Position numbers and translations under genes: made by a program | Assembly: GCA_003152165.1 (NCBI GenBank) | Contig: PLZO01000125.1 | Span: 1,346-65,345 of the forward strand | Length of the DNA stretch: 64,000 nucleotides | Direction: 5' to 3' | Source of the DNA: Chloroflexota bacterium | GTDB lineage: Bacteria > Chloroflexota > Limnocylindria > Limnocylindrales > CSP1-4 | Shown: piece after piece, positions 1 through 64,000 of the stretch | Layout of the letters: each line of letters begins with the position of its first letter | Position numbering within the stretch: position 1 is the first letter of the stretch | The notes under the pieces: generated by a model | Database searches by the model: none | Seen by the model: only the letters and a program-made list of their open reading frames with translations | Told to the model about the DNA's origin: nothing

Positions 1-1081
1 TCCCCGACCGATCGTCGAACGACTCGGGGCGATGGGCTGGCTGGGCATCCCGTTTCCCGAGGATGAAGGTGGCGCCGGCCTGGACACCCTGGCCTATGCC
101 ATCGCGATCGAGGAGATCGGCCGGGTGTGGGGCTCCCTGGGGCTGATCGTCGCCGCCCATACGAGCCTTGGTTGTGGCCCGCTCCACGTGTCCGGCACGC
201 CCGAGCAGAAAGCCCGCTACCTCGTGCCGATGGCGGAGGGCCGGGTGATTGGTGCCTATGGCCTCACCGAGCCGGGAGCAGGCTCCGACTCCGGCGGCAC
301 CCGGACCACCGCTCGTTTTGAGGATGCCCCGGACGGTGGTTCGTGGGTGATCGACGGGGGCAAGCGATTCATCACGAATGCCGGCCAGGCCGGGACGTAC
401 ATTGTCACCGCCCGAACCGGGACGAGGGCAGCCAAGGCAGGTGGCCCTGCGGCCGAGGCGGCCGCCGAGATCAGTGCCTTCATCGTGCCCGCCGACACGC
501 CCGGCTTCAGCGTGGGCCGGCTTGAGGAAAAGATGGGTTTGCACGCCTCGGCGACCGGCGAGCTCATCTTCGAGGGCGCCCGGCTCCCTGCGGCCAACCT
601 GCTCGGCGAACGGGGTGGCGGCTTCCGGATTGCGCTGAACACCCTGGACGGCGGCCGGATCAGCATCGGCGCCCTGGCTGTGGGGCTGGCCCAGGCGGCC
701 CTCGACGCAGCCATCCCGTACGCCCAGACCCGGCGGCAATTCGGGCGGCCGATCGGCACGTTCCAGGGAGTCGCCTTCCTGATCGCCGACATGGCCACCG
801 AGATCGAGGCCGCTCGGCAGCTGGTCTGGCGCGCTGCCTGGCTGAAGGATCAGGGCCGAGACTACGGCCTGGCCGCAGCCCAGGCCAAGCTGTTCGCCTC
901 GGAGGTCAGCGCCCGGGCGACGAACGCCGCGATCCAGGTCCACGGAGGCTACGGCTACATCGAGGAATACAAGGTTGAGCGCTACCTGCGCGACGCCAAG
1001 CTGACCGAGATCGGGGAGGGGACGAGCCAGATCCAGCGCCTGGTGATCGCCCGCCGCATCCTGGACCTGCGGGTGGTCTAG
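1..1081 (+). CDS. acyl-CoA dehydrogenase, C-terminal ~360 codons (5' end lies outside window)
   Basis: Frame is open from the window edge with no stop before the ATG at 32. Motifs GAYGLTEPGAGSD and YGYIEEYKVERYLRDAKL are typical of the ACAD family. Stop codon at 1079-1081. Confidence 0.85.
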   Translation, partial: PRPIVERLGAMGWLGIPFPEDEGGAGLDTLAYAIAIEEIGRVWGSLGLIVAAHTSLGCGPLHVSGTPEQKARYLVPMAEGRVIGAYGLTEPGAGSDSGGTRTTARFEDAPDGGSWVIDGGKRFITNAGQAGTYIVTARTGTRAAKAGGPAAEAAAEISAFIVPADTPGFSVGRLEEKMGLHASATGELIFEGARLPAANLLGERGGGFRIALNTLDGGRISIGALAVGLAQAALDAAIPYAQTRRQFGRPIGTFQGVAFLIADMATEIEAARQLVWRAAWLKDQGRDYGLAAAQAKLFASEVSARATNAAIQVHGGYGYIEEYKVERYLRDAKLTEIGEGTSQIQRLVIARRILDLRVV

Positions 1082-1091
1082 GTCGCGATCA

Positions 1092-1571
1092 CTAGGGGTT
1101 CCCGCCGCCGCCGCCGTCGCTGCCGTTGCCGCCGTCGCCGGCGGCGGTCGTCAGGACCTGGCGGAGGGTATCCTGGAACTTCGTGCCCCAGGGTCCCTGC
1201 CCGGCCGCAACGTATGGTGACGGATCGACCGAGTCGTAGGTCGCGGGATCCGTTACGAAACTGAGCGCACACTGCGAAACCGAGCTCGACAGTCGGCTCC
1301 AGGTGGCGGCGTCGGCAAAGATGTAGATGTGGATCCGGACCGGCGCCAGCTGGTCGAGCCCCACTGCCGTGAAACTGATCGCCGTCGGAACGAGTTGCGG
1401 GTCCTTGCAGCCGGCGTCGCCGGAGACCTGGTCCGAGACAACGATCCCGGCATCCGACAGCGCCGAGACGATCCCTGGGAAGTTGGCCGGACTCGGTGAC
1501 GGCAGCTCCGACACGCGTGCTCCGCAACCGGCCAGGAGCAGAGCGAGCAGGCCGACGACGATCCGGGACAT
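1092..1571 (-). CDS. putative lipoprotein
   Basis: N-terminus MSRIVVGLLALLLAGCG is a signal peptide with a lipobox cysteine. The gene is convergent with the ACAD gene and the product has no R/P-rich bias. Confidence 0.55.
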   Translation of the reverse strand: MSRIVVGLLALLLAGCGARVSELPSPSPANFPGIVSALSDAGIVVSDQVSGDAGCKDPQLVPTAISFTAVGLDQLAPVRIHIYIFADAATWSRLSSSVSQCALSFVTDPATYDSVDPSPYVAAGQGPWGTKFQDTLRQVLTTAAGDGGNGSDGGGGGNP

Positions 1572-1709
1572 GGCCCGAGGCTACCACCGGATCGGCTCAC
1601 CCGCGGCCGGAGCGCCAGCGGCACCGTCGTATCGTACGATTGGCGGGCTCAAGCGCTTGTTGACGGGCCCGCCGTCGAGCCCGTTCGCCGCGTCCCCTTT
1701 GAGGAACCC

Positions 1710-3029
1710 GTGCCCCAAGTCCGACCGTTTCGTGCCCTCCGCTACGAGCCAGAGATCGTCGGTGATCTCGCGGCGGTGGTCAGCCCGCCGTACGACGTGA
1801 TCAGCCCGACCGAAGCAGTCGCCCTCCTGGCTCGTCACCCAAAGAACGTGGTCCGGCTCGACCTGCCCGTCGGCGAGCAGGGCGACGGCCCCGACGACCG
1901 CTATCGACGGGCCGCTCGGACGTTCGCGGCCTGGCGATCCGACGGGACGTTCCATAAGGACCCCCGACCCTCGCTCTACGTCTACGAGCAGGCCTACCGC
2001 GTACCGGGCTCGGCGATCGAGCGTGTCCAGCGGGGCTTCTTCGGCCGGCTCCGGCTCGAGCCATTCGAGCCCGGGTCCGGCGTCTTGCCCCACGAGCGAA
2101 CGATGTCGGCCCCACGGGAGGATCGCTACAAGCTGCTCCGGGCGACCGGCGTGAACACGAGTCCGGTCGTCGGCCTATACGAGGATCCGGCCGGCCAGTC
2201 GGCGAGGATCCTGGAGGACGTTGCCCGGACAAATCCGATCGCCGACGTCACCGATGACGACAGGGTCCGCCACCGGATGTGGGCGCTGCCCGCCGAGGGG
2301 TCCGAGGCGGGCCAGGTGGCGACCTTGATCGCCGCTGCGGCGGCGGGACCGATCACGATCGCTGACGGCCACCACCGCTACGAAACGGCCCTGCGCTACC
2401 GTGACGAGCGCCGGATGAGTCGCTCCTGCGAGGAGGACCCTGCGTTCGATTACATCCTGATGCTCTTCCTGGAAGCAACGAGCCCACTGACTGTGTTGCC
2501 GACCCATCGGGTCCTGGGCGGCCTGGGCGAAGATGGCGTTGCGGTCCTCCGGCGGGGGCTGAGCGACCTGTTTGACGAGGAGCCCATCGACGCAGCGGCC
2601 CATTTGATCGCCGACTTTGGAGCCAACGGGTCGGCGCACAGTGGGCGCGGCCGCTTCGGCCTGTGGACACGCTCCGGCGGTGCCATCCTGACCGCCCGCT
2701 CGGCCGCCTTCGAGCCGCTCGTGCCGGCGGGCGGGCAAGCCCTGCGCCATCTTGATGTCACCCTCCTGCAGGTGGTCCTCGAGCAGCTCGCCGGGATCGA
2801 CCAGGCGAGCATGGCTGCCGGCCGGGTTGTCTACACCAAGTCGGCGGAGGAGGCGATTGCCTGGGTGAACGGCACGTCGGACGGCGCCGACGTCGCATTC
2901 CTGCTCGAACCTACGCCGGTCGCCGCCATCGTCGAGGTTGCCCGGGAGGGTGACGTCATGCCCCAGAAGTCGACCTATTTCTACCCGAAGCCGTTGACCG
3001 GCCTCGTAATCAACCCACATGAGTGGTAG
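1710..3029 (+). CDS. DUF1015 family protein
   Basis: The N-terminus MPQVRPFRALRYEP matches the DUF1015 signature I recall. The ORF is 439 aa with coherent composition. Confidence 0.75.
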   Translation: MPQVRPFRALRYEPEIVGDLAAVVSPPYDVISPTEAVALLARHPKNVVRLDLPVGEQGDGPDDRYRRAARTFAAWRSDGTFHKDPRPSLYVYEQAYRVPGSAIERVQRGFFGRLRLEPFEPGSGVLPHERTMSAPREDRYKLLRATGVNTSPVVGLYEDPAGQSARILEDVARTNPIADVTDDDRVRHRMWALPAEGSEAGQVATLIAAAAAGPITIADGHHRYETALRYRDERRMSRSCEEDPAFDYILMLFLEATSPLTVLPTHRVLGGLGEDGVAVLRRGLSDLFDEEPIDAAAHLIADFGANGSAHSGRGRFGLWTRSGGAILTARSAAFEPLVPAGGQALRHLDVTLLQVVLEQLAGIDQASMAAGRVVYTKSAEEAIAWVNGTSDGADVAFLLEPTPVAAIVEVAREGDVMPQKSTYFYPKPLTGLVINPHEW

Positions 3030-3903
3030 GACCATGACCGAGCGCTCGAGCGGCATCATGCCGATGCCCGCCGCGGCACCCACCCGCCCGGTTCGCAAGG
3101 ACGAGATCGAGCTGAGCGACCGGGGCATCTACATCGAGTCGTGGTTGCCCGAACGGCGTTCGCGCCGGCGACCGCTCCTGTTCGTCCACGGCGAGCTCGC
3201 CGGATCCTGGGTCTGGGAGCAGCATCTCCAATACTTCGCGGCGCGCGGCTGGGAAGGCCATGCGCTCAACCTGCGCAATCATTTCTGGTCGCAGACCGCG
3301 GACCCAACGACGCTCTCGTTCGATACGTACACTGAAGACGTCCTCGAGGCAATCGAACGCCTCGGCTCGGCGGTCGTCGTGATCGGCCATGGCATGGGCG
3401 GCCTCCTCGCCCTCAAGGCGGCCGAGCGGCGGCCTGTCGGTGGGCTGATCCTGCTGTCCTCCGAGCTGCCCAAAGAGCTCCGCGACCCGGCTCTCGCCCA
3501 CGAGCTGCGCGAGATCCCCGAGGTCTACGGGCGCGACCTGCTCGGCTGGGAGACCCTGCCCGAGCGCCTCCAGCGCGATCACCGGGACCTGGCCCTGGCC
3601 GACATCCTGCGGATCCAGCACCTGCTCGGCCAGAAACCCCATGAGTCGGGCGCGGCGCGGCGCCAGATGATCGCGGGCGTGCCGATCGAGCGAGCCCGAC
3701 TCGCGGGCATCCCGACCCTGGTGGTCGGGGCAGGTCTCGACCGGTACGTTCCGGAGGCCGCCAGCGAGCGGCTCGCCGAGTGGCTGTCGGCCGACTACGA
3801 ACCATTCGGTGCCCATTCCCACTTCGGCCTCGTCCTGGGTGAAGCGAGTCATCTCCAGGTCGCGGACACGGTCCGGGCCTTCCTCGAGACGAACCACCTG
3901 TAG
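3019..3903 (+). CDS. alpha/beta-fold hydrolase family protein (nucleophile Ser replaced by Gly)
   Basis: Nucleophile-elbow-like VVVIGHGMGGLLALKAA with G-H-G-M-G-G instead of G-H-S-M-G-G. Size (294 aa) and layout are consistent with the alpha/beta hydrolase fold. Confidence 0.65.
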   Translation: MSGRTMTERSSGIMPMPAAAPTRPVRKDEIELSDRGIYIESWLPERRSRRRPLLFVHGELAGSWVWEQHLQYFAARGWEGHALNLRNHFWSQTADPTTLSFDTYTEDVLEAIERLGSAVVVIGHGMGGLLALKAAERRPVGGLILLSSELPKELRDPALAHELREIPEVYGRDLLGWETLPERLQRDHRDLALADILRIQHLLGQKPHESGAARRQMIAGVPIERARLAGIPTLVVGAGLDRYVPEAASERLAEWLSADYEPFGAHSHFGLVLGEASHLQVADTVRAFLETNHL

Positions 3904-3957
3904 CCGCTCGCTGGTATCATTCCGGCCGGTCCGGCGCTCGACGCCACCGGCCGACCT

Positions 3958-4034
3958 GCCGCATTCGTCTAGAGGCCCAGGACACCGCCCTCTCAAGGCG
4001 GAGATCACCGGTTCGAATCCGGTATGCGGTACCA
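3958..4034 (+). tRNA. tRNA-Glu (anticodon CTC)
   Basis: Hand-folded cloverleaf. Acceptor stem gccgcat/atgcggt (G-U at 1:72), D-arm tcgtctagaggcccaggaca, anticodon stem ccgcc/ggcgg with loop CT-CTC-AA, T-arm accgg-ttcgaat-ccggt, discriminator A, encoded CCA. Very similar to E. coli tRNA-Glu. Confidence 0.85.
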
Positions 4035-4076
4035 GTGACTCGGTCGCTGGGGCTGGGAGAATATCCAGGAGGCCCA

Positions 4077-5189
4077 GTGCCCTACCCGTCGGCGCGTCGC
4101 CTGATCATCCTTGCTGAGGGCCACTTCGGGCCCCACGATGGTAAGACCGCGATGGGCGTGATCCGCTACGGCCACGATCCCGTGATTGCCGTCATCGATT
4201 CGACCAATGCCGGTCGAAACGTGCGCGAATGGCTCGGCGACCGACCTCGGTTTGACATCCCGATCGTCGCCTCACTGGCCGATGCACAGGCCCTCGGCCT
4301 GGTTCGGGGTACGCCCACGGCCCTCCTCATCGGTATTGCCCCAACCGGCGGCAAGCTGCCTGCCGCCTGGCGGCAGGTAATCCTCGAGTCGATCGGAGCC
4401 TGCCTCGACATCCTGTCGGGCCTGCACACCCTCATCGGCGATGACCCCGAGTTCGCCGCGGCCGCTCGCGCAGCCGGGGTGGAGATCGTCGACTATCGCC
4501 GCCCGCCGAGCCGCGAGGAGACCGCCGTCGGTCGCGCCCATGCCCCCGGCAAGCACGTGATTCTGACTGTCGGCACGGATTGCGCGATCGGCAAGATGAG
4601 CGTCGCCCTCGAGCTGCGCCAGGCTGCCATCGATGCCGGGCTGGTGGCCGTCTTCGTGCCGACTGGCCAGACCGGGATGATGATCGACGGCTGGGGCGTC
4701 GCGGTCGATCGGGTGATCAGCGACTTCAGCAACGGCACCTGCGAATGGCTGGTCGAGCAGGCTGAGGCCAAGGGCGACTGGATCATCGTCGAGGGTCAGG
4801 GCTCACTCGATCATCCTGCCTACAGCGCCGTCACGCTCGGCCTGATCCATGGCACCACCCCGCAGGCGATGGTAATGGTCCACAAGCCAGGTCTGCCCGA
4901 GCACGACTGGGACCACGTCGAGGGCCGGACGTTCCCACTCCAGCCTCTCAACGACTTCGTACGGCTCCACGAGCAGGTCGCCGGCGTGGTGGCTCCATCC
5001 AGGGTGCTGGCCATTGCGCTCAACACTTCGCTGTTCGCGGAGGAGGCGGCCGCCCGGCGGGTGATCGCCGAGACGGCCGCGGAGACGGGCCTGCCAACCG
5101 ATGATCCGGTCCGCTTCGGCCCGGCGCGCCTGTGGGCGGCGATCCAGGCTGGGGTCGAGGCGCTCGACCAGGCAACGGCCGGGCGATGA
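4077..5189 (+). CDS. DUF1611 domain protein
   Basis: Sequence VPYPSARRLIILAEGHFGPHDGKTAMGVIRYG matches the DUF1611 N-terminal pattern. RBS caggagg lies 5 nt before the GTG at 4077. The ORF-track start at 4035 would abut the tRNA CCA end, so I prefer 4077. Confidence 0.7.
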   Translation: MPYPSARRLIILAEGHFGPHDGKTAMGVIRYGHDPVIAVIDSTNAGRNVREWLGDRPRFDIPIVASLADAQALGLVRGTPTALLIGIAPTGGKLPAAWRQVILESIGACLDILSGLHTLIGDDPEFAAAARAAGVEIVDYRRPPSREETAVGRAHAPGKHVILTVGTDCAIGKMSVALELRQAAIDAGLVAVFVPTGQTGMMIDGWGVAVDRVISDFSNGTCEWLVEQAEAKGDWIIVEGQGSLDHPAYSAVTLGLIHGTTPQAMVMVHKPGLPEHDWDHVEGRTFPLQPLNDFVRLHEQVAGVVAPSRVLAIALNTSLFAEEAAARRVIAETAAETGLPTDDPVRFGPARLWAAIQAGVEALDQATAGR

Positions 5190-6247
5190 GCCTCCAGCTG
5201 AGCAGCGAGATCATCCACCTGCCCTATCGCGAGCCGTTCCGGATCGCCCGCGCCCATGGCGGCGACGGGATGAGCTCGATGATCGTCGAGCTGCGCAACG
5301 ACTCGTGGCCGGATCTCGTCGGCTATGGCGAGGGCTATCCCGACGCCTATTACGGTGAGACGCTCGAGACGATTGGAGTCGTCCTACCACTCCTGCTGGC
5401 CGCGATCGGGCCCGATGAGCTCGAGGTGACCGCAGTCGACGGCGCTGCCCTGTCCGAGAGGATCGGGGAACGGTTCGAAGCGACGATCGCCCATCACGGT
5501 GCTGCGAAATGCGCCCTCGACACGGCGGTGCACGACCTCGTCGGCAAGCACCTCGGGCTGCCGGTTCACCGGCTGCTCGGCCTGTCGTCCGCGATCGGAC
5601 CAACCGACTTTACGATCGGGATCGACGATCCCGAGGTCGTGGCGGCTCGAGCCGCCCGGGCGACCAGGTTTCCAGCCCTCAAGATCAAGGTCGGCGGCCC
5701 GTCCGACCTGGAGACGCTCGAGGCAGTCAGGCGCGTCTTTGATGGTCCAATCCGGGTCGACGCCAATACGGCCTGGACACCCGAGCAGGGCGCCCGGCTC
5801 ATCCCGGACCTGATCCGTCTCGGGGTAGAGCTGATCGAGCAGCCCTTCCCTGCCCACCGGATTGACCAGCTGGGCTGGCTCCAGGAGCGCTCGGCGCTAC
5901 CGCTCGTGGCCGACGAGAGCGCGGTCACGATCCGCGACCTCGTCGGGCTGGTGGGGGTCGTGGATGGGGTGAACGTGAAGCTGGCCAAGTGCGGCGGCCC
6001 AGGCCCGGCCAGCCGAATGCTGGCGCGTGCGCGCGAGCTCGGCTTTCGGACCTTCCTCGGCTGCATGGAGGAGACGTCGCTCGGGATTGCCGCCTCGGCC
6101 CATGTGGCCGCCGCGGCCGACTGGATCGACCTCGATGGCTGCCTGCTGATCTCGGGAGATCCGTTCGAGGGCCTCGAGCTCGGCGCCGACTGCCGCTGGC
6201 AGCTGACCGATACGCCTGGTCTGGGGATCCGCCGACGGGCGAACTGA
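5186..6247 (+). CDS. enolase-superfamily dipeptide epimerase-like (MR/MLE family)
   Basis: Motifs KIKVGG and later conserved acidic/lysine residues fit muconate cycloisomerase/dipeptide epimerase. The ATG at 5186 overlaps the upstream stop (ATGA), the usual partner arrangement with DUF1611. Confidence 0.75.
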   Translation: MSLQLSSEIIHLPYREPFRIARAHGGDGMSSMIVELRNDSWPDLVGYGEGYPDAYYGETLETIGVVLPLLLAAIGPDELEVTAVDGAALSERIGERFEATIAHHGAAKCALDTAVHDLVGKHLGLPVHRLLGLSSAIGPTDFTIGIDDPEVVAARAARATRFPALKIKVGGPSDLETLEAVRRVFDGPIRVDANTAWTPEQGARLIPDLIRLGVELIEQPFPAHRIDQLGWLQERSALPLVADESAVTIRDLVGLVGVVDGVNVKLAKCGGPGPASRMLARARELGFRTFLGCMEETSLGIAASAHVAAAADWIDLDGCLLISGDPFEGLELGADCRWQLTDTPGLGIRRRAN

Positions 6248-6443
6248 GGCACGGACGCGTGTGGACAACTTGGTGGACGAGATCGTGGACAAAACCGTGC
6301 CCCCCGTCCGGGTCGCCCTCTATGATGGTCGGAACGGGCTGAGACGCCTCGGAGGGGGCTCTCGACATCCCGATTGGATGCGGCCAGACCGCCCGCTTCC
6401 GCGGTCGAGCGCGCCTGCAGACGCGAGAGGAGGAGGGTAATCA

Positions 6444-6737
6444 TTGGCTGATATGCGCACGCCCGCCGCGGTGACAGTGTCCCCGGAGGCGATCGATTTC
6501 GTGCGCTTCTGCTACCGTCGACGACGGGTCGGCTGGCCGGAGCTGTACGACGAGATGTGCGCCGTTGCGAGCCGGGGGCTATACCACGGCTGGGGGCTGG
6601 CCGAGCTCTCCGAGCACGGGATTGGGTTCTCCCTCTTCGAGACACCCGCCCTTGCCCGAGTCGCAGCGGACGTCGCCCGGGAGGAATCCGACCGACGTCC
6701 CGCCGCCACGATCCCGATACCGGTGGCGACCCACTGA
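6444..6737 (+). CDS. hypothetical protein
   Basis: RBS gaggaggagggt lies upstream of the TTG/ATG start. The 97-aa product has balanced composition. Confidence 0.45.
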   Translation: MADMRTPAAVTVSPEAIDFVRFCYRRRRVGWPELYDEMCAVASRGLYHGWGLAELSEHGIGFSLFETPALARVAADVAREESDRRPAATIPIPVATH

Positions 6738-6986
6738 CGGGGGTCTCATCGCGGACCCATGACGCGACCCCTGTTGAATCGGCAGGGGTCGTTGGATTCA
6801 TACGCTGGCCGAGCCCACGAGCGCCGTGGCCGGCGGGGCCGTGGCCGCGGGGCCGGAGCCGTGTCGAGTGCCCAGGGCCATCTGACGCGCCAGGCTGTTC
6901 GGCGCCGGTAGGTGCACGCTTCGACCTGGCCTGTGTCGACCTGGCCTGTGTCGGCGACTGCCGGCCGGCCAGCCCCTCGACTTGCG

Positions 6987-7214
6987 CTAGGCCCGGATCT
7001 TGCGCCGCGCCATCTCACCCTCGATCTGGCGCTCCGCTTCGACGTAGCGGTCGATCTGGTCGCGGATCTCGTTCGCCTCGGGGGTGTAGAGATGGAGCTG
7101 CTGCTGAAGAATGTAGCTCAGGCGCCGGCTGGTCATCCGGACGTGGTCGAGATTTTTCATCAACACGAGCGGGTCCATCGCGGCCAGGTCCGACGGGTGG
7201 TACATCTCCTGCAT
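6987..7214 (-). CDS. hypothetical small protein (75 aa)
   Basis: Protein-like composition (MQEMYHPSDLAAMDPLVLMKNLDHV...). The overlapping plus-strand ORF is R/P-rich and looks spurious. Confidence 0.4.
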   Translation of the reverse strand: MQEMYHPSDLAAMDPLVLMKNLDHVRMTSRRLSYILQQQLHLYTPEANEIRDQIDRYVEAERQIEGEMARRKIRA

Positions 7215-7303
7215 GGGGGCATTCTAGCCGGGCTGCCGTGGGCTCGGCCGCGCTCGTGGATCCGGGAGCGTCGGCCTACATCGGGCAGAGGACGTGGCCC
7301 TGG

Positions 7304-8782
7304 CTACAGCGCGCGCAGGCGCTGGGGTGGCCAGTCCCAGTCGACCGGAAGAGCTGCGCCGCTCAGGGCGCGCCTACGACCGGCTTCGGTCGAACCCAGG
7401 ACGAGTATCCGATCCAGCTTCGTTGCCCGCCCGGCTTCGTCGCCCCACAGCTTCGTCATCTTTCGCCCGGCCGCCACATCGTCGAGGGCGACGCCGGCCA
7501 GCCGGTAGCCCGTCGGCAGCGCGGCCTCGGCCCAGACCTGCTCCGCCAGGCCCACCCCGCCCATCAGGATTCGTCCCCGATCACGCTCAACGTCGCCGAT
7601 CACCAGCACGACGACCGCGTCATCGGCCAGTACGTGCCGAAGGCCGTCGAGGACCTCGCGCATGAACTGGAGATAGGCGGTCCGGTGGTGAGCGTCGTCG
7701 AGGGCTGCGTCGATCGCTACCGGGTCCTCGCCAAGCAACCAGGCCCGCATCCAGTTGTAGTAGCCGTACTTCACGACCCGCAGGTAGGGCGGCGACGTCA
7801 CGACCAGGCGCGCCCGGTCGGGCAGGGCCCGGGCTCGGAGGGCCGTCCGGGCACGGGCACCGGCGTCACGGGCATCCCCGAGCAGGGCAATCCCGGTCGA
7901 GGCCGGCAGCGGCTGGCGGTATAGGCGGGTCAGCTTCCGATCGAGGCAACCGAACACGTCACGCTCGGGCGAATGGAAGTCGGTTCGGGCAACGTAGTCG
8001 CGGACATAGCCCCGGGCCATGCTGAATGTGTTGGGCATGACCTCCGAGAGGTAGCTTGCCGACTTGCCATGGAGGATCCCGGTCAGGCCGGCAGCGAGGA
8101 AGCGATCCACCCGGTCGTCGATGCGGAGCACGGTTCGCACGAAGAGGAGCTGGGCGAAGGTCCGCGGGTGGAAGGCGAGGGCCACCTCGAGCGGGACCGG
8201 CTCCACGCCAGCCGTCGGCGAGGCCAACGAGCCGGCCGCCGGGACCAGTGCGCCGCCGGGGCCCGGCGCGGCCAGCAGGCGCAGGGAGAGGGCCAGCCAG
8301 GCCGGGTCCTCGCTTGCCCAGCGCAATCGAAGCGCGGTGAGCCGGGTCCGTGCCTCGGCCGGTGTCGCGGGCTCGAGCTTGGCCGCAGTCAGCAGGTAGG
8401 CAAACGGATTGAGGTCGTTGCCAACACCGATCCGGCCCTCGGCACAGGCCTGCAGCGGTGTCGTCCCCCGGCCGCTGAACGGGTCGAGAACCACGTCGCC
8501 AGGGCGGGACCAGCGCGCAATGAAGGCATGGACCAAAGCGGCCGGGAAGCTCGCCAGGTACGAGCACATCGGGTGGAAGCTGTGTCCCCACAGCCGCTGC
8601 TGGTCCTTCCACTCGGGTGCGATCGCCAGCCGGGGTAGCTCTACTGGAAGTTCCAGGGCAAGCTGGGCGGCAGTCGATCCGATGGACTGGGGGGCGCTGG
8701 CGCGTTGGGCGCGCGGCACGTTCAGGCGGACCTCGCGAGGTGTCGTCGCACATCCGGGCGCGACGGGGGCGGAGTGTAGCAC
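7304..8782 (-). CDS. DNA methyltransferase (N6-adenine/N4-cytosine class; motif I before motif IV)
   Basis: DPFSGRGTT (AdoMet motif I) is followed downstream by VVTSPPYLR (motif IV). The start is uncertain; the true start may be internal, near HPMCSYLASFP. Confidence 0.75.
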   Translation of the reverse strand: MLHSAPVAPGCATTPREVRLNVPRAQRASAPQSIGSTAAQLALELPVELPRLAIAPEWKDQQRLWGHSFHPMCSYLASFPAALVHAFIARWSRPGDVVLDPFSGRGTTPLQACAEGRIGVGNDLNPFAYLLTAAKLEPATPAEARTRLTALRLRWASEDPAWLALSLRLLAAPGPGGALVPAAGSLASPTAGVEPVPLEVALAFHPRTFAQLLFVRTVLRIDDRVDRFLAAGLTGILHGKSASYLSEVMPNTFSMARGYVRDYVARTDFHSPERDVFGCLDRKLTRLYRQPLPASTGIALLGDARDAGARARTALRARALPDRARLVVTSPPYLRVVKYGYYNWMRAWLLGEDPVAIDAALDDAHHRTAYLQFMREVLDGLRHVLADDAVVVLVIGDVERDRGRILMGGVGLAEQVWAEAALPTGYRLAGVALDDVAAGRKMTKLWGDEAGRATKLDRILVLGSTEAGRRRALSGAALPVDWDWPPQRLRAL

Positions 8783-8870
8783 GCCGAATCAGGCGTTCCG
8801 CGGGTACCCGCCCGGCCAGGGCACTCGCCCTGGCCGGGCGACTGAGGTCGGATCGCCAGGGGTCGCTTGT

Positions 8871-9335
8871 TCAGCGCGGCAAGTAGCGCTTGGCCGACGA
8901 TCCGGCAAAGGCGCGGATCCGGGCGAGCAGCTGGCGTTCGGTGATCGAACTGCTCTTCTCGATCTCGATCCGTCGCTGGCGGCGATGGTTGGCGTCGTCG
9001 GCGCGGATGTGATTCGCAAAGTGCTCGACGACCTCGCCGTCCCCAATCAGAAGCAGGTCGTCGTCGACCGACAGGACATGGGCGACCTGATCGAAGAAGA
9101 CCCGCATGTGCTCGTCGCGATGGCCTTCGCTGCTCGGGTGCTCCTCGGTCGGTGGGCGCCCGGTTGAGCGACGCCGGCTGGGGACGGTCGAGTCGATGCG
9201 ATGGCGCACGGTGAGCTCAGGACCCCAGCGCAACATCGTTGCCGAGCTGGCGGAGATCCAGACACCGGTGGTTCGGGGACTGGTCATCGCAGCCCTCCTT
9301 TCCTGGGCGATCATCGAATCCGCGATCTCCCGCAC
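8871..9335 (-). CDS. hypothetical protein
   Basis: The C-terminal half (MRVFFDQVAHVLSVDDDLLLIGDGEVVEHF...) is protein-like. The N-terminal extension is doubtful. Confidence 0.4.
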   Translation of the reverse strand: MREIADSMIAQERRAAMTSPRTTGVWISASSATMLRWGPELTVRHRIDSTVPSRRRSTGRPPTEEHPSSEGHRDEHMRVFFDQVAHVLSVDDDLLLIGDGEVVEHFANHIRADDANHRRQRRIEIEKSSSITERQLLARIRAFAGSSAKRYLPR

Positions 9336-9383
9336 CCAGTCTAGGCCGCGCGTTCGCCCGGGGCAGCCCCTGGGCTGATCGAT

Positions 9384-12008
9384 CTACGAGTTCCGGGGGA
9401 TGATCCCGTCCGGCACCAGTGGGAGCGAGCGCAGGCGCACCCCCGTCGCGGCGAAGATCGCGTTGGCGAGAGCCGGCGCAATCGCAATGATGGGTGCCTC
9501 GCCACCGCCCGCGGAGGGCAGATCCCGTCGGTCAAGGAGCACGATCTCGATGGGCGGAACGTCCGTGATCCGTGGGACGCGGTAGTCCGACATGGAGGCG
9601 TTCTGGATCGTGCCCGCCTCGAAGTGGACCGCCTCGAAGAGTGCGGCACCCAGGCCCATCACGGTCGCTCCCTCCACCTGGTTTGACAGGCCGTCGGGAT
9701 TGACGATCGCGCCGCACTCAAATGCACTCACGATCCGGAGGATCTCCACGCGTCGGCCTTCCCCGACGCGCAGCGCTACGCAGGTGGCGACACGGGCGCC
9801 CTTCTCCGTGCCGCAGGCGATGCCAAACCCGACGCCAGACTCGTGTCGGCCGGCCCAGTTCATGCGCTCAGCGGCGGCGCGCAAGACCGCCACGAGCCGC
9901 TCGTCGGGGAGGTGGCTGAGGCGGAGCTCGAGGGGGTCGATGCCCAGCGCGTGGGCCAGCTCGTCCATATGGGATTCGCGTGCGAAGTGGTTCGCCGTTG
10001 CGGCCAACGCCCGATACGGGCCCTGGGCCAGCGGCGAGTCGGCAGGTTGGAAGTCGATTCGTTGGTTGGGGATCTCATACGGACCAACGAGGCCGAACGT
10101 GCCCGAGTTCGTGTTGCGCAGCTCCCACGCCGTGATCGTGCCGTCCCGACGTGCGCCGCTGCGGACATCGATCACCGCGGCCGGCCGGAGGTGGCCCTGG
10201 GTGAACTCCTCCCCGCGGCTCCAGCGAACCTTGACCGGGCGACCGGTGGCGCGCGACAGCCGGGCAGCCTCCATCGCAACCTCAGCCCCATGCTTGCCGC
10301 CGAAGCCGCCGCCCGTGTCCGGCACGACGACGCGCACCTGCGCTTCGGGAACGCCGAGCGCCTCGGCGAGCTCGCGGCGCACCCCGAACGGCTCCTGCGT
10401 CCCGGTCCAGACGGTCAGACGGATGCCTTCCCACTGAGCCAATGCGACATGCGTCTCGAGGGGCACGTGCGCGACATACGCAGTGGTGTAGGTTGCGGCG
10501 AGCTTGACCGGCGCTTCCGCCAGCGCCGCGTCGGGGTCGCCGATCTCTTGGTGGAATGCGCCCTCCCAGCCCTCCTCCTCCACTGGGTGCGAGCGCAGGT
10601 AGTCGGTCAGCTCTGCCTCGGAAGGTTGGGGTGCCAGGTCCCACTCCGCGTCGATCGCCTGCAATGCTCGTCCGGCCTCGTCCGGCTCGGAGGTGGCCAC
10701 CCCTACAAACGAACCCTCGTGCACGACGGTCACGCCCGGCAGCGCCTCGGCCCTCGCGAGATCGATCGAACGCAGCGTCGCACCAACGGCAGGCGGTCGC
10801 AGGACACGGCCAAAGAGCATGCCCGGACACGACACGTCCGAGGGGTAGCGCTTGGCGCCCGTCACGACCTCCGCTGCCGTTAGGCGTGGGGTCGGGCGTC
10901 CGACCAGCAGCTCCGCCGGCCCTGGCGTCACGGGTGCATCGGACGATGTGATCTCGACGCGCTGCATACCGCGCACGAGCTCTCCGTAGCTGACGGAGCG
11001 GCTGTCGTGGGATACCCGAATGCAGCCGTCGGATGCACTGAGCTCGGCAGCGCCGACGCTCCATCGGGCAGCGGCGAGGCCGAGCAGGTACTCGCGGGCG
11101 GATGCGGCGGCCTGCCGAAGGTGCTCGCCCGCATCGGGCATCGAGCGGCTGCCGAACGTGCCGACGTCGAAGGGGCAGACATCGGTGTCGCCCATCACGA
11201 GGTGGACCGCGGCGAGGGAAACACGCAGCTCCTCGGCGACGCGCACAGAGAGCGCAGTCCGGTTGTCCTGCCCGATGTCCACCTTACCGGTGAAGGCCAC
11301 CACCGTTCCGTCGGCGCCGACGTGGACCCACGCCCCCGTGCTCGTCGTCCAGCCACTTGACGCCGCAGGGCGGCCCGGCGTCCTGGCTGGCTCCCTGACC
11401 ACCACCAGCCCATCAGGGAGGACACCGAAGTAGTCGCGTTCCTCGGGCCGTAGCAGGTCCCACGGTTGCCGCGGCCGGGCCCCTGGGGTCAGCACGCTGG
11501 CGCTCGTGGCGAGCGGCGCGGGCCAGGCCCAGCCGTCGGCGTCCCGCGCCAGCTCGGCGGCACGATGCACGGCGCGCAGGATGCGTGGATAGGTGCAACA
11601 GCGGCAGACGTTGCCCGCCAGGGCTGTCTTGACTTGTGTGTCGTCCGGATCGCCGTCCTGCTCCAACAGTGCGACCGTGCTCATGATCATCCCGGCCGTG
11701 CAGTAGCCGCACTGGAGAGCTCCGACTTCGAGGAAGGCGCGTTGGACCGGATGGAGGTGGCCGTTGCTTGGCAGTCCCTCGACGGTGCTGATGGCATGGC
11801 CGGCCGTATCTGCCGCGCGGACCTGACAGGCTCGAACCGGCGCACCATCGAGGAGCACGGTACAGGCGCCGCATGCACCCTCGCCGCAGCCTGGCTTGGC
11901 GCCGGTGAGCTCGAACTCCTCGCGGAGCACGTCGAGCAGACTCCGATCTGGCTCGGGCGCCAACTCGCGAGCCAGCCCATTCACGACGATCTGGGCGGAG
12001 CCGATCAT
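9384..12008 (-). CDS. molybdopterin aldehyde oxidoreductase with fused N-terminal [2Fe-2S] domain (xanthine dehydrogenase family; no FAD subunit)
   Basis: N-terminal CGEGACGACTV and the second Cys cluster (QCGYCTAGM) are followed by the large molybdopterin-binding domain. RBS gaagggacgagc precedes the ATG (MIGSAQIVVNG). The ORF-track start at 12092 is probably too long. Confidence 0.8.
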   Translation of the reverse strand: MIGSAQIVVNGLARELAPEPDRSLLDVLREEFELTGAKPGCGEGACGACTVLLDGAPVRACQVRAADTAGHAISTVEGLPSNGHLHPVQRAFLEVGALQCGYCTAGMIMSTVALLEQDGDPDDTQVKTALAGNVCRCCTYPRILRAVHRAAELARDADGWAWPAPLATSASVLTPGARPRQPWDLLRPEERDYFGVLPDGLVVVREPARTPGRPAASSGWTTSTGAWVHVGADGTVVAFTGKVDIGQDNRTALSVRVAEELRVSLAAVHLVMGDTDVCPFDVGTFGSRSMPDAGEHLRQAAASAREYLLGLAAARWSVGAAELSASDGCIRVSHDSRSVSYGELVRGMQRVEITSSDAPVTPGPAELLVGRPTPRLTAAEVVTGAKRYPSDVSCPGMLFGRVLRPPAVGATLRSIDLARAEALPGVTVVHEGSFVGVATSEPDEAGRALQAIDAEWDLAPQPSEAELTDYLRSHPVEEEGWEGAFHQEIGDPDAALAEAPVKLAATYTTAYVAHVPLETHVALAQWEGIRLTVWTGTQEPFGVRRELAEALGVPEAQVRVVVPDTGGGFGGKHGAEVAMEAARLSRATGRPVKVRWSRGEEFTQGHLRPAAVIDVRSGARRDGTITAWELRNTNSGTFGLVGPYEIPNQRIDFQPADSPLAQGPYRALAATANHFARESHMDELAHALGIDPLELRLSHLPDERLVAVLRAAAERMNWAGRHESGVGFGIACGTEKGARVATCVALRVGEGRRVEILRIVSAFECGAIVNPDGLSNQVEGATVMGLGAALFEAVHFEAGTIQNASMSDYRVPRITDVPPIEIVLLDRRDLPSAGGGEAPIIAIAPALANAIFAATGVRLRSLPLVPDGIIPRNS

Positions 12009-12221
12009 GCTCGTCCCTTCGCGTTCGATACCGGAGATGACCAAGCATAGCCCCGTCGAACGGGATATGAGATTTGGCTGGCGGGCTAGCATACGGATGG
12101 CCCCCGTTCGGCTCGTCGACGGCGATCCCTCTTGGGGTTTGGTCAGATCGCGCCGACGGGGGCCTCTGCCGGGCGCTCAGGAAGGCGCTCCCCGCCGCCC
12201 GCCAACCATCAGGAGGACGAG

Positions 12222-13013
12222 ATGCCGGCTCGTAAGCCCAAGGAAAAGGCCACGACCAACAACGGAACCAGGGTTCGTGCGCAGGAATTGGCCGCGGCCA
12301 AACGGGCGGCAGCGGCGACCATGCGTGAGGCAGCCAGTGGCGGTGCCGACGTGACCCGCGGCGAAGACGAAGCGACCGCCGCAGCCACGTTTTCGGCCCT
12401 CAGCGATGCTGCCGCCCGGAGAGGAGTGCGCGATGCGGCCGAAGCCGCTGCGGCGCTCGCGATGGCGGACGAGGTCGCCGCTGGCGGAGAGCTCGCCGCG
12501 GCGCTGAGCACCGATGAGTTTCGCCGCGGCATGGAGCTCGCGGGTATCGCTGGCCAGGTACAGGTAGCAGCGGAGTTGCTGCGAGGCGCCCAGCAGCCAA
12601 CTCTTGCGGCGTTTCTCGGCCGCACCAGCCATCAGCTGCGTATCCTGGCAGTGGACTCGCTCAGCCGGGCCACCGAGGGCGCCATCGTCGCCCACGGAGC
12701 GGAGCACCTCGCTGATGAGCTTGCGGCGCTGGGACTCACCGAGATGGGTGAGGGCCGAGAGGAATACGCGACCTCCGAGGGGCTTGGCGCCGCGAGCGCC
12801 GAGATGGCCGCAGCAGCCGTGCGATCGGCAGCGGCGGGGGCAGCTGAACTCGCCGCTGCGAAGGCGATGGGTGGCCTGACCCAGGCGCTTGAGAACGACG
12901 GCGCGGGGGGCGCCGCAGGTGCCCGCAGGGCTCAGCAGGGGCCTGCGGGCAAGGCAGCAGCAGCGGCGTCCTCCAGGCGTGCGCCCCGTAAGCCGTCCAA
13001 GCCGAGGACCTAG
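12222..13013 (+). CDS. alanine-rich hypothetical protein
   Basis: RBS aggagga precedes the ATG (MPARKPKEK...). The product is a long Ala/Glu-rich helical-looking sequence. Confidence 0.5.
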   Translation: MPARKPKEKATTNNGTRVRAQELAAAKRAAAATMREAASGGADVTRGEDEATAAATFSALSDAAARRGVRDAAEAAAALAMADEVAAGGELAAALSTDEFRRGMELAGIAGQVQVAAELLRGAQQPTLAAFLGRTSHQLRILAVDSLSRATEGAIVAHGAEHLADELAALGLTEMGEGREEYATSEGLGAASAEMAAAAVRSAAAGAAELAAAKAMGGLTQALENDGAGGAAGARRAQQGPAGKAAAAASSRRAPRKPSKPRT

Positions 13014-13067
13014 ATCGACGGGCCCAAGGGATCGCCGTCGCCGCCTCTCCGGGGTCAGACTGAGGGC

Positions 13068-13721
13068 ATGACGCCCGCGGATCGGCGCAGATTCGTTATC
13101 GAGCACACGACCATCGGCAGTGCGCTGCTCGTGCCCGAGATTCTGCTGCACATCGGCGGGTCGTCAATGGCCCTGTGGGAGGCGGCCGCCCTGGCCGATG
13201 TCCGACCAGCCGTGCCGCCGCCCTACTGGGCGTGGCCGTGGCCCGGTGGGCAGGCTCTGGCCCGCTATCTCCTCGATCGTCCGACGACCGTGCGTGGGCT
13301 GAGTGTCGTCGATGTCGGCGCCGGTGGTGGGATCGTGGCGATCGCTGCCGCGCTGGCCGGAGCCGAAGCCGTGGGTGCGATCGATGTCGAGCCGTTCGCC
13401 ATCGAGGCCTGCCGACTCAATGCCGACCTGAACCAGGCGGGGATCGGGCTAATCGAAACCGATCCGATCGGCTCCGACGACGGCTGGGACGTCGTGCTCG
13501 CCGGCGACACCTGGTACGAGCCCGAGCTCGGGGCGCGGATGGCCCGCTGGCTGCGGGCCATGGCGGCTCGCGGCGCACTGGTGCTGACAGGGGACCTCGG
13601 CCGAAGCCATCTCCCCGCGTCGGGCCTGGTCGAGCTGGCTCGCTACTCGTTGCCGACCAGCCTCGACCTGGAAGACACAGATTCGAAGCTCGTCCGCGTC
13701 CTCCGCTTCGTGGCGGAGTGA
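13068..13721 (+). CDS. class I SAM-dependent methyltransferase (PrmA/small protein-lysine MTase-like)
   Basis: Motifs VVDVGAGGGIVAIAAALAGA (motif I) and VLAGDTWYEPEL. The architecture resembles small protein methyltransferases. Confidence 0.7.
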   Translation: MTPADRRRFVIEHTTIGSALLVPEILLHIGGSSMALWEAAALADVRPAVPPPYWAWPWPGGQALARYLLDRPTTVRGLSVVDVGAGGGIVAIAAALAGAEAVGAIDVEPFAIEACRLNADLNQAGIGLIETDPIGSDDGWDVVLAGDTWYEPELGARMARWLRAMAARGALVLTGDLGRSHLPASGLVELARYSLPTSLDLEDTDSKLVRVLRFVAE

Positions 13722-13860
13722 GGCGCAGATCGCGCCGTGCCAGTTCCGACGGCAGTCAGGAACATGCGCATCGACTTCTCAGCCCGCGCAGCCCTGAGGA
13801 GGAGCGCAAATGAGTCGCGTAGAGTAGGCGGGGCGTCAGGAACGTAGGTCGACCTGCAAC

Positions 13861-13936
13861 GTCCCCGTAGCTCAGCGGACAGAGCAACCGCCTTCTAAGC
13901 GGTAGGTCGCAGGTTCGAACCCTGCCGGGGACGCCA
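13861..13936 (+). tRNA. tRNA-Arg (anticodon TCT)
   Basis: Acceptor gtccccg/cggggac, anticodon stem accgc/gcggt with loop CT-TCT-AA, T-arm gcagg-ttcgaac-cctgc, discriminator G, encoded CCA. Confidence 0.85.
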
Positions 13937-15373
13937 GTTCCTACTTACGGACTCCGGCAGGCTCAGCGCGAGCCCAGCGGCATAAGCACTCGTGGTCAGG
14001 GTCACCCCGACAAAGGCCGGCCCGTTGACTTCGATGCGTTCGTAGATGCCGTGGAGAAGCTCGGCCTTCTCGGCCGGCGTTGCCTTGGCCAGTAGGAGTG
14101 GAATGTTCCTCAGGTACTCCACGGCTTTCGCCGGGTCGATCGCCCTGACCTCTGCAGCTCTGGGCCCCTCCTGGATCGCTTCAATAGCTGCGCCGAGCTC
14201 CTCCAGGGTGATCCTGCCCTCGGCGAAACAATTGGCCAGCTGCCTGCGCCTGCGGGCGTTTCGGGCCTTGTCGATGCTGACCGGCTCGGGCCTCCCTTTG
14301 GACAGGATGCGAACCACTCGCTCGATGGTCCGATCACTGAGATCGATGCCGGCGATCTGGGCGAAGATCGGTTCTTCCCAGACAGCTGAGGCGTAGTGGC
14401 CTTGCTTGCCCCACGCGCCACAAGGCTGAAAATGCATGCGGCTTGGCCTGCCAGGCGTGCCCATCAGGCCGTTCGACCGAACCCGAACACCGCAGGTACA
14501 GAAGATCAAGCCAGTGAGTGGGTCAATCCGGCCAGATCGCTTCCCCCCGGCGTGGGTTCGGTTCGAACGCTGCTCGGCGACCCGATTCCAGAGATCGTCT
14601 GAAACTGGCGGGTTTGCGCGCCAAGCCGAAGGGAGGCGTTCTTCGTTCTGACCGCGATGCCGACGGGCCCAGCCGTTGTACAAGGGGTTCCGGAGAACCT
14701 TGTTGATCCGCTCGTACTCAAGGCCCGTTTCGGCCACGAGGTCACGGATGCTGACCGTGCCCGTGGAGTAGCGCTCGTACAGGTGAACCGCCTGATCGAT
14801 CGTGGTCAGGTCGATCTCCATGAGGCAGGGCTTGACCTTCGAGCGTTTGAAGCCGATGGGTGGGGTACCGGCTTGATCGGCAAAGCGCTGAAACTTCGCC
14901 TCGTACCCCTGTCTGACTCGCCGAGCCAACCGTCGGCTGTAAGCCTCGGCCTCGACGAGCTCTCGTGCCCACTGTTCCCAGCGCTCGTCGTCCGACGACA
15001 GGAGGCCATCGTCACAGAAGTAGATGACCGCCCCGGCCGCATGGAGGGTCTTGAGTACGGCCGACTGCGAGTCGTAATTCCGTGTCAGGCGGCTGACGTA
15101 CCCGACGAGCAACACGTCGTAATCGATGCCCGCTCGCGCAACCATCTCGGACCATTCAGGCGTTTCGTCGATGCTCCTGCCGCTGTGAGCAGCTGACCAT
15201 TTGAGCCCGGTGTCGACGAAACCAAACTTCTGGACGGCGAAGTCCTGCTGGCGCATCTGGGAATCAGGTCCGAATCCCTCCGCCATCTGGTCCTTCGTGC
15301 TTTCTCGAATCCAGCGAGCGGCGCGGAGATCCTTGCCCTTCAGATCTTCGATCCTTGCGGGCAGAGGCATCAC
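13895..15373 (-). CDS. large serine recombinase (integrase)
   Basis: N-terminal catalytic motif LRAARWIRESTKDQ (resolvase/invertase-type Ser). The 492-aa size and C-terminal recombinase/zinc-ribbon-like region fit a large serine recombinase. The last ~13 codons plus stop are antisense to the tRNA-Arg 3' half. Confidence 0.85.
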   Translation of the reverse strand: MMPLPARIEDLKGKDLRAARWIRESTKDQMAEGFGPDSQMRQQDFAVQKFGFVDTGLKWSAAHSGRSIDETPEWSEMVARAGIDYDVLLVGYVSRLTRNYDSQSAVLKTLHAAGAVIYFCDDGLLSSDDERWEQWARELVEAEAYSRRLARRVRQGYEAKFQRFADQAGTPPIGFKRSKVKPCLMEIDLTTIDQAVHLYERYSTGTVSIRDLVAETGLEYERINKVLRNPLYNGWARRHRGQNEERLPSAWRANPPVSDDLWNRVAEQRSNRTHAGGKRSGRIDPLTGLIFCTCGVRVRSNGLMGTPGRPSRMHFQPCGAWGKQGHYASAVWEEPIFAQIAGIDLSDRTIERVVRILSKGRPEPVSIDKARNARRRRQLANCFAEGRITLEELGAAIEAIQEGPRAAEVRAIDPAKAVEYLRNIPLLLAKATPAEKAELLHGIYERIEVNGPAFVGVTLTTSAYAAGLALSLPESVSRNWRPRQGSNLRPTA

Positions 15374-15594
15374 GAGTCTCGCGCCAAAATCTGACCGACG
15401 ATCCGAGCCAAGAGGTCGATGAACATCACGTCTGAGCCGGCTGACGTGCCTGCAGCTGGGTCAGGAGCGGCCGATTCGTCCGACTCTGGGCGCGGTCTGT
15501 GCGTGGTTTCCTCAAGCGCCTTGACTCCGGGTTCGAGCTGCGCCCTTCGGCTCGGCTCAGCCGGGCTAGATTTCGGTCGAGTCGCCTCGACCAA
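15370..15594 (-). CDS. small hypothetical protein upstream of recombinase (possible directionality factor)
   Basis: 4-nt overlap with the recombinase start. Composition is only moderately protein-like. Confidence 0.3.
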   Translation of the reverse strand: MVEATRPKSSPAEPSRRAQLEPGVKALEETTHRPRPESDESAAPDPAAGTSAGSDVMFIDLLARIVGQILARDS

Positions 15595-15819
15595 TGCGGT
15601 AGCAGCCCGACGGGACGGGAATCACGAAACCGGCGCCGCGCGCCGGATCAGGCACGTACGAGGTGCCCGGTGTGGGATTCGGCTTCGACGTAAGCGGCAT
15701 TTAGGAAACCCATCAACAACGATTGATCCGTTGCCCGAGGCTACCACGGAGGTTCTGGGACGTCCAGTCGGGCCGAGCTTGCCCCGAATCGATCCGGCAG
15801 CCACTACGATGGGCTCGAC

Positions 15820-16593
15820 ATGGCGAGCTTCGGCGGACCGCTGACCTCCGACAACCGCCCCACACCCGCGCCGCTACGGGTGCCGCCGTCGCGCGGGCCG
15901 ATCGTGGCGGCGGTGCTGGTCCTCGTCGGCGTGACCTTCCTGGTTGGCTTCCGTCTCGGTGGGAACGGCGCGTCGCCGCCGGTCGTCGTGCCCAGCGACG
16001 GAAGCAACGGGTCGACGTCATCGACGACGACGTCGCCATCGACTACGGCGCCGCCGGTCCCGCCGACGCCGCTGGTCCAGCCTGACGCGGTCAGCAGCGA
16101 ACTCGCGAGCACCGCGGGTGGCCTCGTTCCGCGGTATGGCTGGGCGATCTGCGTCGTGGACACCGCGCCCATCGTTTGCCGGTCGATCCGGCCCACCGCC
16201 GAGCCGTATGACGCCTTCGCCGGTACGGCTGGCCCGCTCGCGTCGCCGTCTGCCAGGCTGGCGGCGCTCTGGCGGGCCTTGCCGACGTCCGAAGTCCTGG
16301 GCACCCATCTCGTTCTGGTGGCAGCGCTCAGCCGACCGGCGCAGACGGCGTTGCTGGCGCGGGTGGACGGACGCGAGGCGAACCGGGAGGCTACGCCGGT
16401 CGAGCCAGGCCGTTATGGCATCAGCTACTTCGACCTCGGCGCCCTGACCCCTGGGCAGTACCTCGTCGCTGTGATCGATCAGGTACCCATCCCGCCCCCG
16501 ACGCGCGTCGCCATCCTCACCCAGGTCGTCGGGCTCCTCGTCTGCCCAGGTGTGCTCGGTAACGCATCGCCGGGCTGTACGTCCGTGCCCTGA
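15820..16593 (+). CDS. membrane-anchored secreted hypothetical protein
   Basis: N-terminal TM segment IVAAVLVLVGVTFLVGF is followed by an S/T/P-rich linker and a globular-looking domain. Confidence 0.5.
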   Translation: MASFGGPLTSDNRPTPAPLRVPPSRGPIVAAVLVLVGVTFLVGFRLGGNGASPPVVVPSDGSNGSTSSTTTSPSTTAPPVPPTPLVQPDAVSSELASTAGGLVPRYGWAICVVDTAPIVCRSIRPTAEPYDAFAGTAGPLASPSARLAALWRALPTSEVLGTHLVLVAALSRPAQTALLARVDGREANREATPVEPGRYGISYFDLGALTPGQYLVAVIDQVPIPPPTRVAILTQVVGLLVCPGVLGNASPGCTSVP

Positions 16594-17210
16594 CCTTACG
16601 GGAGGTTGGTTGAGCTTGGCCAGCCTTCGGGCCGTCAGGACCCCGGCACGTCGCGCGGGGGCGAGAGGCGCTTGTGCGGCTGTTCCAAGCGGCAGTCGTG
16701 CAGCGCCCGGAATTGTTGGTAATCAATCCCGAAGTGGTCGCGAAGTTGCTCGCCGCCGATGGCCCGGATGAGCACGGGTACCCGAGTTGGGCCCTACGTT
16801 CGCCTACCGCTGAATTTCCACGGGGCCTGGCCCGATAACACCTCCTAGGATGGCCCAGGACGGACGAATCATTTCTTCTGTGACATTCCACCCGGCTCCG
16901 AATCATCCGCGGCCCGCGGGCGATTCACGGCCGCGACACGGGATCCTGAGGTGTAGACCTGCGCAGATCGACCGCGAATGGTCGGGCATCCAGTTCGGTC
17001 AGGCCGCTCATCGGCGACCGGGAATCCCGGAATCACGGGCAGGCAGGATCGCCGGACGGGTGCGTGGAATCGTCGAGCTGTTCATCACCGCAATTATAAC
17101 AGGCTGGCATCAGCTTTACTAACGACCCGGATCAGCCGGCGCTTCGCGATCGTCACCGTGTTTACCCCTGACGGGATTGATCAAGGCTCTTGACGGTACG
17201 AGTGGGCGAT

Positions 17211-17239
17211 TTTACATGAACTCAGAACGCGCGTAGAAT
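17211..17239 (+). promoter_or_regulatory. sigma70-like promoter TTTACA-N17-TAGAAT
   Basis: Near-consensus -35/-10 with 17-nt spacing, inside a 700-bp AT-richer non-coding region about 80 nt upstream of the 17320 ORF and the primase gene. Confidence 0.4.
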
Positions 17240-17319
17240 GCGATTTACGAGGCAAGCTGAACGGGCGACCGTCGAGGCTCGCTTTACCGACTTAACGCAA
17301 ATACCGACAATACTGGGAA

Positions 17320-17616
17320 ATGATCATGTCCACTGCCGAACCAGAACTTCAACGACTCCTCAAGTTAAGCCTCGCCGGCCGAAATCATCCCGGCTACACG
17401 ACATATGCGGGTCTGCCAGCGTTTAACCACGATACGGTCTTGACGACCCTCTCGACGAACCGGACCTCCGCCAAACGACTCCACCGAGAAGCTCTCGTCC
17501 TTGGTGTCGTCTCTCCGCCGGCGTCGACGTCCCGGGACCGGAAGCCGATGCGGGTGCAGTTCATCTACCCGGACCGGATTGCCGAGGCACTCAAGGCCGG
17601 GCAGAGCGATGACTAG
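17320..17616 (+). CDS. hypothetical protein
   Basis: 98-aa protein-like ORF downstream of the promoter and immediately upstream of the primase. Confidence 0.45.
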   Translation: MIMSTAEPELQRLLKLSLAGRNHPGYTTYAGLPAFNHDTVLTTLSTNRTSAKRLHREALVLGVVSPPASTSRDRKPMRVQFIYPDRIAEALKAGQSDD

Positions 17617-17685
17617 CGAGCCTGCGTTACCCGGGTGGGCCGCTCCTAGCAGAGCTCGATCGGCATCGCGACGGGATCTCGTGCG

Positions 17686-20151
17686 ATGAGCGGGGGCTTC
17701 GAGGAGATCGTTCAGGCGCTTGACGACGGCGGGTGGCTGAAGGGCGAGGTTACCGGCAGGACCGAGATCCGTGCGCGGTGCCCGGCGCACAGCGGTTACG
17801 ACGAGAACCTCTCGGTGTTCACCGGGGCGGATGGCCGGAGTGCCGTCAAATGCCACAGCCATGGCTGCTCGACCGAAGCGATCCTCCGGGCGCTGGATTT
17901 GTGGCGCGAGCGTCGTCCGGCGCCAGCAGGAACCGTGCGCTACGAAGCCCGAACCGTCGCTGACCCGACCAAGGTCGTCGGCCATCACGTCGTTACGAAC
18001 CGTCCCGGATATGCCAAGAAGGTCCGCTGGGACCCGCCCGGCACCATCAAGCCGACCGAGCTTGCGCTGTACAAATCGTGGGACCTGAAGCCGACCGACA
18101 CGGTCGTCGTCTGCGAGGGTGAGCGGGCCACCGAAGCCGTCATTGCGGCTGGCTTTCCCGCCGTGGGAACGCAGACCGGCGCGGGATACCAGCCGTCTGA
18201 CGCTGCCCGTGCGATCCTGAAGGGCCGCGATGTCGTGCTCTGGGCTGACAACGACGCCGGTGGTCGCACCCACATGGAGAAGATCGCCGAGCAGCTCGGC
18301 CCGTGCCGGATCGTCGACGTCTCCGATGCCCCTGACAAATGGGATGCGGGCGATGCGTCGGATGGTGATATTCGGCGGTCGGTTCGAGCGGCTCAGGCGT
18401 ATGTGGTCACGGCCCCGACCAAGGCAGCCACGAAGGAATCGGCAGCGACCCGGCTGGTCAACCTGGCTCACGCCGCGGGCGTAGAGCTCTTCCGTGATCA
18501 GGATGGCATCCCGTATCTCGCTCACCGCCATGCGGTCATGCCGTTTCCCGGCGGCGAGGTCGGGAAGTGGCTCCGGCAGCTCTGGTGGGAGGCCGAACGC
18601 AAAGCCCTGAGCTCAGATGCCATCAAGGAGGCAGCCTCGACCCTCGAAGTCGAAGCGCTCTTCGGCAGCGTCGTCGATGGCGTGTATCTGCGCGTTGCGC
18701 CGATTGCTGACGGCATCGCCCTCGATCTTGGCACGCCGGACTTCACGGCGGCGGTCATTCGCCCATCCGGCTGGACAGTTGAAGAACACCCAGTCCGATT
18801 CCGCCGGCCGAGAACGATGGGCCCGTTACCCGTGCCGATTCGCGGCGGGCAGCTGCCGGACCTGACAAGGCTCATGAATCTCGGTGATGACCGGCAGACC
18901 AAGCTGATGATCGGCTTCCTGATCGGGTCTCTGTGCCCCACTGGGCCGTATGCCCTGTTGGGCCTGACCGGCGAGCAGGGGTCGGCGAAATCGTTCACCG
19001 CGCGGCTGGCCCGGCGGACGATCGACCCGGTTGTCGACGGCAACGGGCTCAAGAGCCTCACGAAATCCGATGAGTCCTTCTGGACCGTGTGCTACCACAG
19101 CCGGCTGCCGGCATTCGACAACATCAGCGGGCTGAGCGCCGAGCAGTCCGATCGGTTTGCCCAGCTCGCCACCGGAGCCGGCCGAACGGCCAGAAAGCTG
19201 TTCTCCGACGGCGATGAATTCACCCAATCGGCCTGTCGGCCCGCGATCCTCAATGGGATCGAGCTGGCCGAGCGGCCGGATCTCCTGAGCCGGACGATCA
19301 CCCTGAACCTGCCCCAGATCGAGGGTGGCTGGACCGTTGAGACACACTTGACCGCCGAATTTGACGCCAAGCACCCCGCCCTGCTGGGGGCATTGCTCGA
19401 TGTCATGGTCGGCGTGGTCGGTCGCATCGATTCCCTGCCGATGACCGGCTGGAAAGCCCGCATGCCCGACCACATTCGCTGGGTCTCGGCCGGCGAACCC
19501 GCGCTCGGCTGGGTCGACGGATCGTACGAAACGCTGTTCGCCGAGGCTCAGGATCAACTGATGGCCGATGCTGCCGAGGGCATCGTCTGGCTGGCTGACC
19601 TCCACAGCCTGATCCAGAACGGGTCGGGAAATTGGTCCGGCACGGCCGGCGACCTGCTCAGGCAGCTCAACGACAGCGCGACCGGCTCCGGGGCCACGAA
19701 GCTGCCCGATCGCGGGTACGGCTGGCCCAAGTCCGGCAAGGGGATGAGCGATGCGCTCAACCGCTACGCACCCGTGCTGCGCATGGCCGGGATCGTTCAT
19801 CGGGCCACCCCCGACCCACACACAAAGCAGCAGATCCACGACCTGTCCTACAACCCGGCCGGCCCGCACGCATGGATCGTGAGTCCTGCGGGTGTTGCGG
19901 GTGTTGCGGGTGTGAATTCCTCTTCTGTAATAGATGGAGGAGAGGAGGCCAAGCCGGCCGAGGCGCAGGCCACGGCCTCGCCGATCGCGAACCCCTCGCA
20001 TAAGGAAACAACACCCGCAACACCCGCAACACCCGCAACTCCGGCCACCGATCTTGATTCGGTCGTGGACGCTCGCCACGGTCCGCGAGTCTTCGATCTA
20101 ACCCCAGAGAGTGACGCCCAAGAGGCTACGGAGGTGCTCGTGCCCGTCTAG
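17686..20151 (+). CDS. DNA primase (zf-CHC2 zinc finger + Toprim) with C-terminal extension, mobile-element type
   Basis: CPAHSGYDENLSVF...KCHSHGCS matches the DnaG-type CHC2 zinc finger. VVVCEGERATEAVIAAGFPAVG...VVLWADNDAGG is a Toprim domain. The C-terminus contains PAGVAGVAGV and TPATPATPATPAT repeats. Confidence 0.8.
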   Translation: MSGGFEEIVQALDDGGWLKGEVTGRTEIRARCPAHSGYDENLSVFTGADGRSAVKCHSHGCSTEAILRALDLWRERRPAPAGTVRYEARTVADPTKVVGHHVVTNRPGYAKKVRWDPPGTIKPTELALYKSWDLKPTDTVVVCEGERATEAVIAAGFPAVGTQTGAGYQPSDAARAILKGRDVVLWADNDAGGRTHMEKIAEQLGPCRIVDVSDAPDKWDAGDASDGDIRRSVRAAQAYVVTAPTKAATKESAATRLVNLAHAAGVELFRDQDGIPYLAHRHAVMPFPGGEVGKWLRQLWWEAERKALSSDAIKEAASTLEVEALFGSVVDGVYLRVAPIADGIALDLGTPDFTAAVIRPSGWTVEEHPVRFRRPRTMGPLPVPIRGGQLPDLTRLMNLGDDRQTKLMIGFLIGSLCPTGPYALLGLTGEQGSAKSFTARLARRTIDPVVDGNGLKSLTKSDESFWTVCYHSRLPAFDNISGLSAEQSDRFAQLATGAGRTARKLFSDGDEFTQSACRPAILNGIELAERPDLLSRTITLNLPQIEGGWTVETHLTAEFDAKHPALLGALLDVMVGVVGRIDSLPMTGWKARMPDHIRWVSAGEPALGWVDGSYETLFAEAQDQLMADAAEGIVWLADLHSLIQNGSGNWSGTAGDLLRQLNDSATGSGATKLPDRGYGWPKSGKGMSDALNRYAPVLRMAGIVHRATPDPHTKQQIHDLSYNPAGPHAWIVSPAGVAGVAGVNSSSVIDGGEEAKPAEAQATASPIANPSHKETTPATPATPATPATDLDSVVDARHGPRVFDLTPESDAQEATEVLVPV
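19888..20036. repeat. inverted arrays of a 9-bp unit (GCGGGTGTT x3 / AACACCCGC x3) separated by 95 bp, inside the primase 3' coding region
   Basis: Read directly: 19888-19914 gcgggtgttgcgggtgttgcgggtgtg and 20010-20036 aacacccgcaacacccgcaacacccgc, exact reverse complements. Confidence 0.8.
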
Positions 20152-20311
20152 CAACAGGACCGCGACAGCATTCAAGAAGGAAACAGACAAGAAACGGAGA
20201 ATCTGAGATGAACCTGGCAATGAAGAAATCGACGGCCAAACGTGGGAGCGCCGTGAAGTCGATCAACAGGCTTCGGCTCAGACCGAAACTCTGGCCGAGC
20301 GGCGGGCACGA

Positions 20312-20377
20312 TGACCCATCTGAGTCTCGGGTGACCCATCTGAGTCTCGGGTGACCCATCTGAGTCTCGGGTGATCC
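20312..20377. repeat. 3.3 tandem copies of a 20-bp direct repeat (TGACCCATCTGAGTCTCGGG), iteron-like, beside an AT-rich stretch
   Basis: Read directly. Copies start at 20312, 20332 and 20352, with a partial fourth copy (tgatcc). They are followed by aaaacgaaaaaaagctacaaaggaagaaagctatgaatagggattttgcttaatctgaaagaag. Confidence 0.85.
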
Positions 20378-20557
20378 AAGCAAAACGAAAAAAAGCTACA
20401 AAGGAAGAAAGCTATGAATAGGGATTTTGCTTAATCTGAAAGAAGAGTTGGTTGATTCGGAATCGAGTCGGTAACGGCACGTGTCGAACAGGAAGACTGG
20501 AGATAGTAGTGACTGTGGTTTAATTGACCACGGGCAGATCGTTAAGAAGGAGACTCG

Positions 20558-20884
20558 GTGGCGAGAATCAAGACCGTCGAACTGGTATCCCTCATTCCAG
20601 AGAAGAAGGAACGCAAGCTGTCGGCCCGGCAGATTGCGTTGATGAAACGTGAATCCGAGTATGAAAAGGCGATCAACAAGCTAGTAAAGGGGAATGCGCT
20701 GGCATTCGAGCCAACGGAGGAGAAGCTCCCGACCCTCCGGGCATCGTTGCACCGGGTCATCGCCCGCAACGAACGAGCCGACCAGCTCCAGTTCGCCATC
20801 CTGGGCGGGATCGCCTACGTCGCCCTTGAGCCGATCCCAGGGGCCAGGGGGGCAAGGCGGAAGAAGCTGAGGCTACAAACCTGA
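20558..20884 (+). CDS. hypothetical protein (lysine-rich, AT-richer codon usage)
   Basis: RBS aagaaggag precedes the GTG start. The product MARIKTVELVSLIPEKKERKL... differs in composition from the surrounding genes. Confidence 0.5.
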   Translation: MARIKTVELVSLIPEKKERKLSARQIALMKRESEYEKAINKLVKGNALAFEPTEEKLPTLRASLHRVIARNERADQLQFAILGGIAYVALEPIPGARGARRKKLRLQT

Positions 20885-21207
20885 ATTGCGCTGCGAGCGC
20901 CGCCACGTTGACGTAACAAAGCCGATCTGGACGGCGTACCGTCCGCAATGCGCCACCACGACGGCCTGCGATGAAGCCCGTGCTGGCCGCTGGGCCGGCC
21001 GGGTGATGCGCAGAAACACAGGGAGGACGCGGTGGATGTAGGCTCGGTGCTCCTGTTCTGGGTTGTCTTCTCGGTCGTCGTCGCGGGCGCCCACCTCTTC
21101 GCCGCCCGTGCTGCCCCCCCGGTATCGAGTAGTCGAGGCGTCGATGACCAGACCCGGAGACCACAGAGTGTGAGCCGGTCGAGCGCACCTTCATCGGCCT
21201 CGAGCGC

Positions 21208-22500
21208 TCACCGAGGGTCGTTCGGTGAGTTGGACAGCGACATGGCCTCAACCCCGCTGTGGCCAGCCTGCTTGGCGCGGTAGAGCGCGGCGTCCGCCGT
21301 ACGCAGGACCTCGTCTTCATCGTGAGCCGCGCTTCGTCCGAGCAGGGCGATGCCGGCGCTGATCGTGAGGACCTGAGGCCCGCTCGGCGTCGGATAGTGC
21401 AGCCGGAGCTCCTCGATCGCACATCGGCTCCGCTCGGCGGCCCGCGCGGCCCCCTCGAGGGGCTGCTCGGGCATGAGGACGACGAACTCGTCGCCCCCGA
21501 AGCGGCAGACGGTGTCGGTCGCGCGCACGCTCGCCGCCAGGACTGCCGCGACGGCCCGGAGGGCAGCGTCGCCGGCGACATGTCCGAGTGAGTCGTTGTA
21601 GGCCTTGAAGCCATCGAGGTCGAGCAGCGCGATCGCGCAGTCGTTGCCGTAGCGGGTCGCCCGGGCTGCCGCCGCAGTGAGCTCCTCGTCCAGCCGCCGC
21701 CGGTTGCCGAGGCCAGTCAGGGGATCCGTTCGCGTCACCCGAGCCAGCTCGCCGTTGAGGCGCTCCAGCTCCGCCTCGCGAGCGACCGTCCGGGCGTGTG
21801 CGCGACGCGCCTCCATCTGGAGCCCGAACGCCCTCCTTCGCACGCTCGAGGCACCGACGCAGCCAACGAGACTCGCAAGGCCGGAGATGACCAGGACGAG
21901 CCAGGCGCCGAACCAATCAGCGGCCGGCACGGCGGCACGAGCGGAGGCCACCGTGAAGATGGCGAGCACCGGTGCTCCTGCCAGCAGCCAGCCCGCCTGG
22001 ACCGTGACGCTCCAGGGCAGGAACAGAGCGACCGCCGGTGGGAGCAGCGCGAGGAGCATCAGCGACGGCGTCCGGATCTCGGGGACGAAGACGAACAGGC
22101 AGAACATCGTCACGGTGGTCGAAAAAGCAAGCGCGAATGCGAGCGGGAGCGGCGGCAGCCGCCAGCCCCCGAGGGCGAGGACAGTCGCGCCGAGGCCGAT
22201 TACGCTCCCGATCCCAAAGATCACAAACAGCTGGAACTGCCGCTCCGGGAGCAGGAGCATCATGCCAATGGCGATGAGTGGCGTGAGGGCGGCCAACGTG
22301 ATCCCGGCGAGCACGGTCGCCGCCCGGAGCGCCCGGCGTGTCGTGGCCCGGAACAGCGATTGCTCGCGGACCGTGAGCGACCGGTCGGCCGGCTCAGGTT
22401 CGGCCCGCCGCTCCTGCGCCGATGGCAACCCAAGCGCGGTTTGCACCAGCCGGGCGAGGTCGCGTGCTCGTGAGCTTCTGGCTTGGACCGTTCGGGTCAT
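21208..22500 (-). CDS. membrane-bound diguanylate cyclase (GGDEF domain)
   Basis: A multi-TM N-terminus is followed by RFGGDEFVVLM and LDLDGFKAYND motifs. Confidence 0.85.
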   Translation of the reverse strand: MTRTVQARSSRARDLARLVQTALGLPSAQERRAEPEPADRSLTVREQSLFRATTRRALRAATVLAGITLAALTPLIAIGMMLLLPERQFQLFVIFGIGSVIGLGATVLALGGWRLPPLPLAFALAFSTTVTMFCLFVFVPEIRTPSLMLLALLPPAVALFLPWSVTVQAGWLLAGAPVLAIFTVASARAAVPAADWFGAWLVLVISGLASLVGCVGASSVRRRAFGLQMEARRAHARTVAREAELERLNGELARVTRTDPLTGLGNRRRLDEELTAAAARATRYGNDCAIALLDLDGFKAYNDSLGHVAGDAALRAVAAVLAASVRATDTVCRFGGDEFVVLMPEQPLEGAARAAERSRCAIEELRLHYPTPSGPQVLTISAGIALLGRSAAHDEDEVLRTADAALYRAKQAGHSGVEAMSLSNSPNDPR

Positions 22501-25500
22501 CCTGGAGGCGCTGACGGGCGAGGACTACCGCCGCGCAGCCTGCTCATCGGCCTCGAGGACCCCGAGATGCCCCGTGCCGGGGAGACCTTTGGGCTCGAGC
22601 GCCCGTTCGCTCGCCGACCGGCTGGCGGACGGTTGTTGCCGGCCCGGGTCGCCCGGTTTCCGGAGGCAATGGGGAGCGGCTCCGGTCGCCCGAGCAGATA
22701 CCCCTGGCCGAACGAGACGCCGAGTTCGCGCAGCATCTCGAGCTCGGCGGGGTCCTCGATCCCCTCGGCGATGACCTGGCAGCCGGCCCGTACCGCGAAA
22801 TGACTCAAGCCGGCGATCATTGCCTGGCGGGTCAGGTCTCGATCCACGTGACGCACGAGGCTGATGTCGAGCTTGAGGAAGCGCGGCGCGAGTTCGACGA
22901 TGTGGCGAAGGCTTGCGAAGCCAGAGCCCGCGTCGTCGACGGCCAAGCTGACCGTGGGCCCGAACCCGGCGACCGCCCTGCGAAGCGCCGCGTAATCGTC
23001 GATCTCGGCGTGCTCGGTGACCTCGATCACGAACCGGCGCGACCGATCGCGCAGCAGCCCGGCAAGTTCGCTCGGGTGAAGGATCACCTCTGGCGAGGCA
23101 TTCAGGCTGAGCCAGCGGTCGGGCGCCAGCGTTTCGGACGCCTCGAGCGCGGCCGCGAGACAGGCGATCTCAAGTTCGAGACCCAAACTCACCGAGTGCG
23201 CCTCGGCGATCATCTGATCGGGCGGCGTGCCATCGGCGAAGCGGGTGAGCGCCTCGTAGCCGACGGGCTCGGCCGAGGCGAGCGCCACGATCGGCTGGAA
23301 GACCGGACTGAGACCGCCCTCCGCCAGGGCACGCCGGACGTGCTCCCGAGCCCGAGCGTCCCGGTAACCCCGTTCGAGCTGGCCGCTGAGCAGCGCATTC
23401 GCGCTCGCCGCAAACTCGCCGACGGCCGGGAGGTGGTCGATCAGATGGCGGACGTACGCTTCGTCGCGCGTCCCCACGGCGACAACACCGAGCAGGCCGT
23501 CACCGTTGCGGATCGGGGCGAAGGCGCTCGCCCGGAGGCCAAGCCCGGCGATCTGTCGACCGTATTGACCGTCCTCGGGTCGTGTACGCCACGCCTCGGC
23601 CCAGGGACCCTGCGCAGCGCGCTCGTACAGGTACCTGGCGCGCGCGGCGGGCAAGGGTCGACCGGGGACCAGCGGCTCGTTCGCGGGGCCGGCTGAGGCG
23701 AGGACGAAGGCATGCTCGGGGTCGAGGAAGGTGAAGATCGCCACGAGGTCGATGCTAGGCAGGCCAAGAACCTCGCCGCAGATGAGCGCGGCTGTCGCCT
23801 CGGCGTTGGGGCCGGGCTGGAGGCGGGCGAGGGCCGCGGCCACCTCGGCGCGTTCGCGGAACCCGCGGGCGAGCCCGAACTCCGCAGCGCGGAGCGCCGT
23901 GACGTCGCGCTTGACGGCCACGTACCCGGTGGTCTCGCCGCCCGGGCCGCCGCGGAGCGGGGAGATCGTCGCCTCTTCCTCGTAGAGGGAGCCGTCCTTG
24001 CGCCGGTTGATCAGCGTCCCGGTCCAGCTCTGGCCGCGCGTCAGACGGCGCCACAGCGCCCGATAGAAGGCCGCCGACTGGCGGCCGCTCTGGAGGATCC
24101 GCGGGTTCGCCCCGATGACTTCGTCACGACGGTAGCCGGACACCCGCTCGAAGGCCGGGTTGACGTATTCGATCGTGCCCGCGAGGTCGGCGATGATCAC
24201 CGAGTCGGACGTCTGCTCGACGGCCGCGACGAGTCGCTCACGCTCGATTGCGAGGGCACGCTCGTCGGTCACGTCGCGCTCGACGGCCACGAATCCCGTG
24301 ACGGTGCCGTCGGCGTCGCGGACCGGCGAGATCGAGGCCTCCGCGACGCGCTCCGTCCCGTCACCGCGGCGGTGGACGAGGTCGCCGACCCACGACTCAC
24401 CGGCCGATACCGTTCGCCGCATCGCCTCGGAGGTCGCCTTTGACTGCGGGCTCCCGAGGACGCTGGTCCTGCCGCCGACCAATTCATCGAGCCGGAAGCC
24501 ACTCAACCGCTCGAATGCCGGGTTGACGTACTCGATCTCGGCCGTCGGGCCAGTGATCAGGATCGCCTCGCTCGTCTGGCCGATCGCCTGGGCGAGCTTG
24601 CGATCCTGGACCTCGATCCGGCGGAGCTCGGTGACGTCGCTGAAGAAGCCGATGTTGCAGGCCACCCCGTCCACGACGGCCGCCGATCCCCTGACGTCGG
24701 CCAGCAGGATCGTGCCGTCCTTGCGCTGGCAGGGAACCGACCTCGCCATGGTGGTTCGACCGTCGGCGATGGCCTGGAACCGGTCCAGGACCGTCGGCAG
24801 GTCCGCCGGTGGATGGATGTCGTGGACCGTCAGCCCGACGAGCTCGTCTCGGGTGTAGCCGAGCAGCGCGCAGGCAGCCTGGTTCACCCAGCGGAGGCGC
24901 CCCGTCGCCAGATCGGCGATGAGGATGGCTTCGGCGGTGCCCTCGAAGATCGCCGCGTAGCGGAGCTCGGACGCGATGAGCGCGTCCTGCGCCTCCCGCT
25001 GCTCGGTGATGTCCTGGACGGTGCCGACCATCCGGACCGGAGCGCCATGCTCGTCGTGGACGAGCTCGGCCTCATCATGGATGATCCGGACGGTGCCGTC
25101 GGGTCGGACGGCCCGGTAGTCGAGGGCATACTGGCCGCTGCCCGTGATCGCCGCCCGCTCGGACGCCTGGACTCGGGCCCGATCGTCAGGATGAACGAAC
25201 GCGAGGAACACCTCGGTCGTCCCGGGGATCGTGCCGGGCTCGACCCCGTAGATCCTGTGCAGCTCCTCGGAGCGCTGGGCGGTCTCGGTCGCGAGGTCCC
25301 ACTCCCAGCTGCCGATGTGGGAGATCCGCTGCGCTTCGGCGAGGTTGCGCTCGCTTCGGCGGAGTCCCTCTACGAGCCGCGCCCGCTCTCTCTCTGTCGC
25401 AACCTGCTCGGTGATGTCGGCGATCGTGCCGAGCATCCGCAGCGGTCGCCCGGACCTGTCGAGCTCCAGCGCGCCGCGCCCGTGGACCCAGCGTTCCGCG

Positions 25501-25868
25501 CCCGTGTCGGCACGGACGATCCGGTATTGGCGGTCGAACGGCAGGGCGCGACCGAGCACCTCGTCGGCGAAGTAGGCGACCATCGCCTCGCGGTCGGCCG
25601 GATGAATGAGCGAGGTCCAGCCCCCTACGGACCGATCGAACCCAGCATCGATCCCGTAGATCGCGTCCAGGCGCTTCGAGCTCACCCAGCGTCCCGAGGA
25701 GATGTCGAGCGAATACGAACCGATCCGTGCGACCGACTCCACCTCGTCGAGCAGGCGGTCGGCCGACGAAGGGCCCCGGCGTGACGCCCTCGCGGATGCC
25801 GGGGTCGCACGCGATGCCCCGAGGCGTGGCTGGCTGTTGTTGGTAGGTCTGGTCTTGACTTGTGTCAT
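22497..25868 (-). CDS. multi-PAS / GAF / EAL-domain c-di-GMP phosphodiesterase
   Basis: Several PAS repeats, a GAF-like block, and a C-terminal EAL domain (GYEALTRF, DDAGSGFASL, KLDISLV). 4-nt overlap with the downstream GGDEF gene. Confidence 0.85.
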   Translation of the reverse strand: MTQVKTRPTNNSQPRLGASRATPASARASRRGPSSADRLLDEVESVARIGSYSLDISSGRWVSSKRLDAIYGIDAGFDRSVGGWTSLIHPADREAMVAYFADEVLGRALPFDRQYRIVRADTGAERWVHGRGALELDRSGRPLRMLGTIADITEQVATERERARLVEGLRRSERNLAEAQRISHIGSWEWDLATETAQRSEELHRIYGVEPGTIPGTTEVFLAFVHPDDRARVQASERAAITGSGQYALDYRAVRPDGTVRIIHDEAELVHDEHGAPVRMVGTVQDITEQREAQDALIASELRYAAIFEGTAEAILIADLATGRLRWVNQAACALLGYTRDELVGLTVHDIHPPADLPTVLDRFQAIADGRTTMARSVPCQRKDGTILLADVRGSAAVVDGVACNIGFFSDVTELRRIEVQDRKLAQAIGQTSEAILITGPTAEIEYVNPAFERLSGFRLDELVGGRTSVLGSPQSKATSEAMRRTVSAGESWVGDLVHRRGDGTERVAEASISPVRDADGTVTGFVAVERDVTDERALAIERERLVAAVEQTSDSVIIADLAGTIEYVNPAFERVSGYRRDEVIGANPRILQSGRQSAAFYRALWRRLTRGQSWTGTLINRRKDGSLYEEEATISPLRGGPGGETTGYVAVKRDVTALRAAEFGLARGFRERAEVAAALARLQPGPNAEATAALICGEVLGLPSIDLVAIFTFLDPEHAFVLASAGPANEPLVPGRPLPAARARYLYERAAQGPWAEAWRTRPEDGQYGRQIAGLGLRASAFAPIRNGDGLLGVVAVGTRDEAYVRHLIDHLPAVGEFAASANALLSGQLERGYRDARAREHVRRALAEGGLSPVFQPIVALASAEPVGYEALTRFADGTPPDQMIAEAHSVSLGLELEIACLAAALEASETLAPDRWLSLNASPEVILHPSELAGLLRDRSRRFVIEVTEHAEIDDYAALRRAVAGFGPTVSLAVDDAGSGFASLRHIVELAPRFLKLDISLVRHVDRDLTRQAMIAGLSHFAVRAGCQVIAEGIEDPAELEMLRELGVSFGQGYLLGRPEPLPIASGNRATRAGNNRPPAGRRANGRSSPKVSPARGISGSSRPMSRLRGGSPRPSAPPG

Positions 25869-26520
25869 CGCAGTCCTCGGTTCCGCTCATCACGGCCCGA
25901 CGATCACGCGCAGGACCGAGCGGTGCATGGCGGCACCGGATCGAGCATGAATCCAATATCGGCCCACAACAACTGGACGGATGGTTCGGCTGAAGCCGCC
26001 GATGGTCACAGCCGCGTCGGCCCGGCATTGGTCTTGATGTTGGGGCGTTGGCTGGCGAGGAACGATTCGCGAGCTTCGATCTCCTGATCCAGAGTTAGTA
26101 CCGCGCCCGTTCTGACCCCATCTTTCACGCTCCAACGGGTCCCTTGGTCTACATGGATTACCCCCAAGATCGTTGGGCTTGGGGGTAGCGGTGGGGGTAT
26201 TTCTGAGGCAACTCGGGGTCACAGAATCGCTTGGCGCCGGCATCGGCGAAACCCGAAATCAGAAATGCCAGCCAGTCCTAAAAGGCCACTCAGCCCGTCA
26301 GGGCGAATTTGCCCGGCAATGCTAGGAATCGTCGCCCTCGAGGCGATCGCGGGCGCCGGCGACCGCGCAGGACGAGGAAGATTGAGGCGGGTTGAGCAAG
26401 CACTCGATCCCAAGCTCACGGGTCGAGCTGGACGAAGATCGGCACTCCTATGCTTGCTCGCAAATACGCCGGCGATTGCGCCGGCTAATGTCAACCTATC
26501 GATCGCTGGAGGAGCTTCAA

Positions 26521-26847
26521 ATGGCAGCGTTCAAGACGATCAAAGTCGGCAAACCGCTCAATCTCGATGACCTCAAGAAGAAGTCTACCCCGCGCGGCCA
26601 TCGTGCCAATCCGCGGGACGAGGACCTCCTCCGGCTCGTCAACGAAGTGAGCGTGGGGGCCGCATCGCAGGTGCTGCCGTGGCATTACGACGGCAAGGCC
26701 GCGACAGCTCGCGCAGCCGCGACCAAGGTGATCAAGTCCTCTGAAGCGAAGGTCTACGTCAGTAGCCGGCCGGATATGCCGGGTGTGCTGTTGTTCAGCC
26801 GCGTCCCGCTCACGGGCCGGCAGGGCAAGAACAAGATCCACGGCTGA
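26521..26847 (+). CDS. hypothetical protein
   Basis: RBS tggaggag precedes the ATG (MAAFKTIKVGKPLNLDDLKKK...). The longer ORF-track version has an implausible N-terminus. Confidence 0.45.
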   Translation: MAAFKTIKVGKPLNLDDLKKKSTPRGHRANPRDEDLLRLVNEVSVGAASQVLPWHYDGKAATARAAATKVIKSSEAKVYVSSRPDMPGVLLFSRVPLTGRQGKNKIHG

Positions 26848-27006
26848 GGCCACCTCGATGCCGGCCGGGGGCGGCTACTTCTGCGTTCCGCCCGCTAGCC
26901 ACTCGACGACTTGCCCTCATCGTCGATCGAGCGCAGACTCCCGGGCCCGGCAAAGTTGGCAGCAATGCCCGCCCAGGGCGTCGGCAATACCAGCATCGGG
27001 GCTTGA

Positions 27007-27288
27007 GTGTCCTCTCCGAACCTCCTGTCCAATGGCACGGCCAACCGAGCCGACATTGCATACGCGGCTCATCGCGATGACCTCACGAGCCGGTTGAGCA
27101 GGGAGACCAGGATTCGCCCGGAAAGCGTCGAGCATTTCGTCAGCGCATGGGAGGCGGAAGCGGCCCAACGAGGTCTGGATCGGCTGACCGCTGGATGGTG
27201 GGAGCCGGCGTGGGATTGGATCGTGAACCATCGCTGGATGGCGACCCGGAGCCCGCAAGCCATGACCGACCCGCCGGATCGTCCGTAA
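27007..27288 (+). CDS. hypothetical protein
   Basis: Trp-rich, protein-like composition. It competes with overlapping minus-strand ORFs. Confidence 0.3.
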   Translation: MSSPNLLSNGTANRADIAYAAHRDDLTSRLSRETRIRPESVEHFVSAWEAEAAQRGLDRLTAGWWEPAWDWIVNHRWMATRSPQAMTDPPDRP

Positions 27289-27563
27289 CGATGGCCAACA
27301 CCAACCAGAGAGCCGGGGTGATGATTGCGGTCACCGCCGACGACGATCGCTACTAGCCTGCTCGGCGCAAAGCGATGGACCTGGCAAGGGTCAGCGGACA
27401 GGCCCTCATCCTGTACGACTGGGACGCTCCGACCCTGTTCGAGCTGCACCCAGATGCACGATTTCAGGACGGAGCCCGGTCACGACTCCTCGGCCCGCTC
27501 GAGCTGAGTGTCGCCGCATGAAGGCGCACCGAGCTCGATGCCGTCCAATGTTCTGGAGGAACA

Positions 27564-28616
27564 ATGATGCCCAGCAAGAATAGGGAGCCTGATGCTGGAA
27601 CCCCGACATCAAAGCCGCGCCGGGCGTCAGCCGTCGAGCAACCGTTTGCGGTCAGCAGCCGTCTGTTCGACGCCGACCGGACGGACCGGAGAGTCGAACT
27701 TGGCCCCAAGTCGGTCAAGACGCTGACCGATCGTCAGCTCTTGTGGGTGGATTGCCAAGGCTCCAGTGAGACCGAAGACGACCGCGCGTTTCTCGGATGG
27801 CTACCCTTCGATCGACCGGCGATCGAGCGGATGTGGGCTTTGCCCCCTACTCCGCGGCTCGTCGTCCACGGTGATTACTTTCTCGCGCGACTCCTGGTCC
27901 TGCGTCCCGCGGGTGGTCGCGACGAATCGGTCGTGCTCGACCTCGCGGTCGGCAAGAACGTGGTCCTGACCGCCCACCGCGAGCCGATCGACTTTCTGGT
28001 TGAAATCGACAGCCGAATCACGGCGGACACCAGCCTCGGGGACATCGACTCGGCCGACTTCGCGACCGTCCTGATGGATGGACTCGTCACGAGCTATCTG
28101 GAGTTGAGTGACGAGATCCTCGCTCGCGTTGACGAGCTTGACGCCGATGCCCTCCAAGCGCGCGGCCGGCGCGACCTGCTCGATGACATGGTCGCCTTGC
28201 GCCACCGGATCGCCTTGATCCGGCGGGTTCTCGTTGCCCATCGATCGCTCATGGTCGCGATGGCTGGTGCCGACTTCGAGGCCGTCACCGAGACCGGCGC
28301 AGCACCGCGCTTCGAAGCGACGACAGAGCGGTTCGACGGGGCCATCGGCGCGATCGACGCCGCCCGCGAGGCATTGCTCGGAACGTTCGACATCCACATC
28401 TCGCGGACGGCCCAGCGGACGAACGACGTCATGAGGACGCTGACGATCGTATCGGTCCTCCTCCTGCCCACGGGCGTGATCGCGGGCTTCATGGGCATGA
28501 ACACGAAGCCGCCTTATGCCAATGACAACCCGATCGTCTTCTGGATCGTCGTCGCCTTGATCATCACGATCGCGGCGGCCACCCTCATCATCCTAAGGGC
28601 GCGGAGATGGATCTGA
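27564..28616 (+). CDS. corA: CorA-family magnesium/cobalt transporter
   Basis: C-terminal GFMGMNTK (GMN motif) sits between two TM helices. RBS ggagga precedes the ATG. Confidence 0.85.
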   Translation: MMPSKNREPDAGTPTSKPRRASAVEQPFAVSSRLFDADRTDRRVELGPKSVKTLTDRQLLWVDCQGSSETEDDRAFLGWLPFDRPAIERMWALPPTPRLVVHGDYFLARLLVLRPAGGRDESVVLDLAVGKNVVLTAHREPIDFLVEIDSRITADTSLGDIDSADFATVLMDGLVTSYLELSDEILARVDELDADALQARGRRDLLDDMVALRHRIALIRRVLVAHRSLMVAMAGADFEAVTETGAAPRFEATTERFDGAIGAIDAAREALLGTFDIHISRTAQRTNDVMRTLTIVSVLLLPTGVIAGFMGMNTKPPYANDNPIVFWIVVALIITIAAATLIILRARRWI

Positions 28617-28909
28617 GCTGAGTCGCCCTCGTGGGGCGACTCGAGGCGAGTCGGAGAGGGACCTGAACGTCGTGATCGGGACTTCGAGAGCACCCGTTCT
28701 AAGTCGCTTGGGAACCTGGGTCACCGTGGTCCACCGAAAGGCATTGGTCGGACCGGGACCTGTTGCACATCTGCAATGGACTTCACGTAGCCAAGTGGGA
28801 AGCCGACCCCTCGGTCGCCCCACGATCTGGGCATCGCGTTCTATCTGCGCTGCAGTGACCCCGAAGCCCGGGAAGGGTCGCCGTGGAACGCTTCACGAGG
28901 AGGATACTG

Positions 28910-29401
28910 GTGGACGCTCTGGACATCCTTAAGCAGCAGCACCTCGAAGCCCACGCGGCCTTCGAGGACATCAAGACGGCCCCCGCCAATGGTCGTGGAG
29001 GGGTCTGGGCGGATCTTCGGCCCAAGCTCGAACTCCATGAACAGATCGAAGAGCGGTTCGTCTATGACCCGGTTGCTCACGACGCGGGTTCCAGGGACCC
29101 GGTCCTTGCTCGCTGGGAGCAGGAGCACGAGGACCAGGTCTCCGATGCAGATGCGCTCATGGCCGAGATCGACGCCCTCGACCCGGCCGACGCCCAGTGG
29201 CTCGAGCGGGTCGGCGTGTTGGCTTCGACCTTGGATGAGCACATCGCCCACGAGGAGAACGACATTTGGCCGCGGATCCGCGCCGCTTGGGATGAGGACA
29301 AGCTCGTCCATGCCGGCCGCCAGATGGCCGAAGCCAAATCATCAGTCGAGCGCGGCATTCCGATCGAAGAGGCGGTTGACGCTGGCGAAGGTGCGCAGTA
29401 G
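28910..29401 (+). CDS. hemerythrin-domain protein
   Basis: DALDILKQQH...HEQIEERFVYDP...HIAHEENDIWP carries HHE cation-binding motifs. RBS aggagg lies 5 nt before the GTG at 28910. Confidence 0.7.
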   Translation: MDALDILKQQHLEAHAAFEDIKTAPANGRGGVWADLRPKLELHEQIEERFVYDPVAHDAGSRDPVLARWEQEHEDQVSDADALMAEIDALDPADAQWLERVGVLASTLDEHIAHEENDIWPRIRAAWDEDKLVHAGRQMAEAKSSVERGIPIEEAVDAGEGAQ

Positions 29402-29791
29402 GCCGCAACGTCAACCCCCGTTCGAGAGATCCTTGGAGGTATCGTGCCAAAGTTCACGTGACAGAGGCTCCGGAACGGCGCATCTGCGCCGGACCGACAG
29501 CAAGAAGCTAGTCGATCTGCGGACCAATACGAGTCCCCCGCGGACTTGCCATCGCAGTCGCGTACCCTGAGCCTAACTGGGTCTCGTACTCGAGGACCGG
29601 CGGGTGACCGGCGACGAGGGCAGCGCTGCCCCACGATGCAGTCGTGGGGCATCAGATCCAGTTGGCTGGCCGCTATTACGCGGGCGAGGCGGTTCGTGTC
29701 CCCTCCGTACCGATCTAATGAGCAGACGGGCCCGCCTGCCCGCTCGTCGTTTCCCTGACAATTACTGTCCCGACCTCAAAGGAGCCTCCGC

Positions 29792-30307
29792 ATGACCCCC
29801 ACCGATGTTCCAGGCGACATGGCAGCGACACCCGATGCCAGTGACGTCGTCACTGGGCCCGTCGGCTTCGCCAGTCTTCGAGAGCCGGCCTCGTCGGTCC
29901 CGGCGGGTGCGGATCTGGACCGACTGTCCGCCATCGACGCAGATGCCGCCGGGGCCGAAGGGACCACCCTAGTGCCGACCGGTCCGGCGAGCGAGGGTCC
30001 GCCTGACGAACCGAACCAGGCGATCCGCCAGCTCGAGGGGATCCTCGCGAACCTAACGACGTACGCCAGCCCCGTCCTGCGCGAAATCGCGGCGCGGGCG
30101 GCCGAAGTGGCCGCGAAGGCGGCGGAGGCGGCCGGGCCCGCGGCCCACAAAGCCGCAGGCGTGACGGACGAGGTCGGCGGGCGGCTGGCCGCCAAGGGCC
30201 GTGAGATTGCATCCGACCTACGGCGTGATCGCGGCGCTTCGTTGGGCGATGCCCGCGCTTCGGCAGGCGAACCTTCGAGCGACCCGGGCGGTTCGGCTTC
30301 ATCGTGA
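29792..30307 (+). CDS. hypothetical Ala-rich protein (first gene of a 3-gene overlapping operon)
   Basis: RBS aaaggag precedes the ATG. The stop overlaps the next start (GTGA). Confidence 0.5.
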   Translation: MTPTDVPGDMAATPDASDVVTGPVGFASLREPASSVPAGADLDRLSAIDADAAGAEGTTLVPTGPASEGPPDEPNQAIRQLEGILANLTTYASPVLREIAARAAEVAAKAAEAAGPAAHKAAGVTDEVGGRLAAKGREIASDLRRDRGASLGDARASAGEPSSDPGGSASS

Positions 30308-30732
30308 AGATTGGAAGGCTGGGCCGCGTCGCTCGCATCGCGACGCTGCCCGAGACCCGGACTCTGCTCGTGGCGGCGGTCCGGTCCACGACGCTGCGCA
30401 CCGGGCTGCGGCGCGCCCTGCACGATCCAGCAGGTGTCGTGCGTGTCCTGCGCCCGACAGCTGTCCAAGGCGTCGTCCTGCGCGGCGTCCGCCATCCGGC
30501 GGTCCAGGAGCTTGCCAATGCCGGACTCTTGTTGCTGCCTGGACGCTACATCCCCCTTGGCTGGGCCGCGACCTGGGCCGCCCGACACGTCCGGCGTCGA
30601 CACGGTGGTCCGACGAGCGCCGCATCCGGGCCCGGACGCCCCGCCTCCGGTCAGTCGCGTACGAACGTGACGCCCAAGGTTCGCCACGACACGGCGGACC
30701 ACCTCACCGTCAAAGGAGCCATTGAGAAGTGA
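30304..30732 (+). CDS. hypothetical protein (middle gene of operon)
   Basis: Start and stop overlaps with both neighbours. The product is R-rich, so the call is uncertain. Confidence 0.35.
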   Translation: MKIGRLGRVARIATLPETRTLLVAAVRSTTLRTGLRRALHDPAGVVRVLRPTAVQGVVLRGVRHPAVQELANAGLLLLPGRYIPLGWAATWAARHVRRRHGGPTSAASGPGRPASGQSRTNVTPKVRHDTADHLTVKGAIEK

Positions 30733-31202
30733 ACGCCATCACGATGCTCGAGCGCGACCACGTCAAGGTCAAGGCGCTCTTGACCCGGCTCGATGCCACC
30801 ACCGCCCGAGCAAGGGTGACCCGACGCAACTTGTTCAATCGGATCAAGGCCGAGCTGACCGTCCACGAAACCATCGAGGAGGAGATCTTCTATCCCGCCC
30901 TCAAAGCCCATCCTCGGGCCAAGGACGTCGTCCTCGAGGGGATCGAGGAGCATAACGTCGTAGACAACCTGCTCGGCGAGTTGACTGACCTCTCCCCGGG
31001 CGCGGAATCCTGGGGTGCCAAGGCGACAGTGATGCGCGAGAACGTCGAGCACCACATCGAGGAAGAAGAGACCTCGATGTTCGTCAAGGCGCGCCGGATC
31101 TTCGACCACTCCGAGCTCGAGGCACTCGGTCAGCGGATGGCGGCGCGCAAGATCACGGCCAAGGCCGCAGTTCGGACGATTGCGGCCAAGCGCGAGCGCT
31201 GA
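30729..31202 (+). CDS. hemerythrin-domain protein
   Basis: MLERDHVKVKALL...HETIEEEIFYPAL...EHHIEEEETSMF has hemerythrin HHE-type motifs. Confidence 0.75.
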   Translation: MNAITMLERDHVKVKALLTRLDATTARARVTRRNLFNRIKAELTVHETIEEEIFYPALKAHPRAKDVVLEGIEEHNVVDNLLGELTDLSPGAESWGAKATVMRENVEHHIEEEETSMFVKARRIFDHSELEALGQRMAARKITAKAAVRTIAAKRER

Positions 31203-31437
31203 CGAAGGGGAGCGCACACGAGTAGGTTCCGCATCCAGGAAGGCGCCGAATGTCGTCCCATTTGTGGACCCCAGCCAACCGGCGACTCGGTCAGCGATAG
31301 AAAGTCGCAATGCAGGACGGCCCAGCCCCGGAGGTTCTGCAAGCAATTAACCGACAGAGTTGGCCCGTACCCGTCGGAGGCTGTCCTACCCCTCGAGTGG
31401 GGTCGAGCATCCGCGGACCTAGCTCTCTCAACCAGAG

Positions 31438-31635
31438 GTGAACGAAATGGCTGAGGATCGCACGAAAGGCGCGTTGAACCAGACGAAGGGCGTCATCAAG
31501 GAGAACGTTGGCAAGGTGACGGGAGATCGTTCGACGGAGGCGGCAGGCAAGGTCGATCAGGCCAAGGGCAAACTCCAAGGCAAGATCGGCGACGCGAAGA
31601 CGACGATCCGAAATCAGAAAAATCGCAATCGCTGA
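31438..31635 (+). CDS. CsbD-family stress protein
   Basis: GALNQTKGVIKENVGKVTGDRSTEAAGKVDQAKGKLQGKIGDAK matches the CsbD repeat pattern. Confidence 0.8.
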   Translation: MNEMAEDRTKGALNQTKGVIKENVGKVTGDRSTEAAGKVDQAKGKLQGKIGDAKTTIRNQKNRNR

Positions 31636-31722
31636 GATCGTCAGCTGGGTTGTTTGCCCGGGAGCTCGGCTCCACGCGCCACGCTCCGCGGACCGGGCCC
31701 AGTAACGAGGCGAGATCAGCCA

Positions 31723-32720
31723 TGGTCATCTTCAGTGGGCTGTTGACCGGCTTCGGGCGGCTGATCGGCGCGGTCGCCACGATGACCGTTGCGTGGGCGA
31801 CGATCCTGCTCTTCGGGCGCATCCCCCAATCGAAGCAGACGCTACTGTCGTTCATCACGCTCGGCTCGCTGGCCTGGATCGCGGCTCTCGCCGGCGTCCT
31901 CGTCCCGACGGTCGGCAGCTTCCTTCTGGCCGCCGTCCCGCGAGCGCCCTTCCTCGAGGACCTGTGGCTGCGCTGGATCATGCTCGGGCTGGCTGCCTTC
32001 CTGCCCCTCGCGATCGGATTTGCGACCGTCACGTTCATCACCCCCGAGGATCGCCCGGTGGGCCGCGCCCGCTTTACCCGGCTCCTCCTTGGCTATCCGT
32101 ATGCCGCGGTCTATGCCCTCACGATCATCTCTCTCGCGACCTGGGGCCTCGTCCGCAAGATCTGCAGTCTGCAGCACGGCTGGGACAGTGTGCACATCCC
32201 GATGATCGTCAAGGCCGGCCGGTACGACGCCGTGGTAACCGATCTCGAGTCGGCCCTTCACGAAGCCGACCTCGCCGTCGTTCGGAAGCCCGCGTCGGGC
32301 TGGTTCGAGATCCCGCCCCGACTGCTCGCCGCCGTCGGTGGGAAAGCCGTCAAGGAGTTGATCCCGACCGAGCTCGTCGCGTTCGAGACCGACGGCCTCC
32401 AGATCGTTGTCTATCCCTCGGATGTCGCGCTGCTCGGACGCAAGGAGCTCGTCTCCCAGGCGCGCGCGGCAGTTGCCAGGCGTCTGACGTCCGCTGATGC
32501 CTACCTCACCTCGGCCAAGGAATCGGAGCAGATCGAAGACCGACTCGCGGAGATCGCGCGCAAACCAACGGTCGTCGCGGCGGACTTCGCGCCGATCGAC
32601 GAGCTTCTCACGATGCTCGTCGCGCCCTATGACGAATGGGAGACGCTGTACCGACTCAGGCTGCAGGTCGAACAAGAGCGGCGTCTTCCTGATTCCACCA
32701 CGCCGGCTGACGGCTCGTGA
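31723..32720 (+). CDS. hypothetical membrane protein with C-terminal soluble domain
   Basis: Several TM helices (MVIFSGLLTGFGRLIGAVATMTVAWATILLF...). The start was chosen at the ATG after gaggcgag. Confidence 0.5.
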
Positions 32721-32925
32721 TGTCGCGCGCGACGGTGCACGGCGCTGGAGGTGTCGATTTGGCCTCATCCAAGGCACTGCTATAGAGTTCGCAGCGGGCT
32801 AGGGTCTCGTCGGCAGAGTCGGCAGGCCAGGGCGCAACCGGCAGACGTTGTTGCGCCATTGCAAGGCCGCTGCCGCTCAATGGCGGGGCCACCTGACGTG
32901 ACCGTCCGCTAATCTGTCTGGCACG

Positions 32926-33732
32926 ATGACACGTGAGCGTGACGAGACCCAGCTGACCGGCGGCCCTCCGGGCGCCGACAATCCCCCCGCCGCGCATTCA
33001 CTCGCAGGCCAGTCCTCCGATGTCGCTCTGCTCGTCATCGGGCTCCTGAGCTTCCTGGGCTTGATCCTCCTGACGGTTGCTGTGGCGAGGAGCGTCGTCT
33101 TCCCATTCGATCAACCGCTGCTGACCCTACTCCACGGTTGGGACGGCGCGCCCATCATCTGGAATACGATCTCGCAGGGCGCAAATATCCCGCTGATTGT
33201 GATCGGGTTGGCGTTCGTGCTCTGGCTCTTCTTCACGAACCGCCGCCGCGAAGCGCTCGTGGTGGTCCTGATGCTGGTCGCGGTGACTGCCGGCAGCGAG
33301 GGCGTCAAGCAACTCGTCGGGCGACCACGGCCCTCGGGCAACGGCGACGGGATCCCCGGAGTCGTCTACAGCTACCCGTCAGGACACGTGCTCGAGGTCC
33401 TGACGATCCTGGGGAGCATCGCCCTCCGAGCTTGGCGGAGCTCGAGGCGGTTGGTGCTGCGCGTCGCCCTCGTCGCCCTCGTCGCTCTCGACGTCGCCCT
33501 CGTCGCCATTGCCCGGGTTGTGCTCGCCGAGCACTACCCAACGGATATCCTCGCTGGGTTCCTGGGAGGGATCGGCGCGCTCACCGTCTATGCTTGGATG
33601 ACGCGACCCGGCGGTTGGGCGCATCAGACGGGGGCTGATTCGGATGAGACGCGGAACTCGCGCCAACGATCGGAAGTGACGCCTCCACGCGCTCGGTCAG
33701 CCGACGATCTCGCGGGCGGCGCTGCTGCATGA
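32926..33732 (+). CDS. PAP2-family phosphatase (membrane)
   Basis: KQLVGRPRP, SYPSGH and AEHYPTDILAG match the three PAP2 motifs. Confidence 0.75.
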   Translation: MTRERDETQLTGGPPGADNPPAAHSLAGQSSDVALLVIGLLSFLGLILLTVAVARSVVFPFDQPLLTLLHGWDGAPIIWNTISQGANIPLIVIGLAFVLWLFFTNRRREALVVVLMLVAVTAGSEGVKQLVGRPRPSGNGDGIPGVVYSYPSGHVLEVLTILGSIALRAWRSSRRLVLRVALVALVALDVALVAIARVVLAEHYPTDILAGFLGGIGALTVYAWMTRPGGWAHQTGADSDETRNSRQRSEVTPPRARSADDLAGGAAA

Positions 33733-34169
33733 CCAACCCGCAAGAGAAGCGCTCGCCCGACATCGAGTCTACTCGCGACCCTGCCCCGCCGAGCGAACGG
33801 GTACCCAATGGTGAGGCTGGTCCCCTGGGCAAGGTCGACCCAGTCAATCCGATGGGATCTATCGCTTCCCCGGTGCACGAGGGCGGCTTTCCGGAGTCGA
33901 TTTCGAGGTCCGCTGGGCGACGGGAGAGCGATCGGCCATTTCGGGTTACGGCGGGTGCTGGGCGACGCCAACGTGCGCCCAGGCGCTCGGTTGCCAGCAG
34001 CGATGGCCCTGAGACGGCTGGTCAGGCTGCGGGTTCTGGGGTCGGCGGTTCACGCTCGAACTGGCGCGAGGTTGCAATGCTTGGGCCCTGCACGGGTGGC
34101 CGGCGGCGGCATGGGATATGGCATCGTTACCCGGAGAGCCGAACGCGCCACCCAATGTAGGAGTCGACC

Positions 34170-34451
34170 ATGACCGAGCAACGTAGAACTGTCACCACCG
34201 AGACGACGACTGGAGCGCCCGCGAGCACGACCGAGACGGTCGAGCGGGGGATCCATCACGGTGACGAAGAGGCTGGCGGCGCGGTCGAAGGCGCGGTCGG
34301 GGGCGCTGTCGTCGGGGCCGTCGTCGGGGGACCGGTCGGGGCCGTCGTCGGTGGCGCGATCGGCGCGGCGTCGGGTGCGACGGCCGGTGCCCTTGACGAC
34401 AAGCGCAAGGACGAAACGGTTGTCGTCAAGAAGGAAGAGAAGACCTGGTAG
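34170..34451 (+). CDS. glycine-zipper small protein
   Basis: RBS aggag precedes the ATG. The product contains GAVEGAVGGAVVGAVVGGPVGAVVGGAIGAASGATAGA. Confidence 0.5.
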   Translation: MTEQRRTVTTETTTGAPASTTETVERGIHHGDEEAGGAVEGAVGGAVVGAVVGGPVGAVVGGAIGAASGATAGALDDKRKDETVVVKKEEKTW

Positions 34452-34542
34452 CTCGGACCAAATCAAGACCGAGTTACCCGTTGCGCTGACCCGCGGCGGG
34501 TACGCCCCTCATTCGTGACGGATCAGGAGACGTTGAAATCCC

Positions 34543-34626
34543 GTGAGTGTCGAGACTATCGTCATCGTCGTTGTGATCGTCCTTGTCGTGCTCTTGATCC
34601 TCGGGCGAGGCAGGCTGCGCGGCTAG
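34543..34626 (+). CDS. possible 27-aa hydrophobic micro-protein (VSVETIVIVVVIVLVVLLILGRGRLRG)
   Basis: RBS caggaga lies 12 nt upstream of the GTG. The ORF is below the 60-aa cutoff of the ORF track. Confidence 0.25.
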   Translation: MSVETIVIVVVIVLVVLLILGRGRLRG

Positions 34627-34718
34627 GTCGCCTCAGGCCTGCTTCTGGGAAAGCTCGTCTCGCTTGAGGCCGGTGGTATAACCAGCGCTCGGAAGGCGGA
34701 TCGCGGAGGCGTTGGGCC

Positions 34719-34910
34719 ATGAGCCACGACAAGCGTCCCAGGGTGGTCGTCATTAATCGTGGCGGTGATCACGGTTGCATCATCACGATCATCCTGTTGA
34801 TCATTGCATGGCCCTTGGCCATCCTCTATTGGCTTGCACGGCTTCTTGTCTGGACCTTGCGTACTATCCTCGACTGGCTAACCCTGGGCTTCCTGCGAAG
34901 GCGACGTTAA
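34719..34910 (+). CDS. possible small membrane protein (63 aa)
   Basis: A strongly hydrophobic core CIITIILLIIAWPLAILYWLARLLVW is flanked by basic residues. Confidence 0.3.
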   Translation: MSHDKRPRVVVINRGGDHGCIITIILLIIAWPLAILYWLARLLVWTLRTILDWLTLGFLRRRR

Positions 34911-35271
34911 GCGGCGCGGACGCGTGTTCGTGCCCCACGCTTGACCTGATATGGTCCAGCGCTCGCGGCCTCGCATGTCGATGCCAGTGTTGCGTCCTGA
35001 CACCACATTCTCGCGCCTTTGTCAACAGACGTGTGCCATTGCGATCTCGGGACCACTCCGACCCTCTAGGACAGCCTGAGACGCGCGTTTATTTTCGACC
35101 CTAATGAATTGCCCGCGAAGAAATTACGGGCGCTGCTGGACCGTCCATGGTGGGCAGACCGGGTTCGGGGTCGAACCTAACGGGGTCCGAACGAGAGCCC
35201 CCGTTGATCGCATCACCCTTCCTCCGGCAAACGAATTGTCCCGCGGCAATTTGAGCGCCCTACTAACCGAG

Positions 35272-35523
35272 GTGGGTCGCCGTCGGCGCGTCGCTCCATG
35301 GGTGAGCATTCCTCTGGCGTTGACCGTGGCGATATCCGGTTGCTCGGGCGCGGCGGCCCCAGCACCGTCACCGACGCCAACATCGACTCCGACGCCGACT
35401 GTATCAGCGGCCCCGACCCCGACGCCGACGGCATCACCGACTAGCGACGACGTCAAGATCGAGTCGATCATCAAGGACGGAGTGGCCCAAGTGGTGACCG
35501 ATGCGACCGCAATCCGACCATAG
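35272..35523 (+). CDS. small lipoprotein with Pro/Thr-rich linker
   Basis: GTG start gives MGRRRRVAPWVSIPLALTVAISGCSG (basic n-region, lipobox) followed by a PT repeat tract. Confidence 0.5.
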   Translation: MGRRRRVAPWVSIPLALTVAISGCSGAAAPAPSPTPTSTPTPTVSAAPTPTPTASPTSDDVKIESIIKDGVAQVVTDATAIRP

Positions 35524-35668
35524 CGCGCTTCGGGAAAGGGGTGAGTAGCTTGGGGGGCGCGCGCCGATAAGACCCGGTTTCAGAACGAGCGCGGAGCCCT
35601 TGGGCGAAGGGATCGGTGGTGGTTTCCTGTCATCATTGGCATGAGCCAGCACGTTCCAAGGAGAGATC

Positions 35669-36307
35669 GTGGCGCCCGACCGACTGCTCGCCTTCGCACT
35701 CCTGTCATTGGTTCTCATCGTCGTGCCCGGCCCGAGCGTGCTGTTCGTCATCGGCCGCGCGCTCTCCGTCGGCCGGCGGGCCGCGCTGGCGACCGTCGTC
35801 GGCAATGAGGCCGGCGAGTACGTGCAAGCCGCGGGCGTGGCCGGCGGCCTCGGCGTCATCCTCGCCCAGTCGGAACTCGTCTTCACCATCGTGAAGCTGG
35901 CCGGTGCGGGCTACTTGGCATATCTCGGGCTCCAGGCGATCCGCAAGCGCCGGTCTGTGCTGCTGCTCAATCGCTCCACCCTGGCATACCGCGACGGTCG
36001 GGCACTGCGCGACGGGTTCGTCGTGGGGCTCACGAATCCCAAGACCACGGTGTTCTTTGCCGCGGTGCTGCCGCAGTTCGTGACGAGGGCAGGGTCAGCC
36101 GAGCCGGTGCCCGTTCAGATGCTGTTCCTCGGCCTGGTGTTCGTGGCCATCGCGCTCGTGTCCGACAGCATCTGGGCCCTCGTGGCGAGCCAGGCTCGGG
36201 CGTGGTTCGTGCGATCACCGCGTCGCCTCGAGACCCTGAGCGCGGCCGGCGGCGTCGTGATGATCGGACTTGCCGCCCGCCTCGCGGTAGCGAACCGGAC
36301 CGACTGA
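35669..36307 (+). CDS. LysE/RhtB-family amino-acid exporter
   Basis: Six-TM pattern with an N-terminus LLAFALLSLVLIVVPGPSVLFVIGRAL typical of the LysE family. Confidence 0.8.
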   Translation: MAPDRLLAFALLSLVLIVVPGPSVLFVIGRALSVGRRAALATVVGNEAGEYVQAAGVAGGLGVILAQSELVFTIVKLAGAGYLAYLGLQAIRKRRSVLLLNRSTLAYRDGRALRDGFVVGLTNPKTTVFFAAVLPQFVTRAGSAEPVPVQMLFLGLVFVAIALVSDSIWALVASQARAWFVRSPRRLETLSAAGGVVMIGLAARLAVANRTD

Positions 36308-36488
36308 GGACGAGGACAACAGAGCCGCCCGCCGTCCCGGCGGCTCGTGCCGGGCACGGTTGTGGACGTGAGCAGGATGCGCAATGGGCAGAGGTGCGAC
36401 CCCCAGAAGTTCCCCAGCGTCGCTGCAACATGCCGCTCCAGGTCGTAGGGCGTGGACGGTGCAACATGGGATCCAGTGGCTTGCCTTA

Positions 36489-36803
36489 TCCGGCGCTCCT
36501 ACGTGCTGTCAGCCCCGGTGATTCAAACGATCGGCTCAGCACCCGCTGGATGGTCGAGATCTGCCAGCCCGAGCGACCAGATACGGTCGGGATGCCTTCG
36601 TCGGCCAGACGCAGGACGATGTCGCGCAGGGTCAACCCTGCAGCGCGCCATTCCACGATCTGGCTCGTGATCTGAGCCGGGATCGAGGTTGGTCGGCCTA
36701 GCCGGACCCCGGCTGCCTTCCTAGCCGCAACGGCATCCTTTGTCTGTCCGCGATTCTTCTGCCAGATGCATATGCGAATGGGGGCTAAGCGGCAGCCGGG
36801 CGA
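36489..36803 (-). pseudogene. serine recombinase/resolvase C-terminal fragment (no start codon, catalytic domain missing)
   Basis: Hand translation of the minus strand gives ...IWQKNRGQTKDAVAARKAAGVRLGRPTSIPAQITSQIVEWRAAGLTLRDIVLRLADEGIPTVSGRSGWQISTIQRVLSRS*. The frame is bounded upstream by a stop at 36804-36806 and contains no ATG. Absent from the ORF track. Confidence 0.55.
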
Positions 36804-38064
36804 CTACCATCAGGTCGACCAAATCCCTCCCCCGGGGCTACTTGCGGTGACCGAGCCCTTTGCTTCTGGCGAGGACCAAGCGGAACGCGAAGGCGGATTC
36901 GCGGAGATCCGCCGTGTTGACCGAACGTACGCGTCCAAGGGTTTTGACTTGGCCGGGCATGTGGGAGTGCGTGCCCGCTTCATCCGCAAAGTCTTCGTCC
37001 CCGAATTCGACACTGAGGTCGATATCGACGGCGAAGGTACTCAGTGGCTCGTCTACACCTCCTCGAAAGGTCGTGTGCAGGTTCGACTGATCGTCTCCCG
37101 CGAACCGGGCCACGTCAGCGAAATCATCATCCAGCGCATCAATGCAACGGTTCATGGAGCGCGTGCGGACAACCTCGTCACGCTGACGGGCGAGGACGCC
37201 AGGCGGTTCATCGAGCTCATCAAGAACCTGGACTACATCCCTATCGAGGGCGCTGAAGGAATTCGGCTCGACGACGCCCTCGTCCGGGACCTTATGGCTT
37301 CTCCCGAGTCCGTATCGCAGATTTACGACAGAGACCCGGATGTATTTCGAAACCTCATCGCGGACGACGTGGCCGCGCGCGACGTCATCGCTCTATCACG
37401 AAGACGGAGCGAGGTGGAACGCTTCAAACGTCTGCTAGACGAGCGGGACTATTTTGACTCTGAGGTTGCGCTGACGCCACATAAGCGGCCCGAGGACGTA
37501 TGGCAAGGGTTCTTCGAGACGAACCCTTGGATACTCGGTACGGGCCTAAGTGGTCAGCTATTCACGTCCTGGGATGAGGACAAATTGGAACAGATCGTAG
37601 GCGGGGCGTCGATCGCGAATGTCGGCAAGCGGGCCGATGCGCTCATGCGCACGTCGGGTGTCGTGCGTTGGATGACCTTTGCAGAATTCAAGACCCACCT
37701 GACGCCTCTGCAGGCCCCCAAATACCGCCCAGGGACATGGCCACCTTCGGCCGAACTTGTGGGAGGCATCGCTCAGGCTCAGGCAACCGTCTGGCGCGCC
37801 ATGCAGGAAGTCGGCGCGGTCTTGCGCGGCACCGCTGCGGATGGATCAGAGATGACGGACGAGATGACATTCCTAACCCATCCGCGCTCGTACCTGGTTA
37901 TTGGCCAACTCGGAGAGCTTCTCGGGAAAGGTGGTGGACCGCACATGGATAAGATCCGGTCCTTCGAACTCTTCCGAAGGAGCGTCAGCGAACCTGAGAT
38001 CGTCACGTTCGACGAGCTGCTTGCCCGGGCCGAATGGGTCGTCGACACGGAACTAGGTGTCTAG
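36766..38064 (+). CDS. putative PD-(D/E)xK nuclease resembling the Shedu/DUF4263 anti-phage family
   Basis: C-terminal region ...FETNPWILGTGLSGQLF...GKRADALMRTSGVVRWMTFAEFK has an NPW(L/I)xG block and D-x16-E-x-K nuclease spacing that I recall from DUF4263. A/T-ending codon usage (gat, att, aaa, ggt) is atypical for this genome. The gene is flanked by recombinase remnants. The start may be internal (GTG near 36847). Confidence 0.5.
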   Translation: MHMRMGAKRQPGDYHQVDQIPPPGLLAVTEPFASGEDQAEREGGFAEIRRVDRTYASKGFDLAGHVGVRARFIRKVFVPEFDTEVDIDGEGTQWLVYTSSKGRVQVRLIVSREPGHVSEIIIQRINATVHGARADNLVTLTGEDARRFIELIKNLDYIPIEGAEGIRLDDALVRDLMASPESVSQIYDRDPDVFRNLIADDVAARDVIALSRRRSEVERFKRLLDERDYFDSEVALTPHKRPEDVWQGFFETNPWILGTGLSGQLFTSWDEDKLEQIVGGASIANVGKRADALMRTSGVVRWMTFAEFKTHLTPLQAPKYRPGTWPPSAELVGGIAQAQATVWRAMQEVGAVLRGTAADGSEMTDEMTFLTHPRSYLVIGQLGELLGKGGGPHMDKIRSFELFRRSVSEPEIVTFDELLARAEWVVDTELGV

Positions 38065-38370
38065 GGTGGCGACGGTCTGGCTGTTCGCTACCTCTCTGGC
38101 GAGCCGATTGCGTTCTCGTCTGACGTCGAGACGACATGGTTCACGAACGATGGCCGACCGTGGGCCTGGCGAACCGAGAACGGTTGGCTCTGGTCGTACG
38201 AGACGAGTCTAGCGATGGGATGGTTCTCCGGTAGGACCTTCTTCAGCGTGAACGGTGAGGCTCTCTACTTCAAGAACGAATAGCGTGCCCGTTGGCAGCG
38301 GAACGGGCCGATCAAGAACCTGCATGAGTTGCGTTCCCACCTCTCGCGTCACTTATCGCCCCCTTACGAG

Positions 38371-39336
38371 TCAGATTCCAATCGCGGCGGCTACATCGGG
38401 CCAAATCCGGTCAGCCTCGCCCTCCAGCCGCCTGAGATAGACGGTGGTCACGGCCAGCGAGCTGTGATCGAGAAACGAGCTAACGGCCTCGATCGACGCC
38501 CCAGCGTCCCGGCGGAGCTTCGCCGCCGTGTGCCGAAGTACGTGCAGCCCGGTCGGTGCCAACCCAGCCAGCCCCAGATACCGGCGGAACCTTGCGTAAA
38601 AAGACCCGCTTGTGATACCGAGGATGCTGACCGCCGCCTGCCAGAGCGACTCTTGCGGGTCCATCGTGGCCAAATCCTTGCCAGAGTCGGCCAGCGTCGC
38701 CCGGATCACCTCGTAGGCAGGTCGTGGAAGTTCACGCCGGCCGGTCTTGCCACCCTTGCCGCGATAGGAGTAGAGGGCCATCTCGCCTTCGAAGGTCAGG
38801 TCGGCGGCTCGTAGACCGAGCACCTCGGCTCGTCGTCGCCCTGTAAGGATCAAGACCAAGAGGATCGCCCGGTCGCGTCGACCTCGAACCGAGTCCGGAA
38901 TCACGGCCAGCAGTCGCCGAACTTCGTCGGCCGAATAGCCCCGAGCCGGTGCTTGAACCGTTCGAGGCCGCTCGACGGCATCGCACGGGTTCGAAACGAC
39001 GAGACCCATCCGGATCAAGAAGCGGTAGAACGAGCTCAGGCAGGCGATCCTGGCGCCGATGGTGGCTCCTGAGGGTGGCCGGCCCGATAGGCCGATTCCA
39101 TGGCCATAGGCCAGCACCTCGGCTGGCTTGACCCGGTCTGGGGTCGTGCCGGCAAAGAATGGCCAGAGCATCCGGCCGTAGCTCTCAACGGTCCTCTTCG
39201 AGCCCGACCGGTTGCCCTTCTCGACCAAGAACCCATACAGGGCCTGATCCCAGACCGATGGATCGCCGGATTGCAGGGCAGGGAGCGCCTGGTGGGGCAT
39301 CGTGGACCTCCTGAATTGGTGGATCACATCCATCAC
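38371..39336 (-). CDS. tyrosine-type recombinase/integrase (XerC/D-like)
   Basis: N-terminal SAM-like core-binding region and a C-terminal catalytic domain with R...HVLRHTAAK...TTVYLRR (R-H-R-Y pattern). Confidence 0.85.
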   Translation of the reverse strand: MMDVIHQFRRSTMPHQALPALQSGDPSVWDQALYGFLVEKGNRSGSKRTVESYGRMLWPFFAGTTPDRVKPAEVLAYGHGIGLSGRPPSGATIGARIACLSSFYRFLIRMGLVVSNPCDAVERPRTVQAPARGYSADEVRRLLAVIPDSVRGRRDRAILLVLILTGRRRAEVLGLRAADLTFEGEMALYSYRGKGGKTGRRELPRPAYEVIRATLADSGKDLATMDPQESLWQAAVSILGITSGSFYARFRRYLGLAGLAPTGLHVLRHTAAKLRRDAGASIEAVSSFLDHSSLAVTTVYLRRLEGEADRIWPDVAAAIGI

Positions 39337-39595
39337 TCAGGGGCCGGAAAATAGCAACACCATGACCGCATCGTGTGGTCGCTCAGGTGCGCCGGGCCGA
39401 ACGTTCAGAACTATTGATGCCCAACACGGGTCGCCCGATTGGGTGTCAGGCTCCCAGATTGCTACGGGCCTATCTATGCCTCGCTTGTAGGTCCGTGAGG
39501 CGGTCAGCTCGGATCTCAAGCCCTTGGGCAAGCCTCCGTGCCCATCGATGCCCCGGGTCATTTGATCGTGTTCCGGTGTGACAACTTCGATGACA

Positions 39596-40360
39596 TCAAA
39601 CCCCGATGGTTGGCCCGATGCCCGATCGACGACACCGATGGCTGAGTGCGCTGTACGCGGCGACATACCAGGCGCCCTGCTTCAAACCGTCCCAGAAGTA
39701 GGCGCTCAACCGGCGGTCGGCCAGCGCTTCGCCGCAGCGGGCACAGTGGTTGTGGTTCGCGCACCTGCAGTCGACCCGGATGACCCGCGGCCCGGGATAG
39801 CGGGTCCCGGGCTCGCCGATCTGCAGTAGATCGCCGGCGAGCTCGCCGCAGGTTCGGCACGCGGCGAGGCCCGGTCCGGAGCCGCCTGGATCTCCAGCCG
39901 CCAATCGGGCGAGGTCCTCAGGCGATGCGACCCGGCCACCCTCGAGATTGTCCCCGACGATGTAGCCGCTCCCACGATGGCGTTCGGCGAAGAGGCGCAG
40001 GTCGATCCGCCGTCCGGCCATTTCCGGCGTTTCCGGGACGTCCACCGGCAGGAGGATCCGCTCGATCACGGGCATCCCGCTCGGCACGATCCTTGACGCA
40101 GTCGGTGCCCCAGTCTCGTCACGATCGCGGTCGACGTCGACGTCGACGTAGAGGGCATCGGCCGGCCCCAGGACGAGACAAGTCGACATCTGGTTGGTGG
40201 ATGCCTGCCGCTCGAGGAGCTCGAGCAGACGGTCGCGCGACCAGTCGGCCGGGACGATCGCAAGATGACGGAGCGCGCACGCCCCGATCCGGGTGACCAG
40301 GTACGGGTAGCCGGTGAAGGCAGGCAGGCTGCCATAGCCAGCCCAGGCGTAGGTGAGCAT
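39596..40360 (-). CDS. hypothetical protein with C-terminal Cys-rich (zinc-binding-like) region
   Basis: CRTCGE...CRCANHNHCARCGE cluster. The 254-aa product has protein-like composition. Confidence 0.5.
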   Translation of the reverse strand: MLTYAWAGYGSLPAFTGYPYLVTRIGACALRHLAIVPADWSRDRLLELLERQASTNQMSTCLVLGPADALYVDVDVDRDRDETGAPTASRIVPSGMPVIERILLPVDVPETPEMAGRRIDLRLFAERHRGSGYIVGDNLEGGRVASPEDLARLAAGDPGGSGPGLAACRTCGELAGDLLQIGEPGTRYPGPRVIRVDCRCANHNHCARCGEALADRRLSAYFWDGLKQGAWYVAAYSALSHRCRRSGIGPTIGV

Positions 40361-40743
40361 TCCTCGACTCCTATCGCACCCGGCTGGGGCACCGTGGCGG
40401 CCTGAGGAATGCCGATCGGTTGCCGCGCCGTCCTCGAGCCGGGGCTCTCAGGCGCTCTTGATAGGTGGCATCACTGGGATGCCGAGGGGAGTGTAGGCCG
40501 CAGGCTGTGACAGCTCAGCAGTCACGGTGAGACGTTCGCGAGACGGACCGGCAGACGGGGGCGATGGTCGGTCCTCGTGGTGCGACGCCGAGGCGGCCAG
40601 GGTGGGGGCCGGATGCCTGACCTGCCCGCTGATGCAGGAGCTTGGGGGGTACGACGTGGCGGCACGTAGGCATTGCCTGCGCCCTCAGCGTGACTTACTG
40701 TCGCGGCTACTGCTTCCGATCCCCGAGCGCGAGGCTGCACAGA

Positions 40744-41046
40744 ATGCGACACCACTCGGATCCGAACTGGGAGCCCAGCCAACGCCGCTATGAACGTCGG
40801 GTTCGCTGGCACGGACTCGACATGGCAGCGATCTACGACACGTCGGTCCGTGGTGCGAAGGTAAGGTCGGAGTCCGACCGCCGTTGGGTAATCGAGTGCA
40901 ACGAGCACCACCAACGCACCTCCGCCAAGACCTACCACGATGCCTGCGCGAGCGCATTGGACCGCTCGTGGTGGTGTGACGGTGACGGTGACATGCACCC
41001 TGAAGACGCTTATTCATGGGAGGTGCGGGAGGCAGAAGGTCGCTAA
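40744..41046 (+). CDS. hypothetical protein
   Basis: W/H/D-rich protein-like product (MRHHSDPNWEPSQRRYERRVRWHG...). It competes with an antisense ORF (40522-40998), so strand and start are uncertain. Confidence 0.3.
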   Translation: MRHHSDPNWEPSQRRYERRVRWHGLDMAAIYDTSVRGAKVRSESDRRWVIECNEHHQRTSAKTYHDACASALDRSWWCDGDGDMHPEDAYSWEVREAEGR

Positions 41047-41752
41047 CGACGGTATCGTCGCCGCGCGAGTCTGGCCGACAGGTTTCGCGGCGGCGCCAGC
41101 CGCCGGGCCTAGCCAATTGGAACGTCAGGGCACGGCGGCGCATGCGCCTGATCGCTTGACTCCACTGGAACCGGACCCAATGACCTCTTGACCCGTGGCT
41201 GCCGCGCCTCAATCATCCGCGGGTGAGTGTTGTCATACGTCTTGTGCCCAGACCGTCGAACGACCGTCGATGTCACGGTCGATGGCATCGATCAAGCGTC
41301 GTGCGACCGTGTATGGGAGACCTCCGTCGAGGGCCTCGACGACGGACCTGAGCATCAGCGCTTCTGGGTCACCGTCGCTCGGGAGATCGCGCGAAGCGCG
41401 TAGACCTCGCGAGGGAAGCAGAAACCTTCGATCGGCTCCCTCAGTCCCGGTTCGCCCGAGGGCGCAGGCTCACCAGGAGCCGCGCCATGATCGTGCCATC
41501 GGCCCACTCGCGCCGGCATCGGCGACAGCGCCAATCAGGTGATGTCAACTCGACGGAGCAGCCCCCAAGCGCGATCTCGCCCCGTCGCGCCTTCTCATAC
41601 CCTTGGGCGACGGCAGCCCGTAGACGATCGGGAGCGGATCGCGGTCGCCGCACGTCGCACAGGTCGCGCCTATGCCGCGGCGATGCCTGACGTGTTGAAG
41701 TTACGGATCGCTGCCGGTCCCGGCGCATCTCCGGACGGCGGGTCATCCGGCC

Positions 41753-42073
41753 ATGAAGCAATACGGCGACGGTGTCGGCTACCGCAACCCGCACGAGTTC
41801 GAGGGCGACGACATCTCGCAGCAGTACCTTCCCGATGCCCTCGTGGAGCAGCGGTACTACGTGCCGCGCGACCAGGGCGACGAAGCGACGGTCAGCGCAC
41901 GGATGGCTGTATTAGATAGTGCTCGGCAAGCTGTTCGGGAAGCTGGTCGCCAGCGTCGGAAGCAGGATCGACCTGGGGTCGACCCGATGGCGTCGATGAG
42001 CGACGGGCTGAACGCCCATAACGAGAGTCGGAAGCGACTGGCCGAGACGCAGAAGCGCGACGCTGGAACTTGA
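41753..42073 (+). CDS. hypothetical protein
   Basis: The 106-aa product has diverse composition (MKQYGDGVGYRNPHEFEGDDISQQYL...). Confidence 0.45.
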   Translation: MKQYGDGVGYRNPHEFEGDDISQQYLPDALVEQRYYVPRDQGDEATVSARMAVLDSARQAVREAGRQRRKQDRPGVDPMASMSDGLNAHNESRKRLAETQKRDAGT

Positions 42074-42299
42074 GGGGGAGGGATCGTGGAGCCGGCGGCA
42101 AGAAGCGCGCCGAGTACCACAGCGTTGTCACCTGGTACACACGTATGGTTCGTCGTATTGATGGAACCCGGGAGACAGGACCCTTGACGGGGGTTATGCC
42201 TCGATGTGCCCGCGCTCGGTCGCGTCGAACGATTTTCCGCAGGCGCGGCCACAAGATGTAAGAGCGTGCACGTCCCGCCTTGCGGCCCAAGGGACCGGG

Positions 42300-43466
42300 T
42301 CAGCGATTGCCCTTCGCGCGGTTGTGCGTCACGCAGAGCATCTCGCAGTTCTCTTTCGACGTAGACCCACCGTTGCTCCACGCGGCGACATGGTCGGCGT
42401 CCATCTCGGCGAGCCCCCAGATCTTGACCTTGTTCGAGGCGTTGCCAACGGCACAGAGCGGGCAGTTCGAGACGCTCGTCGCTTGAGCTTTCGCCGTCTG
42501 CTCCTCGTAGACGACACGCTTGGTAACCTCGTCGAAGAGGCGCACTTGGAGGAGCTTGGTGTCTGTCTCGCCGCCGAGGATGAACTCGAAGATCCCCTTA
42601 CGATCTTTCACGAACGGGTCGGCATAGAGCGCACGGACTCGTTCGGCCACCTTGTCCGCGTCATAGGGGTGTCGGTGGTAGGTCTCGTAGAGGCGGCCCC
42701 ACTCCAGTCCGCGCATCTCCTTCTCGACGCTCGTGAAGACGGTCGCAACCCAGTCGATGACGGCGTTGAAGTAGGCCTTGACCTCGCTGATGTCGCGGTC
42801 GTTGCGATGGCGGCTCATGTAATCAGCAACGTTGACCTTGCTCACCCACTCGAGAGCCCGCTCCCAGAAGTCTTGGCGGTTCGCCACGCCCCGGACGTAG
42901 GCGCTCCACTTCTGGACATTCGCGTTCTGGCTGTTGCTGAACTCGTGCCTGCCGGCGGTGACGAAGGGTCCCGAGTAAACGGCGTTTAGCAGCTCTTGAT
43001 CGTTTAGCGGCACTCCGGCGGTGTTGATCGTGCGGAACCACTCCTTGATCTCACTCTCGGTGCCACTGCACTCGTAGACGAGGATCTCGGAGTCGAGAAT
43101 CTTCTGCTGCTTATCGGCGGCTAGACCGCCAAAGTACTGTTCCATCCCGAGCTCGTCCTTGACGGCGAACTTGCCCGTGACGTAGCGCCCGAAGCTCGTA
43201 ATGCGCTGCTGCCCATCTAGTACCTCGTGCCTGTCGTCGCCGACGTGGTTGAAATAGATCAAGCCGAGCGGATATCCAGCCAGAAGCGACTTGACGACGG
43301 CAATCTCCAAGCGGCCGCCCTTCTCCGCGTAGATGTAGTTGCGCTGGTACTCGGGTTGGATGGTCAGCCTGCCCGCGAGCCCGAACAGGCCGCGCCCCTC
43401 CAGCGCGTTATAGACGAACCCATCACAGATCTGGCGAACGGTGTATTGCTTAAGCTCTGTCTTCAT
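42300..43466 (-). CDS. DUF262 (ParB/Srx-like, DGQQR motif) fused to HNH endonuclease; GmrSD/SspE-like nuclease
   Basis: N-terminal [11 protein letters not shown]...[10 protein letters not shown] is the DUF262 hallmark. C-terminal CPLC...[30 protein letters not shown] is an HNH domain with Zn cysteines. The start overlaps the upstream MTase stop (ATGA). Confidence 0.85.
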
Positions 43467-44668
43467 CCGACGGGCCTCCGATGCCCGATAAAGACTCTCT
43501 GGTAGGCCGACTGTATGACTCGCCCATCCTTGTTGATGAAGTAGTTCTTCTTCCCGTCATTTCCGGCCAGGTTGGCGTTCTCGTTCGTCTTTCCACCAGA
43601 GGAGCCAGTCTTGCTGCCGTCTTGACGCACTTCCCAGTAGTCGTCGTATTTGACAGTATCGGGAACGGCATCATGACATCCGCGCTGCGTAGCTCCCAAG
43701 ACCTCGAACTGCTCGGGTGAGTACTTATCGAGGAAACTGATTGGGACGCCCATCACGCCTTCGTAGTCGCTCGGGATCGCGTCGGTGAATGGGACCTCGA
43801 TGGCGTCGTAGTTGTCGTATTTCATGTAGCCCGCTTTGCCCCTGATCTCCTTGTGCCTGCTGAACCGCAGGTTGTCGCTCATGGTCATAAGTGGGAGGGG
43901 TTGGTGGCGACGTCCGTGGTCGAGGTTCGTGAACCAGCAGGAGTTGCCAAGCCTCGTGTAATCGCCAACGTACCCGAGGCGAGCGGCCTTTTCTTTATCC
44001 GCAGCGGCGACCACCGCGCCCGGTGGAACGCCGAAGACCATGTCACTGCCGTTCCCGGTCGCACCGAGCCACATACGATCGCTCTTGATCAGCGGGAACA
44101 CCTCTTTATAGGTGATGGCGTTCATGTTGCCGATGATCACGAATTTCTTGTGAGCTTTGACCGTCCACGCCAGGAAATCGCGGAACATAGAGAACGGCGG
44201 GTTGGTGATGATGACGTCCGCCTCGTCACGGAGCCTTGTCACCTCTTCACTTAGGAAGTCGCCGTCGCCCGCGAGGTACTCCCACTCGAGGTCATTGACA
44301 TTCATCCGGCCGTCACCGGACACGTCTCGGCTGAGGGTGAAGGTCTTCCCGTTGACCGTAGTCTTTTCAGGATCGAACAGCGGGCTACTTGATTCCCAGA
44401 GCGTCGGCTGCCTGTGGTACATCGCTGCGCTGGGCGCGTAGCTCGTGCTGATGAGCTTCGCGAGTCCGAGGCGCTCGAAATTCTGTGCGAAGTACTTCGT
44501 GAAGTTGCTCCACTCGGGGTCGTCGCATGGTAGGAGCACCGCCTTACCGCGGAACACGTCCGGGTCGAACTCGAGATAGGCGTTCATTTCCTTCTCGATG
44601 TCCGCGTATTGCGTGTAGAACTCGTCGTTCTTCGCGTTCTTGGCGTTCCAGAGGTTGTTGTTCGGCAT
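43463..44668 (-). CDS. N6-adenine DNA methyltransferase, EcoRI-methylase family
   Basis: [60 protein letters not shown] matches the EcoRI-methylase family N-terminus. VIITNPPFS is the NPPF catalytic motif. The ORF-track N-terminal extension was rejected. Confidence 0.85.
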
Positions 44669-44870
44669 CAGTCGGCCCTCGCTTCGTAGTGACTTGGTGC
44701 AGGGCGAAGAGGCGTAGTCGCACGCGACCAACGCTCGCAGGGGCGCGTCGGCCCAGGCGCTCTGAGAGGACCTTCACGATGTCGCCGTAGTAGAGGGTAT
44801 TGAGATCGTTCGCCATACACAGAGCATACGAGGCCGCGTCGCCCCTGACTGGACTGGTCGGAAGGGAGGC

Positions 44871-45539
44871 TCAGGGCGGCCCAGTCTTGGCCGCGAGCGC
44901 AGCCTTCCTCGCGGCCGTCCGAGCCGGCTCGGTGAAATAGAAGCCGAACAAGGTGGCGAGTGTGTCGAGGGTCCACTCGGCCTCTCCGGGCTCCACCTCA
45001 AGGTAGTCGCCGGTCGCGGTCGACTTGTTCGGGTGCGCGGCCATGTTCCCGATGACGCGCAGTTCGTGGAGCGACTCAGTGCAGTAGCCCGGTAACCCGG
45101 CGTTGGTCAGTGCCCACTCGATCTCCTTGAAGAGGTCCGACTTCGGGGCCTTCGCCTGCTCGCCGAGCAGGTGCTGGAGGCAGCGGCGGGACAGGGCGGC
45201 GCTCGCGCGCGGCGAGTCCTGGAGGATCAGCGCGGCCTCCGAGTAGAGCCCGCGGTACGGCTCGGGGACCTCGGGCGGGAGCGGGGGCCGCGACGAGACG
45301 CGGGGCAGGAGCACGAATTCGTTCAGCATGAGCTGGGTGGCGGTGCCAGGCTCCGGGCCGTCTTCGTACCCGAGGTCGGAGTGGGTCAGGATGACGCCCG
45401 CGCACTTCGGACAGGCGACTGCCTCGACCTGATGGTTCTCGCCGCCCTGGTCGCTGTAGTACATCCGGTTCCCGCTGCCGTGAATGCCTCGTGTCGTCGG
45501 GACCGGGTGCATCTCGATGGAGCAGAACGGGCAAATCAT
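44871..45539 (-). CDS. zinc-ribbon + DUF4145-like domain protein
   Basis: N-terminal CPFC...CPKC zinc ribbon. The C-terminal AALSRRCLQHLLGE...LHELRVIGNMAAHPN resembles DUF4145. Confidence 0.65.
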   Translation of the reverse strand: MICPFCSIEMHPVPTTRGIHGSGNRMYYSDQGGENHQVEAVACPKCAGVILTHSDLGYEDGPEPGTATQLMLNEFVLLPRVSSRPPLPPEVPEPYRGLYSEAALILQDSPRASAALSRRCLQHLLGEQAKAPKSDLFKEIEWALTNAGLPGYCTESLHELRVIGNMAAHPNKSTATGDYLEVEPGEAEWTLDTLATLFGFYFTEPARTAARKAALAAKTGPP

Positions 45540-45732
45540 GGCGTCAGTCTAGGCGGGCCGCGACGCCCCGGAGTGCGCTGATCGGACGCCGAGGAGATCC
45601 CGTCACATGAACCGAGGCCCGACGGAGTTTGGTCCATCGAGCCTCGTGGATGGTGGCGTTACACCTTCGTGTTGGGTTCAACCGTGACGAGTGCGGCGAT
45701 GTGTGCCTGAGCGGGGACGTGGGTGGACGGGC

Positions 45733-45763
45733 GCGGGTGATGGGTGCGGGTGATGGGTGCGGG
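45733..45763. repeat. tandem GCGGGTGATGGGT x2.4 in intergenic region
   Basis: Read directly. It shares the core GCGGGTG(A/T)T with the 9-bp arrays inside the primase gene (19888-20036). Confidence 0.7.
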
Positions 45764-45979
45764 CTTCCCGGCGGCGGGCTTGGGGGCCTTCGTCGCGGCG
45801 GGTGAGGTGCCCGCGGAATTCGGGGCCCAGAGTCTCCACGATTCTCAGTACGGTTCAGTGCCGATTTGGCCTGCTGTCGATATCTCCTCGTGGCGCTCGC
45901 CGCTGCCAGCCGGGTCCGGGCCAGCCAGGCGCTTCGAATGACGTGAAACCAGCCTTCGGCTGCCAAGCTTCGAGCCAGG

Positions 45980-46567
45980 TCATCGTCGTGCGTCAATCCT
46001 GAAGGTAGCGGTTAGGGTGGGGCCGTCGCGCTCGGCTGAACCGACGTAGCCGTGCCCCTCGAAGACGGTCGCATCGTCTTCGTAGTCCTCATCCCCGTCC
46101 GGACCGCGCTTGTAGGTGCGGACCACCTCGGACGCGGTCCATCCACGCGTTGCTCGCGACAACTTGGCTTCGAGGCGGGCGAAATAGGCCCGCCCTTCGT
46201 CGGCTTCCTCGGACCCGTCGTCGGCAACATCGCGTCCACAGAAGCGACAGATCAGCGCCTCCCGCTTGATCAACTCTGCGCAATAGGGGCACTTGACGGT
46301 GTCCGACTCGAATACGACTGCCGTACCGGTCATGTAGAGGACGTGGTATCCCTTGCCGAGCCCGACGGGGCCATGACCATAGGTCGTGTGGATAACGCCG
46401 TTTGCCCCCATCTTGAGCGCTGTCTCGCGCAGCTTCGAGTTGCCTGTCTCGATTGACGGCGTTGCCGCCCAGATGGCGCGGCCACTGACCCACGCTTTGA
46501 TCGGGCCCAGGACCCGATAGGGCCTATCAGGTTCGCCGGCGTGGACTTCGATGTCTTCTACCCGCAC
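45980..46567 (-). CDS. YbjQ/UPF0145-like domain fused to zinc ribbon and acidic tail
   Basis: LRETALKMGANGVIHTTYGH...GYHVLYMTGTAVVF fits the YbjQ pattern. CPYCAELIKREALICRFCG is a zinc ribbon. Confidence 0.55.
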   Translation of the reverse strand: MRVEDIEVHAGEPDRPYRVLGPIKAWVSGRAIWAATPSIETGNSKLRETALKMGANGVIHTTYGHGPVGLGKGYHVLYMTGTAVVFESDTVKCPYCAELIKREALICRFCGRDVADDGSEEADEGRAYFARLEAKLSRATRGWTASEVVRTYKRGPDGDEDYEDDATVFEGHGYVGSAERDGPTLTATFRIDARR

Positions 46568-46664
46568 CGTGACCTCCGCTTCGGGTACTCACTGTTCGGA
46601 TTGTGCGCCGGCGACGTGGTGGGACGCCGTGGGCAAAGTGGCCGGGCCGACGGGTCAAAGTTGT

Positions 46665-47051
46665 CTAGCGGAGCACAGCTCCGAGGTCGTGGAGGTACTG
46701 GCACCTAAGCCCGAGCCCGAACTGTGTGTCAGTGAAGAACCACACGGCGATGCCAAGGAAGATGACGACCAATATGGCAGTCGCCAGTGGACTCGAACCC
46801 GAGCTTCGCGTCCCGTCGGTCGGTCTGAGTTCAGGCTGACGGCGTACAGAAGGCTCTGGGAATGGAGCACCGCAATGGGCGCAGAACGCAGATGCCGAGT
46901 CGCGAGGCTGCCCACATGCCGCGCAGAACTTGACCCAATCTGCGACAGGCGGTGGGCCCCGAACCTCGACTGGGCGAATGTCCTCTCCGCAATGATTGCT
47001 GCGCACAGCCACTTTCGATCCGCCGCCACGACCTTGCCGCAGTGAGGACAC
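46665..47051 (-). CDS. zinc-ribbon domain membrane protein
   Basis: FCAACGQP...FCAHCGAP zinc ribbon followed by TM helix LATAILVVIFLGIAVWFF. A competing ORF exists in another frame (46655-47074). Confidence 0.45.
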   Translation of the reverse strand: MSSLRQGRGGGSKVAVRSNHCGEDIRPVEVRGPPPVADWVKFCAACGQPRDSASAFCAHCGAPFPEPSVRRQPELRPTDGTRSSGSSPLATAILVVIFLGIAVWFFTDTQFGLGLRCQYLHDLGAVLR

Positions 47052-47276
47052 GTTCGGCTCACGTTAGGTGCCATCCAGGCCTGCCTCCCGACGCAGACGC
47101 TAGCACGGCTGATCCATAAGCAACACGGCTGTCAACAGGGCTGTTGGGTTGACCGTCAAGAACGCTCACGCTCGCGCTCGCGCTCCGTAGGAGCTCAGTC
47201 TTGGAGTTCCGCACACGGGCCTCGCGATACCCCGCCGGGAGGTCGCGCCCTGAGCGCAGCTCGGTCTGGTCCGGCG

Positions 47277-48101
47277 CTACTTGAAGAACGGTCGGAGGCG
47301 CTCGAATACGCTGAGTCGGATCAGGCCGTAGTTCGCTTGCAGTACGCCCGGGAGGGTCCGCGCCAGCGTGGTCGTTCCCTCTTCATCCAAGGTTACTTGG
47401 AAGGTGAATACGGCCTGGAAATCTGTCTTCTGGCCTGCCGCGAGCGTTATGCCGCCCACGACCATGCCCTCTTCGATGGGAGTGCCGGTAACAATCCAGG
47501 TATCGGTCGGGCGCTCGTCGAAATAGAAGGCCGTGCCAAGGGGCAACATCCCGACCACGACCGGCGATCGATGCTTGTCCCGATTCCAACGTCGGTCCAA
47601 AAGGTTTAGCCAGTGGGCGCCGCGCGTCGCCTTCGGACTGTGGTAAGGCTGTGCCGCGTCGATGATGTCGAGGGCGCCCTGCGGTATGCCCGCAAAACGA
47701 TCCAGGGCGATTTTCCTGAAGCTAGCCTCGGTTTGGCACACGGGGAAAGCCAGCCGCCAATACGGCGTGCGATAATCGCTCACGAGCGCCCACGCGATGT
47801 TGTCGAGCGTGGCGCGAAGTTCGTGGATACACTCCCCGACGATGAAACCGAGGTCCGCTGGGATTGGGCGGCGCACATGAGCGCGGTACAGGTATGTATG
47901 TCCGTCGCCCTGCGGCTCGGGAACCACGTCGTACAAGCCGCCGTCCGCCTTCAGCCCTTGGACTTCCGTCTCTACTTGCTCGATACGACGACGCGCCCAC
48001 TCGAGCCGGGCTTCGATGCGCTCGCTTGGCCTTTCATGAGTGCGCCCTCCATGCATGACCGCGGACCCGTGGCCGGTGGACGGTCGTGCTTCATCGCCCA
48101 T
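47277..48101 (-). CDS. hypothetical protein (274 aa)
   Basis: Protein-like composition. No motif I can assign with confidence (a possible R-x5-H at RWNRDKH). Confidence 0.5.
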   Translation of the reverse strand: MGDEARPSTGHGSAVMHGGRTHERPSERIEARLEWARRRIEQVETEVQGLKADGGLYDVVPEPQGDGHTYLYRAHVRRPIPADLGFIVGECIHELRATLDNIAWALVSDYRTPYWRLAFPVCQTEASFRKIALDRFAGIPQGALDIIDAAQPYHSPKATRGAHWLNLLDRRWNRDKHRSPVVVGMLPLGTAFYFDERPTDTWIVTGTPIEEGMVVGGITLAAGQKTDFQAVFTFQVTLDEEGTTTLARTLPGVLQANYGLIRLSVFERLRPFFK

Positions 48102-48244
48102 GATCAGAGCGCAAAGCTGTTCTCAATTGCCTCGTTGCGGCGTGAATTGCGCATTTCGCTGAAATCAATCCAACTCAAGAACGCGCGACGCGGTCGATCT
48201 GTGCGGTCTGCGGGGGGTCGGAGTCGAATCTCGCCTACCACCTG

Positions 48245-48583
48245 TCATCCAATCGCCACAGGGCGGCGCTGGTGAAGCCGGACGTTAGCCCCAGCTAATT
48301 CTTTAGTGTACGGCCGGATCTCGGCCGCCGGAAGAGGCTGGTCGGGCCATCGACCAGGCTCGACCAGATACGTCAGGTCGACGGGTTCCATCCCCAAGGC
48401 CCGACGCTTCTGAACCAGGATTCTGTGGGTGGCATCCCGGAGCGCGTCGTCGGTAGCTTCCGGCCCCTCAATCGAGATCCATTCTTCCGGCCCGGCGTTC
48501 TGTCGCTTGGCCAGCAGGCTTGATCCGGCAAGGGCGAGCAGAGTCCGAGCATCGGCTGGAGCCAGGCGTCGAAGGTCTGTCAC
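48245..48583 (-). CDS. hypothetical protein (112 aa)
   Basis: 4-nt overlap with the upstream terminase-like gene suggests co-translation. Confidence 0.4.
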   Translation of the reverse strand: MTDLRRLAPADARTLLALAGSSLLAKRQNAGPEEWISIEGPEATDDALRDATHRILVQKRRALGMEPVDLTYLVEPGRWPDQPLPAAEIRPYTKELAGANVRLHQRRPVAIG

Positions 48584-49002
48584 AGGCCGCTCAGTTCGAG
48601 AATCCGCTCGGCCTCCGCGATCAAGCCGTCAGCAGACAGGCCGAGGTCACGAGCAATCCTCTGAGCTTCGATCTTCATGTCGAGTCTGATATCAACCCGC
48701 TCCCGATAGACCTCGGGGCGATGGGCTTTGAGCAGGAAGATCAGGAGGGTGTCGCTCTGCGACAAAGCCCGCGCCCGTGCCTGCGCCTCCAAAACGTCAA
48801 TCCCATCCTGCTCGGCCTGTGCCCAGAGTCCGGCAAATTTCGAATCTCGTTGCCGGCGCCGATAGGCGGTATCCCGATCGATGCCGGCGGCATCTGCTGA
48901 AAGCCGAACGTTGCAGGTCGAGCGAAATACCTCAAGGAAGCGCCCAGCCCAGTCGACCTTGAGCACCCTCGTAGGTGCCGATTCTGCCGAGCGCTCAGTC
49001 AT
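48580..49002 (-). CDS. phage terminase small-subunit-like HTH protein
   Basis: AGIDRDTAYRRRQRDSKFAGLWAQAEQDGIDVLEA...LLIFLLKAHRPEVYRER resembles the phage small terminase family (recalled pattern). Confidence 0.5.
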   Translation of the reverse strand: MTERSAESAPTRVLKVDWAGRFLEVFRSTCNVRLSADAAGIDRDTAYRRRQRDSKFAGLWAQAEQDGIDVLEAQARARALSQSDTLLIFLLKAHRPEVYRERVDIRLDMKIEAQRIARDLGLSADGLIAEAERILELSGL

Positions 49003-50359
49003 CTCGAACCGCCTTGCGACCGGTGAACGCCTCCCAGCGGGCGATCACGATCTGGGCGTACTTCGGGTCAATCTCCATCCCGTAGCACCGCCGGCCGAGG
49101 CGCTCGGCAGCGATCAGTGTTGTCCCGCTACCCAAGAACGGATCAAAGACTGCCTCGCCGGCTCGGAGGTGATTGCGGATCGGCGCCTCGGAAAGGACGA
49201 CCGGTTTCTGCGCGGGATGGTCGAATTTCTCCTCCTCCGACCCGCCCATGATCATCTTCGGGCTCGGCGCCCGCCAGACCGTGGCCTGATTGCGCTCGCC
49301 GAGGAACGGGACCTTCGATCCGGGCTTCCTGACGACCCAGCATGGTTCGTGGGCCCAGTGGTACCAAGATCGACCCATCGCGAAGAGGCCCTTGTCCCAG
49401 ATGATCTGGCTCACGATGCTGAAGCCAATCCGCTCCAACCCTGCTGCCACCTCTCCTGCATGAACGCCGGCGTGCCAGACGTACCCGACGGTCAGACTCG
49501 GGACTAATTCGAATGCCTCTGACCAATCGATCCTTGTGTCGCCGCTCAGGGTGGTGTTCTGATGGCCAACGGTACGCACGTGTGGCGCCACGTTGGCCCC
49601 TGTGGCGTTGTTATTGTCGGTTTGGCCATCGATCCGCATATACGGTCGTTCGGCCGGACCGAGGGCGTTGTAGACGCCATCCCGCCACGTTGGGTCGAGG
49701 CTTACTCCGTACGGTGGGTCGGTAGATAACAGGGTCGGTTCGGCCCCATCGAGTAGCCGGGCGACGTCGTCCGGGTTGATCGCATCACCGCAGAGCAGGC
49801 GATGCTCGCCAAGAAGCCAAAGGTCGCCAGGCCGGACGTAGATCTCGGCCTCATCGGCCTCGGGTTGGAGGTCATCTGGGTCGGTTAATCCAAGCTGGCG
49901 GATGTGGTTCTTGTCGGCCAGATCATCGAGCAATTCCTGCAGGCCATCGTCGCTCGCGGTCAGGTCCCGGAGCAGCGCGGCCAGCCTGGAGGCGTCCGCC
50001 GTCGCGAGAGCGCCAATGGGATCAAGGCTGGCCAGTACGAGGCGCTCGTCCTCCTCGGACAGATCGACGTAGGTTACGGGGATCGTTGGTTCGCCCCGGG
50101 ATACGGCTAGCTCGACCCGCAAGTGGCCATCGACGAGCCGCCCGGTGGTCCGATTTACTGTGGCTGGGGCCACCCACCCAACCTGGCCGAGGGCGGCAGC
50201 CAGCGATTTCGCCTGCCCGCTTGGATGGGTGCGCCAATTCAATGGGTTGCCGATCAGCTCGGCCGGGTCGACATCGCCGTGGCCCGTAATCCTATTGATC
50301 CAGGGCGTGCTCAGACCCTTCGACTTCTTCTTGGGCGTGAGGAGGGTCTGCTCGGTCAT
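48995..50359 (-). CDS. ParB-like nuclease domain fused to DNA methyltransferase (N6/N4, motif IV before motif I)
   Basis: N-terminal LVDGHLRVELAV is a ParB/Srx motif. It is followed by LSTDPPYGV (motif IV) and a C-terminal FDPFLGSGTT (motif I). This arrangement is common in phage genomes. Confidence 0.85.
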   Translation of the reverse strand: MTEQTLLTPKKKSKGLSTPWINRITGHGDVDPAELIGNPLNWRTHPSGQAKSLAAALGQVGWVAPATVNRTTGRLVDGHLRVELAVSRGEPTIPVTYVDLSEEDERLVLASLDPIGALATADASRLAALLRDLTASDDGLQELLDDLADKNHIRQLGLTDPDDLQPEADEAEIYVRPGDLWLLGEHRLLCGDAINPDDVARLLDGAEPTLLSTDPPYGVSLDPTWRDGVYNALGPAERPYMRIDGQTDNNNATGANVAPHVRTVGHQNTTLSGDTRIDWSEAFELVPSLTVGYVWHAGVHAGEVAAGLERIGFSIVSQIIWDKGLFAMGRSWYHWAHEPCWVVRKPGSKVPFLGERNQATVWRAPSPKMIMGGSEEEKFDHPAQKPVVLSEAPIRNHLRAGEAVFDPFLGSGTTLIAAERLGRRCYGMEIDPKYAQIVIARWEAFTGRKAVRDD

Positions 50360-50445
50360 GCATCAAAGCTAGCTGGGCAGGGGCGCCGGATCTATCCCTG
50401 ATCCGTCTGCATCCCGTTGCTCGAACGACAAGGTCTGCCAAACGA

Positions 50446-50682
50446 TCACGCGTTCGAGCATTCCCAACCGTCGTCCTCCCAATGGACGAGGAGTAGCATC
50501 GGTCGACGGACGGTGGCAATCCGGAGGGCTTTGAACCCGGGCTCGTCGAGGTTGACCCCCTTGAAGTCGAGCTGGCAAGCATCACCCAAGGTTGGGCAAC
50601 TCCCCTCGTCCCGCGTTCCTACCATCCAGGCGATCGTGGTCGCGAGGACTACCGAGACGAGGCCGAACTCTTCGAGGAACAT
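50446..50682 (-). CDS. hypothetical small protein
   Basis: Protein-like 78 aa, positioned upstream of the ParB-MTase on the same strand. Confidence 0.3.
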   Translation of the reverse strand: MFLEEFGLVSVVLATTIAWMVGTRDEGSCPTLGDACQLDFKGVNLDEPGFKALRIATVRRPMLLLVHWEDDGWECSNA

Positions 50683-50691
50683 GGCTACGTC

Positions 50692-51300
50692 GTGTCGGTC
50701 GTGCGAGAAGCTACAGCACTGACGGCGACCTATCGGAAGAACCCCGCCAGAGACGTCGATGGTCCGCTAGACACTTTCGTCCGGATCTACGAGGACAAAC
50801 AGCAATCCGACGCGGTTGCCTTGTTCGAGGAGGACGCCGCGGACCTCGACCTCGACGGCTATTCGCCGACCGACCAACGCTGGGCTTCACCAAAACCGGG
50901 TGAGCTGCTCGGCAGGCTACTGGTGACGTACACGAAGGAGGCTCCAGTCCCGATCATCGTTTGGAGCTACCCGGGTCGGACGCAAGTTGACGCGGGCGAG
51001 GTCTACGCGAAACACGCCCTGGAATTAGCTGTTCAAGGCTACGTCCCGATCTCCCAGAGTTGGGCCGAGGGTCGACCGGGCGCCGGAAGGGTCCTGATGA
51101 TCGGGGTATTTGCATCATCGATCCGGCCGAAGGGCTTCCTGACGGTGACGTACCGATTGGAGCCCGCGAAAAAGGCGCCGACAGCATTAGCTCCAGATCC
51201 AATTGACCAGATCCAGCGTCTCGGCAAGCTCCGCGACAGCGGTGTGCTGACGGTCCAAGAGTTCGAGGCCAAGAAGGCCGAGCTCCTCGCCCGGATGTAG
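50692..51300 (+). CDS. hypothetical protein with C-terminal SHOCT-like domain
   Basis: The C-terminus IDQIQRLGKLRDSGVLTVQEFEAKKAELLARM matches the SHOCT pattern. Confidence 0.55.
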   Translation: MSVVREATALTATYRKNPARDVDGPLDTFVRIYEDKQQSDAVALFEEDAADLDLDGYSPTDQRWASPKPGELLGRLLVTYTKEAPVPIIVWSYPGRTQVDAGEVYAKHALELAVQGYVPISQSWAEGRPGAGRVLMIGVFASSIRPKGFLTVTYRLEPAKKAPTALAPDPIDQIQRLGKLRDSGVLTVQEFEAKKAELLARM

Positions 51301-51671
51301 AGCGGCCAGCAGCGATTCGGAACGGTGAAGGTCGTCCTCGTCGCATGGACCCGGCTCGGGGACGCCGTGATTTGGGCCTGCCCGAAGTCGCCTGCCGGCT
51401 GCGCCGCGAGTTCGAGTACCCGCCGTACGGCGATCACGCCAGATCTCGCTCGGCATCCAGCCAGTCCTCCCGACCAACGATCGGAATCCGGATAGTGGGT
51501 GCTTGTGGCCCCGGCCCCTGCCGGGGACGCCACTTGCCCCGTGGTACTCCCGGACGGGACGAACGTACGGCTTGGCGGTGAACATGGCCAACCCGTACGC
51601 TCCGCCCAGCAGCAGGCCGCACTCTACCCGTCACAACCGGACGGGCCCGGAACGGCCGAAGACGCACCGAC

Positions 51672-51884
51672 GTGAGGCAAACTCGACCGATGGCATCAAT
51701 GGCGGCCACTGACCTGGGACCGATGCTTACCGCGAGCGAAGTTGCCGAGATGCTCCACCTGCACGTGAACACGGTGAAGCGACTCGGGGACCGCGGCGAG
51801 CTTCCCTTCTATCGTGTCTGTAAGCGGGGCGACCGACGCTTTCGCCTCGACGACGTGATGGCCTTCCTCGCCCGCAACCGCTAG
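51672..51884 (+). CDS. excisionase-family HTH DNA-binding protein
   Basis: LTASEVAEMLHLHVNTVKRLGDRGELPFYRVCKRGDRRFRLDDVMAFL matches the excisionase/MerR-type HTH. The start is possibly internal. Confidence 0.6.
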   Translation: MRQTRPMASMAATDLGPMLTASEVAEMLHLHVNTVKRLGDRGELPFYRVCKRGDRRFRLDDVMAFLARNR

Positions 51885-51972
51885 TCCCGGCGGGGCGTCG
51901 CCCAGCTCCAGAATCGTCTTCGAGCGCTCGCCCGCCGGCGAGCGCTCGCTGCTGTCCGCGGCGCACGTCCGG

Positions 51973-53013
51973 CTGCCCTAGCTGTAGCCCCCACACACGT
52001 TGTTGACAGATGAGAGTCCCGCTGCAGGGTTTGGGGTGTCGAGCACCAAGCCAAGCAGGAGACTCTCGTGGCACATCCTAGGGCCCGTCTGACCGTCTTC
52101 GGTCGTCAGCTCCTCATCGCCCGGGTGGCGGCGGGCTGGCCAGCAGCGCACGTCGCCGAACAGTTCGGGATCAGCCGGGCGACGGCATACAAGTGGGTCC
52201 GCCGGCATCGAGCGGAAGGCGACCGCGGGCTCGAGGACCGCTCATCCCGACCGCGTCGTTCACCGCGTCGGCTGAATCCGGCCGCCGAGGCCGAGATCCT
52301 GGCCGCCCGAGCAACCTGGCGGTACGGACCCGACCGGCTCGGGCCGCTGCTGGGCCGACCGCCCTCGACCGTCCATCGGGTGCTCGTGAGGCATGGCTTG
52401 AGCCGGCTGGGCGATGCCGACAAGGTGACGACCGCACCGATCCGCTATGTCGCCTGCCATCCCGGGGCGCTGCTTCACCAGGACCACAAGAAGCTCGGAC
52501 GGATCCCTGACGGCGGCGGCTGGCGGGCGCTCGGTCGCGGTGGCGGCACGAAGCGAGGGCATGGCCGGATCGGCTACGACCATCTCGAAGTCGTCATCGA
52601 CGACACCAGCCGCTACGCGGTCGTCGTCCCGGTCCCCGACGAGTCCGGCGCCTCGGCGGTGGCAGCCCTCGAGACCGCGGCCCTCGAGTTCGCTCGCCTC
52701 GGCATCCGGATCGAGCGGGTCCTGACCGACAACGGCAGTGCCTATCGGTCCTCGACGTACCGGACGGCCGTCGATGGGCTTGGCGCCAGGCACAAGCGGA
52801 CCAGGCCGTTTCGACCACAGACGAACGGCAAGGCCGAGCGGCTCATCCAGACCCTGCTGCGCGAGTGGGCGTACGGCCGCCCATACCGCACGAACGACGA
52901 GCGTGTGACCGCCCTACCCCTGTTCGTCGACTTCTACAATCAGCGACGACCCCACACCGCGCTCGGCGGTCAATCACCCCTCGATGCTGTCAGCAACGTC
53001 CCTGGAGACCACA
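51973..53013 (+). mobile_element. IS481-family insertion sequence
   Basis: Terminal inverted repeats read directly. Left: tgtagcccccacacacgttgttgacagatgag. Right (reverse complement): tgtggtctccagggacgttgctgacagcatcgag. Flanking CCTAGC / GCTAGC fits NCTAGN target duplication. Confidence 0.75.
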
Positions 53014-53018
53014 GCTAG
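52068..53018 (+). CDS. IS481-family DDE transposase
   Basis: N-terminal HTH, DDE core, and the C-terminal RPQTNGKAERLIQTL...RRPHTALGGQSP signature. Confidence 0.85.
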   Translation: MAHPRARLTVFGRQLLIARVAAGWPAAHVAEQFGISRATAYKWVRRHRAEGDRGLEDRSSRPRRSPRRLNPAAEAEILAARATWRYGPDRLGPLLGRPPSTVHRVLVRHGLSRLGDADKVTTAPIRYVACHPGALLHQDHKKLGRIPDGGGWRALGRGGGTKRGHGRIGYDHLEVVIDDTSRYAVVVPVPDESGASAVAALETAALEFARLGIRIERVLTDNGSAYRSSTYRTAVDGLGARHKRTRPFRPQTNGKAERLIQTLLREWAYGRPYRTNDERVTALPLFVDFYNQRRPHTALGGQSPLDAVSNVPGDHS

Positions 53019-54340
53019 CCGAGCACGGAAGCCAGTGTCCGATCGAGGATCCCGAGCGCCTCGCCGACTTCCGCCGGGCTGACATCGATGGGCGGGATCA
53101 GCCGGATGACGTTGTGGTCGCGGCCGCACGACAGTACGAGCAGGCCCGCATCGGCACAGCCGGCCACGAGCGCGCTGACGAGCGCTTCGTCGGGTTCCTT
53201 CGTTCGGCGGTCCTTGACGAACTCGATCCCGATCATCAGGCCGGGCCCCCGGATGTCGCCGATTCGAGGGTCCTCGGCCGCGATCGCCTGGAGGCCGCGG
53301 GTCAGCTCGGCCCCCCGGGCGGCGGCATTCTCGACGAGCTGCTCCGAGTGGATCGTGGCCAGCACGGCTCGCGCCGCGGCGCAGGCAACAGGGTTGCCGC
53401 CGTATGTGCTGCCGTGGGCGCCCCGGTCCCAGCGTTCCTGGAGATCGCGCCGGCTGACAATCGCCGACAGCGGCAGGCCGTTGGCGATGGCCTTGGCCAC
53501 GCAGACCACGTCGGGCACGATGCCGGAGTGCTCGAACGCCCACATCCGGCCGGTCCGGCCATAGCCGGTCTGGACCTCGTCTGCGATCAGGACAATGCCG
53601 TGCTCGGCACTGAACGCCCGGAGGGCCCTCAGGAACGGGGCGGGAGCCGGGGTGTAGCCGCCTTCGCCCTGGATCGGCTCGATCAGGATCGAGGCGATGC
53701 CCTCGGCCGGGATGGTCGTCCGGACGAGGGCATCGAGCGCAGCGAGGCATACCGCGGTCGCTCGCTCCTCGTCGCCGTCGAAATCGCGGTAGGCGGCCGG
53801 GAACGGCAGGAGATGAACGCCGGGCAGAAGCGGTTCATAGCCCACCCGGTAATTCAGGGCAGAGCTCGTGACCGAGGCCGCGCCCAGCGTCCGGCCGTGG
53901 AAGCCACCTCGGAACGCGACGATCCCGGCCCGGCCGGTGGTCCGTCGGGCAAGCTTGAGGGCCGCCTCGATCGCCTCCGACCCGGAGTTCAGGAACATCA
54001 CCGTGTCGAGCGGTTCGGGGAAGGTTGCCGCGAGCTCCACTGCCAGGCGAACGACTGGTTCTGCGTAGCCGATCGCGGCGGTCGGCACGATCAGCCGGTC
54101 GACCTGCTCATGGATTGCCCTGGTCACGGCCGGGTGGCGGTGGCCGAGGGCCGAGACGGCGATGCCGTTGGCAAAGTCGAGATAGCTCTTGCCGTCCGTG
54201 TCGAACAGGCGATGGCCGATCCCGTGGCTCCAGCTACGCTCGAAGTAGCGGCCGAGGACGGGCGTCAGGTTCGGTCCAGCCACGGCGCGCAGGTCCGCAC
54301 CGGTCGGAGCGATCGAGGCGGCGGGCGGCATGGGGTCCAT
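53015..54340 (-). CDS. class III (omega) aminotransferase, PLP-dependent
   Basis: DTDGKSYLDFANGIAVSALGHRHP and the lysine region VPDVVCVAKAIANG are typical class III motifs. The start was chosen at MDPMPP (the long ORF-track N-terminal extension is implausible and would overlap the divergent gene). Confidence 0.8.
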   Translation of the reverse strand: MDPMPPAASIAPTGADLRAVAGPNLTPVLGRYFERSWSHGIGHRLFDTDGKSYLDFANGIAVSALGHRHPAVTRAIHEQVDRLIVPTAAIGYAEPVVRLAVELAATFPEPLDTVMFLNSGSEAIEAALKLARRTTGRAGIVAFRGGFHGRTLGAASVTSSALNYRVGYEPLLPGVHLLPFPAAYRDFDGDEERATAVCLAALDALVRTTIPAEGIASILIEPIQGEGGYTPAPAPFLRALRAFSAEHGIVLIADEVQTGYGRTGRMWAFEHSGIVPDVVCVAKAIANGLPLSAIVSRRDLQERWDRGAHGSTYGGNPVACAAARAVLATIHSEQLVENAAARGAELTRGLQAIAAEDPRIGDIRGPGLMIGIEFVKDRRTKEPDEALVSALVAGCADAGLLVLSCGRDHNVIRLIPPIDVSPAEVGEALGILDRTLASVLG

Positions 54341-54465
54341 CCAGCGAGGATACCGGCTCGCGGCTGGGACCGCCGTCCCGGTCGCGGGGCGCCCGGCCAC
54401 GATCGGCCTGTTGGCGATGCACAATGGCCACGTTCCGGTCCCACTCCCCGGAGGTTCAACCCTCG

Positions 54466-55676
54466 TGATCGACTTCGGGCTAAGCGCTGAGAACCGGCTG
54501 GTCCAGGCCAGCGCCCGGGCGTTTGCAGAGACCGAAATCCTGCCCCATATCCGGGACTGGGACAGCCGCGGCGAGGCGCATCCCGAGGTCTTCTCACGGA
54601 TGGCCGAGCTCGGCTTCCTGGGCGCCCCGATCCCGGAGGCGTACGGCGGGTTGGGCATGGACTACATCAGCTTCGCCCTCCTGTGCGAGGAGCTCGAACG
54701 GGCCGATACCGCCTTCCGGGTTGTCCAGAGCGTGCACGTCGGGCTGAACTCGCTCACGCTGCTCCAGTGGGGGACCGAGACGCAGCGCCAGAAGTACCTC
54801 GTGGCGCAGGCTCGCGGCGAGAAGCTGGCCACCTTTGCCCTGACTGAGCCGGGAGTGGGAACCGACGCTGGCGCGCTCCAGACCACCGCCCGGCGCGACG
54901 GTGATGTCTATCGGCTGAACGGCCAGAAGATCTGGATCAGCCTGGCCGATATCGCCGACCATTTCCTCGTTTTCGCGACCGTCGACCGAGCGAAGAAGCA
55001 TCGCGGGGTGACGGCCTTCATCGTCGAGCGAGGCTTCAAGGGACTGGCGACCGGCACCCTCCACGGCAAGCTCGGCATCCATGCCGGGAACACCGGCATC
55101 GTCAATCTCGAGAATTGCGAAGTCCCGGTTGAGAACCGGTTGGGCGAGGAAGGCGAGGGTTTCCTGATCGCGATGAGCGCGATCGACCAGGGCCGCTACA
55201 CCGTGGCGGCGGGAGCGGTGGGCCTCGCCCAGGCTTGTCTCGATGCGAGCCTCAAGTACGCCCACGAGCGTCAGACATTCGGCGCTGAGATCGGCCGGCA
55301 CCAGCTGGTCAAGCAGATGATTGCCAAGATGGCGGCCGGGACCGAGATCGGCCGGCTCCTCGTGTGGCGCGCCGGCTGGCTCAAGAACCGGGGGCTGCGC
55401 AATACCCGCGAGACAAGCCTGGCCAAATGGCATGCCACCGAGCACTCGGTCCAGGCTGCGCTCGATGCGATCCAGATCCACGGTGCCAACGGCTACTCGA
55501 ACGAATTCCCCGTCGAACGCTACTTGCGCAATTCGAAGGCGGCCGTGATCTACGAGGGCACGAGCCAGCTCCATACCCTGATCCAGGCCGATTACGCCCT
55601 GGGGTACCGGGAGGACCGGTCCCTCCGCTGTGAGCCCTGGCCGGCCCAGGGCTTCGAACGGACCGACGCGGGGTGA
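54466..55676 (+). CDS. acyl-CoA dehydrogenase
   Basis: RBS ggagg precedes the GTG (VIDFGLSAE...). Contains ACAD motifs (ALTEPGVGTDAG, YEGTSQL). Confidence 0.8.
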
Positions 55677-55721
55677 GCCCATGCCCGGCGGCGACGTTAG
55701 GGGGAGGTCACCTCGGCCGGA

Positions 55722-56780
55722 TCAATGGGCCCCGGCAGGATCGGCACTCGCGGTCGCGGGATCAGGCCCGCGGCTCGGCCGACCTCGAGCAGTCACGATC
55801 AGGGCAACGCTAATGACAATCACCGCCCCGGCCAGGGCGGTCCGCGCCTCGATCGTCTCGCCCAGCAGCAGCCCGGCCAGGACGAAGGCCACGATCGGGT
55901 TGACATAGGCATAGGTCGCGATCTTGGGCAGGGGCGCAACGCGCAGCAGCCACACGTACGTGGTGAAGCCGACCAGGCTGCCGACCGTCGTGAGGTAGGC
56001 CAGTCCAAGGATGGATCGACCGGTTACAGCGGCGATCTCGAATCCGCGCAGCTCCCCGGTCAGCACGGCGGCGATCAGGAGCAGCGTGCCGCCGCACACC
56101 ATCTGGAGCCCGGTGGCCGTCAGCGGACGGTGCGGCAGGACAGCGCGATGGCTCGAGTAGAGCGAACCCGCGGCCCAGCAGATCGGTGAGCAGAGCAGTA
56201 CGAGGAGGCCAAACGGGTCGAACGCCAGTCCGCCGGAGGAACCAAGCGGACCGACCAGGATCACGACGCCGCCCAGCCCAACCACGATTCCCAGAACGAC
56301 CGCCGGAGCGAGCCGATTGCCGAAGAAGATCCGGCCGAGGACGGCGATCCAGACCGGCAGGAGGGCAATCTGGAAGGCGGCGATCCCGGCCGGGACGGTC
56401 CGCTCGCCGAGCGCCACCAGGCCCATCCCACCCAGCAGGAGAGCGCCCCCAACGATCGCCGAGTCCCGCCATTGACGGGCTGTTGGCAGGCTTGGCCGCT
56501 CTCCCGCCGGCATCGCCGGATCGCGCCCGATCCGGCGGACGGCGAGCACTTCCCAGGCCAGCAGGGCGGCGCCGGCCATCAGGAATCGGGTGCCTGCCAT
56601 CAGGAACGGCGGGATGGACTCGTCGGCAAGGCGGATGCCGATGTAGGTCGAGCCCCACACAAAATAAAGAACCAGCAGGCCGAGCCAGATCGCGAGCGGG
56701 CCGGCGCTGCTGCGGAGCCGCAGGTAATTGCCCTCGGCTAAACTTGGCTCAGTTGGCTGGTCCAAGTGTGCAGCATACAT
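55722..56780 (-). CDS. EamA/DMT-family transporter
   Basis: About 10 TM helices in two EamA-like halves. The start was set at MYAAHL; the ORF-track N-terminal extension is R/P-rich. Confidence 0.7.
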   Translation of the reverse strand: MYAAHLDQPTEPSLAEGNYLRLRSSAGPLAIWLGLLVLYFVWGSTYIGIRLADESIPPFLMAGTRFLMAGAALLAWEVLAVRRIGRDPAMPAGERPSLPTARQWRDSAIVGGALLLGGMGLVALGERTVPAGIAAFQIALLPVWIAVLGRIFFGNRLAPAVVLGIVVGLGGVVILVGPLGSSGGLAFDPFGLLVLLCSPICWAAGSLYSSHRAVLPHRPLTATGLQMVCGGTLLLIAAVLTGELRGFEIAAVTGRSILGLAYLTTVGSLVGFTTYVWLLRVAPLPKIATYAYVNPIVAFVLAGLLLGETIEARTALAGAVIVISVALIVTARGRPSRGPDPATASADPAGAH

Positions 56781-56820
56781 CGAGTGCGGATCAGCCTGTT
56801 GGCGGACCAGACTGGGTGGT

Positions 56821-57657
56821 TCAGGCGGTCGCCCCGGCCGTCGGGCAGGCGGCGGCTGCCGGGCGGCATTCACGGCAGGCCCGATAGCCCGCCCTGGCCC
56901 CATCGCCGGCAGATCGGAAGGCAACCCGGTGCTTTTCAGCGATTCGCTGCGCGTTGTGGCAGGTCGGAAGGCAGTAGACCCGGGTCGTGTCGGAGCCGAT
57001 GTAGCGGATGCCTGACCGGGCGAGCCCCTCCATGCCCTCCGGATCAAGGCCTTCCGACGCGAGCAGGGTCCGCTTGTTGGCCGCCCCGCCGAGTGAGTAC
57101 TGGCCGAGCATGCCGTCGCTGCGGACCACCCGGTGGCAGGGTACGATCAGGGGCACGGGGTTATGGCCGAGCGCTGTGCCCACTGCCCGGACTGCGTTCG
57201 GCCGGCCGATCTCGGCCGCGATCCAGCCGTACGGCCGGACTTCCCCGCGCGGAATCTCGAGGGCCTTCATCCAGACGTCCGTCTCGAATGCCGTGTGGCC
57301 GCGGAGGTCCAGGGGGATGTTTACCCGGCGATCGCCCGCCAACCGACGCTGGATGCCACTCGCCAGGCGTGGCGGAAGGACGCCTACGCCGTGGGCGCGG
57401 CGGCCCCGGGTTGCCAGCGCCCGGGTCTCGAACTCGGCGGCGGACACCGCCGACTCGACCGAGCTCACGCCGAGGCCGTTGAAAGCCACCCAGATCTGGC
57501 CGATGGCGGTGTCGATCGGGGCGTAGGCATCGGCCAGGCCAACGGCGATCAGGGTTCGATCAGACAGGCCTTTCGGTGCAGCCACGGCGAGATCGTGGAG
57601 GGCGGCCTCGATGAGGGCGTCGGGTGCCGCCGGGGGTGGATTCGTCGATGAGGTCAC
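56821..57657 (-). CDS. methylated-DNA-protein-cysteine methyltransferase (Ogt) fused to C-terminal Ada-type zinc domain
   Basis: PYGWIAAEIGRPNAVRAVGTALGHNPVPLIVPCHRVV contains the PCHR active site. The C-terminal YCLPTCHNAQRIAEKHRVAFRSAGDGARAGYRACRECRP resembles the Ada N-terminal Zn methylphosphotriester domain. Confidence 0.75.
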   Translation of the reverse strand: MTSSTNPPPAAPDALIEAALHDLAVAAPKGLSDRTLIAVGLADAYAPIDTAIGQIWVAFNGLGVSSVESAVSAAEFETRALATRGRRAHGVGVLPPRLASGIQRRLAGDRRVNIPLDLRGHTAFETDVWMKALEIPRGEVRPYGWIAAEIGRPNAVRAVGTALGHNPVPLIVPCHRVVRSDGMLGQYSLGGAANKRTLLASEGLDPEGMEGLARSGIRYIGSDTTRVYCLPTCHNAQRIAEKHRVAFRSAGDGARAGYRACRECRPAAAACPTAGATA

Positions 57658-58337
57658 GGGACCACCTCCAGGGGGACGGGTACGGATTCGGGTCCAATGC
57701 CCGGTGTGCGTGGGGCTTGGGGTTCGGCGGTTGATTCGGCTGGGCGGTCGGTCGCCCCTTCGGCCGCCAGTGCGGAGCGGAGCATGGCGATCCCACGATG
57801 GACCTGCGCCTTGACCGTGCCGGCGGGTCGGCCCAGGGCCTCCCCGATTTCCTCGTACGAGAGGCCGTCGACGTGGCGCAGGACGAGTGGCGCTCGATAG
57901 CGTTCCGGCAGGGCCAGCAACCGGGCCGCCCAGGCCTCCGTTGCCTCCCGCCGTTCGAGCCGACCGTGGGGCGTCTCGCGTACTGGGATTCGGGGGTGGG
58001 CGAGCTCATCAAGCAGGCTCACGGTGAAGGGCCGGCTCATTCGCGAGCGCGCCCGGTTCCGGGCCAGGTTGACCACGATGCTGGCCAGCCAGGGCCGCAC
58101 GGCGAGCTCGCGGATCCGACCAGCGTCCCAGCCGGACAACGCCCGGTAGGCCCGCACGAGTGTGTCCTGGGCAAGATCCTCGGCGTCGGCGGGCCGGCCG
58201 CTCAGCCGGAGGGCAATCCCGTAGATCCGCGAGCCTTCGGCCTCGACGAACGCCGGGAAGGTCCCGTCTAGGTCGGTCGCGAGGGTCGGCCGCAGGTCGA
58301 CCTCCTCGCGCGCCGCGGTTCGGGTTGTCGCGTCCAT
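57654..58337 (-). CDS. ECF-family RNA polymerase sigma factor
   Basis: Region 2 DLAQDTLVRAY and region 4 LSYEEIGEALGRPAGTVKAQVHRGIAMLR. The stop overlaps the Ogt-like gene start. Confidence 0.75.
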   Translation of the reverse strand: MDATTRTAAREEVDLRPTLATDLDGTFPAFVEAEGSRIYGIALRLSGRPADAEDLAQDTLVRAYRALSGWDAGRIRELAVRPWLASIVVNLARNRARSRMSRPFTVSLLDELAHPRIPVRETPHGRLERREATEAWAARLLALPERYRAPLVLRHVDGLSYEEIGEALGRPAGTVKAQVHRGIAMLRSALAAEGATDRPAESTAEPQAPRTPGIGPESVPVPLEVVP

Positions 58338-58458
58338 CACTCGTTCATAACACGGCCCGACCCGGGTTCGTTGCATTCGGGCCTGACTGGTCTGCGCCCG
58401 CGAGGTGGGGTCGTGCCGGCACCCTTGCCCGGGTCGAGCCACCCTCGACGCGCCCGAA

Positions 58459-59187
58459 TCAGGCGGGTCCGCGGGTCCTGCTTAGCCTCGAGACCCGTCC
58501 CGAGCCGTCGATTGCATCGATTTCGCCGGTCGGCTGGAGCAGGAAGATCCAGATGTCCCAGGTCGTGTGGCTGACGATCAACGCTCCAAGCGGGACACCG
58601 GCCGCGTAGAGCGCGCACCAATGGGCCCCGGCTACCCCGGCCGCGCCGATCAGCGTGAAGTTGCCGGTCACGACGTGCACGCCGCCGTAGGCCAGGGCGG
58701 CGAGCGCCGCCCCGGGCCAGCGTCCGTAGCGGCGCATCAGCGCCGACTGGACCAGACCGCGCCAGAAGATCTCCTCGGCCGGCCCGATCAGCAGGGCAAG
58801 TCGAGCGGCGATCTCGGGTTTCGGTCGAAGCGTTCGGAGGGCGTAGATAGCACGGATCTGAGCGTCGCCGCCGGGCACGAACCGGCGCGCAAATCGATCA
58901 CCGGTCCGGAACGTCAGGTACAGCAGGCCAGCCGAGGCGAGCCCGGCTGGGACATGCCACCAGCACGGTCGCAGCCGCCGCGATCGGTTCGACGTGAGGA
59001 GCGCAAAGCTCCCCAGGCCGATGCCGGTCCGGGTCATCCGGCTCCAGAACCGGTCACGCGGTCCGTTGAACGTGGCGCTGAACGTGGCGACGGCCCCCAG
59101 CAGGCCAAGGGCGAGCGGCACTGTGCCCGGGCCCATCGAGCCGGATCGCACCACGGACGCCGTGTCGCCCGTTGTGCGCCTAGGCAT
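58459..59187 (-). CDS. CPBP-family intramembrane metalloprotease (CAAX protease-like)
   Basis: GPAEEIFWRGLVQ matches the EExxxR motif of the Abi/CPBP family. Multi-TM. Confidence 0.7.
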   Translation of the reverse strand: MPRRTTGDTASVVRSGSMGPGTVPLALGLLGAVATFSATFNGPRDRFWSRMTRTGIGLGSFALLTSNRSRRLRPCWWHVPAGLASAGLLYLTFRTGDRFARRFVPGGDAQIRAIYALRTLRPKPEIAARLALLIGPAEEIFWRGLVQSALMRRYGRWPGAALAALAYGGVHVVTGNFTLIGAAGVAGAHWCALYAAGVPLGALIVSHTTWDIWIFLLQPTGEIDAIDGSGRVSRLSRTRGPA

Positions 59188-61282
59188 GCAGGCGCACTGC
59201 CGAGAGCAGGATGCCGATGACGAGCAGGGACCCGAAGGTGAGGTGCAGTCGAGCCGTCTGGACGTCGATCATTGCGATTGCCCGCTGCTGACCGCTCGCG
59301 CCGAGCTCGGCCGAGCGGATCACCTGGGCGAGGAACGGCAACGACACGATCGCTAGGAGTGTCTGGGGCGGCAGCCAGCCCACCGCCACCGTCAGTCCGA
59401 GGGCCATGTACGCACCGAGCACCAGGGCCACGTAGAAGTAGTGTGCCCGCTCGCGGCCGATCCGCGCCGACAGAGTCGAGATCCCGGCCCGGCTGTCCTC
59501 GCTGATATCACGCCACTCGTTGCCGTCGAGGATCGCGGCAACCAGCAAGCCCACTGGCACCGAGGCGGCGAGCGCGGTGGCACTCCACGTTCCGGTGACC
59601 GCGAAGTAGGTGCCTACGACCATGAGTGGTCCCATGAGCAGGAACACCAGCGGCACGCCCAGTGCGCGGAACTTGTATTCGAACGGGGGAGCCGTGTAGA
59701 AGTAGCCGCCGAGCAGTCCGGCCAGGCCGAGGCCGATGATTGCGGGCCCGCGCAGGGCGATCAGGTAGATCCCGATGGTGATGGCCAGACCGAACGCGAC
59801 GAAGGCGGTTACGAACGCCTGGCGCTCGGTCAAGCGGGCCTTGAGCAGGGCATGGCTGGCTCGCGGCGATGTGATCGTATCGATGCCTTTTCGGACGTCG
59901 TAGATCTCGTTGACGATGTTCGTGCCCGAGTGGAGCAGGACCCCACCAAGGAGCGCTGCCGCGAAGGGCAACCACCTGAAGTTGTGGTCGACCGCGGCGA
60001 GCGCACCGCCGGTCAGGACGGGAATCACCGAGGCGGTATAGGCGAACGGCCGAAGGATTTCCCACACGGCGCCCAGACGTCTTGACGCTCGGTCTGCCAG
60101 TCCAAGACGCCGATCGTCGGCCAGGCCGACGGAACCCATTCCAGCCGTGATCGGTTCGGACTCACTGACCCCGACGGAGCCCGCTGCGGCCCCGGCGGGC
60201 ACCGCGACTGCCGCCGACGCGCGTGCGGCGGTGGCCCGGCTCGTGGTCGGCTCAGGCAGGCCCGCGTAGAGCGCCGCGGCGGCGATCAGCTCGTTGATCT
60301 GGCGATCCTCCTGGAGGACCGGCTGGAGGAGCGGCAGGCCGAGGCCGGCGTCGGTATGGAAGGCCATCGCCTTGGCGGCCACGTCCTCACGCGTGCCACA
60401 CAGCATGTACGCGTCGAGCAGCTCGTCCGGGATCAGGGCACCGGCGCCGTGGTAATCCTCGGCGCGCCAGGCGGCCCCGATTCGGTCGCGCAGCTCGGAT
60501 TCGAAACCAGCCCGCTTGAGGGACACGTCGCCCAGCACCGACATCATGTAGATCACGAACGGCTCGCGCTTGGCCCGATTGAGCGCCTCACGCCGCGTCG
60601 AGTCGACCAGCGACAGGAGGTAGCCTTCCGTCTCGAGCTCGCCAGGATCGCGTCCTGCCTCGACCGCGGCGGCGGCCAATCGTTCCAGGATCCCACGCAG
60701 GGATGCGATTGATTCGGCCGGTCGGGCGATGTAGCCGTCGGCCTTCTGGCCGGCGAGGGTCACGAATTCGCGGCGATAGGCTGCGATATGGATCGGGATC
60801 CGATGAGTTGGCGGGAACATGGGCTGGATCGGCGGCAGGCCGGGCGTGGCCGATGGCAGACGCTCGCCGCGCCACAGCTGGCGCAATTGGTCGATCGCGG
60901 TCGAAACGCCGTCGAGGGCGGCCTCGGGCGAATAGGGGATCCCCATTTGCTTCAGGCGCAGCGGCAACCCGGTGCCCAGGGCCATCACGATCCGGCCGGG
61001 CAGGATCTCGTCGAGGGCCGAGCCGGTCATTGCGAGGACGACCGGGTGACGGGTATTCGGGTTGACGGCGCCGAGGGCCACCCGGAAGCCCGACTCGCCG
61101 TCGAGCTCGAGGGCCAGGGCGATGGCGGTCACGAAGGTGATTGCGTCGCGTTCGAAATACGAGTCGTGGACCCACACGGAATCGAGGCCCGCGTCGCGCG
61201 CATCGCGGGCCCAGCCAACCACATCTCCGACATCATCGCGGGCGGCGAGCCCAAGACCGACCGGGCGGGCGAGGCTGGACAT
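59180..61282 (-). CDS. fusion: LLM-class flavin/F420-dependent oxidoreductase (N) + UbiA-family prenyltransferase (C)
   Basis: The N-terminus has a luciferase-like TIM-barrel pattern (VWVHDSYFERDAITFV). The C-terminal multi-TM region with NEIYDVRKGIDTITSPR is UbiA/MenA-like. RBS gaaggaag lies 9 nt before ATG 61282. Confidence 0.7.
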   Translation of the reverse strand: MSSLARPVGLGLAARDDVGDVVGWARDARDAGLDSVWVHDSYFERDAITFVTAIALALELDGESGFRVALGAVNPNTRHPVVLAMTGSALDEILPGRIVMALGTGLPLRLKQMGIPYSPEAALDGVSTAIDQLRQLWRGERLPSATPGLPPIQPMFPPTHRIPIHIAAYRREFVTLAGQKADGYIARPAESIASLRGILERLAAAAVEAGRDPGELETEGYLLSLVDSTRREALNRAKREPFVIYMMSVLGDVSLKRAGFESELRDRIGAAWRAEDYHGAGALIPDELLDAYMLCGTREDVAAKAMAFHTDAGLGLPLLQPVLQEDRQINELIAAAALYAGLPEPTTSRATAARASAAVAVPAGAAAGSVGVSESEPITAGMGSVGLADDRRLGLADRASRRLGAVWEILRPFAYTASVIPVLTGGALAAVDHNFRWLPFAAALLGGVLLHSGTNIVNEIYDVRKGIDTITSPRASHALLKARLTERQAFVTAFVAFGLAITIGIYLIALRGPAIIGLGLAGLLGGYFYTAPPFEYKFRALGVPLVFLLMGPLMVVGTYFAVTGTWSATALAASVPVGLLVAAILDGNEWRDISEDSRAGISTLSARIGRERAHYFYVALVLGAYMALGLTVAVGWLPPQTLLAIVSLPFLAQVIRSAELGASGQQRAIAMIDVQTARLHLTFGSLLVIGILLSAVRLHA

Positions 61283-61421
61283 TGTTCGGTGCTTCCTTCG
61301 GAGATGCTGCAGTCGACCTATCGTAATCCGTTCGGGCGTCATTGGCTACTTCGCATTAGCCAGTAATTCGGATCGCCGTTCGGCAGTGGAATGAGATACA
61401 GCGCGTGAGACAATCGGGCCC

Positions 61422-62432
61422 ATGTCGATCGACGATCGCTTCGACGATTTGGCTGCCAGCCTGGCCGGGTTCTATCGCGCGTGGGCGGTCTATGTCGGCC
61501 TGGACCTGGGGCTCTTCCGCCGGATTCGAGCGGCTGCGCCGTCCGGCCTGACCCCGGTCGGCCTGGCCGCCCAGGCGGGTTGCCAGGCCGAGGTCGTGGA
61601 CACCTGGGTACGCCTCGCCCATGCAGTCGACCTGGTCGAGTTCGACGGGGAACGGGCGAGCATGGACGAGCTTGTCGCGGCGATCCTGCTCGATGACCAG
61701 CGCCCGGAATATCTCGGCGGCCAATTCGTGTCGACCGTGGTCAGCAGCCTCGACTACGAAGGACTTATCGAGTTTGCCCGGTCGGGTCGGCCGATCGATG
61801 GCCGGCCGGCGCGTTACCACCGGGCGATCGAGACGCTCACGGCTCAGGACATCGCAGTGTTCTTCCAGGAGGGGCTCGCCGCGCTGCCGGACCTGGCCGC
61901 CGAGCTGACCCGTGGTGGTCGGATCCTTGACGTGGCCTGCGGCGGCGGTCGCTGGCTGATTGCCGTGGCGACCCGATTCCCGGAGACCAGACTGGTGGGG
62001 GTCGAATCCGAGCCCGACTCGTTGGCTCGGGCCGGTCGGCACGTTCAGGAGGTCGGCCTGAGCAGCCGGATCTCGATCGAAGCCCGGCCCGCCGACGATC
62101 TGCCATGGCCAGCCCAGTTCGACCTCGTCTACTTCCAGGACACCCTGCACGACCTGCCTGACCCGGTCGCCACGTTGCGCTCCGGCTGGGCTTGCGTCCG
62201 ACCGGGTGGTCGTCTCATCGTCCTCGACTGGTGCCTGCCCGAATCGATCGACGAGTCGCGCTCGCTCCACGGCGCGATGATGTGGGGGATCCAGCTCGAC
62301 CAGCTCTTCCAGGGCACCCGTCTGTGGGATCACGTCGGCTTCGCCAACCTATTCCACCTCGCCGGGATCGGCGAGCCCGGGATCATCGACCTGCCGTCCG
62401 GGGCGACGCTCTTCGTGGCCCAGCGCAGCTGA
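61422..62432 (+). CDS. class I SAM-dependent methyltransferase (O-methyltransferase-like)
   Basis: Motifs ILDVACGGGRWL (motif I) and DLVYFQDTLHDLPD. N-terminal dimerisation-like region. Confidence 0.7.
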   Translation: MSIDDRFDDLAASLAGFYRAWAVYVGLDLGLFRRIRAAAPSGLTPVGLAAQAGCQAEVVDTWVRLAHAVDLVEFDGERASMDELVAAILLDDQRPEYLGGQFVSTVVSSLDYEGLIEFARSGRPIDGRPARYHRAIETLTAQDIAVFFQEGLAALPDLAAELTRGGRILDVACGGGRWLIAVATRFPETRLVGVESEPDSLARAGRHVQEVGLSSRISIEARPADDLPWPAQFDLVYFQDTLHDLPDPVATLRSGWACVRPGGRLIVLDWCLPESIDESRSLHGAMMWGIQLDQLFQGTRLWDHVGFANLFHLAGIGEPGIIDLPSGATLFVAQRS

Positions 62433-62755
62433 GGCCGTTTGGGCTCCGGGCCGATCCTAGGCCCCTCGCTCCCGCAGGTTTCGGCCTAGGCTTTACCGCG
62501 CATTGAGCCGGTTCATTCCGGGTGCATGGTCCCACGCCTCGAAGCGGTCTGGCTCCCGCAGATGCGGTAGCTTCCGCCAGATGGTCACGAGGGCGTTCTG
62601 CAGAACGTACTCGGCGAGGCCGGGATCGCCCAGGATGCGGCGAGCGATCCCGAACAGCGTAGTCGGACGCTGTTGGTGATCGGCGGCAACTTCCAGGGCA
62701 CTTATCCCTGCAGCTAGCACGGGAGCTGCAGCGGGCGCCGTATCCTTCGAGCCGC

Positions 62756-63358
62756 ATGCCACCTGCTCGGTTGCTGATCCGCTGGACCGATGGCGGTCTT
62801 GCGCCCCTCCTAGAATCGATCGGCGTCTCGATCGCTGAAGGGGTCGCCGACCTTCCCTCGGCGAGGATCGAGCTTGGGCCCCGGAGCGATGACGCAGCCG
62901 GCGCCCCCATCCTGGACGTGACTCTCGCGCCCGAATCCGGGCCACAGGTCGAGGAGCAGATCGACATCGCGGCAGTTGGCTGGGCGACGGTCGAGCTCGA
63001 CCGCGCCGAGGCAACGATCGGACCACAGTTCGGGACGACATTCGTAGAGGCGACCCGGGATTCGCTCCTCGGCGCGTCGGTCCGCCGCTCAACCAACGGG
63101 GCACCCAAGGTCGCGCTGCTCGAGCCGGACACCGAGGGCCGCCTCGCCGGGGCGCTCGCCAGGCACGGTGAAGGCCTGGTCGTGCTCTACCTGAGTGTGC
63201 CCGGCCTCGACGCGATTCCCGCTCATCTCGCGACGCGCTCCGGGACGGGCCCATTCGGCCCTGCCCGGCTCCTCCTCAACGGTCCGCGCGCCGGGCCGTT
63301 CCTGATCCTGCTCGACCCGGCGCCAGCCAGCCGCGACGGGGTACCATCGAAGCCATGA
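62756..63358 (+). CDS. hypothetical protein
   Basis: 200-aa ORF with acceptable composition. The stop overlaps the GNAT gene start. Confidence 0.4.
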   Translation: MPPARLLIRWTDGGLAPLLESIGVSIAEGVADLPSARIELGPRSDDAAGAPILDVTLAPESGPQVEEQIDIAAVGWATVELDRAEATIGPQFGTTFVEATRDSLLGASVRRSTNGAPKVALLEPDTEGRLAGALARHGEGLVVLYLSVPGLDAIPAHLATRSGTGPFGPARLLLNGPRAGPFLILLDPAPASRDGVPSKP

Positions 63359-63792
63359 TCGAGACCGATGTTACCCTGCGGCTCGCGACCATCGCTGACG
63401 CTCAGCGGATCGCCGCACTTTTCACTGAAGAGGGCTACCCCGCCGGTGCGTCGGCTGTCGAAACGCGCCTCGCCCGCTTCGACGGGCCGGACTCGCCCGT
63501 GATCGTGGCCGACCACGACGGCGAGATCCTCGGCTTCATCGCCGTGCATGTCGTGCCCCGTTTCGAGCACGACGACTCGTTCGTCCGGATCGTGGCGCTG
63601 GTGGTCGACGCGGCGGTCAGGGATCGTGGCATCGGCCGGGTCCTGATGGCCGAGGCCGAGCGTATCGGTCGGGAGCGCTCGGCCGCCTTCGTTGAGATCA
63701 CCGCCGGCCATCACCGGCCCGCGGCCCGGCACCTGTACGACTCGCTGGGCTATGACGCGAACCTGACGGCCTACCTGAGGAAGCGGCTCTAG
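63355..63792 (+). CDS. GNAT-family N-acetyltransferase
   Basis: VALVVDAAVRDRGIGRVLMAEAE is the acetyl-CoA-binding motif A (R/QxxGxG/A). Confidence 0.8.
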   Translation: MIETDVTLRLATIADAQRIAALFTEEGYPAGASAVETRLARFDGPDSPVIVADHDGEILGFIAVHVVPRFEHDDSFVRIVALVVDAAVRDRGIGRVLMAEAERIGRERSAAFVEITAGHHRPAARHLYDSLGYDANLTAYLRKRL

Positions 63793-63831
63793 CCCGGAGG
63801 GCGGCTCCGGCCCGACGGTCCGACGGACGCC

Positions 63832-64000
63832 ATGACGACGCCCGATTCAAGCAGGTTTCCGCGGCTGCGCCTGCGGAGTGCCTCGCCAACCCTGATTGGC
63901 CTGCCCTGGGAGCTGCCGCTCGAATCGTGGACTGCAGGCCGGGCGGACCTGCGCGAGCTGCCGATTGGTCCCTCGCGGCACCTCGTCCGCTTCGTCCAGG
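63832..64000 (+). CDS. hypothetical protein, 5' end only (continues beyond window)
   Basis: The ATG at 63832 opens a frame that runs to the window end (MTTPDSSRFPRLRLRSASPTLIGLPWELPLESW...). Confidence 0.35.
   Translation, partial: MTTPDSSRFPRLRLRSASPTLIGLPWELPLESWTAGRADLRELPIGPSRHLVRFVQ

Follow-up and report, generated by a model that had tools for sequence, protein, structure and literature searches.

The gene at positions 36766..38064 (+) of the 64,000-nucleotide stretch of Chloroflexota DNA analyzed here (the window) encodes an intact Shedu (SduA) nuclease of an already catalogued subfamily that is common in high-GC Gram-positive bacteria. We consider it very probable that this protein is a type I Shedu immune nuclease, that is, a single-gene anti-phage system, and that it arrived by horizontal transfer, as part of the cargo of a defense or mobile-element island. 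The original prediction, made from the sequence alone, had described an open reading frame of 432 aa and had likened its nuclease core to the DUF4263 domain of Shedu. The frame is present exactly as described, these coordinates being its maximal extent with the stop codon included, and database searches bear out the family assignment. The Pfam profile PF14082 (SduA_C/DUF4263) matches the ORF with an E-value of 2.1e-25 and 90.2 bits over profile positions 3-159 of 159, where the gathering threshold of the family is 27 bits. The PADLOC SduA model PDLC00394 matches over nearly its full length (E 1.6e-118; aa 47-428 of the ORF, model positions 9-385 of 392) and is the best of the 12 PADLOC SduA models that match the ORF. 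A search of NCBIfam returned only one meaningless match (E 0.11), and a search of PHROGs with SduA returned only a weak family of unknown function, over the nuclease domain.

The nuclease domain occupies aa 242-419 (37489..38022, +), as supported by PF14082, by sequence matches to 8ti8 and 8ti9 and by Foldseek, and it keeps all of the PD-(D/E)xK motifs I-IV of the solved B. cereus Shedu. In the alignment, the motif I glutamate is E243 (37492..37494, +), corresponding to B. cereus E204; the motif II aspartate is D291 (37636..37638, +), corresponding to D249; motif III is E307-F-K309 (37684..37692, +), corresponding to E264 and K266; and the motif IV glutamine is Q337 (37774..37776, +), corresponding to Q295. 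All five catalytic residues are invariant in 22 homologues. The earlier description of an NPW block followed by D-x16-E-x-K holds for the motifs themselves, with NPWILG occupying aa 253-258 and KRADAL...AEFK aa 288-309, but not for their spacing, which is D-x15-E-x-K (15 residues between D291 and E307).

The relationship to characterized Shedu proteins is apparent in both sequence and predicted structure. The single sequence matches B. cereus SduA (8ti8) with an E-value of 1.4e-6, and a profile of 22 homologues matches 8ti8 at 1e-18 and E. coli SduA (8ps4) at 0.004. The 8ti9 chain has an alanine at the position of the motif III glutamate, which is the published E264A dead mutant. The full-length AlphaFold model is only moderate (pLDDT 67.6, pTM 0.48). 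Its best eight PDB matches in Foldseek are all Shedu structures (8ti8, 8ti9, 8ps5, and 8ps4; E 7e-8 to 6e-4, probability 1.00), and the target-normalized TM scores of this model against the B. cereus structures are 0.56-0.67. These nearest structures agree with the PD-(D/E)xK fold that had been predicted. D291 lies on a loop modeled with low confidence, and this segment (aa 268-300) corresponds to the motif II loop, which is mobile.

The protein has more than 400 homologues, mostly in Actinomycetota, and several of these already carry the name "Shedu immune nuclease family protein." Members of the group covered by PDLC00394 and by this NCBI name, from Amycolatopsis, Nonomuraea, and others, are collinear with the window SduA over its full length, including the N-terminal domain (NTD). 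They are typically about 406 aa long, share 47-70% identity with it and show no substantial difference from it, the nearest non-identical relative being 70% identical. Since PADLOC and NCBI already recognize the subfamily, the find is a routine one and the gene is routinely annotatable; as one more intact Shedu in a family of thousands, it has little importance beyond its correct annotation. In five homologue neighborhoods we found no partner gene in common, and three of the five adjoin EcoRII/Dcm/Vsr or Eco57I/SNF2 modules. The window likewise contains no co-oriented neighbor of sduA. Because the neighboring genes vary among homologues, this is a single-gene system. We also considered a two-component organization like that of KELShedu of E. 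coli, which shares a Shedu-type nuclease with the window protein and which is reported to require a separate dsDNA-binding partner protein (Sci Adv 2025, PMC12577705). We reject this organization because sduA has no partner gene: upstream of it the opposite strand carries a recombinase fragment, downstream of it lies a convergent integrase, and the five homologue loci show no conserved neighbor.

The start of the coding sequence deserves comment. Gene callers in databases place it at ATG 36778 (428 aa) or at ATG 36766 (432 aa). However, most close homologues are approximately 406 aa long, begin with MTEPFAS or MTNPLAS, and start at the position that corresponds to GTG 36847 of the window, codon 28 of the maximal frame. 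Judging from these homologue N-termini, GTG 36847 is probably the true start, the likeliest coding sequence is 36847..38064 (+) and the real protein is probably 405 aa long. The 27-codon 5' extension of the window copy is possibly spurious, and translation from the GTG would remove the overlap with the recombinase fragment. None of the candidate sduA starts has a clear Shine-Dalgarno sequence before it. A sigma-70 scan of the surroundings of the gene detected no promoter upstream of sduA, a result that is uninformative for a high-GC organism, and an intrinsic terminator scan of the same surroundings gave a single terminator-like site, which falls within the ORF and is no more than shuffled sequence would give.

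The composition of the gene and its surroundings point to a foreign origin, as had been proposed from its A/T-ending codons and its flanking recombination genes. With a GC3 of 0.695 and a CAI of 0.512, sduA has the lowest value on both measures among the 37 genes scored in the window, whereas core genes have GC3 values of 0.78-0.86 and CAI values of 0.61-0.74 (the CAI reference being 15 flanking core genes). Both of the recombination genes said to bracket it are there. On one side is a start-less serine-recombinase fragment (36489..36740, -), which matches only PF07508 "Recombinase" (E 3.3e-6); it comprises only the Recombinase domain/HTH part, the catalytic Resolvase domain being absent, and its reading frame runs into stop codons further upstream. 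An intact serine recombinase is encoded elsewhere in the window (13895-15373), but the fragment has no similarity to it and is not a copy of it. On the other side is an apparently intact tyrosine integrase (38371..39336, -; PF00589 E 3.4e-18; PHROG_1 integrase E 2.3e-35), which is convergent with sduA. Beyond the integrase lie a RarA/MgsA C-terminal fragment (41753-42073) and a type II restriction-modification (R-M) pair (42300..44731, -), in which a DUF262/GmrSD_N+HNH endonuclease (42300-43466, -) accompanies an EcoRI-like adenine methylase (43463-44731, -). These are followed by a DUF4145 protein that matches the PADLOC PD-T7-4 model (44871..45539, -), by a second N6/N4 DNA methyltransferase (48995..50359, -; PADLOC MTase_II), and by an IS481-family transposase (52068..53018, +) at the far edge of the low-GC island. 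Next to the two ends of this series of genes are LysE (35669-36307) and an aminotransferase (53015-54658). sduA is at the edge of a defense island, in a genuine mobile-element setting, and the locus marks a compact island in which sduA is accompanied by the type II R-M pair, the PD-T7-4-like gene, and an orphan methylase. A search for direct and inverted repeats that might mark the island borders between 35.5 and 53.5 kb gave only short, imperfect two-copy matches of a chance-like kind.

The predicted order of NTD, helical linker, and C-terminal nuclease is the type I architecture, as found in B. cereus Shedu. The N-terminal domain, a putative sensor or regulatory domain, spans aa 28-157 (36847..37236, +) and is predicted to consist of one helix, approximately seven antiparallel strands and a long helix. 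An AlphaFold model of this domain alone has a mean pLDDT of 79.5, with a core above 90. The linker (aa ~170-235; 37273..37470, +) comprises several short helices. It had been noted earlier that the N-terminal ~250 aa resemble nothing recognizable. The region is not an orphan sequence, however: it is conserved in more than 100 homologues, and the PADLOC subfamily model extends over it, starting at model position 9. Within the subfamily the N-terminal region of SduA is conserved, and its invariant residues include R49, T54, Y55, S57, F60, R71, K75, W94, R103, Q105, and R124. Neither sequence comparison nor Foldseek gave a significant match of the domain to either of the two solved Shedu N-terminal domains, and Foldseek searches of PDB and BFVD with the NTD-only model found nothing significant (best E about 0.03). 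Weak matches of the domain to CapZ, SSB, and p32-like proteins were not accepted as evidence. We tentatively suggest that the ~130-aa NTD of this mainly actinobacterial subfamily may be a sensor fold of its own, distinct from both the sPC4/Whirly-like domain of B. cereus Shedu and the DNA-end clamp of E. coli SduA, a suggestion that we hold with less than even confidence. If the fold is indeed distinct, a different infection signal would be sensed. Given that the domain matches no solved structure, the subfamily would be a reasonable representative for asking what Shedu proteins other than those of E. coli and Bacillus sense.

Among solved structures, the best match in both sequence and fold is the Shedu of B. 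cereus B4264 (SduA; 8TI8/8TI9/8TIA), the "Type 1A" protein of Gu et al. (bioRxiv 10.1101/2023.08.10.552793). Both proteins are single-gene systems with the same DUF4263 PD-(D/E)xK domain, motifs I-IV included, and the same domain order. They share only about 20% identity in the nuclease domain, however, and similarity between their N-terminal sequences is undetectable, the window NTD being the larger of the two (~130 aa, with ~seven strands). In a pairwise HMMER alignment, the octamer-interface tyrosines Y312 and Y315 on the alpha-C helix of the B. cereus protein correspond to R354 and A357, and its loop lysines K238 and K241 correspond to A281 and A284. Because neither pair is conserved, activation through the octamer contacts of B. 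cereus Shedu cannot be assumed.

Two published systems provide a basis for proposing how the window protein might act. B. cereus Shedu is an autoinhibited tetramer, and deletion of its NTD and linker yields a toxic and active protein (Gu et al.). In E. coli SduA, an NTD clamp senses DNA ends, and the nuclease domain alone is toxic (Loeff et al., bioRxiv 10.1101/2023.08.10.552762). By analogy with these two proteins, the window SduA would assemble into a homotetramer through its nuclease domains, and its N-terminal domain would recognize a nucleic-acid feature specific to infection. Such recognition would release the motif II loop with D291 into the active site, and phage DNA would then be nicked or cleaved without sequence specificity. 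The oligomerization, autoinhibition, and type of trigger envisaged here, like the anti-phage activity that we attribute to the window protein, are carried over from what has been published for the B. cereus and E. coli proteins. What the analysis itself shows is membership in the family, the intact active site, similarity of fold, single-gene organization, foreign composition, and the island setting.

A different account of the trigger is that the window protein works as E. coli SduA does, with paired NTDs forming a clamp on free double-stranded DNA ends. E. coli SduA (8PS4/8PS5) is the only Shedu with a demonstrated trigger, it is likewise of type I architecture, its DUF4263 domain being C-terminal, and it is among the matches of the window protein (Foldseek 8ps5 E 3.7e-5, in addition to the profile match to 8ps4). 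The lack of conservation of the B. cereus octamer-interface residues is also consistent with such an account. Nevertheless, we regard it as rather unlikely. The matches are confined to the nuclease domain, and the sequence relation is much weaker than that to B. cereus Shedu (E 4e-3 versus 1e-18), spanning only the last ~115 aa of the nuclease domain (residues 294-407 of the 8ps4 chain); in the structural comparison the whole-chain TM is about 0.3. Furthermore, no clamp domain like residues 1-145 of EcSduA was recognized in the window protein, and a Foldseek search with the NTD-only model did not retrieve 8ps4 or 8ps5.

The setting of the gene invites two further explanations, both of which concern its present role. 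One is that sduA is a Shedu by descent that is silent or decaying in the source genome, no longer expressed or functional. The recombinase and RarA/MgsA fragments near it are indeed debris, the region immediately 5' of the conserved start is rearranged, and no promoter-like site was found there. We consider this very improbable, given that the frame is full-length, collinear with its homologues and without frameshifts or stops, and that none of the 80+ positions invariant among the 22 aligned sequences has changed in the protein, the five catalytic residues among them. The other is that this PD-(D/E)xK nuclease serves a mobile element, through recombination, homing, or the exclusion of rival elements, rather than phage defense. 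In favor of such a role, sduA has a site-specific recombinase gene immediately on either side, and Loeff et al. have raised the possibility that Shedu acts in competition between mobile elements. However, the homologues examined lack linkage to integrases and adjoin R-M modules or ordinary genes instead, and it is anti-phage activity that defines the domain family; we therefore view a mobile-element function as scarcely plausible and strongly favor an intact immune nuclease carried by the island.

For an immune nuclease of this kind, the Shedu relatives in Nocardia are informative about modularity. Sequence held in common with Shedu proteins that have other N-terminal domains begins at approximately aa 187, inside the linker. 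A 641-aa Shedu of N. transvalensis (L077 4804-6729) is 60% identical to the window SduA over its last 240 aa, which comprise the distal linker and the nuclease, but its N-terminal region of ~400 aa is wholly unrelated and has no Pfam match. The close Nocardia relatives offer a clean natural case in which the sensor domain has been exchanged, with the junction at one definite point of the linker. If the NTD of the window protein does have a distinct fold, the unrelated ~400-aa N-terminus that the Nocardia proteins carry in front of a 60%-identical chassis would be a record of recent sensor swapping.

The open reading frame at 36766..38064 (+), present exactly as originally predicted with its 432 codons, encodes a Shedu nuclease that is intact and complete and whose N-terminal domain is specific to its subfamily. 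The original prediction had recognized a Shedu-like nuclease core and proposed a search against DUF4263, and this reading holds, as the Pfam, PADLOC, active-site and fold matches agree. In Pfam, PF14082 (SduA_C, formerly DUF4263) matches aa 242-419 over profile positions 3-159 of 159 with 90.2 bits (E 2.1e-25), where the gathering threshold is 27 bits. NCBIfam holds no specific model for the protein, and PADLOC returns twelve SduA models, the best of which, PDLC00394 (E 1.6e-118), aligns aa 47-428 with model positions 9-385 of 392. The N-terminal part, left unplaced in the original prediction, lies inside this subfamily model, and the N-terminal two-thirds of the protein therefore belong to a Shedu subfamily that was modeled already in 2023.

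The active site of Bacillus cereus SduA consists of E204 (motif I), D249 (motif II), E264/K266 (motif III) and Q295 (motif IV) (Gu et al., bioRxiv 10.1101/2023.08.10.552793). In a pairwise HMMER alignment with PDB 8ti8 (E 1.4e-6), whose chain numbering is shifted by two relative to the native numbering, the window protein has E243, D291, E307/K309 and Q337 opposite these residues, and the 8ti9 chain, that of the published inactive E264A mutant, has an alanine opposite E307. None of the five residues varies among 22 aligned homologs, and W255 and G258 are equally invariant; both belong to the NPWILG block, which was found at aa 253-258 as predicted. The predicted KRADAL...AEFK segment is likewise present, at aa 288-309, but its spacing had been miscounted: the gap between D291 and E307 is 15 residues, giving D-x15-E-x-K rather than D-x16-E-x-K. 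With a profile built from the 22 homologs, the match to B. cereus Shedu rises to E 1e-18 and E. coli SduA (8ps4) is reached at E 0.004, in both cases over the nuclease domain only. Of the two, the B. cereus enzyme is by far the nearer to this nuclease core.

The structure prediction that had been suggested as a check retrieves Shedu structures best. A full-protein AlphaFold2 model from 22 sequences is of moderate quality (pLDDT 67.6, pTM 0.48), and its eight top PDB matches in Foldseek are all Shedu chains, from B. cereus (8ti8/8ti9; E 7e-8 to 4e-6, target-normalized TM 0.56-0.67) and E. coli (8ps5/8ps4). The low-confidence stretch of this model, aa 268-300, falls on the motif II loop; in B. 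cereus Shedu this mobile loop sequesters the catalytic aspartate while the tetramer is inactive (Gu et al., bioRxiv 10.1101/2023.08.10.552793). A model of aa 28-247 from 112 sequences is better (pLDDT 79.5, core above 90) and predicts, at aa ~38-157, a helix, about seven strands in antiparallel arrangement and a second, long helix; several short helices come after these at aa ~170-235. The order of N-terminal domain, helical linker and nuclease is common to the window protein and B. cereus Shedu.

The most probable sduA product is a protein of 405 aa starting at GTG 36847 (codon 28), because close homologs begin (MTEPFAS or MTNPLAS) at the position of this codon and because residues 1-34 of the long reading frame have pLDDT below 50 in the full-protein model. 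This start would also remove the apparent overlap with the upstream recombinase fragment. We can only infer the choice, as no candidate sduA start is preceded by a convincing ribosome-binding site. An identical protein in NCBI and ENA assemblies starts at ATG 36778 (428 aa), and the 432-aa version is on record too.

Full-length B. cereus SduA is an autoinhibited tetramer, with a distance of 20 Å between D249 and the active site (Gu et al., bioRxiv 10.1101/2023.08.10.552793). By analogy with the two characterized Shedu systems, from which the whole scheme is drawn, the window protein would tetramerize via its DUF4263 domains, its N-terminal module would impose autoinhibition, binding of an infection-specific nucleic-acid feature would release it, and phage DNA would then be cleaved. 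An octamer step cannot be assumed here, because pairwise HMMER alignment places R354/A357 opposite the B. cereus octamer-interface residues Y312/Y315 and A281/A284 opposite the loop residues K238/K241; Gu et al. (bioRxiv 10.1101/2023.08.10.552793) left the octamer question open for other Shedu families.

A protein search recovered 419 homologs at E <= 1e-5, all with PF14082; the non-identical ones share 47-70% identity over ~91% of the query, with a typical length of ~406 aa. Several, from Amycolatopsis keratiniphila, Nonomuraea bangladeshensis and a Saccharimonadales MAG, carry the NCBI name "Shedu immune nuclease family protein". When one genome per species was scanned, 140 encoding loci were found, overwhelmingly in Actinomycetota (Amycolatopsis, Nocardia, Kribbella, Cellulomonas, Pseudonocardia, Corynebacterium, Solirubrobacterales and Acidimicrobiales), with a few in Chloroflexota and one in Corallococcus. 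Adjacent genes differ among the five neighborhoods compared: Eco57I with an SNF2/PLD protein and a DEAD helicase in L087, DUF488 genes in L085, ordinary metabolic genes in L004 (Amycolatopsis), and an EcoRII-C endonuclease with a Dcm-type cytosine methylase in L002 (11925-14085), L003 (3695-7238) and L086 (99-2950). No partner gene is conserved, which agrees with Shedu being defined as a one-protein system and argues against a KELShedu-type two-component arrangement. The EcoRII-C/Dcm adjacency is recurrent for this SduA subfamily, the three assemblies being unrelated, and a Vsr gene joins the module in L003 and L086.

Many genomes of Nocardia and Nonomuraea match over aa ~170-428 only. In loci L049, L050, L053, L061, L062, L066-L068, L073, L075, L076, L077, L078, L079, L083 and L084 the match is limited to the C-terminal linker and nuclease, beginning between aa ~116 and ~187 with 45-60% identity. 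The one examined in full, the 641-aa protein of Nocardia transvalensis (L077, 4804-6729), is 60% identical to the window protein over its last 240 residues; its N-terminal ~400 aa are unrelated to the window protein and have no Pfam match. This pattern points to a swap of putative sensor domains with an exchange point near aa 187 of the linker, and it illustrates locally the published view of one shared Shedu nuclease core under the control of interchangeable N-terminal domains, of which 79 families were surveyed (Gu et al., bioRxiv 10.1101/2023.08.10.552793). The window protein is a routine member of an established defense family, can be annotated automatically and belongs to a subfamily that is already catalogued, and the sole remaining point of interest is its predicted N-terminal sensor domain, which is uncharacterized and of a kind surveyed by Gu et al.

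The sduA gene is a stand-alone foreign gene. GC is about 69-70% in core genes of the window and only 59% at 37-38 kb, and the codon comparison proposed originally bears out the foreign origin: among 37 scored genes, with 15 flanking core genes as the CAI reference, sduA has both the lowest GC3 (0.695; core 0.78-0.86) and the lowest CAI (0.512; core 0.61-0.74). GC is also below core (0.63-0.66) in the 10 kb upstream of the island (26000-36300, encoding CorA, two hemerythrins, PAP2, a glycine-zipper protein and LysE), so the compositionally atypical zone is wider than the defense genes.

The predicted defense-island context is real, because mobile-element and defense genes lie downstream of sduA. 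The tyrosine integrase expected at 38371-39336 (-) matches PF00589 (E 3.4e-18) and PHROG_1 integrase (E 2.3e-35). Just upstream of it on the same strand, a 254-aa reading frame (39596-40360, -) has no Pfam, PADLOC or PHROG family, with only a sub-threshold C4 zinc-finger match, and may be accessory to the integrase. A type II restriction-modification pair called by PADLOC (42300-44731, -) forms an operon, in which a DUF262/GmrSD_N+HNH endonuclease (REase_II, E 3.6e-82, nearly end-to-end) overlaps an EcoRI-like adenine methyltransferase gene (MTase_II, E 1.8e-84) by 4 nt; this endonuclease architecture is more usual in type IV enzymes. Next come a DUF4145 protein carrying a zinc ribbon at its N terminus (44871-45539, -; PADLOC PD-T7-4, E 2.2e-16), a second DNA methyltransferase (48995-50359, -; N6_N4_Mtase, MTase_II E 2.7e-66) and an IS481 transposase (52068-53018, +). 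Pfam and PADLOC recognized no endonuclease partner near the second methyltransferase, and the nearby 274-aa reading frame (47277-48101, -) has no family in either. No scored gene exceeds the DUF4145 gene in GC3 (0.90) or CAI (0.746), which sets it apart from its low-GC neighbors.

Gene remnants are found here as well. The serine-recombinase fragment predicted upstream of sduA (36489-~36740, -) matches only the Pfam Recombinase domain (PF07508, E 3.3e-6); it lacks the catalytic Resolvase domain, and stops close the frame further upstream. An isolated C-terminal fragment of a RarA/MgsA AAA+ ATPase (41753-42073, +; PF12002 positions 113-164 of 167), with no remainder recognizable upstream in any frame, is gene debris within the island. 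No att-like repeats that would mark the borders of the island were found on its flanks. Elsewhere in the window, the 3' end of tRNA-Arg(tct) (13861-13936) is overlapped by a 492-aa large serine recombinase (13895-15373, -; PF00239 and PF07508), followed by family-less reading frames including an 821-aa protein (17686-20151), and at 20-21 kb GC falls to 0.573 with an AT skew of 0.255; the stretch 13861-21000 is probably a separate element integrated at the tRNA gene.

Follow-up and report, generated by a model that had tools for sequence, protein, structure and literature searches.

The gene pair analysed in this work has, as far as descriptions go, the composition of BanLI, a restriction-modification system published for Bifidobacterium animalis subsp. 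lactis (O'Connell Motherway et al. 2014, PMC3990576). Its methyltransferase, M.BanLI (41.7 kDa), was aligned by the authors to M.EcoRI (PMC3990576), and R.BanLI (43.5 kDa) is annotated as a DUF262 domain-containing protein (PMC3990576, PMC13091528). M.BanLI recognizes the asymmetric site RTCAGG, of which it methylates a single strand (PMC3990576). When cloned, BanLI lowered the plating of P1vir approximately 10-fold (EOP ~0.1) and had a 1.8-fold effect on transformation, and its authors viewed BanLI as a Type IIS system in crippled form, with the second methyltransferase presumed lost (PMC3990576). In REBASE, the BanLI-type R gene is entered as a Type II restriction enzyme with the site RTCAGG. 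With respect to DUF262 enzymes, DGQQR is their nucleotide gamma-phosphate/hydrolysis motif, a role derived from BrxU (PMC8565348). SspE has been described as a DUF262 nuclease that acts together with a self-marking module against DNA without the mark.

A comparable pair, with both genes intact, is present in the window, i.e. the whole analysed stretch of 64,000 nucleotides from a Chloroflexota bacterium. Both genes are on the minus strand, as are all features located below. Open reading frames and sequence place an N6-adenine DNA methyltransferase gene of the EcoRI family (401 amino acids, 45.3 kDa) at positions 43463..44668 as first gene of the operon, followed by a nuclease gene with an ATG start at 42300..43466 (388 amino acids, 44.0 kDa). 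Stop and start codons overlap in an ATGA, read directly from the sequence at 43463..43466 (tcat on the plus strand), such that the ATG of the nuclease gene occupies positions 43466-43464 and the TGA of the methyltransferase gene positions 43465-43463. The listed methyltransferase reading frame extends to a TTG at 44731; as alignments with homologues begin at the first residue of the ATG form, the ATG at 44668 was preferred as start codon. A Shine-Dalgarno-like GAGGG (44676..44680; ccctc on the plus strand) is located 7 nt upstream of this ATG and might function in its translation. The nuclease ATG is preceded, at a distance of 8 nt, by a GGAGG (43475..43479; cctcc on the plus strand), which is located in the 3'-terminal part of the methyltransferase gene and is the putative ribosome-binding site of the nuclease gene. 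A promoter scan yielded no promoters, and terminator-like sites occurred at background rate, which is uninformative in high-GC DNA.

The pair had been assigned to a mobile island, and a mobile or defence island was confirmed as its setting; the defence genes around it include Shedu and a PD-T7-4-like gene (PADLOC). The upstream neighbour (44871-45539) had been described as a zinc-ribbon/DUF4145 protein. The DUF4145 part of that description was substantiated (Pfam, E 8e-16) and the zinc-ribbon match stayed below threshold; the gene is an incidental neighbour, found in 0/82 comparison loci. This DUF4145/PD-T7-4-like neighbour was considered as a third component and rejected on account of its absence from all these loci.

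Pfam searches bore out the three domain assignments made in the sequence-only reading, namely DUF262 (PF03235), HNH (PF01844) and EcoRI_methylase (PF13651). The nuclease is composed of an N-terminal DUF262 domain of the ParB/Srx-like NTPase type, a helical middle domain and a C-terminal zinc-bound HNH domain. DUF262 (GmrSD_N) covers residues 35-164 (42975..43364; E 1.3e-18) and includes the DGQQR motif at residues 84-88 (43203..43217), as translated from the reverse complement. The HNH His-Me finger with its zinc ligands (C335, C338 ... D358-H359 ... N373 ... C378, H381, N382) is encoded at 42312..42464, with the PF01844 match extending over residues 353-388 (E 4.9e-06). In an alignment of 48 nuclease sequences (31-88% identity), D84, G85, Q87 and R88 were invariant, the NTP-motif residues Q41 and R42 were conserved, and C335, C338, D358, H359, N373, C378 and N382 formed invariant or near-invariant columns. 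Every invariant residue of the family is retained in the window nuclease. The invariant DUF262 motifs for NTP binding and hydrolysis (Q41-R42 and DGQQR) suggest that the nuclease may require an NTP cofactor.

Searches of solved structures with single sequences gave no match for either protein. When a nuclease profile was compared with PDB sequences, only isolated HNH domains, such as Gme HNH (4h9d, E 4.7e-06), and a weak match to the N-terminal part of BrxU were obtained. An AlphaFold model of the nuclease based on the diverse 48-sequence alignment reached a pLDDT of 92.3; an earlier model from a shallow alignment of sequences with 70-88% identity (pLDDT 52.8) was discarded. BrxU was the best structural match in the fold search, with further links to SspE and DndI and, for the HNH part, to Cas9 and McrA. 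No Pfam match to DUF1524 was detected in the nuclease at E <= 0.01, its C terminus being the PF01844 HNH with zinc ligands of the CxxC...CxxH type. Likewise, Pfam, PDB profile and fold searches revealed DUF262 and HNH only, and neither SF2 helicase-type ATPase motifs nor PD-(D/E)XK. The GmrSD/SspE/BrxU architecture proposed earlier thus applies to the N-terminal DUF262 domain with its DGQQR motif; it does not apply to the C-terminal part, which is a classical zinc-bound HNH (PF01844, Cas9/McrA-like) without DUF1524 in a protein of 388 amino acids, compared to 560-580 in the solved relatives. The methyltransferase matched EcoRI_methylase (PF13651) with an E value of 1.2e-117 over profile positions 1-342 of 345, and its catalytic motif IV, NPPF (residues 156-159; 44192..44203), is translated from the reverse complement aacccgccgttc.

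Contrary to the initial view that this pairing is outside every catalogue, both proteins matched PADLOC models, and BanLI has been published. PADLOC model REase_II PDLC03418 matched the nuclease with an E value of 3.6e-82 (274.5 bits; residues 10-387, profile positions 10-371 of 372), and it also matched ten family representatives over their full length with 240-448 bits. The methyltransferase was matched by MTase_II PDLC03297 (E 2.1e-84). The two models are named 'Type II restriction enzyme' and 'Type II methyltransferase'; confirmation of the provenance of the PADLOC restriction-modification models was not found in the PADLOC papers. Neither protein was matched by an NCBIfam model, and literature searches yielded no publication on this architecture. 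The window pair is a catalogued restriction-modification module that belongs, by description, to a BanLI-like family. It shares with BanLI the order of methyltransferase gene followed by R gene and the combination of an EcoRI-like methylase with a DUF262 R protein. Sizes are similar as well (41.7 and 43.5 kDa for BanLI, 45.3 and 44.0 kDa for the window proteins), the putative kinship being one of description and size. BanLI itself adjoins an integrase gene in DNA of a GC content below the genome average. Its recognition site is known (RTCAGG), and none is assigned to the window system. The cluster look-up of the ten family representatives gave no Bifidobacterium names, nor did a search seeded with a truncated nuclease gene of a Bifidobacterium choerinum plasmid.

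In all 79 assessable genomic loci the methyltransferase gene was located upstream of the nuclease gene on the same strand. These loci stem from Actinomycetota, Bacteroidota, Chloroflexota, Patescibacteria, Armatimonadota, Bacillota, Spirochaetota and others. That the window genes form one operon, as the overlap had indicated, was confirmed by this constant order in other genomes together with the ATGA itself. The distance from methyltransferase stop to nuclease start varied: the genes overlap by 4 bp in 17 loci and by 1 bp in five, two loci show a longer apparent overlap, 37 have a spacing of 0-50 bp, and in 18 the spacing exceeds 50 bp; in 14 of the latter, more than 400 bp of unrelated inserted genes separated M and R. 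Given the 18 widely spaced pairs, tight translational coupling is dispensable. An intact full-length nuclease gene without an adjacent methyltransferase gene was not seen among the 79 genome loci and all plasmid cases examined, and plasmid-borne nuclease homologues down to 35% identity still adjoin an EcoRI-family methyltransferase gene. Two methyltransferase homologues were checked directly, and the nuclease gene was immediately downstream in both. Among loci on viral contigs that were picked by methyltransferase, 43 of 58 assessable ones contained the nuclease and 15 of 58 an orphan methylase. There was no conserved third gene, as no flanking gene occurred in more than five of the 79 loci, and BREX, Dnd or Ssp genes were not conserved near the nuclease in this set.

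The proposed check of neighbourhood conservation thus showed that homologous pairs co-occur. The pairing of methyltransferase and nuclease is not by chance, and the genes travel as a unit across phyla. Adjacency of a generic phage orphan methylase by mere coincidence, which had been raised as a caveat, is excluded by the 79/79 pairing, though orphan methylases do exist. At 90% identity the family comprises more than 8000 clusters; at 50% identity there are 392 with E < 1e-30.

A few loci were irregular or incomplete. Plasmid locus L151 carries an apparently frameshifted methyltransferase gene beside an intact nuclease gene, and truncated nuclease remnants were observed in loci L153 and L154. 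Small plasmids (8-10 kb) carry the module, as do islands whose GC content is below that of the flanks.

Comparison of 74 systems revealed two hypervariable cassettes in the methyltransferase. V2 (residues ~198-245 of the window protein; 43934..44077) occurs in 17 discrete classes of 27-55 amino acids and is flanked by conserved anchors. The C-terminal cassette (residues ~322-401; 43466..43705) falls into 32 classes of 31-89 amino acids and extends from an E(I/V)(L/I)G anchor to a terminal YxR(I/L)(F/L)(I/V) strand. Both are putative target-recognition parts; they could set target specificity, or alternatively represent fast-evolving surface loops. Among the 74 systems, V2 and C-terminal classes were found in 64 combinations, and the V2 and C segments reassort independently of the nuclease. 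Segment 81-130 of the methyltransferase, by comparison, co-segregates with the nuclease clade. The nuclease shows the opposite picture: its length is 381-394 amino acids, indel-rich or cassette-like variable regions are absent, and identity averages 70.6% across systems; its divergence was nearly independent of the V2/C class of the methyltransferase (72.2% vs 70.5% identity). Within one cluster, 14 nucleases of at least 85% identity are paired with six V2 classes and nine C classes. In the extreme case of loci L038 and L047, the nucleases are 95% identical and the cassettes share 7% (V2) and 7% (C) identity. The contrast between a constant nuclease and a cassette-swapped methyltransferase is new here. 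A simpler statement, that the rate of evolution is lower in the nuclease than in the methyltransferase, was abandoned as partly a sampling artefact, because loci had been picked by nuclease similarity and the relation was mixed in the methyltransferase-selected viral set. The cassette pattern is unaffected by nuclease-based selection of loci and was used instead of the rate comparison.

In our judgement, it is very probable that the pair does constitute a restriction-modification module. Support goes to the first of the initial proposals, in which the nuclease would restrict DNA lacking the methylase mark; for cleavage of unmethylated DNA that cognate methylation blocks, BanLI with its EOP of ~0.1 gives indirect support. 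The methyltransferase would mark host DNA at a short motif, and the nuclease would bind or hydrolyse NTP in its DUF262 domain and then cut unmarked DNA. The pairing of near-identical nucleases with unrelated V2 and C segments argues that cleavage specificity may be provided by the methyltransferase or linked to it, probably via an M-R complex. Such a mechanism would follow a Type III-like logic, in which Mod specifies the site and Res is an NTPase plus nuclease, rather than the canonical Type II mode of independent site reading. Chances seem about even for the full reading of a self-contained, BanLI-like two-gene m6A module that would include methylase-coupled target recognition. A broader proposal is put forward tentatively, as slightly less likely than not: the family might not be canonical Type II but constitute an unrecognised NTP-dependent restriction-modification class with Type III-like logic but non-homologous parts, i.e. 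an EcoRI-family Mod with two freely reassorting recognition cassettes and a compact, specificity-free Res in which an NTPase switch or clamp of the ParB/Srx type is joined to HNH. The weak restriction by BanLI, the plain Type II label in REBASE and PADLOC, the 18 widely spaced pairs and the apparent frameshift in L151 are points against the full reading of a BanLI-like module. One-strand methylation of asymmetric sites, as in BanLI, possibly applies to the whole family. Analysis of palindrome avoidance (4-mers and 6-mers in ~1 Mb of carrier loci) showed only a generic depletion of CTAG, GATC and GGCC and no signal for AATT-type words, in a test that is unsuited if sites are asymmetric as in BanLI.

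The Type II label itself implies a canonical Type II or IIS system in which the nuclease on its own reads the site of the methyltransferase and cuts if it is unmethylated, DUF262 serving DNA binding or an accessory function, and the variable segments having no effect on specificity. We consider this possible but rather doubtful. It accords with the names of both matching PADLOC models, with the Type II entry for the BanLI-type R gene and its site RTCAGG in REBASE, with the typical arrangement of separate M and R genes with a stop/start overlap, and with the existence of Type II enzymes of the HNH kind. It is difficult to reconcile with nucleases of 86-95% identity that are paired with V2/C cassettes unrelated in both sequence and length. 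Should the cassettes make up the recognition domain, the 64 combinations in 74 systems would be lethal for partners that recognize their sites independently. A nuclease specificity that co-varies with the methyltransferase is also argued against by the lack of a cassette-like region in the nuclease and by its divergence being nearly independent of V2/C class, provided that V2/C set specificity. Strict conservation of the NTPase motifs is likewise surprising for an enzyme dependent on Mg2+ alone. Finally, the single methyltransferase of BanLI methylates one strand of an asymmetric site, and judged by the organization of 79/79 loci the two-gene form is native, contrary to the assumption of the BanLI authors that a methyltransferase was lost.

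Less probable still is that the pair is mainly a selfish addiction module, or one in decay, which would act by post-segregational killing on mobile elements, or possess a weak or inactive nuclease, and contribute little to phage defence. The modest effects of BanLI (only ~10-fold on P1vir and 1.8-fold on transformation) could be explained in this way, as could the occurrence on small 8-10 kb plasmids and in islands of lower GC than their flanks, the remnants L153 and L154, and the possible frameshift in the methyltransferase gene of one locus (L151). Yet all family-invariant residues are kept in the window nuclease, conservation of ~71% across phyla without indels points to an active protein under strong purifying selection, and the window pair resides among defence genes including Shedu and the PD-T7-4-like gene. 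Moreover, addiction and defence can coexist.

A Type IV, modification-dependent nuclease directed against a foreign modification, next to a methyltransferase with an unrelated role in anti-restriction or orphan regulation, is very improbable: among DUF262 nucleases, the characterised GmrSD and BrxU do depend on modification, BrxU is the best structural match and orphan methyltransferase copies exist in viral contigs, but such enzymes need no cognate methyltransferase, their defining DUF1524 domain is absent, an m6A-dependent nuclease beside an m6A methyltransferase would be suicidal, and the intact full-length nuclease never occurred without an adjacent methyltransferase gene (79/79 loci and the plasmids examined, to 35% identity). 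The sequence-only reading had offered a foreign modification as the target, which the strict co-occurrence leaves unsupported, and had called a modification-dependent nuclease beside a modifying enzyme paradoxical. This paradox dissolves, since DUF262 is a ParB/Srx-type NTPase switch and not in itself a reader of modified bases, and since SspE already attacks unmarked DNA.

As one more catalogued restriction-modification module within a defence island, the window copy is ordinary, and its family is among the commoner two-gene modules of this kind in metagenomes. What deserves attention is that the plain Type II label is opposed by three pointers, namely a strictly conserved NTPase domain, a nuclease that looks specificity-free and shuffled methyltransferase cassettes. 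If the methyltransferase dictates the specificity of cleavage, the module would be a compact (~790 amino acids in total) and naturally reprogrammable restriction system and a new instance of ParB-type NTPase switches in immunity. The puzzling single-strand methylation of BanLI would then be explained, and the restriction barriers of many lineages known only from MAGs, including Patescibacteria, might be readable from the cassettes.

With the EcoRI system the module shares the methyltransferase family (PF13651) but not the nuclease, as R.EcoRI is a PD-(D/E)XK enzyme that reads the palindrome GAATTC by itself and is unrelated to the window nuclease. Type II enzymes of the HNH kind exist, e.g. 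KpnI, Hpy99I and PacI, and they resemble the window nuclease in their His-Me finger fold with zinc ligands; they are not known to have an NTPase domain and possess recognition elements of their own. GmrSD and BrxU share the N-terminal DUF262 domain with its DGQQR motif. They differ in ending with DUF1524 instead of a zinc-site PF01844 HNH, in size (~580-700 versus 388 amino acids) and in being modification-dependent without a cognate methyltransferase, whereas the window-family nuclease always adjoins one of the EcoRI family. SspE and DndI are similar in that a DUF262 NTPase-nuclease is combined with a module for self-marking of DNA and acts against unmarked invading DNA. In their case, however, a multi-gene pathway produces the mark, which is a phosphorothioate and not m6A from a single methyltransferase, and they carry a DUF1524 nuclease domain in proteins of 560-594 amino acids. 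Type III systems such as EcoP15I and EcoP1I have no part that is homologous to the module: their Res is an SF2 helicase-like ATPase with PD-(D/E)XK and their Mod a beta-class methyltransferase, as opposed to a 388-residue R of ParB/Srx-type DUF262 plus HNH and an M of the EcoRI family. The likeness to Type III is one of logic, with a mod-then-res gene order, a single methyltransferase with variable (in the module putative) recognition segments, a conserved R that is NTPase plus nuclease and, via BanLI, an asymmetric site methylated on one strand.

The two genes lie on the minus strand and share an ATGA tetranucleotide at 43463-43466 ('tcat' on the plus strand). The methyltransferase gene extends from an ATG at 44668 to a TGA at 43465-43463 (401 amino acids, 45.3 kDa), and the nuclease gene from an ATG at 43466-43464 to position 42300 (388 amino acids, 44.0 kDa). 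GAGGG is located 7 nt upstream of the methyltransferase ATG, and GGAGG 8 nt upstream of that of the nuclease. This arrangement confirmed the two-gene observation of the sequence-only reading, and a Pfam search bore out its three domain calls: (i) PF13651 (EcoRI_methylase; profile positions 1-342 of 345, E 1.2e-117) in the methyltransferase; (ii) PF03235 (GmrSD_N/DUF262; E 1.3e-18) in nuclease residues 35-164; (iii) PF01844 (HNH; E 4.9e-06) in nuclease residues 353-388. The methyltransferase carries NPPF at residues 156-159, while DGQQR occupies nuclease residues 84-88 and an HNH zinc finger (CxxC...DH...N...CxxH-N) residues 335-382.

The same reading had regarded the system as uncatalogued, a claim not supported by PADLOC-DB, whose models match both proteins. 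Model PDLC03418 ('Type II restriction enzyme', 372 positions) matched the nuclease end to end (E 3.6e-82), and PDLC03297 ('Type II methyltransferase') the methyltransferase (E 2.1e-84). PDLC03418 also matched ten diverse representatives of the nuclease family over its full length (240-448 bits), the top score belonging to a member of a distant subclade. NCBIfam holds no model for either protein, and RefSeq names the pair 'adenine-specific methyltransferase EcoRI family protein' and 'DUF262 domain-containing protein'. The pair belongs to a known, poorly characterised kind of system.

The nuclease family is large: at a cut-off of E 1e-5, searches gave over 8000 clusters (90% identity), and at 50% identity 392 cluster representatives had E < 1e-30. 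Its AlphaFold model, built with a diverse alignment of 48 sequences, was confident (pLDDT 92.3, pTM 0.75). The N-terminal half matched BrxU (8.8), SspE (7.7) and DndI (6.5), with lower values for ParB CTPases and sulfiredoxin; the C-terminal domain matched the HNH domain of Cas9 (6.9) and McrA (6.5). A profile search returned Gme HNH (4h9d, E 4.7e-06) and BrxU (E 1.2e-03). In the 48 sequences (31-88% identity), residues Q41, R42, Y46, D84, G85, Q87, R88, C335, H359 and N373 are invariant, and C338, D358, C378 and N382 nearly so. The DGQQR residues of BrxU hold the gamma-phosphate in position, and DNA is cleaved only after nucleotide binding and hydrolysis (PMC8565348); we infer that the window nuclease, too, is NTP-gated. 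Of the GmrSD/SspE/BrxU architecture previously proposed, the DUF262 half stood (PF03235 and the BrxU and SspE matches), but DUF1524 is absent. Membership of the GmrSD family was rejected given this absence, a length of about two thirds and the constant presence of a methyltransferase partner.

Conservation of the neighbourhood was assessed in one genome per species, which yielded 80 loci with a nuclease homologue at 63-73% identity in hosts including Armatimonadota, Bacteroidota, Chloroflexota, Actinomycetota, many Patescibacteria, Bacillota, Spirochaetota, Planctomycetota and Pseudomonadota. Two plasmid loci were added. Three of the 82 loci were unassessable as the nuclease starts less than 170 bases from a contig end; in the other 79 a methyltransferase gene is always located upstream on the same strand, so that the pair indeed co-occurs. 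The methyltransferase stop and nuclease start overlap by 4 bp in 17 loci, by 1 bp in five and apparently by more in two; they are 0-50 bp apart in 37, 51-400 bp in four and more than 400 bp in 14. The flanking genes offered no conserved third member: their largest cluster covered 5 of the 79 loci. On plasmids, for example of Gordonia, Ruania, Aeromonas, Ligilactobacillus, Variovorax, Sulfitobacter, Macrococcoides, Chryseobacterium and Thiomicrorhabdus, each full-length nuclease homologue, even at 35% identity, overlaps with or directly adjoins an EcoRI-family methyltransferase gene. When loci were selected by the methyltransferase, the nuclease was found immediately 3' of both homologues looked up directly and in 43 of 58 assessable viral-contig loci, the remaining 15 carrying an orphan methyltransferase. 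In three viral contigs of a distant subclade (L139, L140 and L141, about 37% identity) the order is reversed, with the nuclease (2874-3917) upstream of the methyltransferase (4001-5059).

Among the genome, plasmid and viral-contig loci examined, no intact full-length nuclease was seen without an adjoining methyltransferase gene. The only nucleases lacking one were truncated remnants next to resistance genes (optrA, cmx): the N-terminal 210 amino acids on an Aerococcus plasmid (L153, 3001-3654) and the C-terminal 272 on a Bifidobacterium choerinum plasmid (L154, 2380-3198). Both represent decayed forms of the module carried by resistance plasmids. Such an asymmetry, with orphan methyltransferases but no intact lone nucleases, would be predicted for a nuclease that is harmful in the absence of its partner. 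On Chryseobacterium taklimakanense plasmid NZ_CP034172 (L151, 2068-2903), an intact nuclease is preceded by a methyltransferase that aligns in two different reading frames and is not listed among the plasmid's annotated genes. This may reflect a sequencing error or a pseudogene with a frameshift, and a real frameshift would be awkward for a strict nuclease-toxicity model. The reading of the pair as a restriction-modification module is supported, while a Type IV function, with the nuclease directed against a foreign modification, is very unlikely.

The 14 loci with more than 400 bp between the genes contain unrelated cargo (among them L003, L004, L007, L008, L010, L023, L024, L033, L005, L067 and L077; for example L003 5060-5970, L010 4910-5998, L024 2728-5988 and L067 3458-4966). 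It includes Phd+PIN toxin-antitoxin pairs, RhuM-family, T5orf172, Bro-N and DUF3800 proteins, a D12 Dam-like methyltransferase and an AAA_21/AbiEii-like ATPase. The junction appears to be a hotspot at which other defence or mobile genes become embedded. In L008, a 74-amino-acid ORF directly after the methyltransferase (4822-5046) opens with the nuclease N-terminus (METTLKQYTVKEVCEGFVYNEIEGKGLFGL...) and is followed by a Phd/PIN insert and the full nuclease gene; it looks like a target duplication from the insertion.

In the window, which derives from a metagenome assembly (ENA ERZ27254241), the pair sits in a region of 58-65% GC compared to 68-70% outside (profile 37000-51000). This region is bracketed by a tyrosine integrase (38371-39336, minus strand) and an IS481-type transposase (52068-53018, plus strand), both identified by Pfam, a setting that fits an island gained by horizontal transfer; its edges carry no tRNA. 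A Shedu SduA homologue (36766-38064, plus strand; Pfam SduA_C E 2e-25, PADLOC PDLC00394 E 1.6e-118) located 4 kb away from the pair shows that the island holds several defence systems. The other genes are on the minus strand. The DUF4145 protein (44871-45539; PADLOC PD-T7-4 model E 2.2e-16, weak N-terminal zinc-ribbon match), singled out earlier as a neighbour, accompanies the pair in none of the 82 comparison loci and could represent a separate defence candidate consisting of one gene. A 454-amino-acid N6_N4 methyltransferase (48995-50359; Pfam E 3e-20), with a long N-terminal extension, a C-terminal methylase domain and no nuclease partner identified beside it, is a second and apparently orphan DNA methyltransferase of the island. 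Of two further ORFs, one (45980-46567, 195 amino acids) gave sub-threshold zinc-ribbon and YbjQ-like matches and the other (47277-48101, 274 amino acids) none in Pfam or PADLOC.

Comparison of 74 complete pairs revealed a uniform nuclease (381-394 amino acids, mostly 386-389; mean pairwise identity 70.6%, no gap-rich region). The methyltransferases (346-416 amino acids) share a core of 69% identity, and two segments bounded by conserved anchors behave as cassettes. V2 (window residues ~198-245) varies from 27 to 55 amino acids and forms 17 classes at a threshold of at least 50% identity; the C-terminal cassette C (residues ~322-401), between E(I/V)(L/I)G and a terminal YxR(I/L)(F/L)(I/V) strand, varies from 31 to 89 and forms 32. 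The 74 systems display 64 V2/C combinations, and 13 of the 17 V2 classes are each combined with at least two different C classes. A single nuclease cluster (n = 14, at least 85% identity) is paired with six V2 and nine C classes, and nucleases from the same cassette class share 72.2% identity, as against 70.5% for those from different classes. Two loci, L038 and L047, are 95% identical in the nuclease, 73% in the methyltransferase core and 7% in both V2 and C. Being, with residues 81-130, the sole non-core parts of a monomeric methyltransferase, V2 and C are likely to form its target-recognition domain. In that case, specificity would be switched frequently while the nuclease stayed as it is, and this would require cleavage specificity to come from the methyltransferase or to be coupled with it, as is the case for Type I and Type III systems. 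This family-level pattern, an NTPase-HNH nuclease without a variable region of its own beside a cassette-shuffled methyltransferase, is worth experimental follow-up.

A published counterpart by description, not alignment, is BanLI of Bifidobacterium animalis subsp. lactis, encoded in the order integrase, banLI.M, banLI.R (PMC3990576). Its proteins have masses of 41.7 and 43.5 kDa (PMC3990576), compared to 45.3 and 44.0 kDa in the window, and the authors of that study aligned M.BanLI to M.EcoRI (PMC3990576). According to a 2026 paper, the Type II REase that REBASE lists for RTCAGG in B. animalis is the gene annotated 'DUF262 domain-containing protein' (PMC13091528). The cloned BanLI pair lowered P1vir plating in E. 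coli about 10-fold, and pre-methylation raised plasmid transformation 1.8-fold (PMC3990576). The authors suggested the loss of a second methyltransferase (PMC3990576); this is contradicted by the single methyltransferase and the lack of a conserved extra gene in all 79 assessable loci. SMRT sequencing and heterologous expression identified RTC(6mA)GG, an asymmetric site methylated on a single strand only (PMC3990576), a mode of modification that would fit specificity supplied by the methyltransferase.
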